A DNA stretch of 64,000 bases from Macrostomum lignano (taxonomy: Eukaryota): contig NIVC01001126.1 in assembly GCA_002269645.1 (NCBI GenBank), positions 248,001 through 312,000 on the forward strand, given 5' to 3'. Shown here one piece after another: positions 1-64,000 of this stretch (the stretch's first letter is position 1; the number at the start of each line of letters is the position of its first letter). The notes beneath the pieces are model-generated. The model saw nothing but the letters and a program-made list of their open reading frames with translations. It did not search any database and was not told where the DNA came from. The position numbers and the translations under genes are program-made.

Positions 1-3000
1 GCATGTCTTACTGACGTACTGATGTTGCAGTGTCTTACTGATGCTGCAGGTGTCTTACTGATGTTGCAGGTGTCTTACGTACTGATGTTGCAGGTGTCTT
101 ACTGATGCTGCAGGTGTCTTACTGATGTTGCAGGTGTCTTACTGATGCTGCAGGTGTCTTACGACTGTGTTGCAGGTGTCTTACTGATGTTGCAGGTGTC
201 TTACTGATGTTGCAGGTGTCTTACTGATGTTGCAGGTGTCTTACTGATGTTGCATGTCTTACGTACTGATGTTGCAGGTGTCTTACTGATGCTGCAGGTG
301 TCTTACTGATGTTGCAGGTGTCTTACTGATGTTGCAGGTGTCTTACTGATGTTGCAGGTGTCTTACTGATGTTGCAGGTGTCTTACGTACTGATGTTGCA
401 GGTGTCTTACTGATGTTGCAGGTGTCTTACTGATGCTGCAGGTGTCGTACTGATGTGCAGGTGTCTTACGTACTGATGTTGCAGGTGTCTTACTGATGTT
501 GCAGGTGTCTTACTGATGTTGCAGGTGTCTTACTGATGTTGCAGGTGTCTTACTGATGTTGCAGGTGTCTTACGTACTGATGTTGCAGGTGTCTTTACTG
601 ATGTTGCAGGTGTCTTACTGATGTTGCAGGTGTCTTACTGATGTTGCAGGTGTCTTACTGATGTTGCATGTCTTACGTACTGATGTTGCAGGTGTCTTAC
701 TGATGTTGCAGGTGTCTTACTGATGTTGCAGGTGTCTTACTGATGCTGCAGGTGTCTTACTGATGTTGCAGGTGTCTTACTGATGTTGCAGGTGTCTTAC
801 GACTGCTTGCAGGTGTCTTACTGATGTTGCAGGTGTCTTACTGATGTTGCAGGTGTCTTACTGATGTTGCAGGTGTCTTACTGATGTTGCAGGTGTCTTA
901 CTGATGTTGCGGTGTCTTACGTACTGATGTTGCAGGTGTCTTACTGATGTTGCAGGTGTCTTACTGATGTTGCAGGTGTCTTACTGATGTTGCATGTGTC
1001 TTACGTACTGACGTTGCAGGTGTCTTACTGATGTTGCAGGTGTCTTACTGATGTTGCAGGTGTCTTACTGATGCTGCAGGTGTCTTACGTACTGGTGTTG
1101 CAGGTGACTTACTGATGTTGCAGGTGTCTTACTGATGCTGCAAGTGTCTTACTGATGTTGCAGGTGTCTTACTGATGTTGCATTGTCTTACGTACTGATG
1201 TTGCAGGTGTCTTACTGATGCTGCAGGTGTCTTACTGATGTTGCAGGTGTCTTACTGATGTTGCAGGTGTCTTACTGATGTTGCCGGTGTCTTACTGATG
1301 TTGCAGGTGTCTTACTGATGTTGCATTGTCTTACGTACTGATGTTGCAGGTGTCTTACTGATGCTGCAGGTGTCTTACTGATGTTGCAGGTGTCTTACTG
1401 ATGTTGCCGGTGTTGCAGGTGTCTGATGTACTGACGTTGCAAGTGTCTTACTGATGTTGCAGGTGTCTTACTGATGCTGCAGGTGTCTTACGTACTGGTG
1501 TTGCAGGTGTCTTACTGATGTTGCAGGTGTCTTACTGATGCTGCAGGTGTCTTACTGATGTTGCCGGTGTCTTACTGATGTTGCAGGTGTCTTACTGATG
1601 TTGCATTGTCTTACTGAAGTGTGCTGCAGGTGTCTTACTGATGTTGCAGGTGTCTTACGTACTGGTGTTGCAGGTGTCTTACTGATGCTGCAAGTGTCTT
1701 ACTGATGTTGCAGGTGTCTTACTGATGCTGCAGGTGTCTTACGTACTGGTGTTGCAGGTGTCTTACTGATGTTGCAGGTGTCTTACTGATGCTGCAAGTG
1801 TCTTATTGATGCTGCAGGTGTTTTACTGATGTTGCATTGTCTTACGTACTGATGTTGCAGGTGTCTTACTGATGCTGCAGGTGTCTTACTGATGTTGCAG
1901 GTGTCTTACGTACTGATGTTGCAGGTGTCTTACTGATGTTGCAGGTGTCTTACTGATGTTGCATTGTCTTACGTACTGATGTTGCAGGTGTCTTACGTAC
2001 TGATGTTGCAGGTGTCTTACTGATGCTGCAGGTGTCTTACGTACTGATGCTGCAGGTGTCTTACGTACTGATGTTGCAGGTGTCTTACTGATGCTGCAGG
2101 TGTCTTACTGATGCTGCAGGTGTCTTACGTACTGATGTTGCAGGTGTCTTACTGATGCTGCAGGTGTCTTACTGATGCTGCAGGTGTCTTACGTACTGAC
2201 GTTGCAGGTGTCTTACTGATGCTGCAGGTGTCTTACGTACTGATGTTGCAGGTGTCTTACTGATGCTGCAGGTGTCTTACTGATGTTGCAGGTGTCTTAC
2301 GTACTGATGTTGCAAGTGTCTTACTGATGTTGCAGGTGTCTTACTGATGTTGCAGGTGTCTTACTGATGTTGCAGGTGTCTTACTGATGTTGCCGGTGTC
2401 TTACTGATGTTGCAGGTGTCTTACTGATGTTGCATTGTCTTACGTACTGATGTTGCATTGTCTTACTGATGCTGCAGGTGTCTTACTGATGTTGCAGGTG
2501 TCTTACTGATGTTGCAGGTGTCTTACTGATGCTGCAGGTGTCTTACTGATGCTGCAGGTGTCTTACGTACTGATGTTGCAGGTGTCTTACTGATGCTGCA
2601 GGTGTCTTACGTACTGATGTTGCAGGTGTTTTACTGATTTTGCAGGTGTCTTACTGATGTTGCAGGTGTCTTACTGATGTTGCAGGTGTCTTACTGATGT
2701 TGCATGTGTCTTACGTACTGACGTTGCAGGTGTCTTACTGATGCTGCAGGTGTCTTACTGATGTTGCCGGTGTCTTACTGATGTTGCAGGTGTCTTACTG
2801 ATGTTGCATTGTCTTACGTACTGATGTTGCAGGTGTCTTACTGATGCTGCAGGTGTCTTACTGATGTTGCAGGTGTCTTACTGATGTTGCAGGTGTCTTA
2901 CTGATGCTGCAGGTGTCTTACTGATGCTGCAGGTGTCTTACGTACTGATGTTGCAGGTGTCTTACTGATGCTGCAGGTGTCTTACGTACTGATGTTGCAG

Positions 3001-3800
3001 GTGTTTTACTGATTTTGCAGGTGTCTTACTGATGTTGCAGGTGTCTTACTGATGTTGCAGGTGTCTTACTGATGTTGCATGTGTCTTACGTACTGACGTT
3101 GCAGGTGTCTTACTGATGCTGCAGGTGTCTTACTGATGTTGCAGGTGTCTTACTGATGCTGCAGGTGTCTTACTGATGTTGCAGGTGTCTTACGTACTGA
3201 TGTTGCAAGTGTCTTACTGATGTTGCAGGTGTCTTACTGATGTTGCATGTGTCTTACGTACTGACGTTGCAGGTGTCTTACTGATGTTGCAGGTGTCTTA
3301 CTGATGTTGCAGGTGTCTTACTGATGTTGCATGTGTCTTACGTACTGACGTTGCAGGTGTCTTACTGATGTTGCAGGTGTCTTACTGATGTTGCAGGTGT
3401 CTTACTGATGCTGCAGGTGTCTTACTGATGTTGCAGGTGTCTTACGTACTGATGTTGCAAGTGTCTTACTGATGTTGCAGGTGTCTTACGTACTGATGTT
3501 GCAGGTGTCTTACTGATGTTACACATGTCTTACTGACGTTGCAGGTGTCTTACTGATGTTGCAGGTGACTTACTGATGTTGCAGGTGACTTACTGATGTT
3601 GCAGTGATGTTGCAGGTGACTTACTGATGTTGCAGGTGTCTTACTGATGTTGCAGGTGTCCTAATGATGTTGCAAATGTCTTAGTGATGTTACATGTGTC
3701 TTACTGATGTTGCAGGTGCCTTACTGATGTTACACATGTCTTACTGATGTTGCAGGTGTCTTACTGATGTTACATGTGTCTTACTGATGTTGCAGGTGTG
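1..3800. repeat. 20-bp tandem satellite (TTACTGATGTTGCAGGTGTC)n, continuing past the left window edge
   Basis: About 180-190 near-identical units. Variants include a CGTA insertion (24 bp), GCTGC, and GCATT (19 bp). The array degenerates near 3500-3800. Confidence 0.97.
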
Positions 3801-5334
3801 TTGCTTACAGATGTGTTTCTTACATATATTTTTTGTTTTGTTCTTTTATGGCTATAACGTTATGCTGCTTTGAAAGTGAAGCACAAAAACTCTGTACTGC
3901 ACAGCTAAGTGCTAGAAAATTTTATGTCACGCAGACACATGCAACAATTAACGCATGTATTTGTATAACAACTTAATGCTACAGTATTTCAAAACGCGTT
4001 TATAATACTTGCAGTAGCTAAGGTGAACAAAATCGCTATAATTTTATACAGCTAAATTAGTCTAAATATACGATGGTGCAAAACATCCGTGAGGTAACAC
4101 ATCAGATCGTTGGAGCTAGTATAAAAATTCTAGTAAAAAGTTCCGACAAGATTCAGACAAGTGCAAAAAAATAGACAAATAATCATCTGGGAATAAATTT
4201 AGCAAGAAGTACGCTTCCACTCTACTGATAGTAGTTTAAATTAGAATTATGGATCCACAGCCTATAATAACTTGAACTAATTCGGATTTTTGCTATTTAT
4301 CTGAACTTTACTGTTTACTGTCTCTATAAGAAAGCATTTCAAAAAAATAAACTAAGAAAAAATTAAACTTGCAATACTGAATTTCCGCATTTCTGGTTAA
4401 AATATTTCTCATAAATACTCGTTGTTTGAAAAAATACTATTAGCAATAACCTTAATAAATCTAGGAGGTGCAATTAACGCTTTGAATTCCGTAAAAAGCG
4501 CTATTTTCACAGTGTATTACTACAAGTAACAATATAGCATATTGTTTAGCGGTAGTAGAAAAACTAATAATCTATAATAAAACAAAATAACAAAACACAA
4601 TTGTAGGTGGCCGCGCCTTAATTGGAATATCGGCTTGGCTCTGCTCTTGCAATTAACGGCCTTGAGAGCCAACCCCCAAGGCACAGTGAAGTGTACATGC
4701 CTAACGATAAATAAAGTTAGGGCCGCTGTACACTCCTGTGTGAGTGTGTGCCTGTGCGTATGACTGCGTACGTATGCGCGCGCTTGTGTGCCTGCTCAGG
4801 GGAGTCGGCGGAATGGGCAGTAATGCCTCTCGCCGGTTGTGTGACAATGTCGCTTAAAGTGCGCCAGGGTGCACACACAACCAGCCCTCTTGCCTGTAAC
4901 TAAGACCATCATGTGGCAGAAAAAATTCTTTGACAAATAAAAACACGCACCGCGGTTGGAGTTAAAACGGCAAAGCATGCTATAGATTCTGTATAACTAT
5001 TTTGGCAGATTATCAGAACAAAAACATTGCTGGCACTTGCTTAGATCAAAGTGTACAGTTTCAAAAACAGTCAGACTCTGATTGAGATTTTATTGGCAAT
5101 AGGAAATATAAGATAGACAGTCAAAAAAGTAGAAAAGATGGCAATTAATTAAGTATTGAGAAATTTTTTACCTAATTTTCATCTAACCATCAATTTCGCT
5201 TGTGGATGTACAAAAATCCCAACTGGCATGCCAAATTTCATTTAGCTACTAACAATACTAATGGAGGCTTGTAAAGTATTTAATTTGTGAAGTTTGTGAA
5301 TTGTTTAGTTTGAAAATTGTCCACTTTGTGAATA

Positions 5335-6330
5335 GCCCAGTTTGTGAACTGTCCAGTTGGTGAACTGTCTAGTTGGTGAACTGTCTAGTTGGTGAACTGT
5401 CTAGTTTGTGAACTGTCTAGTTTGTGAACTGTCTAGTTTGTGAACTATCTAGTTTGTGAATAGCCCAGTTTGTGAACTGTCTAGTTTGTGAACTGTCTAG
5501 TTTGTGAACTGTCTAGTTTGTGAATAGTCTAGTTTGTGAACTGTCTAGTTTGTGAATAGCCCAGTTTGTAAGCTGTCTAGTTTGTGAATAGCCCAGTTTG
5601 TGAACTGTCTATTTTGTGAATAGCCCAGTTTGTAAGCTGTCTAGTTGGTGAACTGTCTAGTTGGTGAACTGTCTAGTTGGTGAACTGTCTAGTTTGTGAA
5701 CTGTCTAGTTTGTGAACTGTCTAGTTTGTGAACTATCTAGTTTGTGAATAGCCCAGTTTGTGAACTGTCTAGTTTGTGAACTGTCTAGTTTGTGAACTGT
5801 CTAGTTTGTGAATAGTCTAGTTTGTGAACTGTCTAGTTTGTGAATAGCCCAGTTTGTAAGCTGTCTAGTTTGTGAATAGCCCAGTTTGTGAACTGTCTAG
5901 TTTGTGAATAGCCCAGTTTGTAAGCTGTCTAGTTTGTGAACTGTCTAGTTTGTGAATAGCCCAGTTTGTAAGCTGTCTAGTTTGTGAATAGCCCAGTTTG
6001 TAAGCTGTCTAGTTTGTGAATAGCCCAGTTTGTGAACTGTCTAGTTTGTGAATAGCCCAGTTTGTAAGCTGTCTAGTTTGTGAACTGTCTAGTTTGTGAA
6101 TAGCCCAGTTTGTAAGCTGTCTAGTTTGTGAACTGTCTATTTTGTGAATAGTCCAGTTTGTAAGCTGTCTAGTTTGTGAATTGTCTATTTTGTGAATAGT
6201 CCAGTTTGTGAACTGTCTAGTTTGTGAATAGCCCAGTTTGTGAATAGTCCAGTTTGTGAACTGTCTAGTTTGTGAATAGCCCAGTTTGTGAATAGTCCAG
6301 TTTGTGAACTGTCTAGTCTGTGAATTGTGT
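5335..6330. repeat. 16-bp minisatellite (GTTTGTGAACTGTCTA)n with AATAGCCCA variants
   Basis: 16-bp period read directly (CTAG at 5401 and 5417). A block starting at 5356 recurs at 5644. Confidence 0.95.
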
Positions 6331-6464
6331 GTAGTAACTGTGAATCATCTAGTCTGTGAAGTGCCCCTTTAAATTTAAATTTAGGACACTCACTAAACCA
6401 GCCGCAAAACAGTTGTTAGTGGAGCCTTCCTCCATTCAAGTATGTTAATTTATGAATAAAAGTC

Positions 6465-14344
<7,880 letters not shown>

Positions 14345-14904
14345 TTCATTCGCTCCGATTTTTTGTTATAACTGCCTGCCTTAGAATTAATCCGGCGGAA
14401 TTCTAGGAAAAACCCGGAAAAAATCTGACTATAACAGATATATTATCTATCGCGCAGGGCAGGCATGGCCCCGCAGTCTTGCATTACAGGAGTGGTAAAT
14501 ACTATGAACTCCGGTTCTGTTGCTATGCGGGCTGAAATTATTCGGGGTTTTCGCTTCAAATTGAATTTTTTATTTAATTGGCATGAGTTACATTTATGTG
14601 CAGGCTCAAAGCGCTGCATGTGAATTCCTATTGGATTTCGCTAGGCACCTATACGAGCTATAGGAATTGTAACATTCAAATTTGAACTGTTAGAATACGG
14701 ATAAAAAGCCTGATAAAGATTTAAGATTGAGAAGGTAATGATTAGCTGCAAAGGTGAAAGGTAATTTGTTTAAAACAGACACTAATAATGGTGATTAACA
14801 AGCAGTTATACATGTATAATACATAGTAGTGTAATAAATTGGCAGTAAATACATCATTAGTGTTTGCATAATGCTTCTTCAGATTAGGCTGGACCATTTA
14901 GAGT

Positions 14905-15420
14905 CACCCTGTACTTTTATTTTAGACTGGCGCTATTTTAGGTGACTATGTACTTTTAGATTGGCAGCATTTTAAGTGACCCCGTACTTTTAGATTCACA
15001 GTAGTTTAAGTGACCCTGTACTTTTAGATTGACAGCATTTTATAGGTGACTTTGTACCTTTAGATTCACAGTATTTAAAGCGACCCTGTACTTTAAGATT
15101 GGCAGCATTTTAAGTGACTTTGTACTTTAAGATTGGCAGCATTTTAAGTGACTTTGTACTTTTAGATTCGCAGCATTTTATGTGACCCTGTACTTTTAGA
15201 TCCGCAGATATCTAGGGGACTCTTTACTTTTAGATTCGCAGAATTTTAGGGGAATTTGTACTTTTAGATTCGCAGAATTCTAGCGGACTGTTACTTTTAG
15301 ATTTGCAGAATTTTAGGGGACATTGTACTTTTGGATTCGCAGAATTTTATGTAATCCTGTACTTTTAGACTGACGGCATTTTAGGTGACCCTGTACTTTT
15401 AAGATCGATAGCATTTTGAA
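14905..15420. repeat. About 34-bp degenerate tandem repeat (TGTACTTTTAGATTCGCAGCATTTTAAGTGACCC)
   Basis: About 15 copies; TGTACTTT at 15087 and 15121. Confidence 0.88.
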
Positions 15421-16553
15421 CGAATATAAACTGTTTTTCAACTGGCGATATTTTTTAAGAGTGTTTTAACAAACATTATTGTTAAAACCAACAGATTTGT
15501 TATTTTCGTTATAATAGCTACGAGTATTAGTGAAATGAAAATTCAACATGTTAAAAAATGATTGGTTTAAAAACTATTTTAACAGTCGCCTTATTGACAG
15601 ACCTCATTATTTCAGGGCTTCAACTTTTAAGAAGCAGAAAAATTGGCTGTTTTAGATTTAGGCTTAATTAGTATTGATTGATTGCTTAGACTGCATTAGC
15701 AAGCCGGTATTACTGTTATTTAACACGAGCAAATGCTACTAAAAGTAGCAATTATTGAAAAATCGATGGGTATAAAATGAAGTCAAGAAAGGTTGTTAAA
15801 AGTCACAAACGTTAGTTTCACTAAGCACTTCAAAATAGCTTATCAACATAACATTATTAAATTCCAAACGGCTAATTCATTAATTTATTATTTTTTAACT
15901 GAAATAATAGCACAACAGCAACAAGTAAACAACGTCAAAAATTATTTTAACACGATAAACCAGTGTATTTTAACTTGTAACTTGAATATTAATTTACCGC
16001 TAGAAACATAAATAATGACACACAGAGATACATTTAGTGGATGCTTTATGAGTGTCAGAGCGGAATACATAACGCAGAACTATTAAATATACACGATAAT
16101 AGAGACAAAACCATTAAAGAAACCAAACACCGAGAAGGAACAGCTAGATAAGTAAAATGGGTTAACTGTCAAAATTGCAGTAATGCTGGTGAAGCGAAGC
16201 ATAAAACAAAATGTTGATTAAAACAATTTATTTAACGAAAGCAGAACAAAAAAAACCAACGCCGAAAAAACATCGCACAAAAGCTCGCTCCAATCTAAAA
16301 ATAGCCAACCAATCAGACGCGACCAAGCCACTATCGCACGCGTACTACGCAGCCACCTCACTCCAGTCTAAAAATAGTCAGCCAAAATTAGACACCACCA
16401 AGCCACTATCGCACGCGTACTACGCAGCCACCTCACTCCAGTCTAAAAATAGTCAGCCAATCAGAAGCGGCCAAGCCACTATCGCACTCGTACTACGCAG
16501 CCAATCCACTCCATCCACAGTCACTTCACTCCAGTCTAAAAATAGCCAGCCAA

Positions 16554-17558
16554 TCAGACGCGATCAAGCCACTGTCGCACGCAGGTGACGTCGTCCAAAG
16601 CTGAGCAGCAGGCGAAATCCACTTGACAGCCGGAGTCCGTGAATTCAAATTTTTTACCCTCTCGACCGAGGCGGCGCTCTTTAAAGTGGATAAATTTATG
16701 AAGTAAAAAAATCGAATTAAAATTGAACTAAAAATATACAAAATATTAAGAAGATTACGTGATCTACGGAAACTCTGCGGATAAAACGTCACGTGACGCA
16801 TTAAAAAAGAAAGTCACGTGACCAACAAGGAAAGCCTATACATCACGTGATCTACAGAAAAATCTGGAAATCACGTGACTCACTGCGGGTACAATAAAAA
16901 ACGCCATAAGATAAGCCAGCTGAGCTAAATCCCTTCACTCACCGGCAGATCCACCGCTGAGGCCGGCCAGAGCGCCAGCCCTGGTAGTTCGCAGAGTCTC
17001 CAATTCGCGTTCCAAAGCCAATCGAACATAAGCGTCAGTTTTGGCCATAGCCTGATCCTGCTTATTGCACAGAATCAAAACCTTAGTCCGGCCCTGAATA
17101 TCCGATTCGGTCAGCAGATTATAGAGACACTCGGCGCAATCTTTCAATTCTTTAGCAATCGAATTGGCATCAATAACAAAGACTACAGCTCTGGCGCTAG
17201 ACTTGTACTTGTCCAGGTACTGCCTGCGCAGGCGTTCGTGACCGGGCAGGTCAACTACCCTCAACCGGCGCTTAGAAGCGGCTGTGCCAACAGCCAAGGG
17301 CTCGGATTGGTTGGCTTGCATAGAAGTCACAGTTGGCAGGGGTTTCGAATGCACCAACTGGCTGTACAGAGTAGTCTTGCCGGAGTCGCTAATGCCGCAC
17401 AATAGTACCGTATTGCGCTGGCTTCTACGGCGTAACCATAGCAACAGATACACAACTAGTGGGGCTAGTAGGGCGATTAAAGTAACAGCGGCTACTGACA
17501 CCTGCTGGTATTTGATTGGACCGGCCTCTGAGGGCAGCGCTGACATGATTTGATCCAT
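16554..17558 (-). CDS. SRPRB: Signal recognition particle receptor subunit beta (Arf-like GTPase), 2 exons
   Basis: Exon 16943-17558 has an N-terminal TM segment, P-loop GISDSGKTT, DLPGHERLR and NKQD. A phase-1 intron leads to exon 16554-16678 (ERRLGREGKKFEFTDSGCQVDFACCSALDDVTCVRQWLDRV*), which matches the SRbeta C-terminus. Confidence 0.93.
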
Positions 17559-17614
17559 GCGGGAGGAATTACAGGTGCAAAAATATATGCAGAACTGTCA
17601 CTAGAGAAAGTACG

Positions 17615-18148
17615 ATGTTACTGCTAGGCTAATCTTAATGGGGATTCTAATCACTGCTACGCTAATTCTAATGGGAATTCTAAGCACTGCTATGCTAATC
17701 CTAATGGGGATTCTAATCACTGCTACGCTAATTCTAATGGGAATTCTAAGCACTGCTATGCTAATCCTAATGGGGATTCTAATCACTGCTACGCTAATTC
17801 TAATGGGAATTCTAAGCACTGCTATGCTAATCCTAATGGGGGATTCTAACCACTGCCATGCTAATCCTAATGGGGATTCTAATCACTGCCATGCTAATCC
17901 TAATGGGGATTCTAATCACTGCTATGCTAATCCAATGGGGATTCTAATCACTGCTACGCTAATCCTAATGAGGATTCTAATCACTGCTATGCTAATCCTA
18001 ATGGGGATTTTAATCACTGCTACGCTAATTCTAATGGGGATTCTAATCACTGCTATGCTAATTCTAATGGGGATTCTAATCACTGCTATGCTAATTCTAA
18101 TGGGGATTCTAATCACTGCTATGCTAATTCTAATGGGGATTCTAACCG
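17615..18148. repeat. 33-bp minisatellite (CTAATCCTAATGGGGATTCTAATCACTGCTATG)n
   Basis: About 16 copies; source of the periodic ORFs at 17601-18209. Confidence 0.95.
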
Positions 18149-18799
18149 ACAATATTAACATAAATAAATAAGCCAATAATAATGTGTAAACTTTAGGTAA
18201 TATATGCAAAGTTATTCAAAAATTAGTAAATTAAAAATAATTCAATTTATGAAGCACCGCATTAAGAATGATAGCGCGATAACAAAATATAAAGGAAACA
18301 TCTAAGACAAAATGTTTAAATCAGGACGGATGTTGAAAAAAAGTACAATTTATGGAACAGAAACTCTGGGATAAAAAGCAACAGAGAAAATAATGAGCAA
18401 CCTTTAACTTAAAAAAGCACTTGAATTGTTAAACAAATTTTTAATTCAAAGACAGCTTTTAGCAGCACTTATTCGGTAGCAGAACAATTTCACAATCCTG
18501 ACTACTCAAAAGTAGTTAGTAGGATTAAAAAAATAAAACGTAAGTTTTTTTGTTTATTTACAAGCACCAAAAATAGGTCGGCATTTGGAGCTGTCTTGGA
18601 GATGTCCGTGGCATGCTGATGCCAATGTTTGTGAACTACGAGCGTATTGTCAATTAAAGTGAACTTTTTGAAACTCAAAATAAGAAGCTATTATAGCTCA
18701 AAACATTTTTTGGTTCAAGCAGACCATCTAGAAGTGGCACTCTAAAAAAAACTGCCTCTAAAAGCGTCACCAAGAAAACAGACACCACATGGAAGCACT

Positions 18800-19095
18800 A
18801 TGGAAAATTGTCACTCTTGAAACCCTCCAAAAGTGTCATCATTAAAACACCCTCCAAAATTGTCACTCTTGAAACACCCTCCAAAAGTGTCACTCTTGAA
18901 ACACCCTCCAAAATTTTCACTCTTGAAACACCATCCAAAAGTGTCAATCTTGAAACACCCTCCAAAATTGTCACTCTTGAAACACCATCCAAAAGTATCA
19001 CTCTTGAAACACCCTAGAAAATTGTCACTCTTGAAACACCATCCAAAAGTGTCACTCTTGAAACACCCTCCAAAATTGTCACTCTTGAAACACTC
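18800..19095. repeat. 27-bp minisatellite (TGTCACTCTTGAAACACCCTCCAAAAG)n
   Basis: About 11 copies, read directly. Confidence 0.93.
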
Positions 19096-19286
19096 TCATC
19101 ACTTGTCTATATATATCTACATTGAAACCATTCCAGTCGCTTTGTAATGCTACTATTTAAGTTGGCATAATGGTTTGACGATATGTATCGAAATGAAATA
19201 TAATATTGCGATTCCAACGGTAGCTTTTGTGCGCAGAAAATAATCCAAATCCAATAGGCAGGCGGACTGTCCGACAAGTCAGCTGA

Positions 19287-19802
19287 TCACGAGCTACTCT
19301 GGTATCGCTGGATCAGCTTAGAAACTGGGGCGACGCTGTCTGCAACAACAGAGGACCCTTCTTCGCCTGCCCCAGCGACTGTCTCCTTGGCTTGTGCTTT
19401 GGCACGGATCTCTCTATACTTAGCCAGAAACTCCGGTCCCGACTCCGCGCCGGTCGACATAGTCGTCCTAGCGGCGTCGCTCAATCGACGCTGTCGTTCG
19501 CGTAATACTTTAGACAGTTCAGCCGAAGTGCTTTGCTGCTGCTGCTGCTGCGGGCCGACAACAAATTTGAGTTCGCGAAGCATCTCCCACTGTTGGGAGC
19601 CGCACCTCGGCCGGGCCGGCCGGGAAACTGGCAACTCGGAACTGTCGCTTCCGCTAGATCTTTTTGGAAACGGAAATGAAGGACCGGGAAGCACAGCCCG
19701 AGAGTCGCTGTCATAGTCTGGCGTCGGATAGAACGCGTCGTCGTCGTTATTAACGTTGTCATGGTAACCAAATCCGCTCGATGCCGATTGACTGTTGGCC
19801 AT
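19287..19802 (-). CDS. Single-exon 171-aa protein, probable FAM107/DRR1 (DUF1151)-like
   Basis: GC-rich ATG-to-TGA ORF within AT-rich DNA. Three blocks in the same order as recalled FAM107 motifs: SQQWEMLRELKF (cf. SHQELHRELL), AELSKVLRERQRR (cf. PELQRVLEHRRR), GPEFLAKYREIR (cf. APEFVKVKGNLR). Coding status is likely; the family call is tentative. Confidence 0.55.
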   Translation of the reverse strand: MANSQSASSGFGYHDNVNNDDDAFYPTPDYDSDSRAVLPGPSFPFPKRSSGSDSSELPVSRPARPRCGSQQWEMLRELKFVVGPQQQQQQSTSAELSKVLRERQRRLSDAARTTMSTGAESGPEFLAKYREIRAKAQAKETVAGAGEEGSSVVADSVAPVSKLIQRYQSSS

Positions 19803-20689
19803 GTTGATATTTGGATGGCCAATTTTAGCATGATTTGAGTGACGTCATAAATGATACTTGAGCAATTTTCCAATGCTACCTATTGAGTCTAAATGACTGT
19901 AAAATGAAGCTAAATGATGATTAGATGATGATTGATGATACAAAATGATTATTAGATGATTGATGAAGCTAGATGATTATTAGATGATGACTGATGATGC
20001 CAAATGATTATTAGAAAATAATTGATAATGAATGATAACTTTGATACAGTATTTAAAATCCCTAATTGCTAAGAATTACTAGCAGCTCTTAAATTCTGAT
20101 AAATTACACCAACAACATAGATATCAATAACAGTAAAATAAAATCCACTGTCAAGAGGACAGATTCAAATAAAAAATGAATCGAAATGCACCTAAATTCG
20201 ATTTTGAATGACCGCTACTTATAGTAGTAGCAGTGGTATTATTATTATTAGCTCGATTTCAACAAATAAATTGCCAACCAAGTAAATTACCAACATACAA
20301 ATCGAACGAATGTTGTTTTTTGAAAAGTAGAAAACATTGAATTATTAAAGAACAAAACAGTTCTGCGAATCGATGACGTTTGTCAGGTAAAAATTTTTTT
20401 TGCTCAGCGGAAGATCTAGAATAATGCAACTTATTAGAATTCAATAAAGCTGGTGGACAAACAGCGAACACTTATTGTATATTAATTTATTATTTACTAG
20501 GAAAATAGATGGATCACGAAAGCAAAGCAGACAAATACACAAGCCTTTGAATACCTTCAATGTTTTAAGTCCTGGGCAAGTTATAGAAAACTTTCTGTAA
20601 AGGCTCTTATAAATCGTAGCATGCTACTAAATAACAAGGTGAACTAAAATAAACGGTAAAAAATTGATTTGGATCACTTGGAATGGAGA

Positions 20690-21250
20690 GCAGCTAGAGA
20701 GATACATAGAAAAACACAGAGAGTGGCTGAAATAAATCTATAAAGAAAGGAGAGAAGAGATATTATGAGAGTGAGGAGAGGGAGAAAGGAGGAAGAGGGG
20801 AGAAGAGAGGGTACAGTGAGAAAAGAGAGGGAGAGGAGAGAAGAGAGGGAAAGGAGAGGAGGAGAAAAGAGAAGGAGAGGGGAGAGAGTTGACGGGAGAA
20901 GAGATAGCGCAAGAAGAGAAGAGAGGGAGAAGAGATAGACAGAAAAGAGAGGGAGAAGAGATACACAGAGAAGAGAAGAGAGGGAGAAGAGATAGACAGA
21001 AAAGAGAGGGAGAAGAGATACACAGAGAAGAGAAGAGAGGGAGAAGAGATAGACAGAGAAGAGAAGAGAGGGAGAAGAGATAGACAGAGAAGAGAAGAGA
21101 GGGAAAGGAGAGGAGGAGAAAAGAGAGGGAGAAGAGATACACAGAGAAGAGAAGAGAGGGAGAAGAGATAGACAGAGAAGAGAAGAGAAGAGAGGGAGAA
21201 GAGATACACAGAGAAGAGAAGAGAAGAGATATACAGAGAAGAGACGCAGA
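20690..21250. repeat. Purine-rich (GA) low-complexity and tandem tract downstream of the MEK stop
   Basis: GAGAAGAGAAGAGAGGGAGAAGAGATAGACA-type units; source of the Leu/Ser/Phe-rich minus-strand ORFs. Confidence 0.92.
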
Positions 21251-21579
21251 AGAATAGATGGAATGCTTGAGACCAAGAGACTGTTGTGAAGTACACCAGA
21301 AACGCGAGTGTGAGAGAGAGATGGAGCAAAGCCATAGGCTATTGTAGCGAAACTGACACAGCAAAATGCGAAGCAAACAAAAGACACAGAGGACAAAAAA
21401 ACAACACTGAAAACACAGACTAGCAGAAGGGACACTTGGAAATGCGGGCACAATGACTGATATTACACTGTATTCTATAAACTGAGACCACAATTACACA
21501 CGCGAGAGTACGAGAATTATATTATAGTATAGTTATTATTATTATTATTATACCAGTTTGACAAGGTAATTTTTTTAGT

Positions 21580-24500
21580 TCAAGCCTCATCAGACAACAC
21601 AGCTCGCAGGTAATTGCCCAGACAGATCTCCGGTTCCTGATTTTGTTCGTAACTCTGAATAAACGCGTGCTTCAACAGGCTCTCTAAGCCCAGCCGTTCT
21701 TTAGGATTTTTGCGCAGACAACAATCCACAAAGTCGCAGATATTTTCACTGAAAGCAAAGCTGGGCAGCTTCGGCGGCTGCTGATAAACAATGTAGGATA
21801 GCAGCTCGAATATGGCCATCTGCTTCGGCCCGTTCTGGGGCGGCTCCATGCCTGCGGTAGCGAGGGGGGCGATTCTTAGTATTGATATACAGTATTATGA
21901 TACTGCTTGTAGGGGCGATTCTCAATGTTTTTGGGGCGATTCTTAGTATTGATATACAGTATTATGATACTGCTTGTAGGGGCGATTCTCAATGTTTTTG
22001 GGGCGATTCTTAGTATTGATATACAGTATTACGATACTGCTTGTAGGGGCGATTCTCAATGTTTTTGGGGCGATTCTTAGTATTGATATACAGTATTACG
22101 ATACTGCTTGTAGGGGCGATTCTCAATGTTTTTGGGGCGATTCTTAGTATTGATATACAGTATTACGATACTGCTTGTAGGGGCGATTCTCAATGTTTTT
22201 GGGGCGATTCTTAGTATTGATATACAGTATTACGATACTGCTTGTAGGGGCGATTCTCAATGTTTTTGGGGCGATTCTTAGTATTGATATACAGTATTAC
22301 GATACTGCTTGTAGGGGCGATTCTCAATGTTTTTGGGGCGATTCTTAGTATTGATATACAGTATTACGATACTGCTTGTAGGGGCGATTCTCAATGTTTT
22401 TGGGGCGATTCTTAGTATTGATATACAGTATTACGATACTGCTTGTAGGGGCGATTCTCAATGTTTTTGGGGCGATTCTTAGTATTGATATACAGTATTA
22501 TGATACTGCTTGTAGGGGCGATTCTCAATGTTTTTGGGGCGATTCTTAGTATTGATATACAGTATTACGATACTGCTTGTAGGGGCGATTCTCAATGTTT
22601 TTGGGGCGATTCTTAGTATTGATATACAGTATTACGATACTGCTTGTAAGGGCGATTCTCAATGTTTTTGGGGCGATTCTTAGTATTGATATACAGTATT
22701 ACGATACTGCTTGTAGGGGCGATTCTCAATGTTTTTGGGGCGATTCTTAGTATTGATATACAGTATTATGATACTGCTTGTAGGGGCGATTCTCAATGTT
22801 TTTGGGGCGATTCTTAGTATTGATATACAGTATTACGATACTGCTTGTAGGGGCGATTCTCAATGTTTTTGGGGCGATTCTTAGTATTGATATACAGTAT
22901 TATGACACTGCTTGTAGGGGCGATTCTCAATGTTTTTGGGGCGATTCTTAGTATTGATATACAGTATTACGATACTGCTTGTAGGGGCGATTCTCAATGT
23001 TTTTAAGGCGATTCTTAGTATTGATATACAGTATTACGATACTGCTTGTAGGGGCGATTCTCAATGTTTTTGGGGCGATTCTTAGTATTGATATACAGTA
23101 TTATGATACTGCTTGTAGGGGCGATTCTCAATGTTTTTGGGGCGATTCTTAGTATTGATATACAGTATTACGATACTGCTTGTAGGGGCGATTCTCAATG
23201 TTTTTGGGGCGATTCTTAGTATTGATATACAGTATTACGATACTGCTTGTAGGGGCGATTCTCAATGTTTTTGGGGCGATTCTTAGTATTGATATACAGT
23301 ATTACGATACTGCTTGTAGGGGCGATTCTCAATGTTTTTGGGGCGATTCTTAGTATTGATATACAGTATTACGATACTGCTTGTAGGGGCGATTCTCAAT
23401 GTTTTTGGGGCGATTCTTAGTATTGATATACAGTATTACGATACTGCTTGTAGGGGCGATTCTCAATGTTTTTGGGGCGATTCTTAGTATTGATATACAG
23501 TATTATGATACTGCTTGTAGGGGCGATTCTCAATGTTTTTGGGGCGATTCTTAGTATTGATATACAGTATTACGATACTGCTTGTAGGGGCGATTCTCAA
23601 TGTTTTTAAGGCGATTCTTAGTATTGATATACAGTATTACGATACTGCTTGTAGGGGCGATTCTCAATGTTTTTGGGGCGATTCTTAGTATTGATATACA
23701 GTATTATGATACTGCTTGTAGGGGCGATTCGCAATGTTTTTGGGGCGATTCTCAATGATTTCTTGGGGCGATTTCAATGTTTTTGGGGCGATTCTCAATG
23801 TTTATTGGGCGATTCTTAATGATTTTTGGGGCGATTCTCAATGATTTCTTGGAACGATTTTCAATGTTTTTGGGGCGATTCTCGATGATTTCTTGGAGCG
23901 ATTCTCAATGTTTATTGGGCGATTCTTAATGATTTTTGGGGCGATTCTCAATGATTTCTTGGGGCGATTCTCAATGATTTCTTGGGGCGATTCTCAATGT
24001 TTTTGGGCGATTCTCAATGTTTTTGGGGCGATTATCGATGATTTCTTGCGGCGATTATCGATGATTTCTTGGGGCGATTTTCAATGTTTTTGAGGCGATT
24101 CTCGATGTTTTTGGGGCGATTCTCAATGTTTATTGGGCGATTCTTAATGATTTTTGGGGCGATTCTCAATGATTTCTTGGGGCGATTTTCAATGTTTTTG
24201 GGGCGATTATCGATGATTTCTTGGGGCGATTTTCAATGTTTTTGGGGCGATTATCGATGATTTTTCGCGGCGATTATCGATGATTTCTTGGGGCGATTTT
24301 CAATGTTTTTGAGGCGATTCTCGATGTTTTTGGGGCGATTCTCAATGTTTATTGGGCGATTCTTAATGATTTTTGGGGCGATTCTTAATGATTTTTGGGG
24401 CGATTCTCAATGATTTCTTGGGGCGATTCTCAATGATTTCTTGGGGCGATTCTCAATGATTTCTTGGGGCGATTCTCAATGTTTTTGGGCGATTCTCAAT

Positions 24501-27500
24501 GATTTCTTGGGGCGATTCTCAATGTTTTTGGGGCGATTCTCGATGTTTTTGGGGCGATTCTCGATGATTTCTTGGGGCGATTTTCAATGTTTTCTTGGGG
24601 CGATTCTCAATGATTTCTTGGGGCGATTTCAATGTTTTTGGGGCGATTCTCAATGTTTATTGGGCGATTCTTAATGATTTTTGGGGCGATTCTCAATGAT
24701 TTCTTGGGGCGATTCTCAATGATTTCTTGGGGCGATTCTCAATGTTTTTGGGCGATTCTCAATGATTTCTTGGAACGATTTTCAATGTTTTTGGGCGATT
24801 CTCAATGATTTCTTGGGGCGATTCTCAAAGTTTTTTTGGGCGATTCTTAATGATTTTTGGGGCGATTCTCAATGATTTCTTGGGGCGATTCTCAATGATT
24901 TCTTGGGGCGATTCTCAATGTTTTTGGGCGATTCTTAATGATTTTTGGGGCGATTCTCAATGATTTCTGGGGCGATTCTCAATGTTTATGGGGCGATTCT
25001 CACTGCTTTTTGAGCGATTCTTAATGTTTATGGGGCGATTCTCACTGCTTTTTGAGCGATTCTCAATGTTTTCTTGGGGCGATTCTCACTGCTTTTTAGG
25101 GGTGATTCTCACTGCTTTTTAGGGGCGATTCTCACTGCTTTTTAGGGGCGATTCTCACTAACAATGTCAAAGGATGATGAAAACAGCTTTTAAAATGTCA
25201 GATTCGCACATAAATTATAAGTTTCAGACAGTTTAAAATTATGCATAAAAATGTCAGTCTAAATTTCTAAGAAATGCATACACATTCGCAACGTTGCGCT
25301 TTTTCATCTTCCTGGATTGGTTCTGATTTTTATCTTGCTTTCTACCCAGTCCTTTCAGTGCCCTGAGTGGCGTGCAGAAGTGGAGCTTTGTAAAACGGGG
25401 ATTAAGCGAAAAAGAAATCGCCGAGTAGCATGGGAACTGGCCAAGATGATCACAAGATGACGAGAGAGACGGACAGAGCATATTGGACGCACTTTTATTT
25501 TGAACACCAAACCGACAGCGGGTGCCGAACAAGGCTGGGATGATTGAGTTTTTCGAGGGGCAATTCTACAGACAAATATTGCATATCGATTCTCTTTGCA
25601 ATGTCCTGAGATCATGAAGAGTGACGGGACGCATTAATTAACAAGCAAAATCTATGTCATTAAAATGAAGAGATTGATTTTAAATCATTTTAAATGCCAT
25701 GTCAGGATTATACTAAATGCGATGTCAGGATTATACTAAATGCGATGTCAGGATGATACTAAATGTGATTTCAGGATGATACTAAATGTGATGTCAGTAT
25801 GCTACTAAATGTGATGTCAGTATGCTACTAAATGTGATTTCAGTATGCTACTAAATGTGATGTCAGTATGCTAATAAATGTGATGTTAGTATGCTAAGAA
25901 ATGTGATTTCAGGATGATACTAAATGTGATGTCAGTATGCTAAGAAATGTGATGTCAGTATGCTACTAAATGTGATGTCAGGATGATACTAAATGCCATG
26001 TCAGGATTATACTAAATGTGATTTCAGGATGATACTAAATGCGATGTCAGAATGATACTAAATGCCATGTCAGGATGATACTAAATGCCATGTCAGGATG
26101 ATACTAAATGCCATGTCAGGATGATACTAAATGCGATGTCAGAATGATACTAAATGCGATGTCAGGATGATACTAAATGCGATGTCAGGATGATACTAAA
26201 TGTGATTTCAGGATGATACTAAATGTGATTTCAGGATGATACTAAATGTGATGTCAGTATGCTAATAAATGTGATGTCAGTATGCTAAGAAATGTGATGT
26301 CAGGATGATACTAAATGCGATGTCAGGATGATACTAAATGTGATTTCAGGATGATACTAAATGTGATGTCAGTATGCTAATAAATGTGATGTCAGTATGC
26401 TAAGAAATGTGATGTCAGTATGCTACTAAATGTGATGTCAGTATGCTAAGAAATGTGATGTCAGTATGCTACTAAATGTGATGTCAGGATGATACTAAAT
26501 GTGATGTCAGGATGATACTAAATGTGATGTCAGGATGATACTAAATGCCATGTCAGGATGATACTAAATGTGATGTCAGTATGATACTAAATGTGATTTC
26601 AGGCTGATACTAAATGTGATGTCAGGATGATACTAAATGTGATTTCAGGATGATACTCTCGCTCACCTCTCAGCCGCGTGCCCTTAACAGCGGCCTCCCT
26701 ATGCTCGGCCAGATTTCTTTGGCGGTCGCTGCTGAAAGCGCTGGTGTAGTCCCGGCTATCCGGCTGCGGAATGGGATAGCGACCAGTGGCCAGCTCGACC
26801 AGGCTTAGGCCCATAGACCAAACGTCAGACAATATTGAGTACTCTTCGCCATTGAGTCGTTCCGGCGCCATATAGGACCGGGTGCCAACGAAACTGTTGG
26901 CCAGACTGTCGATTAGCTGGCCGGAGACGCCAAAATCGCACAGTTTGCAGTCGCCTTCCAGACTAACCAGGATGTTGGAGGGCTTCACGTCTCTAGAAAT
27001 ATTCATGATGGATATATTGATTAGACCTGAATGAAGCATCAATTATGAGGGACATCTTGTATTGCCTCTAATATACATATAGGTCTGTCTGACGCCAATT
27101 AGGAATGCTGTAGACTTGTGTCGCTAATGATGTCGTCAATTGTGTCGCTAATGATGTCGTCAATTGTCTCACTAATGATGTCGTCAATTGTGTCGCTAAT
27201 AATTTTGTCAATTGTGTCGCTAATGATGTCGTCAATTGTGTCGCTAATGATGTCGTCAATTGTGTCCTAATGATGTCGTCAATTGCGTCGCTAATAATTT
27301 TGTCAATTGTGTCGCTAATGATGTCGTCAATTGTGTCGCTAATAATTTTGTCAATTGTGTCGCTAATGATGTCGTCAATTGTGTCGCTAATAATGTCGTC
27401 AATTGTGTCGCTAATAATGTCGTCAATTGTGTCGCTAATGATGTCGTCAATTGTGTCGCTAATGATGTCGTCAATTGTGTCGCTAATAATTTTGTCAATT

Positions 27501-30500
27501 GTGTCGCTAATGATGTCGTCAATTGTGTCGCTAATAATTTTGTCAATTGTGTCGCTGATGTCGTCAATTGTGTCGCTAATAATTTTGTCAATTGTGTCGC
27601 TAATGATGTCGTCAATTGTGTCGCTAATAATGTCGTCAATTGTGTCGCTAATAATATCGTCAATTGTGTCACTAATGATGTCGTCAATTGTGTCACTAAT
27701 GATGTCGTCAATTGTGTCGCTAATGATGTCGTCAATTGTGTCGCTAATGATGTCGTCAATTGTGTCGCTAATGATGTCGTCAATTGTGTCGCTAATGATG
27801 TCGTCAATTGTGTCGCTAATAATGTCGTCAATTGTGTCGCTAATAATGTCGTCAATTGTGTCGCTAATAATTTTGTCAATTGTGTCGCCAATGATGTCGT
27901 CAATTGTGTCGCTAATAATGTCGTTAATTGTGTCGCTAATGATGTCGTCAATTGTGTCGCTAATAATGTCGTCAATTGTGTCGCTAATAATGTCGTCAAT
28001 TGTGTCGCTAATAATGTCGTCAATTGTGTCGCTAATAATGTCGTCAATTGTGTCGCTAATGATGTCGTCAGTTGGGACGCTAATGATGTTGTCAGTTGTG
28101 ACGCTAATGATGATGCTGAATTGTGACGCTAATGATGATGCTGAATTGTGACGCTAATGATGATGCTGAATTGTGACGCTAATGATGATGCTGAATTGTG
28201 ACGCTAATGATGATGCTGAATTGTGACGCTAATGATGCTTAATTGTGACGCTAATGATGATGCTGAATTGTGACGCTAATGATGATGCTGAATTTTGACG
28301 CTAATGATGATGCTGAATTGTGACGCTAATGATGATGCTGAATTGTGACGCTAATGATGATTCTCAATTATGACACTAATGATGATTCTCAATTGTGACG
28401 CTAATGATGATTCTCAATTATGACACTAATGATGATTCTCAATTGTGACATTAATGATGATTCTCAATTGTGACACTAATGATGATTCTCAATTGTGACA
28501 CTAATGATGATTCTCAATTATGACACTAATGATGATGCTGAATTGTGACGCTAATGATGATGCTTAATTGTGACGCTAATGATGATGCTGAATTGTGACG
28601 CTAATGATGATGCTGAATTTTGACGCTAATGATGATGCTGAATTGTGACGCTAATGATGATGCTGAATTGTGACGCTAATGATGATTCTCAATTGTGACG
28701 CTAATGATGATGCTTAATTGTGACGCTAATGATGATTCTCAATTGTGACACTAATGATGATGCTGAATTGTGACGCTAATGATGATGCTGAATTGTGACG
28801 CTAATGATGATGCTGAATTGTGACGCTAATGATGATGCTGAATTGTGACGCTAATGATGCTGACTAGTGGTGCCAATTTAGATTGACTATTGATGCAAAT
28901 TGAATATAAAAACCTGGGTTGCCCATACTTCTAGCATTAAAAGAGAGCATCGATGAACTTTATTTACTTGGCCGGAAAGGATTCCTCAAAGAGCCCTATA
29001 GAGCTAGCAGTTACATGTAGTAGCAGTCATGTCGGACTGGTTTTCAAAGCGTCAAATGCTTGTATTGTATAAGCACTATGGGCTATAGAAATCGCAGAAG
29101 CAGAGCAGAAAGGCGTGCGCAGATTTCATGACACAGTCTATTTTGCATCTCTAAGAGTTGCAAGTAGGTGAAAGCCTAAGTTGCTAAGCCGATTGTTGTC
29201 ATGGCAACCTCAAGAATAAGCAGCTAGACGTCTGGAACTTTTATTGTTGAATTCAAATCTCAAAGGCTACACGCACAATAGGGATATCCAATGCGTTTTT
29301 GTGACGACAAAAAATTCTAACTGCCTCAATGAGAGCATTTTCAATCCTTTGTAATAATATCTTATCGTAATAATAATCTTATCTCGGGCGCTGTCATCCT
29401 GTTCGTACCCCCCCCCCATCAAAGCATCCGTACCCTAGCAAAGACTAATTGACAACCGTCGTAACTTGCCTATGCAACCAGAGACAGTGCAGTGGCAATG
29501 TACCTCTTCACTATATCCCCAGTGCCTCTCTCGTCTCTTATCTCTTAACATCTGCATACCTAATAAGCTTATGCGATACTTACACTGTCTCTTCTCATAT
29601 CTACCACTTTCTCTTCTCATATCTACCACTTTCTCTTTTCATATCTACCACTGTCTCTTCTCATATCTACCACTTTCTCTTCTCATATCTACCACTGTCT
29701 CTTCTCTTCTCTACCACTTTCTCTTCTCACATCTACCACTGTCTCTCTCATATCTACCACTGTCTCTTCTCATATCTACCACTGTCTCTTCTCATATCTA
29801 CCACTGTTTCTTCTCATATCTACAACTGTCTATTCTCACATCTACCACTGTCTCTTCTCATATCTATAATGATCTACCTTTGATATCCTGATATCTGCTT
29901 CCGTTACTTACACCACCAGTTTCTTGTCATCATTTAGAACAAATATTAAAAGCACACACCGCCTCACCTATGCAGACAGTTAATATTCTCCCTCAGATAG
30001 ATGAGCCCCTTGAGCACGGAACAGCTAATCTTGGCCACAATCGGTTCGGGCAGTCGGCCAGCTTTAGTGAGCACCAGATCTAGCGATCCAGCGTTCATGT
30101 ATTCCATGCAGATGCAGATGGTGGCGGAGGAGTCCACGAAATAGGCGCCGAAGTAGCCGATGATGTAGGGACTGTTGCACGAGTGCAGCACCTGAGGAAT
30201 TGGAAAAGTGCTTATTGAACTTTATTAAACTCAAACCAATTAGGCAGTGATTTCTTTAAGAACCACTAATTTTCCCGAAAACCCGAATTTGAATACCATA
30301 ACCAATTACCTCAGGTTAAGTTGAAATCCTAAACACAACAAATTCGATCCGAATAAGAAATCCCAAATCCCACAAATTTGAATACCACTTTTCCAGATCC
30401 CAATAAGAAATCCCACCAAATCTCACAAATTTGAATACCACTTTTCCAGATCCCAATAAGAAATCCCACCAAATCTCACAAATTTGAATACCACTTTTCC

Positions 30501-32382
30501 AGATCCCAATAAGAAATCCCACCAAATCTCACAAATTTGAATACCACTTTCCAGATCCCAATAAGAAATCCCACCAAATCTCACAAATTTGAATACCACT
30601 TTTCCAGATCCCAATAAGAAATCCCACCAAATCTCACAAATTTGAAAACCATATTCCCAGATTCCAAAAAGAAATCCACCAAATCCCACAAATTCGAACA
30701 CCATATTCCCAGATCCCAATAAGAAATCCACCAAATCTCACAAATTTGAAAACCATATTCCCAGATTCCAATAAGAAATCCCAAATGTCACAAATTTGAA
30801 AACCATATTCCCAGATTCCAATAAGAAATCCCAAATCTCACAAATTTGAAAACCTTATTCTCAGATCTCAATAACAAATCCCAAATTCCAAAAAATTAAA
30901 CACCATATTTCCAGATCCCAATAAGAAACCCCAAATCCCACAAATTCGAATACCATATTCCCAGATCCTAATTAAAAATCCCAAATCCCAGATTAACGTC
31001 GTAGCATCCCCAGACTGAAACTAGAAGTGTAAATTCCATAAAAGTACAAATTCAACAACTAGTGGAACACGAACCTCCAACTCTCTGATAATCTGGGCCC
31101 TAACAGACGGCTTGATTTCCAAATGAATAAGCTTCCTAGCCATAGCCTGTCTAGTGGGCCTGTGCAGCACCCGTTGAACAACGCCAGAGGATCCGGCGCC
31201 CAATTCGGCGATATCATCAAAGTCTTCGTGACGCAATTCGCCTATGCTGCGCTTGCGTTGAACAAATTCTGCCAGACGCTTGCGTTGACTCTCGTCGAGG
31301 TCCTGATGGCCCCGCTGCTGCTGCTCCTGCTGCTGTTGTTTCGCCTGCAGCTGCTGCTGATGCAGACGAAGCTCTAGCGAATTCAAATCGGCGCCGCTTG
31401 GCGTGGTTGCTATGGTGAGATTCATCAGGTTGCGCCGGCTGCCGCAGCCCGAACCGGAGCCAGCCTCCATGCTGCCGGAACTGCTGACGCTGGTGTTGCT
31501 GCTGCTGGCCGCTGCCGCGCCTTCCGCTGCTGCCGACGCCGAGCCAGACGGAGGCGACGACGATGGTGTACCAGCGGATTGGCCAGGCACCTGCAGCGAC
31601 CGCTTCACTGAAGCCGAATTTTGTGTCAAATACAAATAGCTCGTGTGTACTAACAGCTCTGAGTATTAGTTTGCTATGTTGTCGAGGCAGAGATGCTGGA
31701 GACTTGGGGATAGTTTGGTGATGAAGATGCTGAGGATAGTTTGGTGATGAAGATGCTGAGGATAGTTTGGTGATGAAGATGCTGGGGATAGTTTGGTGAT
31801 GAAGATGCTGGGGATAGTTTGGTGATGAAGATGCTGGGGATAGTTTGGTGATGAAGATGCTGAGGATAGTTTGGTGATGAAGATGCTGGGGATAGTTTGG
31901 TGATGAAGATGCTGGGGATAGTTTGGTGATGAAGATTCTGGGGATAGTTTAGTGATGAAGATGCTGGGGATAGTTTGGTGATGAAGATGCTGGGAATAGT
32001 TTGGTGATGAAGATGCTGGGAATAGTTTGGTGATGAAGATGCTAGGGATAGTTTGGTGATGAAGATGCTGGGGATAGTTTGGTGATGAAGATGCTGGGGA
32101 TAGTTTAGTGATGAAGATGCTGGGATTGTTTGGTGATAAAGATGCTGGGGATTGTATGGTGATAAAAATTTTGTGGATTGCTCTAAAAAAATAATCGCTT
32201 CAGAATAATCTAAAATATAAAAATAAATCTTTCAAATTTTACCTAGTTAATTTAAAAATTAACAAAACACTTTACTAGACAAACAGCAGATAGTTTAAAC
32301 CAAAATAATTACCTTGCAACAAGTTGTCGGAACAGGTGCGCAAAGTTGAACCAAACGTTTGAAATCTATGCTTGTTAAACAT
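21580..32382 (-). CDS. MAP2K1: MAP kinase kinase MEK1/2 (MAP2K1/2)
   Basis: Exons 31075-31607 (internal ATG at 31470), 29968-30191, 26667-26992 and 21580-21851 have GT-AG ends and consistent phases; a candidate extra first exon is 32313-32382. Motifs: docking-like [106 protein letters not shown]. The 5' end is uncertain. Confidence 0.93.
21862..23740. repeat. 67-bp highly homogeneous minisatellite in the last MEK intron
   Basis: GGGGCGATTCTCAATGTTTTTGGGGCGATTCTTAGTATTGATATACAGTATTACGATACTGCTTGTA, about 28 copies (starts at 21912 and 21979). Confidence 0.97.
23740..25160. repeat. About 21-23-bp minisatellite (GGGGCGATTCTCAATGATTTCTT) continuing the 67-bp array
   Basis: Same GGGGCGATTCT core with variable T-rich linkers. 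Confidence 0.95.
25700..26657. repeat. 23-bp minisatellite (TGATGTCAGGATGATACTAAATG)n
   Basis: Period 23 (GTCAGG at 26161 and 26184). It runs up to within about 10 nt of the MEK donor at 26665-26666. Confidence 0.95.
27115..28865. repeat. Compound minisatellite: 24-bp (GTCGCTAATGATGTCGTCAATTGT)n switching to 25-bp (GACGCTAATGATGATGCTGAATTGT)n
   Basis: Periods read directly; the switch is at about 28070-28120. Confidence 0.95.
29578..29870. repeat. 22-bp minisatellite (CTCTTCTCATATCTACCACTGT)n
   Basis: Period 22 (29761 and 29783). Confidence 0.92.
30330..30990. repeat. About 53-bp minisatellite (CCAGATCCCAATAAGAAATCCCACCAAATCTCACAAATTTGAATACCACTTTT)n
   Basis: Period 53 (30393 and 30446); about 12 degenerating copies. 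Confidence 0.92.
31700..32165. repeat. 26-bp minisatellite (GATAGTTTGGTGATGAAGATGCTGGG)n
   Basis: Period 26 (31801 and 31827). Confidence 0.94.
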
Positions 32383-33004
32383 GTCGGGCGATCTTTTAGA
32401 TTTTTATCAGTTCAAATTAAGCTTTAGAAACTGTCACTTCTAATAGAACAGAAATAGTGCTGGGTGGCGGGCAAGAGTATAAAGCAAAGAAATTGGAACA
32501 CGATCAAATCTTTCTTATCTTCACTAAAGCTTCTATCCAACGCGCTGAGCAAGTCGAATGAGTTAATACACTGCACTGCTTCAACAAAGAGAGAGATGCG
32601 GGATAAGAAGCTATGCTAGCTCGATAATCCCTAATGGTACCCCCCGGAGAGATGCGGGGCGGGGAAGAGAGGCAGAGAAAGATGACGAATAGAAAGAGGG
32701 AAGCAAATGAGGAAGAAGAAGAGGGATGAAGAGGAAGAGAACGTTTTTTTGGCCTCGGGGGCGACAACGGCCTAGTAATAATAGAATGCAGTTGGTGTGC
32801 ACAGGGCGGAGGCTTAAGCCTTAGAAGCGACAGTAAAGAGACTTCTACACCAGTGCTATGCTAACACAATTTCGAGATCATAATGAGAAATTCCTAAACC
32901 CAAAACTCTGTTCGCGTTACGCTCGTAGTTAATTACATAACTTGCCTCGACTGAACTGGATTCTATAGCGCGAGATTGCCTCAGTTACAGTGGTGGATTG
33001 AGCG

Positions 33005-33612
33005 AGATTGCCTCAGGGACAGGGGCGATTTCTGTGAGATTGCCTTGACTCAGGGCAAGAGGAGATTTCTGTGAGATTGCCTCAGGGCAAGGGGAGATTT
33101 CTGCGAGATTGCCTCAGGGCAAGGGCCTCAGGGCAAGGGGAGATTTCTGCGAGATTGCCTCAGGGCAAGGGCCTCAGGGCAAGAGGAGATTTCTGCGAGA
33201 TTGCCTCAGGGCAAGGGGAGATTTCTGCGAGATTGCCTCAGGGACAGGGGTGATTTCTGTGAGATTGCCTCAGGGACAGGGGCGATTTCTGTGAGATTGC
33301 CTCAGGGACAGGGGCGATTTCTGTGAGATTGCCTCAGGGACAGGGGCGATTTCTGTGAGACTGCCTCAGGGACAGGGGCGATTTCTGTGAGATTGCCTCA
33401 GGGACAGGGGCGATTTCTGTGAGACTGCCTCAGGGACAGGGGCGATTTCTGTGAGATTGCCTCAGGGACAGGGGCGATTTCTGTGAGATTGCCTCAGGGA
33501 CAGGGGCGATTTCTGTGAGACTGCCTCAAGGACAGGGGTGATTTCTGTGAGATTGCCATAGGGCAAGGGGTGATTTCTGTGAGATTGCCTCGGGCAAGGG
33601 GTGATTTCTGTG
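33005..33612. repeat. 32-bp minisatellite (GGGCGATTTCTGTGAGATTGCCTCAGGGACAG)n
   Basis: Period 32 (33301 and 33333). Confidence 0.94.
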
Positions 33613-34173
33613 AGAACGAAGAAACAAAAAACGAGTGGACAGGAACCCAAAAATCAGAGAAACAGAGAACAAGTGTACATAAGAACAGAAGAACCATAGA
33701 AAGGAAGAATAAGAGAACAGGGGAACGAATCAGCTAACAAATACACAGATACATTAAAATCAACCAGCCCTCACACTTCTTACTGACTAAAGCCGAGTTT
33801 CCAGTCCCTTCTTTTTTCTATTCTATGATAAATTTATATTGCAGAAGTCCCTGATTAAGCTTTCAAATAGTATAAAACTTGTAGCTAGCTACTGTTAGTA
33901 ACAATATTGAAATATTTCAAGTCCTATTTGATTGAGTCAAACAAAAACGCACTAAATTGGTAAACTAAAAATACTCGTATGTAAAGTATTGAAAATACTC
34001 TTATTATTATTATTATTTTCACACTTTGATATGGCAACATTCATTATCTTCTAAGTATTTGAAGATAACCAGAGCTATAGAATTATAGCTATAATGCCAT
34101 ATATGATGCCAAGAGTGGCACGAGTTCTAGCTAACAGCTCCACTGAGATCAAGAAGTTTGCATTTCTCCAGAC

Positions 34174-34220
34174 CATGCTTGGGCGCAACCTAGGGATTCA
34201 CCCGGCCATTTCTATTGGCA

Positions 34221-34252
<32 letters not shown>

Positions 34253-34362
34253 GTCACTATTGGACAGAATAGTAGTCACGTGACTGCTCTCAGCCAATAG
34301 CGACTTACATGTGTGTGTTGCCAATAGAAATGCCGGGCGAATCCAAAGGTTGCGCATGTATG
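34174..34362. mobile_element. Palindromic MITE of the CATACATGCGCAAC-TIR family
   Basis: Right TIR GTTGCGCATGTATG (34349-34362) and degenerate left end CATGCTTGGGCGCAAC. The interior is a hairpin centred on TCACGTGA, with (CA)n in the left arm. Flanks CTCCAGAC and CACCAGGC match at 6/8. Confidence 0.7.
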
Positions 34363-35517
34363 CACCAGGCAATGGATATTACAAGCTAGGTAGCTTCAAA
34401 TACTTCCTATTGTTAAGCAAATGCTCTATATGTTTGTACCAGTCAGCATAAAGGCCACTGGACAACATGCTAGTAGCATTAAGAAGGCTCTAAAAGATCC
34501 AAAGATAGAGTTCTACTTTTTGATGGAAGTTCTGCAGGTTTTTAATGTTTAAAGTTTCTCTTTTAATAGGGAAGCACTCAGATTTACTGCCTTTATAATA
34601 AATTGAAATAAGTTGATACTTACATATTGCTAATAGAACTGACCAAGCTTCTATAATCTTACTGGAAGATAAACATAACTAATTTATACATTGGGTTGGG
34701 CTTTACAATAGCTAGCCAAGCAATTATTTATTGATATAGATAGATGTCAATAACTAATAAATATGCCTTCAGGTCATGAAGGACTTCTTTCTTCCATATT
34801 AGAACTAAGAAGCTAAAACATTTGCCTTTTGATAGTAGGTTCATCTAGGCACAATGGCACATCAAATGCTAGATCCAAATTGGCAGTATCATTCTTTATA
34901 TATTAACTAGATTCCAATCTTGGCTAGTGAGATACCAGAACATTTTCATTGATATAGAGATTAGTAGCCTAGAAATAGAGGAGTGTTAGTATCAAATAGA
35001 GATAATAGAACTAGAGTTTAAAAGTTTTGTCAATTGCAATATTGCAAGTTTTTGGGAAGCAGTTTTATAAGCTAGCAATTATCTATTTCTCATTAGACTT
35101 GTGAGAACATTGCTAATTTTGCTTTATAACAATGCAATAGTCAAGCATATTTTTAGTCAAATAGTAAACACTATTACCAAGAAAGGGATGAATAAGTTTG
35201 CTACCCTTTATTATCAAGGCCCTAATAATCATATATATTTATTTAGTTACAAAGAATCTTAATCTAGCATCTTGGACTATTGCATTTTTATTTGTCCTTG
35301 TCACTCAATATATTTAAGAATATACATCATATTTGCTGGGCCTAGCATTCATGTAGTATATCATTAAGGATTAAATGATAAGGCTAGCTTAGCTATTATA
35401 GAACAAAAGCATAGCACTAGGCTATAAGAAGGCCTAGCAAATGTCATATTCATTAAGGTTTAGCTAGGCTAAGAAAAAACAAGCAAGTAGTTTAGCATAC
35501 TGCAAATTAGTGTTTTG

Positions 35518-36750
35518 CCATAGCCGTAGCTACGGCTATGGGATCAGGGATCCTATGGCAAATATGGTAAAATAAGTACCTATGTCAGCTATAGATATGA
35601 ATATGTAAGCTAGCTGCTCTAATGGCTATGACTATAGAAATATGGGCATTCTTTCATTTTACGATCCCTGAGCAGGTCAAGTTTCGTCTTACGATCCTCA
35701 TTAAAAAAGAGTCAAAAAGACACTCTAGTTTAAAAAAAAGCATGTTTCACATACATTTCAAAAATCATTGCAACTCACTTTCCAGTCAACCTAATTCATT
35801 ACTGCAACTTACTTTTTAGTCAACTTGAGGATCGTTGGTGTAGCATTACTTATGAAAGCACGTAGCTTATATTCACTTTCATCATACAATCATTTAAATG
35901 GTGAAGTTATATGTAGATGATTGCAAGATGAAACCAAAAGAGCTTATAGGTTTTGAATTACAATCACCGCATTGGTAGAATTGTATTAGAGGGGTTGTAT
36001 GATGAAAGTGAATGGATTATACATTATATCCCTGGTGAAGTTGCACCAGTTCACAGCAGCTTTGGATACAAACTGCTACATCAATCTCTATCAACAATCT
36101 ATAGGGTTCAAGAATGAAATTGTATTCATTATAAGATTCACAAGCGTCACCCCCCCCTTAATTTTGTCATACGATCCTCCCAGTTCATTGGACCTGTGTT
36201 ATACCGAGTGGTGATCTTATGACCAAAGTGAGGGGGGAGGGGGGCATGGGGCAGTGTCGGCGCCCAAAAAGGCCGTGCAAAAAGAGCCATGTAAAAAGCG
36301 GGTGGCTTTTGGTTTGCAGACATATTAGAGGCTGCAATTGATTGCTTGGTTGAAATGTCTATTATAGCGACAATTTCCTACCATTTCGTCATACAATCCT
36401 TCCAATACAATTTTACTATTAGTGTGATTGTAAGTCGAAATCTAGAAGCTCTTTCAGTTTCGTCTTGCGATCATCTGCATATAACTTTATCATTTAAATG
36501 ATCACATAACGAAAGTGAATATAAGGACAGGCTTCTAACTTCTATAAGACACAATATTTTTTGTTAAAATGGCAAACTTAGAAGTGGTCTCATTTTGAAG
36601 TTCGATTTTAAGAGCAATTTTCCGTTCTCTGTGGGGGGATTGTATAACGAAAGTATTGACTCCTATAGGGACAGTGCTAGGTGATTGTAAAATGAAAGAA
36701 TGCCAAAATATGATAGTTGTTGTCATATTCCATAGATTCCTGTAGCCGTA
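35518..36750. mobile_element. Old fold-back non-autonomous DNA element with long inverted arms
   Basis: 35870-36012 aligns at roughly 80% by eye with the reverse complement of 36375-36525. GGCATTCTTTCATTTTAC (about 35645) is inverted at about 36690. A TTTCGTCATACGATC-like motif is scattered in both orientations. Confidence 0.7.
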
Positions 36751-37723
36751 GTTATTGTGGCAGGCGGGATGCCATTGAGTTGAGTAGTTTTTTTTAACAA
36801 TTGATGACTAAATCTTTATTTTGGTCAGTCTACGCATTGATCATTAAATTATTTTTCCTGGCTTGGAGTTGTCTAGCCAATGCTCCATCAAGTGTTCTAC
36901 GCTCTGTATGCTTGCTTCCCTGTGCAAGAACTTTTGTTAGAATACACTTGCCACCCAGTTTTATGCGTAATGTTTTAAGCCCTGATCAGCATTGCCCATT
37001 GTGTTTCCCATCAGCTGCTCCCATTTGTGGACCAGCTTGCTTTACTTTTTAAACTCCTTGTTTTTCTTGTAAAATTTTATACTTCGCCCTTCTTTTTCCC
37101 TCTCTTTCTCCTTCTCATTCTGTTTTTTCTATTGCCTAATTTCTGACAAGTTTTAACTAGTTTACTTTATTCTGCTTTAGCACCTAGGTACTGCTGTTTT
37201 TCAGCTTGTTTGTAAGAATTAACTATTTGCCTGCTCAATAACTAACCATTTAATAATGCCTTAATAAACATTTATCATCTAATATTTATGTGTTGACGAT
37301 AAGCCATAGTATTTCTTGAGTCATTTGCCCGTGGGTTGTAAAATAACCCAAAGTTCTCATCTCAAAGAAAGCTCTGAGAATTATTCATTCCATAATATAT
37401 AAATTACAATGGTGGCAGCAACTACCCTACTGAAAATAACCAGCTCAGTAAAAGCAACACATTATTTTACAGTATCAGAATCTATGGCATCTCATCATTT
37501 GAATGACCGCGCCACTATACGACTGCTTTGCTATGATTACGACTACCCTCCCATTGGACTTGAGAACCTGGCAAGTGGAGTAAAACAGGAGAAAGAATTT
37601 TGTTATGATTTGTCTGCGCAATTTCTGGATTTATTCATGCGAACTCAACACCGGTAGGCCTAGCAATTCAAATGTGGAATCCACCCCACCTTCACTGGTG
37701 TCAGCAACCAATTTCAAAACACC

Positions 37724-38225
37724 CCATAGTGTAGATCATGTAGTGCACGCGAGAATTTTCCCGCGTGCATTTTCAAAAGTGGCGTGCACCGGCGTGCGAT
37801 TAGGTAAGTGTTGTGCATTTGGCGTGCATAATGCACACTACATAAATACACTGGCGTGCCTGGCATGCGCCGCGTGCCGCGTGCCTGGCACCTGATGTGG
37901 CAAAGCTGCCGATGCAATGGTAAGCAGACATAAAATACGTATTATTGTATTTAACTTTTGAAAAAAACTATTGTAAATAAACAGTGTATAAGACTGTTAA
38001 ATAAATTAATGTATTAGAAATACACGTTTTTAAAGATATATCATTTCTTTTGTACATCGTTTGTTGCTTTGTTTTACACAATGCAATTTAAAATACGTTT
38101 TTTGTCTTCAATTTGAATTTTAATTTATCGGCGTGCATCGGCGTGCATTCGCTTGTCGTCGGCATGCTTTTGGGAATTAGCTTTGGGTCGTTTCTCGCGT
38201 GCACTTAGCATGATCCACACTATGG
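37724..38225. mobile_element. MITE with about 32-bp TIRs and an 8-bp TSD (hAT/P-like)
   Basis: TIR CCATAGTGTAGATCATGTAGTGCACGCGAGAA, inverted at 38193-38225. Perfect TSD AAAACACC at 37716-37723 and 38226-38233. Confidence 0.88.
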
Positions 38226-38543
38226 AAAACACCCAACTTCCTCATCTTATTATTATTTTATTAATGTTAAAAAACTTAAAAATATTAGAAACAGGTAGAG
38301 TAAAACAAGGATACTTTTAGTAAACTATATTATCAACTTAGAAACTTTTAAAATATACCTAAAAAAGTACAATAAAACACTAGCAAACTCTAATTTTTAT
38401 AAATGTGAAAAAGTTCAGCATTAGTACTTTAGAGTTTAGTAACAATTAAGACTTAAGTATTGTTGCTCTAAAAAAGGATAGTAAATGGACCCTCCTTAGG
38501 GCAGAACACTACTGCAAATGAATTAATATTTAATATCATGGAT

Positions 38544-38840
38544 CATACACGCGCAACAGTCGGCCGAGTCGGCCGATCCGGCCGACTGATTTGGTGGCCA
38601 ACAAAGGAAGTCGCGAAAAGGCCCACCTGAAAAAATACCCAAGTAGTTGTACTAAGTAGCTGACGAGGCATTTTGGCTTAAAAGGACAGTCATAGTTACT
38701 CCTGCCGTTTACCCAAAGTTGCGTTAATTTTGCTTTAGGGTTTTTTACATGTAAGTCGCATTTTTGGCCAAAAACTACGTCGCATTTTTGTTAAAACTAA
38801 GTCGCACGGCCGACCGAATTTTGGAGGTTGCTCATGTATG
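38544..38840. mobile_element. MITE of the CATACATGCGCAAC-TIR family
   Basis: Ends CATACACGCGCAAC and GTTGCTCATGTATG. Perfect TSD TCATGGAT at 38536-38543 and 38841-38848. The interior is homologous to 48770-49004 in opposite orientation. Confidence 0.88.
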
Positions 38841-38857
38841 TCATGGATGCTAATTTT

Positions 38858-39541
38858 TAGAGCTGTCAAAATTAGAGATTTTATTCGAGACGAGATTCGA
38901 GACAAGTAAGGCTTATAAGTCGAGAATTTCGAGACGAGACAAGACAAAGTAAATCTAAAAAATATATTTCAGAATTGCATCTTGTCTTGCTCTTATCTTG
39001 CCTTATCTTGTCTTAAATTTCTTGATAAGATACAATTCTAAAATATATTTTTTAGATTTTCCAGAATACTTTCTTAATTCTAGTTTAAATTTTTTGCTAT
39101 TTATTCATAAGAATTTATGCTTGTAGCATATAGGCCCTTGGCCCTACTATGTCTATTACTAATTCATCAAAAGACCTGTGTAGATTGTCTTTAAGTCTAC
39201 TATGATACACCTTGCTGCAGAACTGAAATGATAACTAAAAGAGCACATATGCAATGCAAACTCGTATATAACGACGTTTGTTAAATAACTGCTCGACATT
39301 GGCTAGATTTTACCATTTGAAAATTGCCCTATCAAGTGTGTTACAACAAACAGTTGTATTTATATGAAAATTTGCTCCCCTTTTTGTATCTTATCACTTA
39401 AAAGCTTTTGAAAAAGGGTATCAGAAAAATTCTTGAATCTCGTCTCAAATTTCTTGACAAAATTCGAGATTTCTCGAGACGAGAAAAAATGTCGAGATCT
39501 TGTCTCGAATCTTGTCTCGTCGAGATCTCGTGACAGCTCTA
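38858..39541. mobile_element. hAT-like MITE with CGAGA subterminal repeats
   Basis: TIR TAGAGCTGTCA / TGACAGCTCTA. Perfect TSD CTAATTTT at 38850-38857 and 39542-39549. Internal hairpin at about 38952-39059. Confidence 0.88.
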
Positions 39542-40371
39542 CTAATTTTAGGCTTAATCTTGAATCTCAATTGAATGCTCTTGATTATCTCAAAAACATA
39601 GGCCTATATCTTGAGTCTAAAAAATCTCTAAAACATGATATTGTCCAATTAACCCCTATAAAAAAGGTGCGCTTAAGCTAGGCCCTTGCATTATTTAAAA
39701 TTTAAATAGCATTGTTTATTAATTTAGATAATAGGGCCTATAGAATATGCCTATTAAAATTAAAAATACATAGATTAGATATAAATATAATATTAGGCCC
39801 TAAAAAAGCCATAGATCCACAGAGAGTCAATTTATTAAATTCTTTAGATATAAAATAAGCCTACCTACTATAGTATAGTTTTTGCTTTATTACTGAGCCA
39901 ATCGGCCCATTAAATTCTGAGGTTGGTTCATTCACTCGACTCTTCGTCTTCACTGGTTGGTTGTAGAGATTCCATCCTTCTCCATAATGACATTTCAGTA
40001 ACCCAGTTTGATTTTCAGCGACCAAGTTAATGAAGCCTAAATTATAAAAAAATCTTACATACCGTTTAGTAATATAAAATCTTAAGCTTTAACATCAACA
40101 ATATGAGTGACGTGTATTATACAAGTTTTTAAAAAATATTAATTCGCGCGGCTTAAGCCCGTTCCCTCTTTCAAACACGTGCGATTTAAAAAGCTTAACA
40201 ACATCCTTAATATTAATTCGTAATTGTATACTTTTTCTATATTAAATTATTAAAAGCTAAACATATAAAGTTATTTTTTGTCTATACTAATAGAAACTAA
40301 ACGTTTTGCATACTGTTTTGAAAAACACTTTTTCGCGTGTTTTTTGGGTGACACAGTCCTGGATTTGGGAT

Positions 40372-40778
40372 TAGAGCCTCTTCATATCGCCAGTTCGAAA
40401 AATGGAACCGGTTCGACGCTCTTCATATCGATGGTTTGAAAAACAGAACCAGTTCCGGAACATGGTTCTGTTTCTGGAAAATGTTCGAGAAATTTTCTCG
40501 AACCGTTGTCATGTTTACACGTTAACAGTAAAATATATTTGAAATCGTCAATTTTTTATTATTGATATATAATTATTCCGTTTTTTGTCATATCCAAGAG
40601 GAAACGAGGACACGAGGTCATAGAACGACAAAATTAAATTGTAAAGACTGCCAAACATAAAATAGGTTCGAAGCTTCTCATTTCACAATCACACTGGTTC
40701 TGGACTGGTTCTAGAACTCGAATTTATTCCAATTAGAACCATGGCAAATAGAACCAATTGCCATAAAGAGGCCTCCTA
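40372..40778. mobile_element. Degenerate hAT-like MITE with GAACC subterminal repeats
   Basis: The left end TAGAGCCTCTTCATAT is weakly inverted at the right end ATAAAGAGGCCTCCTA. GAACC/GGTTC motifs are clustered at both ends; the TSD is degenerate. Confidence 0.45.
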
Positions 40779-40829
40779 GTGGGACCCCTTTTTCGCTTTC
40801 AAAAAAATTATCCTGCACATGTGGTCACT

Positions 40830-41312
40830 GATCACTTTGGCGACAAGTCGCTTTGGTGACAGTCATTTCGGTGACACGTTTGGATCACTTCAGCAACCAA
40901 CAATTAATAGGCCTAACAGCTAAAGAATGTATGTATTTTTTGCCAATCAAACTTCACGATTACAAAGCAACACAAATTTATATTTTTGTATAGGCCTATT
41001 TAGGTATTTAGTTAGGTAGCCTATATTTATTCTCAATTTAATAAACAGAAGGCGAGTTTAACATAAGCTCTAGTGGGGGATGTAAATGTGCATGCATTAC
41101 TATGTACTCGTACATTAACCAATCAGAATGGGGGTATGAAAGGCAGCATGAATAACAAAATACTGAAGATTTGTATTGCTTTTTTAATAAATCTGGATAA
41201 ATCATACTTTTTAATTGTGAAGTTTCATTGGCAAAAAAATATGTCCTTTAGTTGTTATTAATTGTTGCCAAAGCGATCCAAATGTCACCAAAATGACTGT
41301 CGCCAAAGTGCA
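40830..41312. mobile_element. MITE with CACTTTGGCGACAGT-type repeated terminal motifs
   Basis: CACTTTGGCGACA..GTCATTTCGGTGACA..TTTGGATCACTT at the left is inverted at 41262-41312. A further array of the same motif lies at 43165-43235. Confidence 0.65.
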
Positions 41313-41450
41313 AGGTGCTCATGCCCTCTTTTATCTCCTTTATTTAAAAGATTTTTGGGACTGTTATGTTTTAGATATGAATGTTATATTATGGCATGGT
41401 CGTCTTGTCTGTGCTGACATTATAAAGACATTATAAAGCTAAGGTCATAG

Positions 41451-42133
41451 GCGGATGCCCGTCAAAACAGCTACACAACAAAATGGCCACACGACAAAAC
41501 GGCCACATAAAAAAAGGGTTGCAGATCGACTGTTCTATTCGTTATGTTAAGGAAGCTTCGTTATGTTAGGCCCCTAATTATTTGGCTGTTGCTGTGATCT
41601 AATTGCGCTCTACATACTTAAGCCACTCTCCCAAAGGCCCATTCAGGTGAGCAGGTGAGCAGGCAGATCGCAGCTGTTTCTGTTTGAAGTTTGGCAGAAT
41701 ATCATTTAATGGCAGGTAAGCCAGGGCCATCACCTTTCTGCAGAATCTACGCAATGAGTAAGACACTGCGTAGCTGCATGCAAGGCCAAGCTGCTGCAGA
41801 TGGCGATACAGTGCTTGGCAAAAATGGAAGTTGCATCTGTGCAGCATTGCAGTGCTGAGCACAGTACGCGCAGCTACCCAAAATGCCTGCTCTCTCTCTC
41901 TGCAACCATCCACCTTTATTCTTAATTGACCAATGTCTCGGCCCCCATGTATACCACCCCCGATCATTCATCATTTATCTTTCTACTTAAATGTACATTC
42001 AACCCTCCACTTTTCTTATCTCTTATTATTACAAATTATTACATTGTGTGGCCATTTTGTTGTGTGGCCGTTTTGATGGTATGGCCGTTTTGTCGTGTGG
42101 CCGTTCTGCGTGTGGCCGTTTTGACGGCACCCC
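41451..42133 (-). mobile_element. Deleted Mutator (MULE) element retaining a transposase fragment
   Basis: Inverted terminal arrays of GTCAAAACGGCCACAC-like motifs. GTCATAG is directly repeated at 41444-41450 and 42134-42140. The interior (about 41620-41900) encodes AFWVAARTVLSTAMLHRCNFHFCQALYRHLQQLGL...CRKVMALAYLP, the MULE C-x-F-H region. Confidence 0.85.
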
Positions 42134-42590
42134 GTCATAGACAACTTAATTCGGTCTGTCTGCGACAGGGACTTTCTCCTTTATTTTAGCCACTTTAGCT
42201 ACTAGGATTCACTTGTACTTAATATATTGTTAGTTTAAGGTCCTTATAAATAATCTTTTAAAATTTATTCTATCAACTTGTATTATTTTCCTAGGCAAAG
42301 TTATGTAGAAAAATAGTTTATAAGTCTAAGCAAAGGTTTGTAGGCCTATATATGACTAGTTAATATTTGAACAACTTTAAAGTAGCAACCCTAGGTTAGC
42401 CACAATATTAGATATGTGTAACTATCAAGCTAGAAATATACAAGTTTTTTTCAAGACTGCAAATTGGCTAGAAAGATTATGTGATCAAAGCAGTCAATAA
42501 ATAGGCCACAGAATGAAACAATTATGAGAGTACTACATCCTTTGAGAGTACAACTGGGAGAGTACATGAGAGTACAACTGGCTTTTGAAG

Positions 42591-42720
42591 TAGGGATTGG
42601 CAGATTTTTATCTCAAAGGCCAGATAAAGAATCTAGCTAATGGCTATAGGGGCAGATGAGAGTAGAAAGAAAAATTAATAGACAATAAGAGAAAGAAGAA
42701 GTAAGAGAAAGGATAAGAAA
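42591..42720. mobile_element. Decayed copy of the hAT (Charlie-like) MITE seen at 52593-53056
   Basis: TAGGGATTGGCAGATTTTTATCTCAAAGGCCAGATAAAGAATCTAG aligns with the reverse complement of the right end of the younger copy and is followed by a GA-rich tract. A further decayed copy lies at about 46625-46900. Confidence 0.65.
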
Positions 42721-43387
42721 ATATTTAGACATTCAGAACTATGGCCATCCATCTTAGTGAGTGAGACTGAGTGGCTATCTTGTCTTATACCCCTAGAGGC
42801 CTAGATTGCTAGATAGGCCTATACCCGATTATACCATTGAATTTGCCACACAAAAGCTATCAAGTAAATGGCAGGCTTTTTGTCAAATTAAGTGCACTAA
42901 AAAAGGCAGTCCAGTGAGCCAAAAAATAAAAATGAAAAATAGGCAAAACAAATGTTCTTTATTCTTTAAAACCATAGCCTATCTATAAGTAGGCCTATAT
43001 ATCCTCAAAAAAGTTTGAAATAAATATATAGGAAATTGTTCTGAAAACATGCATGGATATCCATCAGTAAACAAACCCACATGGCACACACATCATTTCA
43101 TTTCAGATTATGGACAGATAGAAAGAGACAGTATAGTTTGGAGCATGTGCATACACAAATTATAATCACTTTGGCAACAAGTCACTTTGGCGACAGTCAC
43201 TTCAGTGACAGTCACTTTGGCAACAAGTCACTTCCAGGGTGCCCGCACATTTTGAGAAAGTAAAATAAAGGAGGCTATTTGACTGATCCCAAAATAAAGG
43301 AGATTTAATTTGGTAACGTAACAATGACAGGCAATGTCTATCTAAGGCCTATATAGGCAAACTCTGGCCTTTTGCCTTTGCATCTCT

Positions 43388-43880
43388 ATGTCCTTTGGGT
43401 CCTTTAAAACTTCTATCTTTTTTCTGTCTCCTCTCTTCTCTCTCTTATTTTATCTCTTTTCTATTCTTCCCATTCTCCTGTACTCTTTACTCTTTTCTTT
43501 TCACTCTTATTTTGCTCATTTCTATTCTATTTTTCTACTCTTTCCTGTATCCTCTAGGCTCTCTTATCTTTCCTCTTATCTCTCCCTTCTTCTTTTCTCT
43601 TTCCTTTGCTATCCCCTCTATCTCTTCTCTTCTTTTAACTCTTCTTTATTATCTCTTTTCTTTAATCTCTCCTCTTTCATCTGTTTTTTGCTCTCTCATC
43701 TTTACTCACATCTTTCTCCTCTCTCCTCCTCTTCTCTTTTCTTTTATATCCTCTCTCTCTCATCTTATCTCTCCTCTTTTTTCTTGTCTCTCTTATTTGC
43801 CTCTTCCCCTCTTTTGTCCTTGCACTCCTCTTCCTCCTCTTTTTTCTCTCCTTACCCTCCTGTCTATTCTTATATTTTAT
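43388..43880. repeat. CT-rich low-complexity tract
   Basis: Direct reading. It is preceded by GGCAAACTCTGGCC, which resembles the left end of the Charlie-like MITE. Confidence 0.85.
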
Positions 43881-46800
43881 CTAGATAAGAATAGGCCTAG
43901 GCCTAAATCTAATACATTTAAATTCTTGTTTTTATTAATTGGTAATAAGTATCAACTATCAATACATCAACATAATATTAAGTATTGGAATGTCAAAAAT
44001 GGTCATGTTCCTACACTTTTAAATTAAGAAGGCCATCAATAGTACCTCCCCCCCTTTAAAGCAATTTTTCTTTAAATAAAGTCCTATTATTTTTATGATT
44101 TTCAAATCATATATGCCATAGTATAGATCATGCTGGGTGCATGCCCAAACAAAAATTGATAAGTACAAATGCAAGCCAAAAAATTGATAACAATAAATGA
44201 CATTTTTTACATTGTGAGAATAAACAACCTTTTTTCATTGCATAAAAGACACTTTTAACAGATAATTTGGTTCATTTTTCTGCTTTTTTGCCAATATTAT
44301 TTATAGTGGAAAATTGATACATGCAAAGATTTGTTTAAATGAAAAAAGTACAGCAGTAAGTAGTAAGAAGAAAGAAAAGAATAGAAATTAATGCCAGGGT
44401 TTTTCATTTGAAAATATGAAATGTGGCACTTTGCCACAGGGTTTTACAATTGAACCTAACTTTTGGCTACTATAAGTTTGGCTATATAAAGCAATGACTT
44501 CAAACTTGACACAATTTTTCTTTGATTTATTTTTCCTCCTATATACTTACACTAAAAATAAAAGTCTTTCTTGCTTGTATATGTGCAATCAATTTTCTCT
44601 CAAATGGCTTAACAGATTTTCATGTGACTGTATATTTGTCTTGGCTAAGAAATTGCTTAATGCTAAAGGGATTAAATATTCAAAAACATGCTTTTTTGCA
44701 AAGGTCAAGCAAACTTTTTGACTTGAAATGCATTGTAAGAATGCTAGAAAAAAAACTGATTGGTTGAATTCTGATTATGAAATAGATTGCATCATAACTG
44801 AAATATAGCTCTGACTTGAATTGTGTCACAGTATTGAAAATGTAGTGTGAAGTGTAGCACCAGACTTGATTTAGATTGCATAACCATATTGTTAACTGAT
44901 ATTGACTGACTGAGAAATTGATTATATCATAACTGCTTTGTGTGATCTTGCTTGCAAACTCTATGCTTGGAGTTTGGAAAATGTTGAATTATAAGTTTTG
45001 TTTAATTAAAGTTTTTTAATGCCAAGTAAACTAAAAAACTTTTTAAAAAAAGCATTATGTAAAAAAAATCATAGAAGTGTCATGTAAAAATTATAGAAGC
45101 ATCATGTAAACAATCATAGAAGCATCATATAAAAATCATAGAAGTGTCACATAAAAATCATAGAAGCATCATGCAACTAATAATAGAAGCGTCATATAAA
45201 CAATCATGACGTGACATGACATGTCATGACATACCTCATATAGAAACTAATAAAAGTGTAATTTAAAAAATCATAGAAGCATCATGGAATAGTAAATGTC
45301 ATGTCAAAATTAAATAAAGCTATTGTGCTCTGATTCTTAGGGAGAATTATTGAGATGTCAAGGCTCACAGAGAATACCTGAAATATAAATGATTATGGGG
45401 GGTTTCTAAGATGCCAAAGCAAAAGTCAGAAGCTACTTCAAAGTACATGTAGTTTACTCAATTTTTATTATATTCTTTATTGGCTCGCCACAAGGGGGGC
45501 GCTGATAAAAGAAGAGTCATGTAAAAAGAAAAAAAGCACTATGTAGACATAAAAGAAGAGTAATGTTGGAGTTAAAAGATTCATTTGGGAATTGCTATGA
45601 TGTCAAGGCTTGGGGGGAATCATTATAGTGCTATGATTCTTAAAGAAGGAATCACTAAAATGTCAAGGCTTAGAGGAGAAGAATTGCTGAGATTTCAAGG
45701 CTTTAGGGTTGGGTTAAAGTTATGTTTAGGTCAGGTTTGGGTTTATGGTTAGGGTTTAGAGGGTTTCAAGGTTGATAGGGGATTTTTCAGGTTTCAAGTT
45801 TTATAGGCGGCATCGCTAAGATGTCAAGGCTTATGGGGAAAATAGCTGAGATATCAAAGCTAAAGTCAGAAGCTACATATAGTTTATTAAAAACTTTTTA
45901 TTATATTATTTGTTGGCTCCTCATAGGGGGGTTGCTGATAGAAAAAAACAATTTAAAAAATAAAAGAAGCTTCATGTCAAAGTTAGAGATTCATTTGCGA
46001 ATCCCTACGATGTCAAGGCTTGCAGGGAATCATTATAATGCTGTAGTGCTATAGTGACTCTTGGAGAGAATTACTGAAATGTCAATGCTTTAGGGTTAGT
46101 GTTAGTCTAGGGTAAGGGTTAGGTTGAGATTTTTTTTATTTCAAGGGGGACATCGCTGAGATGTCAAAGGGAGAGTTGATATTTTAAGGCTTGTGAAGGG
46201 AATTGCTGACATGTCAAGGCTTATAAGAGACTACATGATGGGGCATATTGCAAAGAGACACTATATGTAGTTTATTAAAAAACTTGTAATGCATTTTTTA
46301 GCTCCTTAATGAGGACTGCTAATTGCTAGTCTCTGTATAAATGTAATGTCTTAGCTCTATAACTCAATCAGGATAAGCATGTGAAGTTTGTCTGTTTTTT
46401 CTAGTTTTTTTGCTACTCTACTCATTCCCTCATAGCTTTATTTGCACCTCTATAGAAAGGCTTTTAGCCATGATAGTTTAATGAGAGATTCTAGCCACTG
46501 CCTTATTAAGAGTATTTTGTCACACAAACTGGCTTTCTAAGCACTTGACCTAATGCTATAGGATTTGCCCTAAATAGTATCAGTATCACCCTGCTACTCT
46601 CTGGAGCATGGTGACTCGAGACTTATATTTTTTACCTTGAGGGCCCAATAGAGAATTTAGCTCATGGCTATAGACCAGATGAGAGGAAAATAAAGGGGAT
46701 AGAGGAAAACGTTGATAAAACATGAGATAAAACATGAGAAAGAACATAAGAGTTAAAAGGAGAGAGTAAATAAAAGAATAGCAAAAAGAAGAGATGTGAG

Positions 46801-47998
46801 AGTAAAGAGAAAAAAGAAAAGAAAGATAAAAGAGCAGATGAGAGAGTATAGAGAAGAGATGAGATGAGAGGAGAGGAAAAAGTAGAGAGAGGAGAAAACA
46901 AATATCAGAGACTAGAATTAAGTAGTGCATGCTTTAGACAGATATTACTTGTCAATCTGTGGCAACCCCAATCAACAAAATCAATGGTTGCCTCAAATTT
47001 TTAAATATAACACAAATTTACTCCAATTTTTTTATTTAACTCTATTCTTACTATTAACAAGTTTTTTTAGTATAGCTTCACATTTTAATGCATGCAAAAA
47101 AGTTCTGGGGATTGGACTTTAGCAGGTTCAAAATCTGCAGGTTTTGGTAGCTTGTATAAAATAAAAATAAATGTTTTCAATGTTTACAACTCAAAGCTCA
47201 AAAAAGAGGATATGCCAAATTTAAATTTAATGTGTGCCAAAGTGGCACCTAGCCTTCTAATGATTTGTGCCATTTTGGAAAAATTTAGCAAGGGCACAAA
47301 TTTGGCACAAAACCCTAAATATAAGAGTGCAAAGATGAGAGATGAGAGATAAGATAATAGATAAGGGAGTATAGACCATGAGAGAAGATAAGAACAGAGA
47401 GGAGATAAAAAGATAAAAAATAAGTGAGTAAAGAGGAAAGAAAATAGGAGAGTCTCTGATGTAATATAGTATAGTATACTCGTATAGTAGTAAAATTTTG
47501 TAGAGGATAGTATTGCATGGTATAATTCAATTCATTATACCATACAAAATTTCATGCAAAAGATATAGCAAAGTTTTTTTCAAGTCTAAAACATAGTGAA
47601 GATAGAAAACAGTATTTTTTGAATAGCACACTTGGGGTAGAAATCTAGCACATTGTATACTTTAACCATACTTGAGCAGGCATGAGTTATCTGCATTTAA
47701 CTGCTCTGTTTATCAATTCAATGCACTGTGTCTGGGCCATATACCATAGAAAAATTGAATCGCATATGATTGGCAATTATCTTCATATGAATGCGCAAAT
47801 TCTTAAATGAAATTCTTAAATGAAAAATATAACCATGTTTTACTAAATAACTTATGTCTTTCTAACCATAACTGGCAAATATCTGAAACTTAAAGAAGTG
47901 TAATTCTCATTTGTTGGCCCATCAATCATAGAATCAAATTTGTAAACTTCGCCAGTAAAATCGAAAATTCACTTCAAAATTGGTTTTTCAAACTTCAG

Positions 47999-50900
47999 GA
48001 CGAACCAAGCGAAAAGCTAGGCCAAGATTTAGAGCAGCTGAAGCTGCTAGAAGAATGCCAGTTCGAATCAGAGGAGCCAGAGTCAATGCGCATATCGCCA
48101 TTGGCTAGTGTGGCGCTCTCTGCCAAACTGATGCCACTTTTCCAAGATCGGGTTGATGGCGAATTCTACGTGTTTGATGGCGACTCTTTACTGATGGAGG
48201 CTGCGTCCACAGTGGGGTGGCAATATGGCCAGCAGTTGCATTTGTTCTATCTGGCCGAATCCATTCTGAAACTGCTCAAAGATCACGGCGGTGACTGTCA
48301 AGTTGTTTACTTTAATAGTTTTCGCAATGATCCACTGATGGATCTGTTTAGGCGCGCTATGCAGTTACACCTTGCCGTCAACTGTTCAGTGCCTGTGCAC
48401 ACCGACTTGGCCAAGTCTTGCTTCGACCCAGCCTGGCTTCACTATTTGAAGGAGGAGAAGCCTCTGTTCTTTATGCTTCACGACGGTGTTGGCTATGGCG
48501 AATCTGCCGAACAGCGGCACGTGAATTTGGCTTTGTCTAGCCTGGCTCGCAGGGTGCCAGTTGCTTATGTTAGCAGTCTGCAGCAGAATGACATGAAGCT
48601 GCAAGCATCCTATGTACAGTGGATGCCACTGTATGGCAGACTATTTCAAAAGCTATCATGTACAGATCGATCGGCAATGGTCCCTGAAACTGATGATCAT
48701 GTTGAAGCTTTAAAGACTGAGGCCGAGTTAATTGGTATGTTTTTAAATCTCTTTATTAGTTGATTAAGTCATACATGCGCAACCCCCCTGATTTACACTG
48801 GCCATGCGACTAACTTTTTGACCAAAAATGCGACTTACCTGTGAAAGAAACCCTAAAGAAAAAATTAACGAAATGTTGGGTAAACGGCAAGAGTCACTAT
48901 GACTGTCTTACTAATGCTAAATGCCTCGTCATCTAATTAGTACTACGCCTGTATGTTTTTGGGTGGGTATTTTTACCAGGTCGGCCAGCAGTTGCGCATG
49001 TATGGATTAAGTGTTTATAAGCTTGTTTATTTGAACTGCTGAGCTAATAACTTTATGATTTTTGTTTCTGTTCAGAACCAGGCAGCCGCCTTAAAGACCA
49101 CCTCGCTGTTAGAGTTGCTCTCCGAGCTCTAGTTAAAGATACTAACATCGAAAGCAACGACGAAGTTATTGAAAAAGTGAGCCGCTGGTGCCTGTATTTT
49201 GCCTGCATGTCCACCATGACGCTGGACGACCGGCTTCAGCTTGTTGCTGCTACTAAAAGCGCCAATCAAGCCGCTGCTGCAGGCGACAAGATAGAGGAGC
49301 AAAATTTGCTCTCTTCTTTGCATGAATTGGCCAAGCACCTGCGGCTCGAACTGCTGCCAATGAAGGGTCTCAACGAGTTCGCCGATCCAGAGTCTGTCGC
49401 CGATCTTATCGACATTTTTGTCTATCGTCGATTTGGTCAAGCCTGGATTAACCAACTGCCCGGTTGGCATCCGCGAGCGCGTGAAATTTTGGCTAAGTAA
49501 GTTCAGGCTTCAGTTTTCCGTTTAATTATGCTACAGTTTTTTTGTAATTTTTTAGTACACCTGCCTAAATGAGCAGGTGTGCTTCCTGCTCAGCCGCAGC
49601 TATTGCGCGGCGCATCTGAAGGCTGCGTACGGCCGTTCAGTCCAAGGACTGGGGGGGGGGGTCGCCATACAGCCTCAATAACCCCAGCTAATGCTGGCAC
49701 CCATTTTACAGCTGGGTGAACTGAAGCAATGCAGAGTTAAGTGTCTTGCTCAATCAAGGACACAAATTGTTCCGAGTAAGTCGGACGATAGTGTACGGCC
49801 AATATTAAAACGGTTTCTTAGGCTTCCCGGCTGAGTTTTTAACTTTTGTGACCAGCACAGAGAGAGGAGGAGGTCACGGACACGGAGTATTAACTTGGTG
49901 GATTTTTTTATTTATCCACCAATCGCTGCATATTTCTACGACAGCTTTCGGCAAAACTATTTCAGCCTAGGGACTGACAGAACTGACCTCTGTAGCTAGC
50001 CACGCTATGTCAGCCTAGGACCAGCAAATTCAGCTATGGTCCAACCATACTCCGTAGACACGTGTCTCGAAAAAAAACCAGCTAACAAGTGGTGGTTGGT
50101 TGAGATTGGATGGCCCTATGCTGAGATAGCTAGGCAATGGGGGTTGTCTGGAAGCGAGAAGACATGGTAATGGCCATAGACACGAGCGGCGATAGCGGGG
50201 GTGTGGGAGTGAAGCCCCCACTTACAACCATAGACTATTTTATCTTACGCTCATAGACTGGTTCGTTTTCTAAAATGATATCCCGGTAAATTGCTTTATT
50301 GTCAATTTCAAACGAATGACCGGTCATTGCTTGAATGTCGTTGCCTTAACGTAAATTACCAGTACCATAGACATTTTGAACAATGGCTATGTTTTAACCG
50401 TGACTATAAAAATAACAGGACGGTAAATAGCTCGAGTCTGTAAATTCTGATTTTTAGTGATGCTACATTAATTAAAATTTTTTTTATAACGGCGTTCGCT
50501 TTCTTTCAGATACGAAAGCTACGCCTCTAAAATTTGTACCGAGCTGCAAAAGCTGAACAGTGCCGATCAATCGGATGCCTCGCCTCTATTGTCGCTGTCA
50601 ATCTCTGAGCAGGCGCTCCCACATGAGCCTGTCATTGAGCAGGCGGCTGAAATGGCGCCGCTTCAGCGTATCGACAATCGTCTGTTGAAAGAGTTTGCCG
50701 GCGAAATTCTTGACAAACTTGGCTCGTCTGGTTGCATATCGTTAACTAACGAGCCTGGACAGAACTCGTCGATGCTATTCGACGAGCGCTGTCATTGGCA
50801 CGTTAATCGGGAGCTTCGCGACGATTTAGAAGAGCAAGGCGAGCCTGAGCTGTCTTCTAATCCTATTCTAAGGCAGAGACAGCTGAAGAGTATTCAGAAG

Positions 50901-53900
50901 TACAAGAATTACATCAGCATGTACGGCGAGTCGCTGCATGGCGAGACTAGCGAGACTATCGTACTGTCAACCGGTTCTGACGGCGCGTCCGCTGCATCTG
51001 CCGGTGCTAACGAGAAGCCGAAATCTGCTAACCAGCAAAAGCAGAAGCATCAGAAGCAGCCAAAAGGCAAGTCAAAGCCAGTTTCTAAGGCTGATGCCAT
51101 CAAAGAAGAGAATTTGCGCGCCAAAGCCGACAAAGATACGAAGAAGCTAAAGGAGCAGTGGAAAAATCTGTTGCCGGGCGTTAAAAAATTGGAACCGGCT
51201 CAGGCTATCGCTGAGGCCACGCGTATGGCGGAGTCCTGCACAGTGCAGGATCGAATTTTCGAGGAGCCGGTACTTTTCGTAATGCGAGAGCAGTACAAGT
51301 TGTGGAAGACCAGCTGTGCTAGTAGTGGAGGCAGCGGTAAGTCTTTCAGCGCCTTGGCAGATCTAGTGCGGACCCTGCACAAGTACACAACCGAGCCGTT
51401 GGTTAGCATGATTAGTTCTGAATTGCGCGTCAAGATTGCCGAATTATTTATCATGGTTGGATTTAAAGAGGCTGCCGCTGTCTCTAGTGTAGACGCGGAG
51501 CGCTTAAAACATGTGCAAGTTGAAAAAGAATGCGTCTGTCCACTGAATTATCGCGACTTTCAAATGCAGCACATGGGCCACCTGATGCAGAGAAATGTTC
51601 GATTCGATCCAGATCCCAGGGTGAAGGGATTCATTCCCGACACCTGGCAGAGAGAACTGCTAGATGTGGTTGACAGGCGCGAGTCTGCCGTTATTGTTGC
51701 TCCAACATCGTCTGGAAAAACATTCTGCTCTTACTACTGCATGAAAAAGGTTCTGGAGATGAGCGACGAGGCTGTCGCTGTTTACGTAGCGCCAACCAAA
51801 GCTTTAGTGAATCAGGTTCAGGCTTCCATTAGTGCCAGGTTTTCTAAGCCAAACCTGACTCCCGGCATGGAGCTATGCGGAGTATTCACTCGAGACTATA
51901 ATCACAAAGCCACTAGCTGTCAGATTTTGGTGACAGTGCCGCAGTGCCTTGAACTGCTGTTGCTGAGTCCCAGGCGTCAAGGCTGGGCTAGCCGTATTCG
52001 CTATGTGATCTTTGACGAAGTTCACTGCATCGGCACCGGGATCGGGGGCGTTGTCTGGGAATATCTGCTCTGCCTAATCCGGTGTCCGTTTCTTGCCCTG
52101 TCGGCAACTATCTCTAACAAAGACTATTTTCACGACTGGCTGCAGACCATCAAGCAGTTTGTGCAGGTTCAAGACTCGACTCTTCTGAAGCAATCTCAGC
52201 CGATGCAGCCTAAGAAGCAACAGCGACAGAAAGGTGCCGCTCCTGCTGCTGTAGAAGGTTACAAAGTGAATCTGGTGACCTACTCTGAGCGCTATTCAGA
52301 CATTCGCACTTCCGTTTATCTGCCCAAGAGTGAATTTATTGCTGAAGTTAATCCGTGCGCTTTTCTTAGCGACAAACTATTGCGAATCAACGGATTCCCA
52401 AGGAATTTGAAGCTGTCACCGAAGGAATCTACCGAGGTTTGGTCAGCCGCTTTGCAGTGCTTCACGGACGATCCAGCTGCAGCTAAGGCTCTGCAGAAAT
52501 TTAAACCGCAATCGTTTTTTGGCACTGAGCCAATTACTAGGTAATAATTAATGACCAATCATTTTTTAATGTCTTTAGCCTACCAGTTAAAGCAGGGGTC
52601 AGCAAACCCCGGCCCGCCAAGCCTTTCTATCCGGCCCGCTCAAGGTTTGCGTCTCTTCTTAGCTTTCTTCTCCCTTCTCTTCTCCCTTCTCTTCTCCCTT
52701 CTCTCCCTTCTCTTCTCCCTTCTCTCCCTTCTCTTCCTTCTCCCTTCTCTCCCTTCTCCCTTCTCTCCCTTCTCCCTTCTCTCCCCTCTCCCTTCTCTCC
52801 CCTCTATCATCTCCCTTTTCTCTCCTCTCTCTCATCTCTCTTCTCTTTATTCTCTTCTCTCATTTCTCTCTCCCTTCTTTTCTCTCTACCCTCTCTTCTC
52901 TCCTCTTCCCTCTCTCCTCTCTGGTCTCCCTTCTTTCCCTTCTATCCTCTCTCCTGTCTACTCCTCTATTTCCTCTTCTATTTCTCTTCCTCTGCCTCAC
53001 AGTCATGCGCCGGATTCTTCATCTGGCCCTTGAGGTAAAAAGTTTGCCAACCCCTGAGTAAGACTCTGAAAAGACAAAAGCATACTTGAGCAACACGAGG
53101 CGATTGGATATTTTCCGTGACAATAGCCAAAATAGCTATTTAAACTCTCATTCTCTCAAATTAAATCTCAGAAGAAAAAAAGAACTAATATTTTTTTAGG
53201 TGCTTCCGATATTTTATAATGACCTCGTGTTGCACCTGTAAGGTTTTGGCCCTAAAATTGTGAAACACTTCCCACCCACCGCTTCAATTTAAAAAAACGC
53301 AGAACGCAATTTCGGGAACTGGAAGTCGGCCTGAAATCGACTGTGTCTGAGCTGCTTCGCCAGAGTCCACATGCCAAGTCTACCCAGCTGCTAACTACAA
53401 TTCAGTCAATTGAGGAGCAGCAGAATGTGACTCAACAGTTTGAGTTCCTATCCGACGTTGATCTTATTGAAAAATTTCCCGATCTAATCGATCGGCTGCG
53501 TTCCGAGGGTCGCTTGCCAGCTTTGGTGTTTATGAACGATCGTAAAGGCATTGAAAACCTTGCCGCGTCGCTTGTCGATCGAGCCAATGATCGGATTAAG
53601 CAAGCCGTTAATCCTAATCTGCTAGAGCGCATGGAGAAAGCTCGCGAAGCGATGGCCATCGCCGCCAAGCGCAATCGCGACAAAGAGGATTCGGACGATG
53701 AGAATCCAGCCGAGATCGAATTGGAGTCCTACTACAGAGATCGGCTGGAACTGCGCAGCAAAATTCAGGCCTGCGCTTATTTTAAACCGCAGGCTGTGCA
53801 AGAATCTTTTCTCAACAAAGTGCTGGAGAAGCTGCTTGATGAAGATGTGAAGCATATGCTGGAATTGGGCGTCTGCTATCATCATGCCGGTTGTTCTTCG

Positions 53901-56782
53901 AAGCACCGACAAGCTGTTGAGATGCTGTTCCGTAGCGGTCATTTGCAGGTTAGTTTGGGTTGTTTGCTTCTGTTGTTCAGCTTTGAGTAGCTGCTTTGTT
54001 CCCCTCACCCCACCGGCCCACCTTGTAAGCCGTTATGGAAATCAATCATTTTGCATCAGGTCGCTGAAATATAGTGCCTGCGGCGTTAAAGTGAGTGCCT
54101 GCGGCGTTAAAGTGAGTGCCTGCGGCGTTAAAGTGAGTGCCTGCGGCGTTAAAGTGAGTGCCTGCGGCGTTAAAGTGAGTGCCTGCGGCGTTAAAGTGAG
54201 TGCCTGCGGCGTTAAAGTGAGTGCCTGCGGCGTTAAAGTGAGTGCCTGCGGCGTTAAAGTGAGTGCCTGCGGCGTTAAAGTGAGTGCCTGCGGCGTTAAA
54301 GTGAGTGCCTGCGGCGTTAAAGTGAGTGCCTGCGGCGTTAAAGTGAGTGCCTGCGGCGTTAAAGTGAGTGCCTGCGGCGTTAAAGTGAGTGCTTGCGGAG
54401 CTAAAATGAGTGCACTGCGGCGCCAAAATGAGTGCCTGCGGCGCCAAAATGAGTGCCTGCGGCGCTAAAATGAGTGCTTGCGGAGCTAAAATGAGTGCAC
54501 TGCGGCGCCAAAATGAGTGCCTGCGGAGCTAAAATGAGTGCACTGCGGCGCCAAAATGAGTGCTTGCGGAGCTAAAATGAGTGCACTGCGGCGCCAAAAT
54601 GAGTGCCTGCGGCGCCAAAATGAGTGCCTGCGGCGCTAAAATGAGTGCCTGCGGCGATAATGTGAGTGCCTGCGGCGCTAAAATGAGTGCACTGCGGCGC
54701 CAAAATGAGTGCTTGCGGAGCTAAAATGAGTGCACTGCGGCGCCAAAATGAGTGCTTGCGGAGCTAAAATGAGTGCACTGCGGCGCCAAAATGAGTGCCT
54801 GCGGCGCCAAAATGAGTGCCTGCGGCGCTAAAATGAGTGCTTGCGGAGCTAAAATAAGTGCACTGCGGCGCCAAAATGAGTGCCTGCGGCGCCAAAATGA
54901 GTGCCTGCGGCGCTAAAATGAGTGCTTGCGGAGCTAAAATGAGTGCACTGCGGCGCCAAAATGAGTGCCTGCGGCGCCAAAATGAGTGCCTGCGGCGCCA
55001 AAATGAGTGCCTGCGGCGCTAAAATGAGTGCTTGCGGAGCTAAAATGAGTGCACTGCGGCGCCAAAATGAGTGCCTGCGGCGCCAAAACGAGTGCCTGCG
55101 GCGATAATGTGAGTGCCTGCGGCGCTAAAATGAGTGCCTGCGGCGCCAAAACGAGTGCCTGCGGCGATAATGTGAGTGCCTGCGGCGCTAAAATGAGTGC
55201 CTGCGGCGCTAAAGTGAGTGCCTGCGGCGCTAAAATGAGTGCCTGCGGAGCTAAAATGTGTGCCTGCGGAGCTAAAATGAGTGCCTGCGGCGCTAAAATG
55301 AGTGTATTTGGCGCCAAAATGAGCGCCTGCTTGCGGCGCCAAAACGAGTGCCTGTCTAGGGCGCCAAAACAAGTGCCTGTGACACTAAAACGAGTGCCTG
55401 TGATAGTAAAATGAGTGCCTGCGGTGCAAAAATGTGCGCCTGTGGCGCGAAAATGAGCGCTAACAATACCGATTCCCAAAATAATTTGCATGTAGGAATT
55501 TAGTCATGTACATGTAGAATTCTTGGCTTTATCCCCTCTTCCCACTATAAAATCCCATAGTGTTTTACTTTGGAATCTCTCTCGCGCCCCGTGCAGGTGG
55601 TCACAGCAACTGCCACCCTGGCTCTGGGCGTTCACATGCCCTGCAAAACTGTCGTATTCGCTGGCGATGACAAGTTTCTGGACGCGCTCAACTATCACCA
55701 GATGGCCGGTCGGTCCGGCCGGCGTGGCTTCGACAACATCGGCAACATTGTGTTCTACGGCGTGCCCGCCTCTAAGATTGCTCACCTGATCCAAGCCGAC
55801 CTGCCCGAACTCAAGGGCGGCTTTCCGCTCACCTGCGCTTTCGTTCTCAGACTGTTGCTTCTGACTGGGAATGCCACTGATCCGGAGGTGGCCCACGCTA
55901 AAGCTGCTACGGTTTTGGAGCACCCGTTTGCTGCGCACCAGAAGCCGGATATGATGCAGCAATTGCGATTGTTCTTCCTGTTCAGTGCGGAGTTTCTGCA
56001 CAGGCAGGATCTTATTAATGAGTTGGGCGCTCCTCTGGTGAGTCTCATTGAGTAACAATTTGGCACCGTGTGTTTTTCCCAAGCTGGATGCCATTTAGTC
56101 TAAGAGTCCTTTCACAGTCGTTGCAGGTAACACAGGTAAAATAGTGAAAGAAGTGACTCTCTAGACGACTATAAAACGACGAGAGTCAATTTGAGGCGTT
56201 TTATTGCCCGCGACTCTGAAACTAACAACTGTGTACATTTAGTCTACTTGTGTTAGTAGAAAGTTAAGCTTTAACAACGACTTTTTTTGCGACTCCTTGT
56301 TTTACGATTCTCTGCAACTCACGTGACTCGCTCTCGGCCATTCTTCAGGACCTGGCCGGCTTAGTATGCCACATGGGCTACCAGCAGCCTGGCAACTTCG
56401 TGCTCACCTATCTGCTTCGATCTCCCGCTCTGCGCCAGCTGTGCGAGCCGGCCAGCAAACAGCTGCCGTCAATTCACTACGGATTCTATTGCGAGGGCTG
56501 TCAGACTGGCGAACCGATAGTTGGTCAGCGATTCAAGTGCACCAAGTGCTGGTCTGACTACAGCCTGTGCTCCAACTGCTACTCCGGCCGGCCCAATCAC
56601 AGCCGGGGCCGGCAGCAGCACACGGCCGCCGATTTTGAGCGTCAATTGCCGCCGTTGCGAGTGCAATTCTCCGACGAGACGTTGAGAAAATTGGTTCGAA
56701 TCCTGTGCCACCTGTTCACTAAGATGGAGCTGGCCCGGTCTCTGGTTAAAAGGACGGCTGATGGAGCTCTGCATTATTTAAG
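47999..56782 (+). CDS. DDX60: DDX60-like Ski2-family DExD/H RNA helicase with an inserted ZZ zinc finger; 3' end not found in the window
   Basis: Exons 47999-48734 (first ATG 48086), 49076-49496, 50510-52540, 53303-53948, 55597-56037 and 56349-56782, all GT-AG and in phase. N-terminal DDX60 motifs: FDGDSLL, GQQLHLFYLAE. Also RFDPDPRVKGFIPDTWQRELLD, motif I APTSSGKT, DEVH, SAT, ATLALGVHMPCKTVVF, QMAGRSGRRGFD. Exon 6 ends at a GTAATA donor with no terminal exon before the transposon. Confidence 0.92.
48770..49004. mobile_element. MITE of the CATACATGCGCAAC-TIR family in DDX60 intron 1
   Basis: Perfect 14-bp TIRs; perfect TSD GATTAAGT at 48762-48769 and 49005-49012. Confidence 0.92.
49690..49770 (+). 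mobile_element. SINE/L2-type retroposon fragment (MIR/CORE-like block) in DDX60 intron 2
   Basis: GGCACCCATTTTACAGCTGGGTGAACTGAAGCAATGCAGAGTTAAGTGTCTTGCTCAA..AGGACACA resembles the conserved block shared by MIR/L2-related elements (recalled from memory). Confidence 0.5.
52593..53056. mobile_element. hAT (Charlie-like) MITE with an internal CT-rich tract in DDX60 intron 3
   Basis: TIR CAGGGGTCAGCAAAC / GTTTGCCAACCCCTG, with GGCCCG subterminal motifs. The interior (about 52660-53000) is CT-rich. Flanks AGTTAAAG and AGTAAGAC match only partly. Confidence 0.8.
54072..55440. repeat. 21-bp minisatellite (GAGTGCCTGCGGCGTTAAAGT / GAGTGCCTGCGGCGCTAAAAT)n in DDX60 intron 4
   Basis: About 65 copies; source of the periodic SACGVKV / AAGTHFN ORFs. 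Confidence 0.96.
56475..56636 (+). other. ZZ-type zinc finger domain within DDX60 exon 6
   Basis: HYGFYCEGCQTGEPIVGQRFKCTKCWSDYSLCSNCYSGRPNHSRGRQQHTAADF fits the ZZ consensus C-x2-C...PIxGxRxKC-x2-C..DY.LC-x2-C...H...H.F. Confidence 0.88.
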
Positions 56783-57730
56783 GTAATAAAATACCTGCCG
56801 TTTTTCCGCTAGAATCATTGATGCCGATTGGTAAACCTCTGACAAAATACGTTTATCTTTGCTGATATGCTTTTACCCTACTAGTAGTAGTTCATGCTTG
56901 GAAAATGTTTGCGACGGGGATAGACAAAGAGTTTCTCTACAAATATAGAGCAGTTAAGACGCAGAGTGTACATTCCTCAGGGGTATAGTTTTGTCTCGCA
57001 TAGAAACGCCTAACCGCAGTACCCCTGTGACACTTGTCTCTGCCTGGCTGAAAGCTTGTACTGAGTTAGTAGGCTGGGTTGGAGGGTACCCGCCAAACTT
57101 AATTCGTCCGATTTTTTGCTTTTAGCACCGGTATCTTGATCCGGTTTATTGTCCGGAATCGGCCCATATCCACAGTGTAAAGAAACCGGAACAGAGCCGG
57201 ACAAAAAGTTACGTTTCAGGACCAGGCGTTCAGATTTTATCGCCTTTGCCCTGTTTTATGTCCGGTGATTATTCCGAAGTTTGTTCCGGTGCCTGATCCG
57301 GTCAAAGAGAGCCGGATGTTGCGCCGGTTTTGTTCCGGTGCCTGATCCGGTCAAAGAGAGCCGGATGTTGCGCCGGTTGCTGGACCGTGGCATTGACCGA
57401 TCCAAATGGGATCGAGACCGGACCGAAAGCCGGACCGGCCCGGTTTAATCTTGAACCGTTCTCTCCGGAGCAGGAGGCAGTCTTCCACGCGAATAGAAAA
57501 TGAAAAGAAAATTGAAGAGTTTAAACTGAAGTACTTTTTTTTCAATCCAGGCATTTGTCAACCTTTCCATTTCCATGGCAATTTATTTTTACTTCCGAAA
57601 CATCGAAAGCACCGAACATCGCAAATCACACATGGTCCCTTACAAATGCGTCGCTTCCCTTCTGGCGCTCACAAATGAGTCATAAAGGTGATAAAGGTGA
57701 TAAAGGACGTTCAATTGGCCGAACCAACCG

Positions 57731-59644
57731 TCAAACCGCAAGCTTCAGCAAGTCAACGAGGCTACCGGCCGACTGCAAATCGTCCATGCTCGTGACGAGG
57801 TTAGCCGTCGTCACTGAAGCCGCCAACGTATCCGTAGCCGCAGTCGTAGTCGCAGGCGAAGGGTAAATGAGAACCGGATGGTTCTCATCAGGCTCCTCCA
57901 TGACGACAACGATGGCATGGGAGTCTGTCGTCGAGGAGGCCTTCTTCGGCCTCTTGGTAGCGCTTGGCCTCGGGCCGCTCGATCCGGGCCTCGGGCCGGT
58001 GATACGGCGGCACTTCAGTTTCGGCAGACCCTGGCGAACGCGTGCCGTCTCGCGGCAACGCGAGAAAGCGCGTTGTAGTTGGCGCTTAGTGGCGATGACG
58101 CCAACGTTCTGCAGCCACTGCTTAGCGATAAGCAGTTTGGCTGGGTTAGCGGCAGCAGTCAGCCGGTCCCCCAGCTTTCGGCCCGAGAAATTTGCGCCTG
58201 AAAACTCCGTCTCAGAGAACAGTGCCCGCAAGAGACACCGCAACAGCGACGAATGTTCCGAACGCAGTATTGCGGCGTAGTCCGGACGCTCTTCGTCGAT
58301 GTCCACATGTGGCTGGCCAGCCTTTTCTTTGGCCTGCAAATATGTACGGAGATGAGCTTCCAGTATAGAACGGCTCCCGACCTTGACAAATATATTCGGT
58401 TGGCGGTCCGACAGTGCGACGCGCCCACCGCTATTACTAGCACCGGCCGAGTTTTCAGCGCTGCAGGCAGTCATTATCGCGTGGGTGTCGCTGGCAGACA
58501 AGGCAGCGTCAGCGACGAAGCGTTTGGCCGAGAAATCACTATCGTCCGCGCTATCACAGCTCATGCGTGTTTCGTCGTCGCTGTGACCAGCGACGTGTGT
58601 GCTAGTATCAGCATTGGTGGACAAATTGTCCGGGTCGGCAACAAGCATAGTGGACGCCCTGATCAGGAATGCGTTGCATGATTGCGCCCTGTTTTGCATC
58701 TGCCGAATGACGTTGTCCTTGCGACGAATCTCACGCTCAAGGCTGCTCTCGCGCAGCGCCAAATAGGAGGTTCGCTCCTTCGCGTCGTCCAGACGCCGGC
58801 GCAGCTCCACTTCGGCAGCCGACTTGTCTCGTATCTCGCCTCCTGTCAGTGGAGACAAAAGTTAATGTTACTCCGATCAATCATACATTCCCCAGAACAT
58901 TCAACACTTACTTAGTGTCTCCACTAAGATGTCCGCCTTGCGACTTTCCAGTAGCAGGCTTCGACAGGACGCGCAGCCTCGAGGTGGCTCTCTGGTCGGG
59001 GCGTGCACATTCGTGAGGCGACAAGAAGCCGTCGCTTCTTCACGACTTTCGAAGGGCCCACGGATGAGAGTGCCGATCCACCGACGGGCAGTTTTCCTAT
59101 TACTTTTGGCCACTTTAATGGCAACAACACTCCCAACAGAAACTGGGATGGGTCCGTCGCTGCGGCGCTGCACAATATTCTCCGTAGTGGAGACAACGTC
59201 CGTGCGTTCCCGGGATTCGTCATAGCGCATGATGAAGAAGCGCTCGGTAGGCTCTTGCTTGTACGGGAGCATATCGGATCCTTCTTTCGACGGGTTGCCA
59301 CCGTCCCGGTTGACTCGCCTGCCACGTGTGTCTCGATCGCCAGAATCAGTAGCTGAGCACCCCGCCTCATGGGCGAAGCAATCGTCTGCGTCTGCACCAT
59401 TGGGCGTCGGATTTGCGGTTGGCGGCTTAGGTATGGTCGTCTGGACAGCATCGATCACGGGTGTTAGCGTGTCACTGCCAGCTGGTAGATTACCATTCGC
59501 AGCTGGCTGATCGTCCTTCGGCTTCGCCTTCGCCTTCTTCAGAGATCTTGGAGCTTTAGACTTCGAAGCAGTACTAGCCGCAGCGGCGGGAGCTGCGGGA
59601 GCGGCAGCTTTTTTTCCGCTTGCGAAGCAGGTCGCCTTGCCCAT
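57731..59644 (-). CDS. Transposon accessory protein with coiled coil and BEN domain, 2 exons, about 614 aa
   Basis: Exon 58912-59644, then a 69-nt GTAAGT..CAG phase-1 intron (58843-58911), then exon 57731-58842. Coiled coil ELRRRLDDAKERTSYLALRESSLEREIRRKDNVIRQMQ. BEN-like segment SSLLRCLLRALFSETEFSGANFSGRK..ANPAKLLIAKQWL..LQRAFSRCRETAR. Confidence 0.75.
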
Positions 59645-60355
59645 TTAAAGACTGTAAGACATGGAGCAGGTTTTGAAATTAGGTAATTCCACGTAGAGAT
59701 GACAAAACTCACGAGTAAGAAAAGTGTGTTCGCCTGCTTCTACGAAGAGACATGCAAGATGTACAGTATGTGCCTAGGCGTGTAGAAACTCGAAACTAGA
59801 ACGAAAAAGGGAACTAGATTATGCAACATCTATAGTATGCAAGAAACTATACTACAGTTAATAGAGTATGCAAGTTAAAGAACTTTCGAAAGAAGACAGC
59901 TGACAGATACCCAGCGCTACGCGTGGAGCTGCAGCTCAACAAAAGCAAATCGTTGTTTTTATTGGCATTTCGTCTGTAGCTCCCAGCTCTTCTCCAGATC
60001 CAGACTCCATCATGCAGTCAAAAAGGTGGTAACGAAGAATAACATTAAAAACATACCTCCCCTGTTTACTCCCATGCAGAATTACATGGATGCTGCCACA
60101 AGAAAATTAAGTAGGTATATGTGCACATGTGTAGTTCGCTTAAGAATCAAACAACAACAATCAAACAATAGAGCAAGTTTTTTCTATTGCGCAAATCGAA
60201 ATTACCGTGTCAATGCCTACACTGAGTAACATACTAACGTCCCTCACTAACTAACTCACTCACTAACCTGGAGTCAGTCACGCCTTCGAGAGGATCAAAA
60301 AGTCGGGATCTAAAAAAGTGTGGCTTTTAGTATGCTGCCCAGTATATCAGTCCAA

Positions 60356-61339
60356 TCAATTCTTTCCGTGGGCCTTCTTCTCCTGCTGGAGCTCACGCAG
60401 ATCCCTTAGTGGCCGTCTGCGGCGGCGTAGCGGTCGCATTGCCGCCACAGGTGCTTCCGGCGGAGTCTCGGGCATGTCAATCGCCCAGAACTGACGTGGA
60501 TCCGCAATGGGTTTCGGTTGGTTCGACCGGTGTTTGCCGGCCTGCTGCAGTCGTCTTTGGCGGCTTTCTGGAGACAGGTTAGAATACCACGACTCGCAGT
60601 CCGGACAGCAGTGCGCCTGCAATTCTAGCCTGTCGGCTTTGCGCCTGCATGGGAAGACGCACGCCGGTCTCGAAGTCCTCTCCGGCAACAGGTTGTAATC
60701 AGCGCGGATTTGAGAAGACGACATGCCGGCATACAGGCCTGCAAAGAGACTGACCCGGCGGCTGGGTTCCGGTGCCGGCTCTGCGGCGGGTGGTACGTGG
60801 TACATGTCAGGGCCCTGCGTCTCAAAACCCTCCTCGTCGTCGTAGTTGAACCTGTCGACTGCCTCGGGTTCCGGTGCCGGCTCTGCGGCGGGTGGTACGT
60901 GGTACATGTCAGGGCCCTGCGTCTCAGAACCCTCCTCGTCGTCGTAGTTGAACCTGTCGACTGCCTCGGGTTCCGGTGCCGGCTCTGCGGCGGGTGGTAC
61001 GTGGTACATGTCAGGGCCCTGCGTCTCAGAACCCTCCTCGTCGTCGTAGTTGAACCTGTCGACTGCCTCATCGGCGGGTTCCTCATTCGATGCCGCCACG
61101 GGTTTCGCTAGCACAAGTGGAGTCGAATCGAAAGGCCACATCGACTGCAACACTTGCGTACTAGGAATGTCATCTAATGCGACGATGGCCCTATGCGCCC
61201 GCACCATGGACCCCGTGTTAAAAACTGGCGACGTGGGACGTGAACGGCCGAGTCGAAGGAGCTCAGAACGGAGCAAACGGTTCTCCTCTGTGAGGGCGCG
61301 GCAGATGGGACAGCTGGCTGCGTGTGACCAGTGGTCCAT
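60356..61339 (-). CDS. RBBP8: Intronless CtIP/Sae2/Ctp1-like protein (327 aa) inside the CACTA element
   Basis: The C-terminal block RRKADRLELQAHCCPDCESWYSNLSPESRQRRLQQAGKHR...DPRQFWAIDMPETP aligns almost without gaps to recalled human CtIP [40 protein letters not shown]...TPENFWEVGFPSTQ. There is an N-terminal CxxC plus short coiled coil (CPICRALTEENRLLRSELLRL) and a basic C-tail. This is a homologue; orthology to the host gene is not established. Confidence 0.85.
   Translation of the reverse strand: MDHWSHAASCPICRALTEENRLLRSELLRLGRSRPTSPVFNTGSMVRAHRAIVALDDIPSTQVLQSMWPFDSTPLVLAKPVAASNEEPADEAVDRFNYDDEEGSETQGPDMYHVPPAAEPAPEPEAVDRFNYDDEEGSETQGPDMYHVPPAAEPAPEPEAVDRFNYDDEEGFETQGPDMYHVPPAAEPAPEPSRRVSLFAGLYAGMSSSQIRADYNLLPERTSRPACVFPCRRKADRLELQAHCCPDCESWYSNLSPESRQRRLQQAGKHRSNQPKPIADPRQFWAIDMPETPPEAPVAAMRPLRRRRRPLRDLRELQQEKKAHGKN
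60765..61070 (-). repeat. Three in-frame 102-bp (34-aa) tandem repeats inside the CtIP-like ORF
   Basis: CGTAGTTGAACC at 60841, 60943 and 61045. Peptide EAVDRFNYDDEEG(S/F)ETQGPDMYHVPPAAEPAPEP. Confidence 0.95.
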
Positions 61340-61940
61340 CGCTGTAAAATTGGGGTAATCGTTATGGCGCTGAAGCGCGTTACCGTTCGAAATTCACAGC
61401 TATTCAACATACTGTGTATACAGCATACTATACTGTACTACAACTAATAGAGGTGCTGGAACTAGTCGTACAGTAACTATAACGATACAAATACAGATCA
61501 CAGCAGAAACTGTCGCTGAGTTTGATTTCGACGTGAACGAGTATGTCCGATGACATCCTAGATGCTATAGTCATTGTACAAACGGAAGCAGAAGACAACA
61601 GAAAGTCAATGTGTTTTAACTCCTTTAGTTTTCGTCTCGTTTATTTCAATACCTACCTTAATTATATACCTTAGTGTTACATAGAACGGAAGAATTGAAA
61701 CTATAACTTTCATTTTTTAGGCGAAGAAACACATCATCACATTGTCTTAACTTCGAGCAATGAAGACATAACAAACGCTTGTACTGCTGTTCTCGTTGAG
61801 ACAGTCTGACTGGAGCAAAATAGGTGTACATTTTTGGGTGGGCGTGACAGGAATTGGATATGTATTGTTTAGCCTCGGACCACTTAGTCATCTTAGCCAG
61901 TAGTTAGCGACAAAACAAAGCACCGAAGCATCCGAGTGGA

Positions 61941-64000
61941 TCAATGATATGACAACTGTGGGTGAGGCAACAGTGCGATGTGGCTCTCGGAAAGGACACA
62001 CGAACCGATGACATCCTCAAGCGGTAGTAGTAGCGGATCTCCGTAGTCCGCCAAATCGCCGAATGGATCGGCTGCAAGCCGCCGCACGTGAGCGCAACGG
62101 CAGCCACGCCTAGCGGAATTGCCACGTACAGCACATAGTGCCTCTAACGGGTCCTGATCTGGTTCGCGGACCGGTAGAATTAGGACCCGAAGTGACACTT
62201 GTGCACCGGTACTACTAATGGCTTCAACTCGTGCAAAACGAAATGTCGTCGGACGAAACCCGGAAATTGCAACGAAACACGATGCTACAGTGCGGCGCAG
62301 TGGGCGGTTATCGTTTTGTCGGCTGATGAAAACTACAATGACCAGCCCTGAGGGCAGTGTCGCACTGCGCCACCCATCCAGCATGCCATGCGGTCGTCGA
62401 AGAACTATGGAGTTACGGAGAACGATTTCCGTGCGCCGATGGCTCCGTTGTCGCCTCTCCAAGCCCTCAGCACCTAGCAGACGCGCTCCAATCTGGTTGG
62501 CGGCTATCTGTCTCTCCACTGACGTAACCACGTCAGCCTCGTTGTTGCTCGAGCCATGAAGGAGCTGTTGTAATCGTTTGTGCATGGTTTCGAACAACCC
62601 AGTTGATTGATGATGTATCGGCCCACCGGAGTCTACAGCGCTCAGCATGTGGCAGCAAACTTGATGGGCGTTGTACGTAAGCGCCCGAGTGGAATATAAG
62701 CGCGGTAAATTTGCGAGGAAGCATCTGAGGGACACCTCGACGTGGTCCAGTTCGTCCTTTGGCCCACCTTCAAGTCCCATCCAAAACACAGCCGTTGATA
62801 GAACTAGTAAATGGTTGTAGTGGTCCGGCGGCAGAAAATCACCCAGAACGAGCGGAGCGAACACTAAAATCCACATTTCTAGTTCGTGTCCACGAAGATG
62901 GCGCAGGTCCTTCAGCTTCCTAACACTGTGGCGTTGCACTGATCGTGGCACGAGAATGCGATTGAGACGCTCGCCGACATCGCCAAGTCTGGGGTGCAGG
63001 TCCGGACAGTTAGTGTCTGCACGGTCTGGCTTCTCATTGCGGATTGCGAACATCTGTAGCAATATCCGACGAACGAGCCCGCCGCACAACTGGTGCAAAT
63101 AACAGGGCGGACAACCTTTTATAAAATCAAAGCCAGGCAGCCTGCTTAGAGGAGAGTGTCCGTACACACCGAGTACGTCGCGGCAAGTACCACCGCCGTT
63201 GCTCACATGTAGATCGGCAAGGTGCGAAGTGTCAGCAGCATTACGCACTGTTGTCTGTGTACAGCCTAGCATAGCAGGAGCGTTCAACATGGCGGGTGTA
63301 GCTTCGACGTGAAAAAGTCGCCCGCCGCCTTGCAAGTAACCGGTCCGCAGATAGCATTTGTCGCAGTATTTTCCGGAAAAGCGACGCATGCATAGAGCGT
63401 CCGCCCTCGCCGGGGCGTCCATCATCCCAAGGAGGGGATGGAGGCGCAGGACGCAAGTCTCGCCGTTGGCGTTGTTGTACGTTACACCTATGGTACGCAG
63501 GCTGGACAAGACGTTTACCATAACAGGCAGAAATGCGGCGGCCTTGACTTTTTGCTTGCCAGCCCACACTCCTGCGATGAAAACGTATCGCAGTTTAACT
63601 CGGTCGTGTACCTCTACGATGGAAATGTAGAATGGGCACACTTCGACGCAGCTAGTACTGAACCGAGGAAAACCATCGAAGCAGAAAACGTACGACAGAT
63701 CGGCTCGGCGCTGTACATCGATGACCTCCAGAAAGTCTCGGTACAACGAGCTGTTGTACACGTGCAAAACGTCCGGCTGCACGTCGCGGTCAGCAGGCCA
63801 AACGACGTTGTCAAGAAGTCCACCGCTCTCGATAGACTGTCGGATCTGCTGACGCACGTCGAATGCGTAAAAGTTGGCCACAGATTCTTCGCCGCAGTGT
63901 GCACAGACGTCACCATCGGAAACGTGCCGAAAACGAGTGCGACGCATGCAGCTATTGCAAACGGCGTTGCAAACCGTCGAACCAATCGCTGACTGCGCTG
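61941..64000 (-). CDS. CACTA/EnSpm DDE transposase (TnpD/Tnp2-like), open through the window edge
   Basis: The frame has no stop from about 63998 down to the stop codon at 61941-61943. It has an N-terminal Cys cluster, CFDGF (D at about 63676), GVWAGKQK, MMDAPARA (D at about 63418), FSGKYCDKC, GVYGHSPLSRLPGFDFIKG, CYLH (C/D-x2-H motif), RGHELEMW, TYNAHQ and GPIHHQSTGLFE (E at about 62590). Confidence 0.9.
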   Translation of the reverse strand, partial: AQSAIGSTVCNAVCNSCMRRTRFRHVSDGDVCAHCGEESVANFYAFDVRQQIRQSIESGGLLDNVVWPADRDVQPDVLHVYNSSLYRDFLEVIDVQRRADLSYVFCFDGFPRFSTSCVEVCPFYISIVEVHDRVKLRYVFIAGVWAGKQKVKAAAFLPVMVNVLSSLRTIGVTYNNANGETCVLRLHPLLGMMDAPARADALCMRRFSGKYCDKCYLRTGYLQGGGRLFHVEATPAMLNAPAMLGCTQTTVRNAADTSHLADLHVSNGGGTCRDVLGVYGHSPLSRLPGFDFIKGCPPCYLHQLCGGLVRRILLQMFAIRNEKPDRADTNCPDLHPRLGDVGERLNRILVPRSVQRHSVRKLKDLRHLRGHELEMWILVFAPLVLGDFLPPDHYNHLLVLSTAVFWMGLEGGPKDELDHVEVSLRCFLANLPRLYSTRALTYNAHQVCCHMLSAVDSGGPIHHQSTGLFETMHKRLQQLLHGSSNNEADVVTSVERQIAANQIGARLLGAEGLERRQRSHRRTEIVLRNSIVLRRPHGMLDGWRSATLPSGLVIVVFISRQNDNRPLRRTVASCFVAISGFRPTTFRFARVEAISSTGAQVSLRVLILPVREPDQDPLEALCAVRGNSARRGCRCAHVRRLAADPFGDLADYGDPLLLPLEDVIGSCVLSESHIALLPHPQLSYH

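What the first reader, a model, noticed from the sequence alone, without database searches (positions are those of the whole stretch)
56349..56782. DDX60 helicase with a ZZ zinc finger inserted in its C-terminal domain
Seen in sequence: a complete ZZ finger lies within one exon, between LRQLCEPASKQ and FSDETLRKLVRILCHLF. These two segments are contiguous in recalled human DDX60 (LCQPTRKGSKHFSQDVMEKLVLVLAHLF). Established: ZZ domains read N-terminal residues (N-degrons in p62/SQSTM1, the histone H3 tail in others), and DDX60 is a Ski2-like helicase linked to antiviral RNA sensing and decay. Inference: an unusual fusion coupling RNA surveillance to N-terminus recognition. The acidic binding residues are only partly kept (CEGC, SDYSLC).
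Basis: partly seen in the sequence, partly recalled or inferred. Interest (0 to 1): 0.72.

Follow-up and report, generated by a model that had tools for sequence, protein, structure and literature searches.

The report
ZZ zinc finger inside flatworm DDX60
A DDX60-type RNA helicase gene, apparently from a Macrostomum flatworm, really does carry a ZZ zinc finger spliced into a loop of its helicase body; this is a rare, old and undescribed variant, but the finger lacks the residues that would let it read protein N-termini.

Summary
Window 56349-56782 (+) is one exon with canonical splice sites. About 69 of its residues (nt 56460-56666) form a ZZ finger: Pfam PF00569 scores 30.8 bits against a cut-off of 21.4, and the closest solved domain is HERC2 ZZ at E 2e-7. 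The finger lies in frame between two DDX60-homologous helices. Upstream exons encode the DDX60 PIN-like domain and an intact helicase core.

Among 128 family representatives spanning the site, from vertebrates to fungi and protists, only three proteins (two clusters) besides the window have the insert. They are Macrostomum lignano A0A1I8FWF1 (91% identical here) and one unidentified marine eukaryote (37% over the full-length alignment), known from Tara metagenome contigs and a spliced contig assembled from run ERR6349624. Insert length and all eight zinc ligands are identical, and the two lineages are sisters in a tree built without the ZZ. That points to one old, selected insertion.

The N-terminus-reader idea is weak. 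The two aspartates that clamp the alpha-amino group in HERC2 and PRT1 are E/S here, V/S in M. lignano and T/C in the marine protein. I favour a partner-docking module (inference).

Caveat: no exon for the remaining DDX60 C-terminal region occurs in the 7.2 kb downstream.

The parts
56349..56782 (+). Exon 6 of the DDX60-like gene (the finding). It has 144 codons plus 2 nt and starts in phase 0. It encodes helix - ZZ insert - helix.
   Evidence: Searches give the splice signals and the open frame. In one search, M. lignano P0011 residues 1302-1446 align to 56349-56783 at 86% identity.
56460..56666 (+). The inserted segment relative to ordinary DDX60: exon-6 residues 38-106, about 69 aa, QLPSIHY...PPLRVQ.
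   Evidence: spacing of 106 aa against 28-54 aa in 124 other family members; 59/69 residues identical to M. lignano, the same level as the flanks.
56472..56588 (+). Pfam ZZ match (residues 42-80). The zinc-ligand codons are C48 56490, C51 56499, C64 56538, C67 56547, C74 56568, C77 56577, H84 56598 and H91 56619, so the last two lie just beyond the Pfam match.
56493..56564 (+). Positions equivalent to the alpha-amine clamp of N-terminus-reading ZZ domains: E49 (56493-56495), D70 (56556-56558) and S72 (56562-56564).
   Evidence: One search gives the alignments to HERC2 6ww3 and PRT1 8zg8. PMC9001736 and PMC12370974 identify the clamp residues.
56038..56348 (+). Intron 5 (311 nt), from GTGAGT to TTCAG.
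55597..56037 (+). Exon 5: the end of RecA2 (motif VI GRSGRRG at 55708-55728) and the winged-helix region.
   Evidence: 96% identity to P0011 residues 1153-1301; splice context and motif; pLDDT 84-96.
53303..53948 (+). Exon 4: linker and the start of RecA2 (YHHAG at 53877-53891).
50510..52540 (+). Exon 3: the RecA1 helicase core. Walker A APTSSGKT is at 51699-51722, DEVH at 52011-52025 and SAT at 52098-52112.
   Evidence: (DEAD 82.8 bits, ResIII 52.2 bits).
49051..49497 (+). Open coding block, exon 2; the limits are approximate. Its only support is a short weak match to marine homologue P0012 (24 residues, 46% identity, E 0.004). The M. lignano model lacks it.
47999..48734 (+). Exon 1 block; the 5' limit is uncertain. 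It encodes the PIN-like_DDX60 domain. The donor GTATGT is at 48735.
   Evidence: (PF23002, 97.9 bits).
56783..64000 (.). Downstream 7.2 kb with no detectable DDX60 C-terminal exon. Reading through the donor gives ...HYLR then a stop at 56784-56786. Minus-strand ORFs of 375, 247, 327 and 668 aa lie here.
   Evidence: (tblastn and a family C-terminal HMM against all six frames).

Best explanation
The window holds most of a DDX60-family Ski2-like RNA helicase gene. It is most probably from a Macrostomum flatworm, either M. lignano or a congener or homeologue.

A 69-residue ZZ-type zinc finger (C4 + C2H2, two zinc sites) has been inserted into a surface loop between two helices that follow the winged-helix domain. 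The insertion is real coding sequence, and it happened once in an ancestor shared with an unidentified marine eukaryote. Its length and all metal ligands have been kept since. Those steps are shown.

The likely mechanism is inferred. The finger is a rigid, protruding docking knob that recruits a protein partner or a short peptide motif to the helicase. This resembles how lineage-specific inserts in related helicases (the Mtr4/Ski2 arch, the k-DDX60 A-site insert) make partner or ribosome contacts. It probably does not read free N-termini in the canonical way, because the acidic alpha-amine clamp is not conserved in this clade.

Confidence differs by part. The descriptive part is about 0.9. The docking-module mechanism is about 0.4.
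For: - ZZ identity: Pfam score above the gathering cut-off. PDB ZZ domains are hit at E 2e-7. The divergent marine copy independently hits dystrobrevin, KCMF1 and p62 ZZ domains.
- DDX60 identity: PIN-like_DDX60, DEAD/ResIII, motifs I, II, III and VI. Named relatives are DDX60 from amphioxus, coral, hemichordate, insects and vertebrates. The flanks fold like MTR4, Ski2, Hel308 and Brr2.
- Insert in a loop: the flanking helices have block-mean pLDDT 74-92 on either side of a low-confidence 65-70 residue excursion.
- Rarity: only P0011 and P0012/P0159 have a ZZ pattern among 164 retrieved proteins, and only they have the long spacing among 128 that span the site.
- Single origin: insert length of 106 is identical in both lineages. 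P0011 and P0012 are sisters in 100/100 NJ bootstraps on 1329 columns that exclude the ZZ.
- Expression and splicing: the M. lignano model joins exons 5 and 6 as proposed. Logan contig L004 lacks the 5' intron that genomic L001/L002 retain (CAG|G acceptor) and still carries the ZZ.
- Clamp loss: with PMC9001736 and PMC12370974.
- Precedent for insert-mediated contacts in a DDX60-like helicase: PMC7773551.
Against: - No binding data of any kind exist.
- The structure models of the ZZ are low confidence: pLDDT 49-65 in the context of the flanks and 49 alone. The fold search with the ZZ model was not significant.
- The window's own copy keeps two acidic residues (E49, D70), so a modified N-terminus pocket is not excluded.
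- The residues conserved among the three ZZ sequences are mainly structural (ligands, R-[FY]-K-C, L-C, C-Y). No conserved ligand surface is evident, which would also fit a purely structural insert.
- The rest of the C-terminal domain is not in the window. This copy could therefore be truncated.
- The species of the marine homologue is unknown, and the NJ sister grouping could be helped by long branches.
Confidence: 0.55

Rival explanations
1. The ZZ is a true N-terminus reader (N-degron, histone H3 tail or SUMO1 N-terminus). It would link DDX60 RNA or ribosome surveillance to recognition of protein N-termini.
For: The closest solved ZZ domains are all N-terminus readers: HERC2, PRT1, p62 and KCMF1. 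The window copy keeps H-x-G-x-x-C before the first CxxC and has acidic residues at two of three pocket positions, E49 and D70.
Against: The equivalent of HERC2 D2730 / PRT1 D336 is Ser in the window and M. lignano, and Cys in the marine homologue. The equivalent of D2709 / D312 is E, V and T respectively. D2709A or D2730A alone abolishes HERC2 binding (PMC9001736). A function that were the reason for keeping the insert should be conserved across the clade.
Confidence: 0.17
2. The insert is a structurally tolerated zinc knuckle with no ligand of its own. It would be a neutral or stabilising decoration of the helicase, or a weak RNA-contacting element.
For: Conservation among the three sequences is concentrated on metal ligands and core residues. 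The surface positions that bind ligand in other ZZ domains vary.
Against: Exact retention of length and all eight ligands between proteins only 37% identical over their full-length alignment suggests purifying selection on more than tolerance. ZZ domains studied so far are protein or peptide binders (PMC9001736, PMC12370974).
Confidence: 0.15
3. The copy in this window is a 3'-truncated or decaying paralogue, so the ZZ exon here is not part of a working full-length helicase, even though intact ZZ-DDX60 genes exist elsewhere.
For: No exon for the last 70-280 residues was found in 56783-64000 by tblastn or by a family HMM. That stretch carries minus-strand ORFs, one with a SAE2/CtIP C-terminal match. 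Unspliced read-through stops after two codons. M. lignano is a hidden polyploid with many duplicated genes (PMC5704211, PMC10468722).
Against: All six coding blocks are open. Five of the junction sites checked have canonical GT/AG signals, all catalytic motifs are intact, and identity to the M. lignano protein is 72-96%. The exon ends at a good donor in the same phase as the M. lignano model, which continues with R-PTENSK. The window simply ends 7.2 kb later.
Confidence: 0.18
4. Artefact: a chance Cys/His pattern, a mis-assembly, or an unspliced intron mistaken for coding sequence.
For: None found. The only weakness is the low pLDDT of the ZZ models.
Against: The same insert is seen in four independent sources: the window, UniProt M. 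lignano, two Tara metagenome assemblies, and one spliced contig from a public run. The Pfam and PDB matches are significant. There is no in-frame GT..AG pair.
Confidence: 0.01

Closest known systems
DDX60 / DDX60L (vertebrate interferon-induced Ski2-like helicases) and their invertebrate, fungal and protist orthologues
   Same: N-terminal PIN-like_DDX60 domain, DExH core with APTSSGKT / DEVH / SAT / GRSGRRG, and a winged-helix region followed by helical segments. Identity is 40-53% over exon 5 and the start of exon 6.
   Different: These proteins have 28-54 residues where this protein has 106. No ZZ pattern occurs anywhere in them. The function of the flatworm protein is untested. The mammalian roles (RIG-I help, exosome link, type II IRES restriction, PMC9724679) cannot be transferred.
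Macrostomum lignano A0A1I8FWF1 (UniProt, 'Helicase ATP-binding domain-containing protein')
   Same: The same gene family member with the same ZZ insert. Identity is 91% over exons 5-6, and the exon junctions are the same.
   Different: Identity is only 72-88% in the N-terminal exons. Its model lacks the window's 49051-49497 block. E49 is Val. It extends 67 residues beyond exon 6.
HERC2 ZZ domain (PDB 6ww3/6ww4)
   Same: Best sequence match: E 2e-7, and 24/47 positions identical in the printed alignment. Same C4 + C2H2 cross-brace order and the RFKC strand.
   Different: HERC2 has the acidic pocket D2709/D2728/D2730, where this protein has E/D/S. The His-His spacing is x3 in HERC2 and x6 here. 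HERC2 ZZ sits in a HECT E3 ligase, not in a helicase.
PRT1, p62/SQSTM1 and KCMF1 ZZ domains (N-degron readers)
   Same: Significant sequence matches. PRT1 also shares the ...R-x-QQHT segment after the third CxxC.
   Different: Their two conserved Asp residues that bind the alpha-NH3+ (PRT1 D312/D336) are not conserved in the DDX60-ZZ clade (PMC12370974).
Arch/KOW insertion of Mtr4 and Ski2; A-site insert of kinetoplastid k-DDX60
   Same: These are lineage-specific modules inserted into a Ski2-like helicase body, and they serve as platforms for partners or the ribosome (PMC7773551). The flanks of the present insert fold like MTR4 and Ski2.
   Different: The fold is different (a zinc finger rather than a stalk with a beta-barrel or a helix). 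The insertion point was not shown to be equivalent. This is a functional analogy only.
CPEB/ORB2 C-terminal ZZ domain
   Same: A ZZ-type finger within an RNA-handling protein, reported to bind translational co-repressors rather than N-termini (abstract of PMC12774597).
   Different: It is a C-terminal appendage of an RRM protein, not an internal insert. No specific sequence relationship was found here.

Membership tests
DDX60 family (Ski2-like SF2 helicases) | N-terminal PIN-like_DDX60 domain (PF23002) | tested here: met
   window 47894-48760, E 7.5e-28, 97.9 bits against a cut-off of 27.
DDX60 family (Ski2-like SF2 helicases) | DExH helicase core with motifs I, II, III and VI intact | tested here: met
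   DEAD 82.8 bits and ResIII 52.2 bits. APTSSGKT, FDEVH, LSATI and GRSGRRG. Helicase_C alone scores below its cut-off on the split exon (18.5 against 23.5).
DDX60 family (Ski2-like SF2 helicases) | Closest named relatives are DDX60 and the post-RecA2 region has the Ski2-like fold | tested here: met
   Searches give the named DDX60 orthologues. Searches give MTR4, Ski2, Hel308 and Brr2 as the best structural matches (E 7.5e-5, though TM-scores are low for this partial query).
DDX60 family (Ski2-like SF2 helicases) | Conserved C-terminal region after the xHLF helix (about 200-300 residues, ending with the ...YALDF[FY]KHG... segment) | tested here: inconclusive
   It was not found in 56783-64000. 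It is present in marine homologue P0012 and partly in M. lignano P0011. The window may end before these exons.
ZZ-type zinc finger (PF00569) | Profile match above the curated threshold | tested here: met
   30.8 bits against 21.4. M. lignano scores 22.6 bits. The marine copy is below the Pfam threshold but hits PDB ZZ domains.
ZZ-type zinc finger (PF00569) | Eight metal ligands in the order CxxC...CxxC...CxxC...H...H (C4 and C2H2 sites) | tested here: met
   C48, C51, C64, C67, C74, C77, H84 and H91 are invariant in all four sequences. The H-x6-H spacing is longer than in HERC2.
ZZ-type zinc finger (PF00569) | ZZ fold (three strands and a helix around two zinc ions) | tested here: inconclusive
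   The AF2 models have low confidence. Foldseek gave no significant match, with BIG and ZZZ3 ZZ domains appearing only at E about 0.5-2. Zinc binding is not testable here.
N-terminus-reading ZZ domains (p62, HERC2, PRT1, p300, ZZZ3 type) | Two conserved Asp residues that clamp the ligand's alpha-NH3+ (HERC2 D2709/D2730; PRT1 D312/D336) | tested here: not met
   The window has E49/S72, M. lignano V/S and the marine homologue T/C. Residue roles come from PMC9001736 and PMC12370974.
N-terminus-reading ZZ domains (p62, HERC2, PRT1, p300, ZZZ3 type) | Binding that requires a free N-terminus | not testable with these tools
   This needs a peptide-binding assay.

The most novel reading that the evidence does not exclude
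The DDX60-ZZ clade has re-tooled the ZZ pocket into a new kind of reader. The retained acidic position (D/D/E) plus lineage-specific residues would recognise a terminus or short motif on a viral or ribosome-associated protein. One polypeptide would then sense both an aberrant RNA or ribosome and a protein mark, giving an invertebrate antiviral or translation-quality-control sensor with no vertebrate counterpart.
Probability: 0.1. Interest if true: 0.7.

Novelty: new variant of a known kind. Interest (0 to 1): 0.4.

Why it matters
DDX60 is widespread in eukaryotes but mechanistically obscure: its partners, its substrates and even its role in innate immunity are disputed. A natural variant with a dedicated interaction finger planted on the helicase body would give a handle for finding what the family docks to.

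Macrostomum lignano is a tractable animal for this, since it has transgenesis and is used as an experimental model (PMC7053086). The variant also adds a case of a ZZ domain outside ubiquitin, chromatin and dystrophin contexts, and one that has lost the N-terminal clamp. That bears on how general the 'ZZ = N-terminus reader' rule is.

The scope is narrow: two lineages, with no functional data.

Tried and rejected
1. Word-indexed protein searches. One search returned only 10 distant hits. One search returned three short ZZ-less fragments. One search returned no candidates. None returned the M. lignano or marine proteins, although these are in the collection. Only the exhaustive representative search found them.
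2. Search for the missing C-terminal exons in the window. I used tblastn with ten homologues at E up to 50, then P0011/P0012, then a 58-sequence C-terminal HMM against all six frames. Nothing was found.
3. Look-up of window ORFs to identify the source assembly and read past position 64000. They are not on record.
4. Metagenome scan with the ZZ-region alignment. It returned one locus, which lacks a ZZ.
5. Structure prediction of the ZZ. In the context of the flanks the pLDDT was 49-65, and alone the mean was 49. Foldseek with the ZZ model found nothing significant. I therefore make no fold-level claim.
6. Cryptic intron that would remove the ZZ. No in-frame GT..AG pair exists. Rejected.
7. Identity of the marine organism. 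The accessions are absent from the paper library, and there are no other genes on the contigs. It remains unknown.
8. Equivalence of the insertion point with the Mtr4/Ski2 arch. I considered this but could not show it. The secondary-structure order suggests the ZZ lies later, after the winged-helix wing, so I claim only an analogy.
9. Terminal inverted repeats around the downstream minus-strand ORFs and an Rfam scan of the window. Neither was informative.
Full report
**1. The observation**

Window 56349-56782 (+) is a clean internal exon. It is preceded by ...ttcttcag and followed by gtaataa. It is open in frame 1 only.

Its 144 codons read DLAGLVCHMGYQQPGNFVLTYLLRSPALRQLCEPASK / QLPSIHYGFYCEGCQTGEPIVGQRFKCTKCWSDYSLCSNCYSGRPNHSRGRQQHTAADFERQLPPLRVQ / FSDETLRKLVRILCHLFTKMELARSLVKRTADGALHYL.

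The middle part matches Pfam ZZ (PF00569) at E 2.5e-7 and 30.8 bits, above the curated 21.4. It also matches solved ZZ domains of HERC2 (2e-7), PRT1, MIB1, p62 and KCMF1. The eight ligands follow the classical C4 + C2H2 order and lie at nt 56490-56621.

**2. The gene around it**

On the same strand, upstream open blocks encode:
- a PIN-like_DDX60 domain (97.9 bits);
- a DEAD/ResIII core with APTSSGKT, FDEVH and LSATI;
- YHHAG and motif VI GRSGRRG.

The junctions have canonical signals, and the reading phases fit the M. lignano protein:
- exon 3 ends at 52540 (AG|GTAATA);
- exon 4 is 53303-53948;
- exon 5 is 55597-56037 (CTG|GTGAGT);
- exon 6 starts at 56349.

An AlphaFold model of exons 5+6 is confident for the flanks (block-mean pLDDT 74-96). 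Its best structural matches are MTR4, Ski2, Hel308, Pol-theta helicase and Brr2, which are Ski2-like helicases. TM-scores are low because the query is only part of the protein.

In that model the ZZ is a 65-70 residue excursion between helix 175-180 and helix 258-272. This is about 35 residues after the beta-wing of the winged-helix region.

**3. How unusual it is**

An exhaustive HMMER search of 1.84 billion cluster representatives found 2142 relatives. Of the best 150, every alignment stops at query position about 175-190, which is the insertion point. There are two exceptions:
- P0011, 91% identical, aligned over 1-293;
- P0012, 44% identical, aligned over 1-277 without a gap.

A ZZ ligand pattern occurs in only P0011, P0012 and its cluster mate P0159 among 164 retrieved proteins. 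In a MAFFT alignment of the 128 sequences that span the site, the PxN-to-xHLF distance is 28-54 residues (mode 37) in 124 of them. It is exactly 106 in the window, P0011, P0012 and P0159.

The ZZ-less set includes annotated DDX60 from mole, gecko, frog, skates, chimaera, amphioxus, a hemichordate, a coral, orthopteran and phasmid insects, fungi, Hemimastix and Thecamonas.

Full-text searches for DDX60 with 'ZZ-type' or 'ZZ domain' found only incidental co-mentions.

**4. Who else has it**

P0011 is UniRef100_A0A1I8FWF1 of Macrostomum lignano. Pfam finds ZZ in it as well. The window is 72-96% identical to it exon by exon. The window is therefore a congener, or a diverged homeologue of this hidden polyploid (PMC5704211, PMC10468722).

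P0012 is encoded on two Tara and ENA marine metagenome contigs, L001 and L002. P0159 is on a Logan contig from run ERR6349624, L004.

L004 differs from the genomic contigs upstream of a CAG|G acceptor. It is therefore a spliced transcript, and it carries the ZZ in frame.

P0011 and P0012 are each other's best match. They are sisters in 100 of 100 neighbour-joining bootstraps on 1329 columns that exclude the insert. With the identical insert length, this argues for one insertion event that predates their divergence. They are 37% identical over their full-length alignment. The organism behind P0012 is unknown.

**5. What the finger probably does**

N-terminus-reading ZZ domains hold the ligand's alpha-NH3+ with two Asp residues:
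- HERC2 uses D2709 and D2730, with D2728 alongside. D2709A or D2730A abolishes binding to H3 and Arg peptides (PMC9001736).
- PRT1 uses D312 and D336 (PMC12370974).

In the HMMER alignments and in the clade alignment, the equivalents of the three HERC2 pocket positions are:

| Sequence | D2709 / D312 | D2728 | D2730 / D336 |
|---|---|---|---|
| Window | E | D | S |
| M. lignano | V | D | S |
| Marine protein | T | E | C |

The clamp is thus absent in two of three lineages and half-present in the window. What is conserved is the metal scaffold and core: the ligands, R-[FY]-K-C, L-C and C-Y.

I therefore rank canonical N-degron or H3 reading low (about 0.17). I favour a partner-docking knob, by analogy with other lineage-specific inserts of Ski2-like and DDX60-like helicases. 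k-DDX60, for example, contacts the 43S complex largely through its extra insertions (PMC7773551). This mechanism is inference, and nothing here measures binding.

**6. Caveats**

- The rest of the DDX60 C-terminal region is not detectable in the 7.2 kb after the exon. This region is about 70 residues in the M. lignano model and about 210 in the marine protein.
- That downstream stretch holds minus-strand ORFs, one with a SAE2/CtIP C-terminal match.
- Unspliced read-through would stop after ...HYLR.
- The gene may continue beyond the window across a long intron, or this copy may be truncated. I could not retrieve the source assembly.
- The ZZ structure models are too uncertain to use.

**7. Verdict**

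The feature is real, rare, conserved and lineage-restricted. It is a new variant of a known helicase family, present but undescribed in a public protein record. Interest is moderate. The striking functional reading (N-terminus recognition) is the least supported part.

Noticed in passing
window 54073-55457: A 21-bp minisatellite (AGTGCCTGCGGCGCTAAAATG, about 65 copies, 88% matches) fills most of intron 4 of the DDX60-like gene. It creates long spurious ORFs on both strands.
   Followed up: partly
window 52667-52976 (also 43317-44024 and 20674-21493): CT-rich low-complexity tracts (TCTCC-type units). The first lies in intron 3 of the gene.
   Followed up: no
window 60356-61339 (-): A 327-aa ORF with a match to the SAE2/CtIP C-terminus (22.4 bits against a 19.8 cut-off). 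It contains three perfect 102-bp tandem repeats (60764-61069). It lies downstream of, and antisense to, the DDX60-like gene.
   Followed up: partly
window 57731-58858, 58901-59644 and 61941-63947 (all -): Three further long minus-strand ORFs (375, 247 and 668 aa) with no Pfam match. The region is GC-richer (0.50-0.55) than the rest of the window. It is unclear whether they are host genes or a mobile element sitting in a DDX60 intron.
   Followed up: partly
window 49051-49497 (+): An open block with a short, weak match to the marine homologue (P0012 residues 313-336, 46% identity, E 0.004). It is absent from the M. lignano UniProt model A0A1I8FWF1, so that public gene model may be missing an exon.
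   Followed up: partly
L003 (metagenome contig ERZ1740069 NODE-3037), about 1120-1500: A ZZ-less DDX60-like gene of an unknown eukaryote has what looks like an intron in the loop where the ZZ is inserted (...HHLCERTSG / ...KITEEVMREIVLVLSHLF). I inferred this from a change of reading frame between the two segments and did not check the splice sites. It hints that the finger could have entered by exon shuffling into a former intron. In the window, both flanks and the ZZ are now one exon.
   Followed up: no
window 16935-17558 (-): A single-exon ORF for signal recognition particle receptor beta subunit (PF09439, 126.7 bits).
   Followed up: partly
window 31021-31635 (-): An ORF ending in the start of a protein kinase domain (weak Pfam hit at 19.8 bits, below the cut-off). 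It is probably the first coding exon of a kinase gene.
   Followed up: no
window 27256-28151 and 17638-18171: Tandem-repeat arrays that give long repetitive ORFs on both strands. They are probably satellites, not genes.
   Followed up: no
L001/L002 versus L004: The marine ZZ-DDX60 gene is a single 5.0-kb coding exon apart from one 5' intron. This is unlike the multi-exon gene in the window.
   Followed up: partly

Follow-up and report, generated by a model that had tools for sequence, protein, structure and literature searches.

Within the window, by which we mean the whole 64,000-nucleotide stretch of Macrostomum lignano DNA analysed here (contig NIVC01001126.1, positions 248,001 to 312,000), a host DDX60-like gene extends over 48086..56786 on the plus strand, recognized by its homologues and by exons matching the Pfam models PIN-like_DDX60, DEAD, Helicase_C and ZZ. 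A GT donor closes the last exon visible (sequence 56780–56790), implying that the block of minus-strand genes that follows lies antisense in an intron of this gene or just downstream of it. The block is bounded at 57089–57119 (+) by CCCGCCAAACTTAATTCGTCCGATTTTTTGC, which occurs once in the window and aligns to both terminal inverted repeats (TIRs) of L001, a complete TIR-bounded element on a Tara Oceans contig, and which we regard as the element terminus. Together with CCGG-rich subterminal repeats detected by TRF and a repeat finder, including a perfect 49-nt repeat in two copies at 57280–57377, the terminus occupies 57089..57480 (+); CCGG-rich subterminal repeats are also found at both ends of L001. 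The TIRs of L001 are 33 nt long and start with CCCGCTGAAAAAA, and its flanks (..ACAAT / CCTCA..) show no matching target-site duplication, which in CACTA/EnSpm elements measures 2–3 bp.

Two genes of the block have counterparts in L001. The transposase ORF at 61941..63947 (−), identified by homology to P0001, the 863-aa transposase of L001, encodes the C-terminal 668 aa of the protein, with 50% identity to P0001 over 98% of the length; the N-terminal ~195 aa and the other end of the element lie past the window edge. The second gene, at 57731..59644 (−), encodes 614 aa after splicing and consists of exon 1 (58912–59644, −), a 69-nt intron (58843–58911, −; GTAAGT..ACAG) and exon 2 (57731–58842, −). 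It appears in the ORF list as the unspliced ORFs 57731–58858 and 58901–59644, and its two exons are homologous to the L001 ORFs 7509–8237 and 8575–9342. The frames join across the intron, and the equivalent codon of L001 likewise has a GTAAGT donor. In order and orientation, the transposase and the two gene 2 exons agree with L001.

Between these two genes, and in the same orientation, lies a CtIP/Sae2-like ORF at 60356..61339 (−), delineated from the ORF list, Pfam and homologues. As the initial annotation had stated, it is intronless and encodes 327 aa; its 984 nt, stop codon included, run uninterrupted from ATG to stop with no in-frame stop or frameshift. The ORF is flanked by AT-rich spacers. 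The upstream spacer (61340..61940, −; GC 0.40) carries ttttacag, which resembles a splice acceptor, 2 nt before the ATG and, downstream of the transposase stop, an AATAAA (61645). In the downstream spacer (59645..60355, −; GC 0.41) an AATAAA lies at 59963, and cttacag, again similar to an acceptor, is found 7 nt before the gene 2 ATG. When the spacers were compared with L001 and with each other, alignment was confined to coding regions and subterminal repeats. We found no marks of a nested insertion or a retrocopy around the ORF, i.e. no flanking direct or inverted repeats and no poly(A) tail. No further copies or fragments of the element were detected elsewhere in the window by BLASTN with the element or by a TIR search, and scans of metagenomes and viral contigs with transposase and CtIP alignments yielded no more element copies or CtIP loci. 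Homologue searches with the DDX60-like gene and the transposase gave no match above 57% identity, and the window gave no match when scanned with Rfam or for tRNA genes.

Judged by these alignments, the CtIP-like ORF appears to be located inside a DNA-transposon copy: it lies on the inner side of the terminus at 57089 and between the two conserved genes of the element. It is unlikely that it represents the host's own CtIP gene, flanked by transposase and accessory ORFs that are fragments of elements or domesticated genes. Such an arrangement would be compatible with the position of the element's far end outside the window and with a full-length architecture that matches the M. lignano host gene described below. 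It would, however, require two independent, complementary truncated insertions around a nested host gene, and it is opposed by the agreement of the flanking ORFs with L001 genes in order, orientation and intron position, by the terminus at 57089, by the three open reading frames, and by the antisense placement of the block inside or just after the DDX60-like host gene.

The CpG-rich composition that had been cited as common to the ORF and the element is numerically correct, with an observed/expected CpG ratio of 1.05 for the ORF and 1.09–1.23 for the element ORFs, but it does not discriminate between element and host, as host exons span 0.70–1.21; GpC observed/expected values did not separate element from host either. 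Codon usage of the ORF leans weakly to the element, with a log-likelihood ratio (element versus host) of +0.033 per codon, the same ratio being −0.006 to +0.036 for the element ORFs and −0.09 to +0.033 for nine host segments.

The element had been described as a CACTA transposon with a BEN gene next to the ORF. The description as a DNA transposon stands, as do the position and orientation of the ORF relative to its neighbours, whereas neither label is supported. En/Spm (CACTA) elements have two genes, encoding the TnpD transposase and TnpA. The present element resembles them in its large transposase, its second, spliced gene and its many short subterminal repeats, and, by eye, the order of transposase motifs, D..D..CxxC..LH..H(4)H..E, resembles that of CMC transposases; it differs from them in its CCCGC termini and in having neither a Transposase_21 match nor significant Chapaev similarity. 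The window element end reads CCCGCCAAAC.. at 57089, i.e. CCCGC, not CACTA, and CACTA/EnSpm termini have the form 5'-CAC(TA)..(TA)GTG-3' (PMC12730594). Pfam searches returned nothing at E<=10 for P0001 and nothing at E<=1 for the transposase ORF of the window, including no TNP2/Transposase_21 profile match; a transposase profile did not match any PDB sequence, and a BLASTP comparison with the Chapaev transposase Garfield_BM, whose sequence was taken from the paper supplement, was not significant. The AlphaFold model of the transposase was unusable (pLDDT 30.8). Columns found by eye to be invariant between the two transposases are DGF, DAPARA, CDKC, P-DLH, AHQVC-H and LFE, and their order resembles that of the CMC superfamily, a match without statistical support for which the motif names in D..D..C(2)C..[M/L]H..H(4)H..E were taken from the Chapaev supplement. 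For gene 2, neither of the homologues gave a Pfam match at E<=10, and a profile search of PDB sequences gave spurious hits only.

The assignment of the ORF to the CtIP/Sae2 family, for which the initial annotation had suggested a profile comparison, was borne out. The ORF matches Pfam PF08573 (SAE2) with 22.4 bits (E 2.7e-4), above the gathering cut-off of 19.8 bits, the match extending over residues 261–292 (32 residues) and profile positions 78–108 of 110. Using the C-terminal 132 aa as a query, an exhaustive search of 1.84 billion representative proteins at a threshold of E<=1e-3 retrieved 112 homologues, with every match at the protein C-terminus; when homologues were scanned with Pfam, PF08573 was above cut-off in 9 of 10 and CtIP_N was found in 2 of 10. 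The full ORF gave no matches in a word-indexed homologue search, probably because the low-complexity repeats swamped the query. An exact look-up found no identical protein product on record, and there was no match to the ORF among PDB sequences.

In BLASTP alignments, the conserved C-terminal domain, together with a lineage-specific basic tail, corresponds to residues 213–322 (60374..60703, −). Nearly all family-conserved columns of the 112 homologues are kept in the ORF, including R232, R237, L240, C245, C248, Y252, H270, R271, P281, F284 and W285. The signature that had been noticed from the sequence, CxxC, KHR and P..FW..P, is present. The C-terminal CxxC (C245-P-D-C248; 60596–60607, −) falls in columns that are Cys in 98–99% of homologues. 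The KHR motif (K269-H-R271; 60527–60535, −) occupies the RHR position, where the ORF retains the His (100% of homologues) and the second Arg (96%) and has Lys269 at the first position, which is Arg in 81%. The sequence D-P-R-Q-F-W (60485–60502, −) comprises P281-R-Q-F-W285 and is followed by P290-x-T292, so that P281, F284, W285, P290 and T292 of the P-x-x-F-W and P-x-T motifs are all present. The residue before Pro281 is Asp280, in a column that is Thr in 68% of homologues and which corresponds to the site phosphorylated by CDK (human CtIP T847, Sae2 S267); the ORF thus has Asp280-Pro281 and no Ser/Thr-Pro before the FW motif. The same column is Ala in the M. lignano protein and Thr in P0003, a metagenomic homologue, suggesting that the site drifts within the lineage.

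By sequence criteria, the ORF is a true member of the CtIP/Sae2/Ctp1 family. A chance ORF, or a decayed pseudogene that resembles the family motifs by coincidence, might account for a Pfam match that is short (32 residues) and 2.6 bits over the cut-off, and its probability is negligible: this reading was refuted by the homologue search, which gave 112 family matches, by the alignments to the two closest homologues (E 7e-24 and 5e-14 over ~110 residues), and by the column conservation, in an ORF that is free of stops and frameshifts over its whole length. Compared with CtIP/Sae2/Ctp1/Com1 proteins, the ORF has the same C-terminal module of CxxC, (R/K)HR and P-x-x-F-W..P-x-T. It differs in being encoded in a transposon, in its length of only 327 aa without a CtIP_N match, in KHR and the Asp before Pro, and in a middle part that is made up of a recent 34-aa triplication.

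The best match is the M. lignano protein PAA54340 (53% identity over 113 aa), and P0003 is 39% identical over ~110 aa. The M. lignano homologues PAA54340 and PAA88737 (Mlig004387 g2/g1) are annotated as hypothetical proteins; the gene has three exons and encodes 395 aa, with a second, partial model of 481 aa, and it lies between an acetyl-CoA synthetase gene on one side and an EMP24 gene on the other, with no element proteins within 10 kb. The metagenomic ORF encodes 315 aa, and both it and the M. lignano gene have the architecture of the window ORF and its RRRRPL tail at the C-terminus. The compact form, which the initial annotation had pointed out, is therefore a trait of the lineage and no adaptation to a transposon, since the closest relative is itself a compact, three-exon gene among ordinary host genes. 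The ORF, the M. lignano proteins and P0003 have in common a basic tail, (K/R)RR(H/R)RPL, an acidic DDEGSET-type motif and an N-terminal L(T/R)xEN motif. The M. lignano protein differs in that its N-terminal helix is longer and its acidic motif occurs only once, and the two do not align outside the C-terminus.

The layout of the predicted protein follows that of the CtIP/Sae2 family: a short helix at the N-terminus is followed by an acidic, disordered middle part and then by the conserved C-terminus. The middle contains an in-frame tandem triplication at 60764..61069 (−), identified by TRF and a repeat finder and encoding AVDRFNYDDEEGSETQGPDMYHVPPAAEPAPEPE; TRF reports three 102-nt units with 99% identity, about one-third of the ORF, each corresponding to 34 aa with an acidic DDEEGSETQ module. 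The initial annotation did not mention this triplication. A SETQGP motif ascribed to human CtIP found no confirmation among the retrieved homologues and was not used as evidence. At the N-terminus, the translation of 61246..61312 (−) contains a CxxC (C10–C13) followed by the short helix-like stretch LTEENRLLRSELLRL. An origin of this CxxC as a copy of the CxxC at the end of gene 2 exon 1, which would make the ORF a chimera, was rejected, as DNA similarity was absent and protein similarity marginal. Of the N-terminal CxxC and coiled coil that had been proposed, the CxxC is present, but the coiled coil was not confirmed: the helix-like stretch is only ~20 residues long, compared with ~55–60 in the homologues P0003 and P0114, and Pfam detected no CtIP_N in the ORF. 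LTEENRLLRSELLRL matches LRSENAMLKQQLLR of P0003 weakly (BLASTP, E 0.16), and its likeness to LTAENRRLKFAL of P0114 was judged by eye only. We looked for an upstream exon that would lengthen the N-terminus and found none.

Oligomerisation is important for CtIP and Ctp1. The shorter helix and the lack of an upstream exon suggest that oligomerisation of the element-borne protein may be impaired. One could thus envisage an antagonist or decoy, in which a shortened CtIP binds MRN by way of its C-terminus and acidic repeats and cannot tetramerise, dampening host resection or checkpoint signalling at breaks made by the element and favouring end joining; the difference in helix length, the missing CtIP_N match and upstream exon, and the triplication of a putative interaction module would fit such a protein. 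We consider it improbable, because conservation is low at CtIP N-termini in general and a CtIP_N match is likewise missing from the closest homologues. Furthermore, the Sae2 C-terminal part alone promotes the MRX endonuclease, according to the passage of PMC4551917 that cites this work, and inhibition therefore does not follow from a short N-terminus.

The initial annotation had named the lack of the ORF from other element copies as an outcome that would speak against cargo. In part, this is what was found: L001, the only relative of the element that was retrieved and whose transposase is 50% identical, contains nothing similar to CtIP, and its equivalent 1-kb spacer is devoid of ORFs. This suggests that the CtIP-like gene is a lineage-specific acquisition. 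A passive passenger, i.e. a recently transduplicated host CtIP present in one copy or sublineage, with no role in transposition and intact because it is young, is accordingly a realistic possibility. Besides the absence from L001, it is in line with the single copy in the window, where no other copy or fragment exists, with the near-perfect 102-nt repeats, which imply recent change, and with the ordinary multi-exon host gene as the closest homologue. An acceptor-like site before the ATG is also found at the metagenomic homologue L003, and that of the ORF may simply belong to the captured gene. As a rule, DNA transposons capture only pieces of genes. The CtIP-like gene, in contrast, is complete and has kept the strongly conserved residues; it sits neatly between the element genes, in the same orientation and with its own spacers and polyadenylation signal, its codon usage leans, if weakly, to the element, and random capture would rarely pick up a double-strand-break end-processing factor. 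Nevertheless, a neutral capture that took place very recently would equally be expected to leave an intact ORF with 99%-identical repeats, and we regard passive recent capture as nearly as likely as the explanation that we favour.

That favoured explanation, which we advance tentatively and at less than even confidence, is that a cut-and-paste element has captured a near full-length paralogue of CtIP, whose product may assist MRN in processing the ends made by the transposase. Three parts of it, namely the family membership, the position in the element and the absence from L001, are carried by the comparisons above. The element would have taken up, as DNA, a copy of the compact CtIP/Sae2 gene of the host lineage, which came to lie in the spacer that separates the transposase from gene 2. 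The protein, if expressed, would act as a co-activator of the Mre11-Rad50-Nbs1 endonuclease, with the conserved CxxC/KHR/FW C-terminal module as the part responsible for co-activation. At the empty donor site it could help to remove transposase-capped or hairpin-capped ends; once the ends were removed, resection could begin, and repair would be biased towards homologous copying from the sister chromatid, putting the element back at the donor site. In line with such a role, the CxxC and RHR motifs of Ctp1 are needed for clipping protein-linked ends and the C-terminal part of Sae2 suffices to promote the MRX endonuclease (PMC4551917), and when Ac/Ds excision was assayed in yeast, cells lacking Mre11 or Sae2 yielded no revertants (PMC3299998). 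The Asp in place of Thr at position 280 and the triplicated acidic DDEEGSETQ module would also be compatible with a protein that has escaped cell-cycle control by the host. The absence from L001, the shortened N-terminal helical region and the drift at position 280 within the lineage weigh against the favoured explanation. A more far-reaching proposal, in which a recruited and adapted CtIP calls MRN to excision breaks at any cell-cycle stage, with the Asp mimicking the activating phosphorylation and the triplicated acidic SET(Q) module contributing, and pushes repair towards the homologous, donor-restoring route, seems doubtful to us.

Other DNA transposons are known to carry host-type genes. 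Pack-MULE and CACTA elements transduplicate host gene fragments, and further cargo includes the RPA-like proteins of Helitrons, the XPG-like nuclease of Academ and the ULP1 protease in CACTA/MULE. The present case resembles Pack-MULE and CACTA elements in that a cut-and-paste element acquired host sequence at the DNA level, and differs in that the coding sequence is complete and the element apparently autonomous rather than a non-autonomous fragment carrier. TET/JBP dioxygenases, captured cargo that serves the element and thus a precedent for the favoured explanation, occur in 11 fungal transposon lineages, including EnSpm, and their transfer between transposon lineages is frequent but passive (PMC12730594), which would also agree with a passive passenger; KolobokP carries a His-Me finger endonuclease (PMC9587614). 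In common with these, the CtIP-like ORF is a host-type gene beside a transposase that plausibly serves the element; the known cargo recurs over many copies or families, whereas the CtIP-like ORF is found in one copy and is absent from L001. Among the papers that we searched, none described CtIP/Sae2 cargo in transposons, in agreement with the initial annotation, which knew of no such description.

Cut-and-paste transposons depend on host double-strand-break repair. When the donor site is re-joined, the element only moves, and when it is copied back from the sister chromatid, the element multiplies too. If the favoured explanation is correct, the element would itself encode a regulator of host double-strand-break repair choice, and a DNA-end-processing factor would join the short list of functional cargo that includes TET/JBP proteins, nucleases and RPA-like proteins. 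The ORF would then also provide a compact natural CtIP variant, and its effects on MRN, on ends that are hairpinned or blocked by protein, and on the outcome of repair could be assayed. If the gene is only a passive passenger, it would represent an unusually clean whole-gene capture by an autonomous element. The element itself documents a poorly described transposase family that has CCCGC termini and no matching Pfam model.

The ORF at window positions 60356–61339 (−) is open throughout its 327 codons and contains CRRKADRLELQAHCCPDCESWYSNLSPESRQRRLQQAGKHRSNQPKPIADPRQFWAIDMPETP in its C-terminal third. The Pfam profile of the SAE2/CtIP C-terminus (PF08573) matched it with 22.4 bits (E 2.7e-4), above the curated cut-off of 19.8 bits, in line with the CtIP/Sae2-like identity proposed in the initial annotation. 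Because the Pfam match is short, the C-terminal 132 residues were compared with 1.84 billion representative proteins, and 112 of these matched at E ≤ 1e-3, all of them (112/112) at their own C-terminus. PF08573 scored above its cut-off in nine of ten scanned homologues, two of which additionally contained CtIP_N. In the alignment of the 112 domains, the strongly conserved residues R232, R237, L240, C245, C248, Y252, H270, R271, P281, F284 and W285 are kept, the first R of the RHR motif is replaced by K, and the position before the conserved Pro, occupied by Thr in 68% of homologues, is Asp280. Taken together, the profile match, the C-terminal homologues and the retained residues indicate that, by sequence, the ORF is a genuine member of the CtIP/Sae2/Ctp1 family. 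A chance motif was ruled out by the homologue search and the conserved residues. About one third of the ORF consists of three in-frame tandem repeats of 102 nt (60764–61069, 99% identity), absent from the initial annotation.

The 668-aa transposase ORF (61941–63947, −) had one homologue among 5.8 billion protein clusters searched by word index: P0001, a protein of 863 aa and 50% identity encoded on L001, a Tara Oceans contig of 10.2 kb. This contig (1–10198) carries a complete element of ~9.95 kb with 33-nt TIRs (97–129 and 10011–10043) beginning CCCGCTGAAAAAATCGTCCGG (CCCGCTG), CCGG-rich subterminal repeats at both ends (153-nt and 111-nt tandem repeats) and, upstream of the transposase, a stretch of ~3.8 kb in which there are no long ORFs; no matching target-site duplication was found in its flanks. 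Downstream of the L001 transposase lie two ORFs (7509–9342) homologous to window 58901–59644 and 57731–58858. The two window ORFs form one gene (gene 2, 57731–59644, −; two exons, 614-aa product), joined in frame over a 69-nt GTAAGT..ACAG intron (58843–58911), and in L001 gene 2 the equivalent codon likewise carries a GTAAGT donor (..ETL|R versus ..DTL|R). At 57089, the window sequence (CCCGCCAAACTTAATTCGTCCGATTTTTT..) aligns to both L001 TIRs and is followed by similar CCGG repeats; the window thus contains one end of an element that probably spans 57089 to beyond 64000. No second copy or fragment was found in the window. The minus-strand order is transposase, CtIP-like ORF, gene 2 and terminus, and the position of the ORF between two genes of the same orientation, as first described, is reinforced by the conservation of both flanking genes in L001. 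The CCGG-rich subterminal region also holds a perfect 49-nt × 2 tandem repeat (57280–57377), which, by analogy with En/Spm, may be a binding-site array for the gene 2 product.

Two labels of the initial annotation find no support. The element is not recognizable as CACTA, as its termini are CCCGC rather than CAC(TA) and Pfam returned no family for either transposase; "BEN" for gene 2 is unsupported by Pfam, which gave no match for its product, or by PDB sequences. A profile of both transposases retrieved nothing from PDB sequences, BLASTP against a Chapaev transposase was not significant, and an AlphaFold model built from the two sequences was too poor to use (pLDDT 30.8). The motif order of CMC transposases, D(GF)..D(APA)..CxxC..LH..H(4)H..E, could be matched by eye in columns invariant between the window transposase and P0001, and the two-gene, subterminal-repeat layout resembles En/Spm. 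The transposase family appears to be undescribed in profile libraries.

Two proteins are far closer to the CtIP-like ORF than any others (third match, E 3e-8): P0002, a 395-aa hypothetical protein of Macrostomum lignano (PAA54340; E 7e-24, 53% identity over 113 aa), and the metagenomic P0003 (E 5e-14, 39% identity). The P0002 gene has three coding exons, lies with an acetyl-CoA synthetase gene on one side and an EMP24 gene on the other, and has no homologues of element proteins within 10 kb; a second gene model in its cluster is partial, with 481 aa. The P0002 gene looks like the ordinary CtIP of M. lignano. P0002 (L002 9780–13069) falls below the Pfam SAE2 model, with FW changed to FF, though it is clearly a family member, which probably accounts for its annotation as hypothetical. 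P0003, 315 aa long, is encoded by an intronless ORF on a 1.6-kb contig (L003, 1–1603); minisatellites of common core GTCGGCGAGAGCAAC lie on both sides of this ORF, and an acceptor-like sequence, tttcag, precedes its ATG by 12 nt. Common to all three proteins are a basic tail behind the domain, (K/R)RR(H/R)RPL, a mid-protein acidic motif of the DDEGSET type and an N-terminal L(T/R)xEN(R/A)xL motif. A CtIP of 300–500 residues is thus normal for the lineage, and the compactness remarked on in the initial annotation is inherited rather than a transposon adaptation. The N-terminal helix of the ORF is shorter than in P0002 and P0003, and a search for an upstream exon lengthening it found none. Its N-terminal CxxC is missing from both proteins. 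The segment containing it, SCPICRALTEE (61301–61312), resembles the CxxC at the end of gene 2 exon 1, SCPSCKQLMTE in L001 (~8120–8185) and CASCRSLLLE in the window (58912–58990); the observed scores were reached by 7 and 59 of 1000 shuffles, respectively, and the CxxC regions of the ORF and gene 2 show no DNA-level similarity.

The element block lies antisense to a host DDX60-like gene (48086–56786, +), whose exons encode PIN-like_DDX60, DEAD, Helicase_C and a ZZ finger (best DDX60 matches, 51–57% identical) and whose last visible exon ends in a GT donor ~300 nt before the element end. Reading the CtIP-like ORF as the ancestral host CtIP locus would require two complementary truncated insertions around a gene nested in an intron, and is unlikely. 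Two further exons come from ordinary genes of the animal host, one for the SRP receptor beta subunit (16935–17558, −; Pfam SRPRB, E 9e-37), the other with the start of a protein-kinase domain (31021–31635, −); scans of the window for tRNAs and Rfam families found none. One DDX60-like intron contains a 21-nt minisatellite of 65 copies (54073–55457), and there are other long coding-like repeat ORFs, e.g. 20674–21493 and 27256–28151, making the region rich in minisatellites.

The CpG-rich composition said to be shared with the element holds insofar as the observed/expected ratio of the ORF (1.05) is near that of element ORFs (1.09–1.23), but host exons span 0.70–1.21, and with overlapping ranges composition does not separate element from host. 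Codon usage leans towards the element, which is suggestive only: the likelihood ratio of the element versus the host model is +0.033 per codon, compared with −0.006 to +0.036 for element ORFs and −0.09 to +0.033 for nine host segments. An acceptor-like YnCAG lies 2–19 nt upstream of the ATG in the CtIP-like ORF, gene 2 and both L001 genes, whereas two of the window's host genes lack it; because the L003 homologue has one too, it may have come with the captured gene rather than belong to the element's expression system.

TBLASTN found no CtIP-like sequence in L001, indicating that the gene was gained in the window's branch of the element family. The spacer between transposase and gene 2 measures 2.3 kb in the window versus 1 kb in L001, where it has no ORF longer than 61 codons. 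The initial annotation had held that element copies lacking the ORF would speak against cargo; L001 does lack it, but is a distant relative and not a sister copy. At the ORF, no flanking repeats, poly(A) tail or spacer homology were found as hallmarks of acquisition. Metagenome and viral-contig scans for further element copies or CtIP loci gave no matches.

Hairpin-capped ends are processed by MRX with Sae2. To promote the MRX endonuclease, the C-terminal part of Sae2 is enough by itself, and the CxxC and RHR motifs of Ctp1 are needed for clipping protein-linked ends (PMC4551917). A yeast Ac/Ds excision assay gave no revertants without Mre11 or Sae2, the main hairpin opener being Pso2 (PMC3299998). 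If expressed, the element's CtIP paralogue could help MRN to clear the donor site of ends that are bound by transposase or closed as hairpins; their removal would allow resection to begin, favouring sister-templated repair that would restore the element there. Asp280 occupies what we take to be the CDK site (human T847, Sae2 S267), a position that is Ala in M. lignano and therefore drifts; together with the triplicated acidic SET(Q) module, it would fit an escape from host control, though weakly. Neutral recent capture of a CtIP gene accounts for these observations nearly as well, and the short N-terminus would suit a decoy, which is possible.

RPA-like, XPG-like and ULP1 genes are carried by eukaryotic DNA transposons. 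Further precedents are TET/JBP dioxygenases in 11 fungal transposon lineages (PMC12730594) and a His-Me endonuclease in KolobokP (PMC9587614); a search of papers on CtIP or Sae2 with transposons yielded no CtIP/Sae2 cargo. Cargo genes in DNA transposons are known; the CtIP/Sae2 case described here is represented by one copy, with a plausible, putative function.

Follow-up and report, generated by a model that had tools for sequence, protein, structure and literature searches.

Sequence comparison places an intact, intronless gene of the CtIP/Sae2/Ctp1 family well inside a TIR-type DNA transposon in the flatworm Macrostomum lignano. The element extends from about position 57089 to beyond position 64000 of the window, by which we mean the whole stretch of 64,000 nucleotides that was analysed (contig NIVC01001126.1, positions 248,001 to 312,000 of the forward strand, in GCA_002269645.1, the M. 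lignano assembly Mlig_3_7 (PMC10733133)). The CtIP that it encodes carries an aspartate, Asp280, at the position that is phosphorylated by CDK in human CtIP (T847) and yeast Sae2 (S267). A CtIP gene within a DNA transposon is the more striking of these two observations: our search of the literature found no precedent for a transposon-encoded CtIP, and this gene, if functional, would be the first one known. The explanation that we consider best, with a confidence that falls slightly short of even, is that the element has captured a paralogue of CtIP that is intact, has its CDK switch locked in the charged state, and would act as a permanently primed co-activator of MRN.

Table 1. Positions of the element features in the window.
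Feature	Position	Strand	Basis
Probable element terminus, CCCGCCAAACTTAATTCGTCCGATTTTTTGC..., with adjoining CCGG-rich subterminal repeats that include a perfect 2x49-bp duplication	57089..57480	.	resembles TIR CCCGCTGAAAAAATCGTCCGGTTTTT and CCGG arrays of L001
o375, element ORF with N-terminal coiled coil	57731..58858	-	homologue at same position in L001
o247, element ORF with C-terminal CxxC and helix	58901..59644	-	homologue at same position in L001
CtIP/Ctp1-type ORF, intact, intronless, 327 aa	60356..61339	-	ORF list, Pfam SAE2, 109 family matches
D288-M-P-E-T292	60464..60478	-	+8 and +12 spacing from phospho-site column
GAT codon of Asp280, at the CDK-phosphorylated Ser/Thr position (human T847, yeast S267)	60500..60502	-	sequence and family alignment
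(R/K)HR motif of C-rich-H domain, K269-H270-R271	60527..60535	-	SRHR/SKHR/GRHR aligned across all family members
CxxC of C-rich-H domain, C245-P-D-C248	60596..60607	-	invariant C..C in clade alignments
Three 102-bp tandem repeats, 99-100% identical	60764..61069	-	TRF and repeat finder
N-terminal C-P-I-C and short coiled-coil motif ALTEENRLLRSELLRL	61250..61312	-	weak, positionally consistent matches
Transposase-like ORF, 668 aa listed, frame open at window end	61941..64000	-	50% identity over 98% of length to P0001

Identification of a CtIP Homologue

By its family matches, the 327-residue ORF is a CtIP/Sae2/Ctp1 homologue, in agreement with the initial annotation. Residues 261–292 match the Pfam family SAE2/CtIP C-terminus (PF08573) with a score of 22.4 bits (E = 2.7e-4), which exceeds the curated gathering cut-off of 19.8 bits, and the match coincides exactly with the interval 60462–60560 that had originally been flagged. 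When the C-terminal 135 residues were searched exhaustively with phmmer against 1.84 billion representative proteins, 109 family representatives were returned at E ≤ 1e-3; the named matches that were checked are annotated as DNA endonuclease RBBP8 or Ctp1 C-terminal domain and come from insects, crustaceans, spiders, and cnidarians. A word-indexed homology search with the whole ORF gave no matches, the Pro/Glu-rich repeats having probably swamped the candidate list, and a search with the clade profile returned P0028 as its sole hit. Sequence searches of the PDB with the CtIP C terminus and with the clade profile yielded nothing informative, the CxxC...H region resembling only a C2H2 zinc finger.

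The C-terminal module of the predicted protein contains both signatures of the C-rich-H domain, and the family alignment shows P281, F284, W285, D288, and T292 in their canonical state. With the canonical spacing in that alignment, D288 is the equivalent of Sae2 D275, a contact of Rad50 R125, and T292, which is followed by proline, is the equivalent of Sae2 T279 and CtIP T859. Four S/T-P sites are kept in the ORF (S37, T73, S256, and T292). Each 102-bp repeat encodes ...FNYDDEEG(S/F)ETQGPDMYHVPPAAEPAPEP, such that an acidic S-E-T/T-Q motif is present three times, as FNYDDEEG-S-E-T-Q-GP and, in the third repeat, with F-E-T-Q instead. A DDEGSET sequence in common with these repeats is found a single time in the host protein of M. 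lignano. In S. pombe Ctp1 and in MDC1, the Nbs1 FHA domain is bound by acidic S-D/E-T motifs that CK2 has phosphorylated (PMC8079451), and the S-E-T motifs of the element CtIP are, by analogy, putative Nbs1-FHA ligands. At the N terminus, the matches of the coiled-coil motif (~20 residues) to the N-terminal coiled-coil end of full-length CtIPs are non-significant (E = 0.28–4) and consistent in position, with counterparts KTLTDENRRLSLELEQLRRS in P0027, LKEENRKLNLELQRI in P0020, and LTAENRRLKFAL in the M. lignano protein; Pfam CtIP_N has no match in the 327-residue ORF. The domain set predicted in this way resembles that of a Ctp1-sized, minimal CtIP.

The small size of the protein invites a different reading, in which it binds MRN, or host CtIP through the coiled coil, without proper activation and so acts as a decoy or modulator that damps resection at the excision site and favours end joining. 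The element CtIP is indeed far shorter than metazoan CtIPs (human CtIP has 897 residues), and its multiple putative Nbs1-binding S-E-T motifs could titrate MRN. However, S. pombe Ctp1 is fully functional with 294 residues and has a similar size and domain set, and the activating C-terminal module is complete in the element CtIP, which makes a decoy very hard to credit.

The CtIP Gene Lies within a Probable DNA Transposon

The element ORFs follow one another on one strand in the order transposase-like ORF, CtIP ORF, o247, and o375. P0001, the homologue of the transposase-like protein, is an 863-residue protein of the Tara Oceans contig L001 and is found on four metagenome contigs. L001 carries homologues of the transposase-like ORF, o247, and o375 in the same order, 33-nt TIRs of 97% identity (97–129 and 10011–10043), and, at either end, CCGG-containing subterminal repeats in inverted arrays, an anatomy that is, on these features, that of a class II element. 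No target-site duplication was found at the L001 TIRs as delimited, and the ends may be wrongly defined. The window has one terminus in view, the position of which, at 57089, is uncertain by about 35 bp, with 19 CCGG sites clustered within 500 bp next to it; the element continues past position 64000.

Because the CtIP ORF is located between the transposase-like ORF and o247, the homologues of which are adjacent in L001, and within the probable terminus near 57089, we place it inside the element, and the transposon context proposed in the initial annotation is borne out by this ORF order and by the TIRs of L001. The stretch between the transposase-like gene and the o247 homologue of L001 is a 1-kb spacer with no CtIP-like coding sequence, and the CtIP gene was therefore either gained in the lineage of the window or lost in that of L001.

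A skeptical reading of the same four ORFs is that they are immobile, being a cluster of host genes or a remnant that has become domesticated, with the CtIP ORF as a second host paralogue. It could appeal to the single putative end visible in the window, to the missing target-site duplication even in L001, and to a transposase family that is unproven. On the other hand, L001 has near-identical TIRs and inverted CCGG arrays at both of its ends, the same kind of terminus is found 3′ of o375 in the window, and the genes have kept the same order in a flatworm and in a contig from a marine metagenome; an immobile cluster is very improbable in light of these features.

The family of the transposase-like protein was pursued by several routes. 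Pfam searches with the window protein, whole and in pieces, gave no match, including none to Transposase_21, and a PDB sequence search gave nothing informative. An AlphaFold2 prediction from a two-sequence alignment produced an unusable model (pLDDT 31.5). The C-terminal part of P0001 matches DUF4218 weakly (E = 0.21, 11.9 bits), and this match and the architecture of the element together hint weakly at a transposase. The transposase-like protein also has DGF, D-A-P-A (D-x-P-A)...C-x-x-C, and G-H-E (H-E) motifs, which may be CACTA/Tnp2-like.

Asp280 Occupies the CDK Site

The plus-strand triplet ATC at 60500–60502 gives GAT on the minus strand, which is codon 280 of ORF 60356..61339, as had been reported. 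The local peptide reads GKHRSNQPKPIA-D-PRQFWAIDMPETPP, or in longer form ...AHCCPDCESWYSNLSPESRQRRLQQAGKHRSNQPKPIA-D-PRQFWAIDMPETPPEAP.... An alignment was constructed with an HMM anchored on the window sequence, including all phmmer family matches; P0095 and P0109 are the database sequences with IPPNTPENFWEVGFPSTQ in the aligned set. Of the 109 database representatives, 103 have Thr-Pro or Ser-Pro in the Asp280 column and the next one, and the exceptions are Glu (one cluster), Ala (M. lignano), and a few sequences with indels. The D-P-x-x-F-W spacing of the element CtIP is canonical and gap-free, and the register proposed against human PN-T847-PENFW is therefore correct. Asp280-Pro281 stands in place of the CDK consensus Ser/Thr-Pro before x-x-F-W, which is absent from the element CtIP, and an Asp at the T847/S267-equivalent column is, as judged by this alignment, a real and rare state. 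The consensus has a regulatory role and is not found in every family member, S. pombe Ctp1 having Ile at this position. The PETP to which the initial annotation drew attention at the T859-equivalent position is present as described, yet it is common: the family alignment has T-P in 24 sequences and T-Q in 34 at this pair of columns, such that PETP is ordinary family variation.

Acidic residues at this site have been characterized in engineered proteins. In human CtIP, resection is impaired by T847A but not by T847E, which permits some resection in G1 or after CDK inhibition, below the level of S/G2 (PMC2666608). In yeast, Sae2 S267E supports clipping by MRX in a partly phosphatase-resistant manner, and its activity drops ~5-fold on dephosphorylation, which indicates that other phosphorylations are needed (PMC6167383). 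The premise that acidic substitutions partly bypass CDK control is thus documented (PMC2666608, PMC6167383). The further proposal, that the copy of the element may be cell-cycle independent, overreaches, because the S267E and T847E mutants need other phosphorylations to be fully active and the element ORF keeps its four S/T-P sites.

Phosphorylated S267/T847 has been modelled as a bridge to Rad50 R77/R79 and Mre11 R187, with support from charge-swap experiments (bioRxiv 10.1101/2023.08.05.552090), and an Asp in this position could therefore provide a fixed negative charge. Charge mimicry of this kind is plausible by analogy; the Asp280 carboxylate would most likely supply part of the charge of the phosphate at Rad50 Arg77/79 and Mre11 Arg187. 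Asp has a shorter side chain than Glu and one charge versus the two of phosphate, and the Glu mimics are themselves partial. In favour of mimicry we counted the Rad50-contact residues that are kept near Asp280 (D288, F-W, and T292). Counted against it were the rewiring of the contact to a hydrophobic pair in S. pombe, the absence of the Pro and the presence of a stop codon in the related fragment L004, and the single element copy at hand.

The Host CtIP Gene Has Also Lost the Phospho-acceptor

The closest homologue of the element CtIP is P0002 (PAA54340.1, Mlig004387g2) of M. lignano itself, with 53–56% identity over the C-terminal ~110 residues (E = 1e-23; 56% by phmmer and 53–55% by BLAST and pairwise alignments). 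A second copy, P0111 (Mlig004387g1), is found on a different contig, and the two Mlig004387 proteins (PAA54340.1 and PAA88737.1) derive from two syntenic homeologous (subgenome) copies. Both copies have introns and are flanked by acetyl-CoA synthetase (ACAS) upstream and EMP24 downstream, and no homologues of the three element proteins were found within 10 kb of either. The introns, the conserved synteny, and the absence of element genes nearby lead us to regard Mlig004387 as the host gene. It shares with the element CtIP the DDEGSET sequence, an LT.EN..L motif, a basic RRR.RPLR tail, and the absence of S/T-P at the CDK site; it differs in its introns, in its host synteny, and in having Ala (QAPNFF) rather than Asp. 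The host sequence at this site is ...GRHRDNQRPPVQAPNFFAIEMPPTP (VQAPNFF), which has Ala, no nearby Ser/Thr, one residue less, and Phe in place of Trp.

In a neighbor-joining tree of the domain, the element CtIP and the M. lignano gene pair as sisters, with L004 and P0028 next and P0003 after them. The comparison with Mlig004387 gives pS = 0.86, which is saturated, and pN = 0.33. The saturated pS implies that the capture is old or that the element came from another flatworm. We read the element CtIP as a paralogue of the flatworm's own gene that diverged long ago. A 237-bp repeat (49547–49783) is common to the window and M. lignano loci with 84–87% identity, and non-allelic M. lignano copies of this repeat are 85–89% identical to one another; at such within-genome levels, the window belongs to M. 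lignano or to a species very near it. A retrocopy origin of the CtIP ORF was considered, and no poly(A) tract was seen 3′ of its stop codon. GC and GC3 values do not set the CtIP ORF apart from host exons or from the remaining ORFs of the element.

The initial annotation named a comparison with host CtIP, in which an Asp in the host protein would count against a special role of Asp280. The outcome falls between the two possibilities: Mlig004387 likewise lacks Ser/Thr-Pro, with Ala and not Asp. The idea that loss of the CDK site is specific to the transposon copy does not hold, as both host copies also lack the phospho-acceptor, and the loss of the switch is therefore a trait of this lineage of flatworm CtIPs, irrespective of whether a transposon carries the gene. 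CDK gating at this residue is, given the host Ala and element Asp280 read from the two genes, impossible in either copy. The host gene's own loss of the site weakens the case for Asp280 as a transposon adaptation. M. lignano is the sole flatworm comparator in this analysis, and all 20 named family clusters examined are arthropods or cnidarians.

The site varies among the other relatives as well. P0003, on a 1.6-kb metagenome contig, keeps Thr-Pro (ARTPPHFW). In L004, a Logan contig of 910 bp, the codons are GCG GAT CGC CAG TTC TGA versus GCG GAT CCA CGT CAG TTC TGG in the window: the Ala-Asp codons are as in the element CtIP, the Pro codon is missing, and an in-frame stop occupies the position of the Trp codon. 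Outside this group, a natural Glu is found in one metazoan host-like cluster (PTK-E-PDNFW), on a contig that carries genes of ESCRT-II and ADAMTS type and none of the element genes. This Glu and the Ile283 of S. pombe Ctp1 are natural departures in host genes, and they likewise limit the case for a transposon adaptation.

Given the Ala of the host paralogue, the site may no longer have a function in this lineage, and Asp could then be neutral. In the main rival to our explanation, the site was decommissioned and drifted neutrally, the salt bridge being replaced or abandoned, with Asp tolerated rather than phosphomimetic. Such rewiring has a precedent in S. pombe Ctp1, where Ile283 occupies the site and Rad50 L77 compensates (bioRxiv 10.1101/2023.08.05.552090), and the clade varies in just this manner, from D-P-R-Q-F-W in the window through A-P-N-F-F in the host and A-D-R-Q-F-stop in L004 to T-P-P-H-F-W in P0003. 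Against drift, P281, F284, W285, D288, and T292 all remain canonical in the element CtIP, and an acidic residue is the replacement known to keep function. We judge neutral drift to be a real possibility, albeit on the unlikely side.

It is also conceivable that the whole ORF is a passenger, a decaying capture in the style of Pack-CACTA with no function for element or host, in which Asp280 would be of no significance. L001 manages without a CtIP and has the three other genes in common with the element; no further copies of the element came to light, exact-protein look-ups with the window CtIP, o247, and SRPRB ORFs having returned no identical copies on record and searches of JGI metagenome contigs and IMG/VR with transposase and CtIP-clade profiles no further element copies; and the fragment L004 has its in-frame stop. 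A passenger is nevertheless difficult to reconcile with an intact ORF of 327 residues that has all family motifs, and an unconstrained sequence of the age indicated by the saturated pS should neither stay open nor remain significant in Pfam with a pN of 0.33. The intact ORF and the low pN relative to pS are compatible with constraint, and we regard the passenger reading as quite improbable.

Discussion

The arrangement that we propose is as follows. In a Macrostomum-type flatworm, an intact, intronless, and minimal CtIP/Ctp1-type gene would be housed in a DNA transposon with TIRs, and its predicted product consists of a short coiled-coil motif, three acidic S-E-T/T-Q motifs, and a C-terminal module of C-rich-H, KHR, x-P-x-x-F-W, D, and T-P elements. 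With Asp280 providing a partial substitute for the phosphate, the product would be a permanently primed, and probably sub-maximal, co-activator of the MRN endonuclease. Activation of MRN by the element CtIP, and any gain from it in the processing or repair of transposase breaks, are our inference from these features.

A more far-reaching version of this proposal is that the transposon keeps its captured CtIP as an always-on MRN co-activator, through which the breaks or hairpins left by its transposase would be clipped and directed into homology-directed repair at any stage of the cell cycle, with the donor site restored and the copy number raised as a consequence; we consider this version distinctly unlikely as stated. 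The always-on reading draws on both the fixed acidic residue and the triplicated, putatively Nbs1-binding S-E-T motifs.

If the gene is functional, the element would represent a mobile element that encodes a regulator of DNA-end resection and of the choice of repair pathway. The series of Thr, Ala, Asp, Glu, and Ile at a single contact, distributed over host, transposon, and outgroups, provides a test of how the CDK-gated CtIP-Rad50-Mre11 switch is lost, mimicked, or rewired.

Comparison with Known Systems

As an element, the closest likeness is to the CACTA/CMC type, with which it has in common a multi-gene TIR organization, arrays of short subterminal repeats, and a large putative transposase; it differs in that its termini are CCCGC(T/C)... 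rather than CACTA, that no target-site duplication was seen, and that Transposase_21 is absent. A flatworm element of the CACTA/CMC type is SmTRC1 (PMC1636069), and capture of host genes is documented within this superfamily, as in Pack-CACTA (PMC6379663).

The element CtIP shares with human CtIP (RBBP8) and Sae2 the C-terminal module that in those proteins is made up of the CxxC, the RHR motif, [S/T]-P-x-x-F-W, and the downstream T-Q/T-P. Its acidic residue is in the identical column to those of the engineered T847E and S267E proteins. Unlike in these proteins, the residue is natural and is Asp rather than Glu, and the protein is encoded by a transposon. S. pombe Ctp1 is likewise small, with a coiled-coil N terminus, acidic S-x-T motifs as ligands for the FHA domain of Nbs1, and a C-terminal module by which MRN is activated with no CDK phosphorylation at the site. 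Ctp1 differs in being the product of a host gene and in pairing a hydrophobic Ile283, rather than an acidic residue, with Rad50 L77.

Acidic residues at the CDK-site column in relatives

In terms of the residue that occupies the CDK-site column, a natural Glu is found in one cluster of five CtIP C-terminal sequences, in the setting PTK-E-P-D/N-x-F-W. On the contig that carries one member of this cluster, P0113, genes of ESCRT-II and ADAMTS type are present as well, but none of the element; a naturally acidic residue at this site is thus also found in what appears to be a host gene. A fragment of the CtIP clade, on the Logan contig L004, retains the Ala-Asp codons (GCG GAT), and the Pro codon that would follow is missing. 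In the same fragment TGA stands in place of the conserved Trp codon, and downstream of it the reading frame goes on to a basic RKRRRIPLR tail. The fragment is either a pseudogene or the product of an assembly error.

Location and coordinates of the features discussed
Feature	Sequence	Position	Strand	Remarks
SRPRB ORF	window	16935-17558	-	strong match to signal-recognition-particle receptor beta
DDX60-like helicase gene	window	48086-56786	+	multi-exon; PIN-like_DDX60, DEAD, Helicase_C domains
Interspersed repeat	window	49547-49783		237 bp
Tandem repeats, 3 x 102 bp	window	60764-61069		within CtIP ORF; 99-100% identity
TIRs of related marine element	L001	97-129 and 10011-10043		
CtIP-clade fragment	L004 (Logan SRR31628425)	524-895		
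P0113, CtIP C-terminal sequence of the Glu cluster	L006 (ENA ERZ26858887)	10001-10315		

Insertion site and surroundings of the element

The DDX60-like helicase gene immediately precedes the transposon insertion: its last exon encodes a ZZ zinc finger and lies about 300 bp ahead of the probable element terminus. The TIRs of the related element on the Tara Oceans contig L001 begin with CCCGCTG, and no obvious target-site duplication is seen at them. The 237-bp repeat occurs in two copies per M. lignano locus, in both loci, with 84–89% identity, and this supports an origin of the window in M. lignano or a sibling species. Elsewhere in the window, the SRPRB ORF is an ordinary host gene, and the strong GC and AT skews at 1-4000, 10000-14000, and 20000-26000 (GC skew up to about ±0.3) suggest strand-biased simple or satellite sequence.

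Motifs of the CtIP ORF

The profile of the clade over the CxxC...HR region (window 60596-60535, residues 245–271) matches PDB 1mey, a consensus C2H2 zinc-finger design, with an E value of 1.4e-4; the “C-rich-H” module of CtIP resembles a degenerate zinc finger.

The C terminus of the element ORF o247 (GCASCRSLLLESRK...; window 58901-59644) is similar to the N terminus of the CtIP ORF (SCPICRALTEENRLL...; window 61250-61312), and in the o247 homologue of L001 (7509-8237) the matching C terminus reads SCPSCKQLMTELQ.... In both o247 and the CtIP ORF a short helix directly follows the CxxC, a likeness that could reflect a common interaction motif or else chance.

The near-identity of the 102-bp repeats suggests that their expansion was recent. 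Through these repeats the acidic S-E-T-Q motif (DDEEGSETQGP) is present three times in the CtIP ORF; the M. lignano host protein has a single motif of this type. The motif looks similar to the S-x-T ligands of CK2 type that the Nbs1 FHA domain binds, and it is an ATM/ATR-type T-Q site as well.
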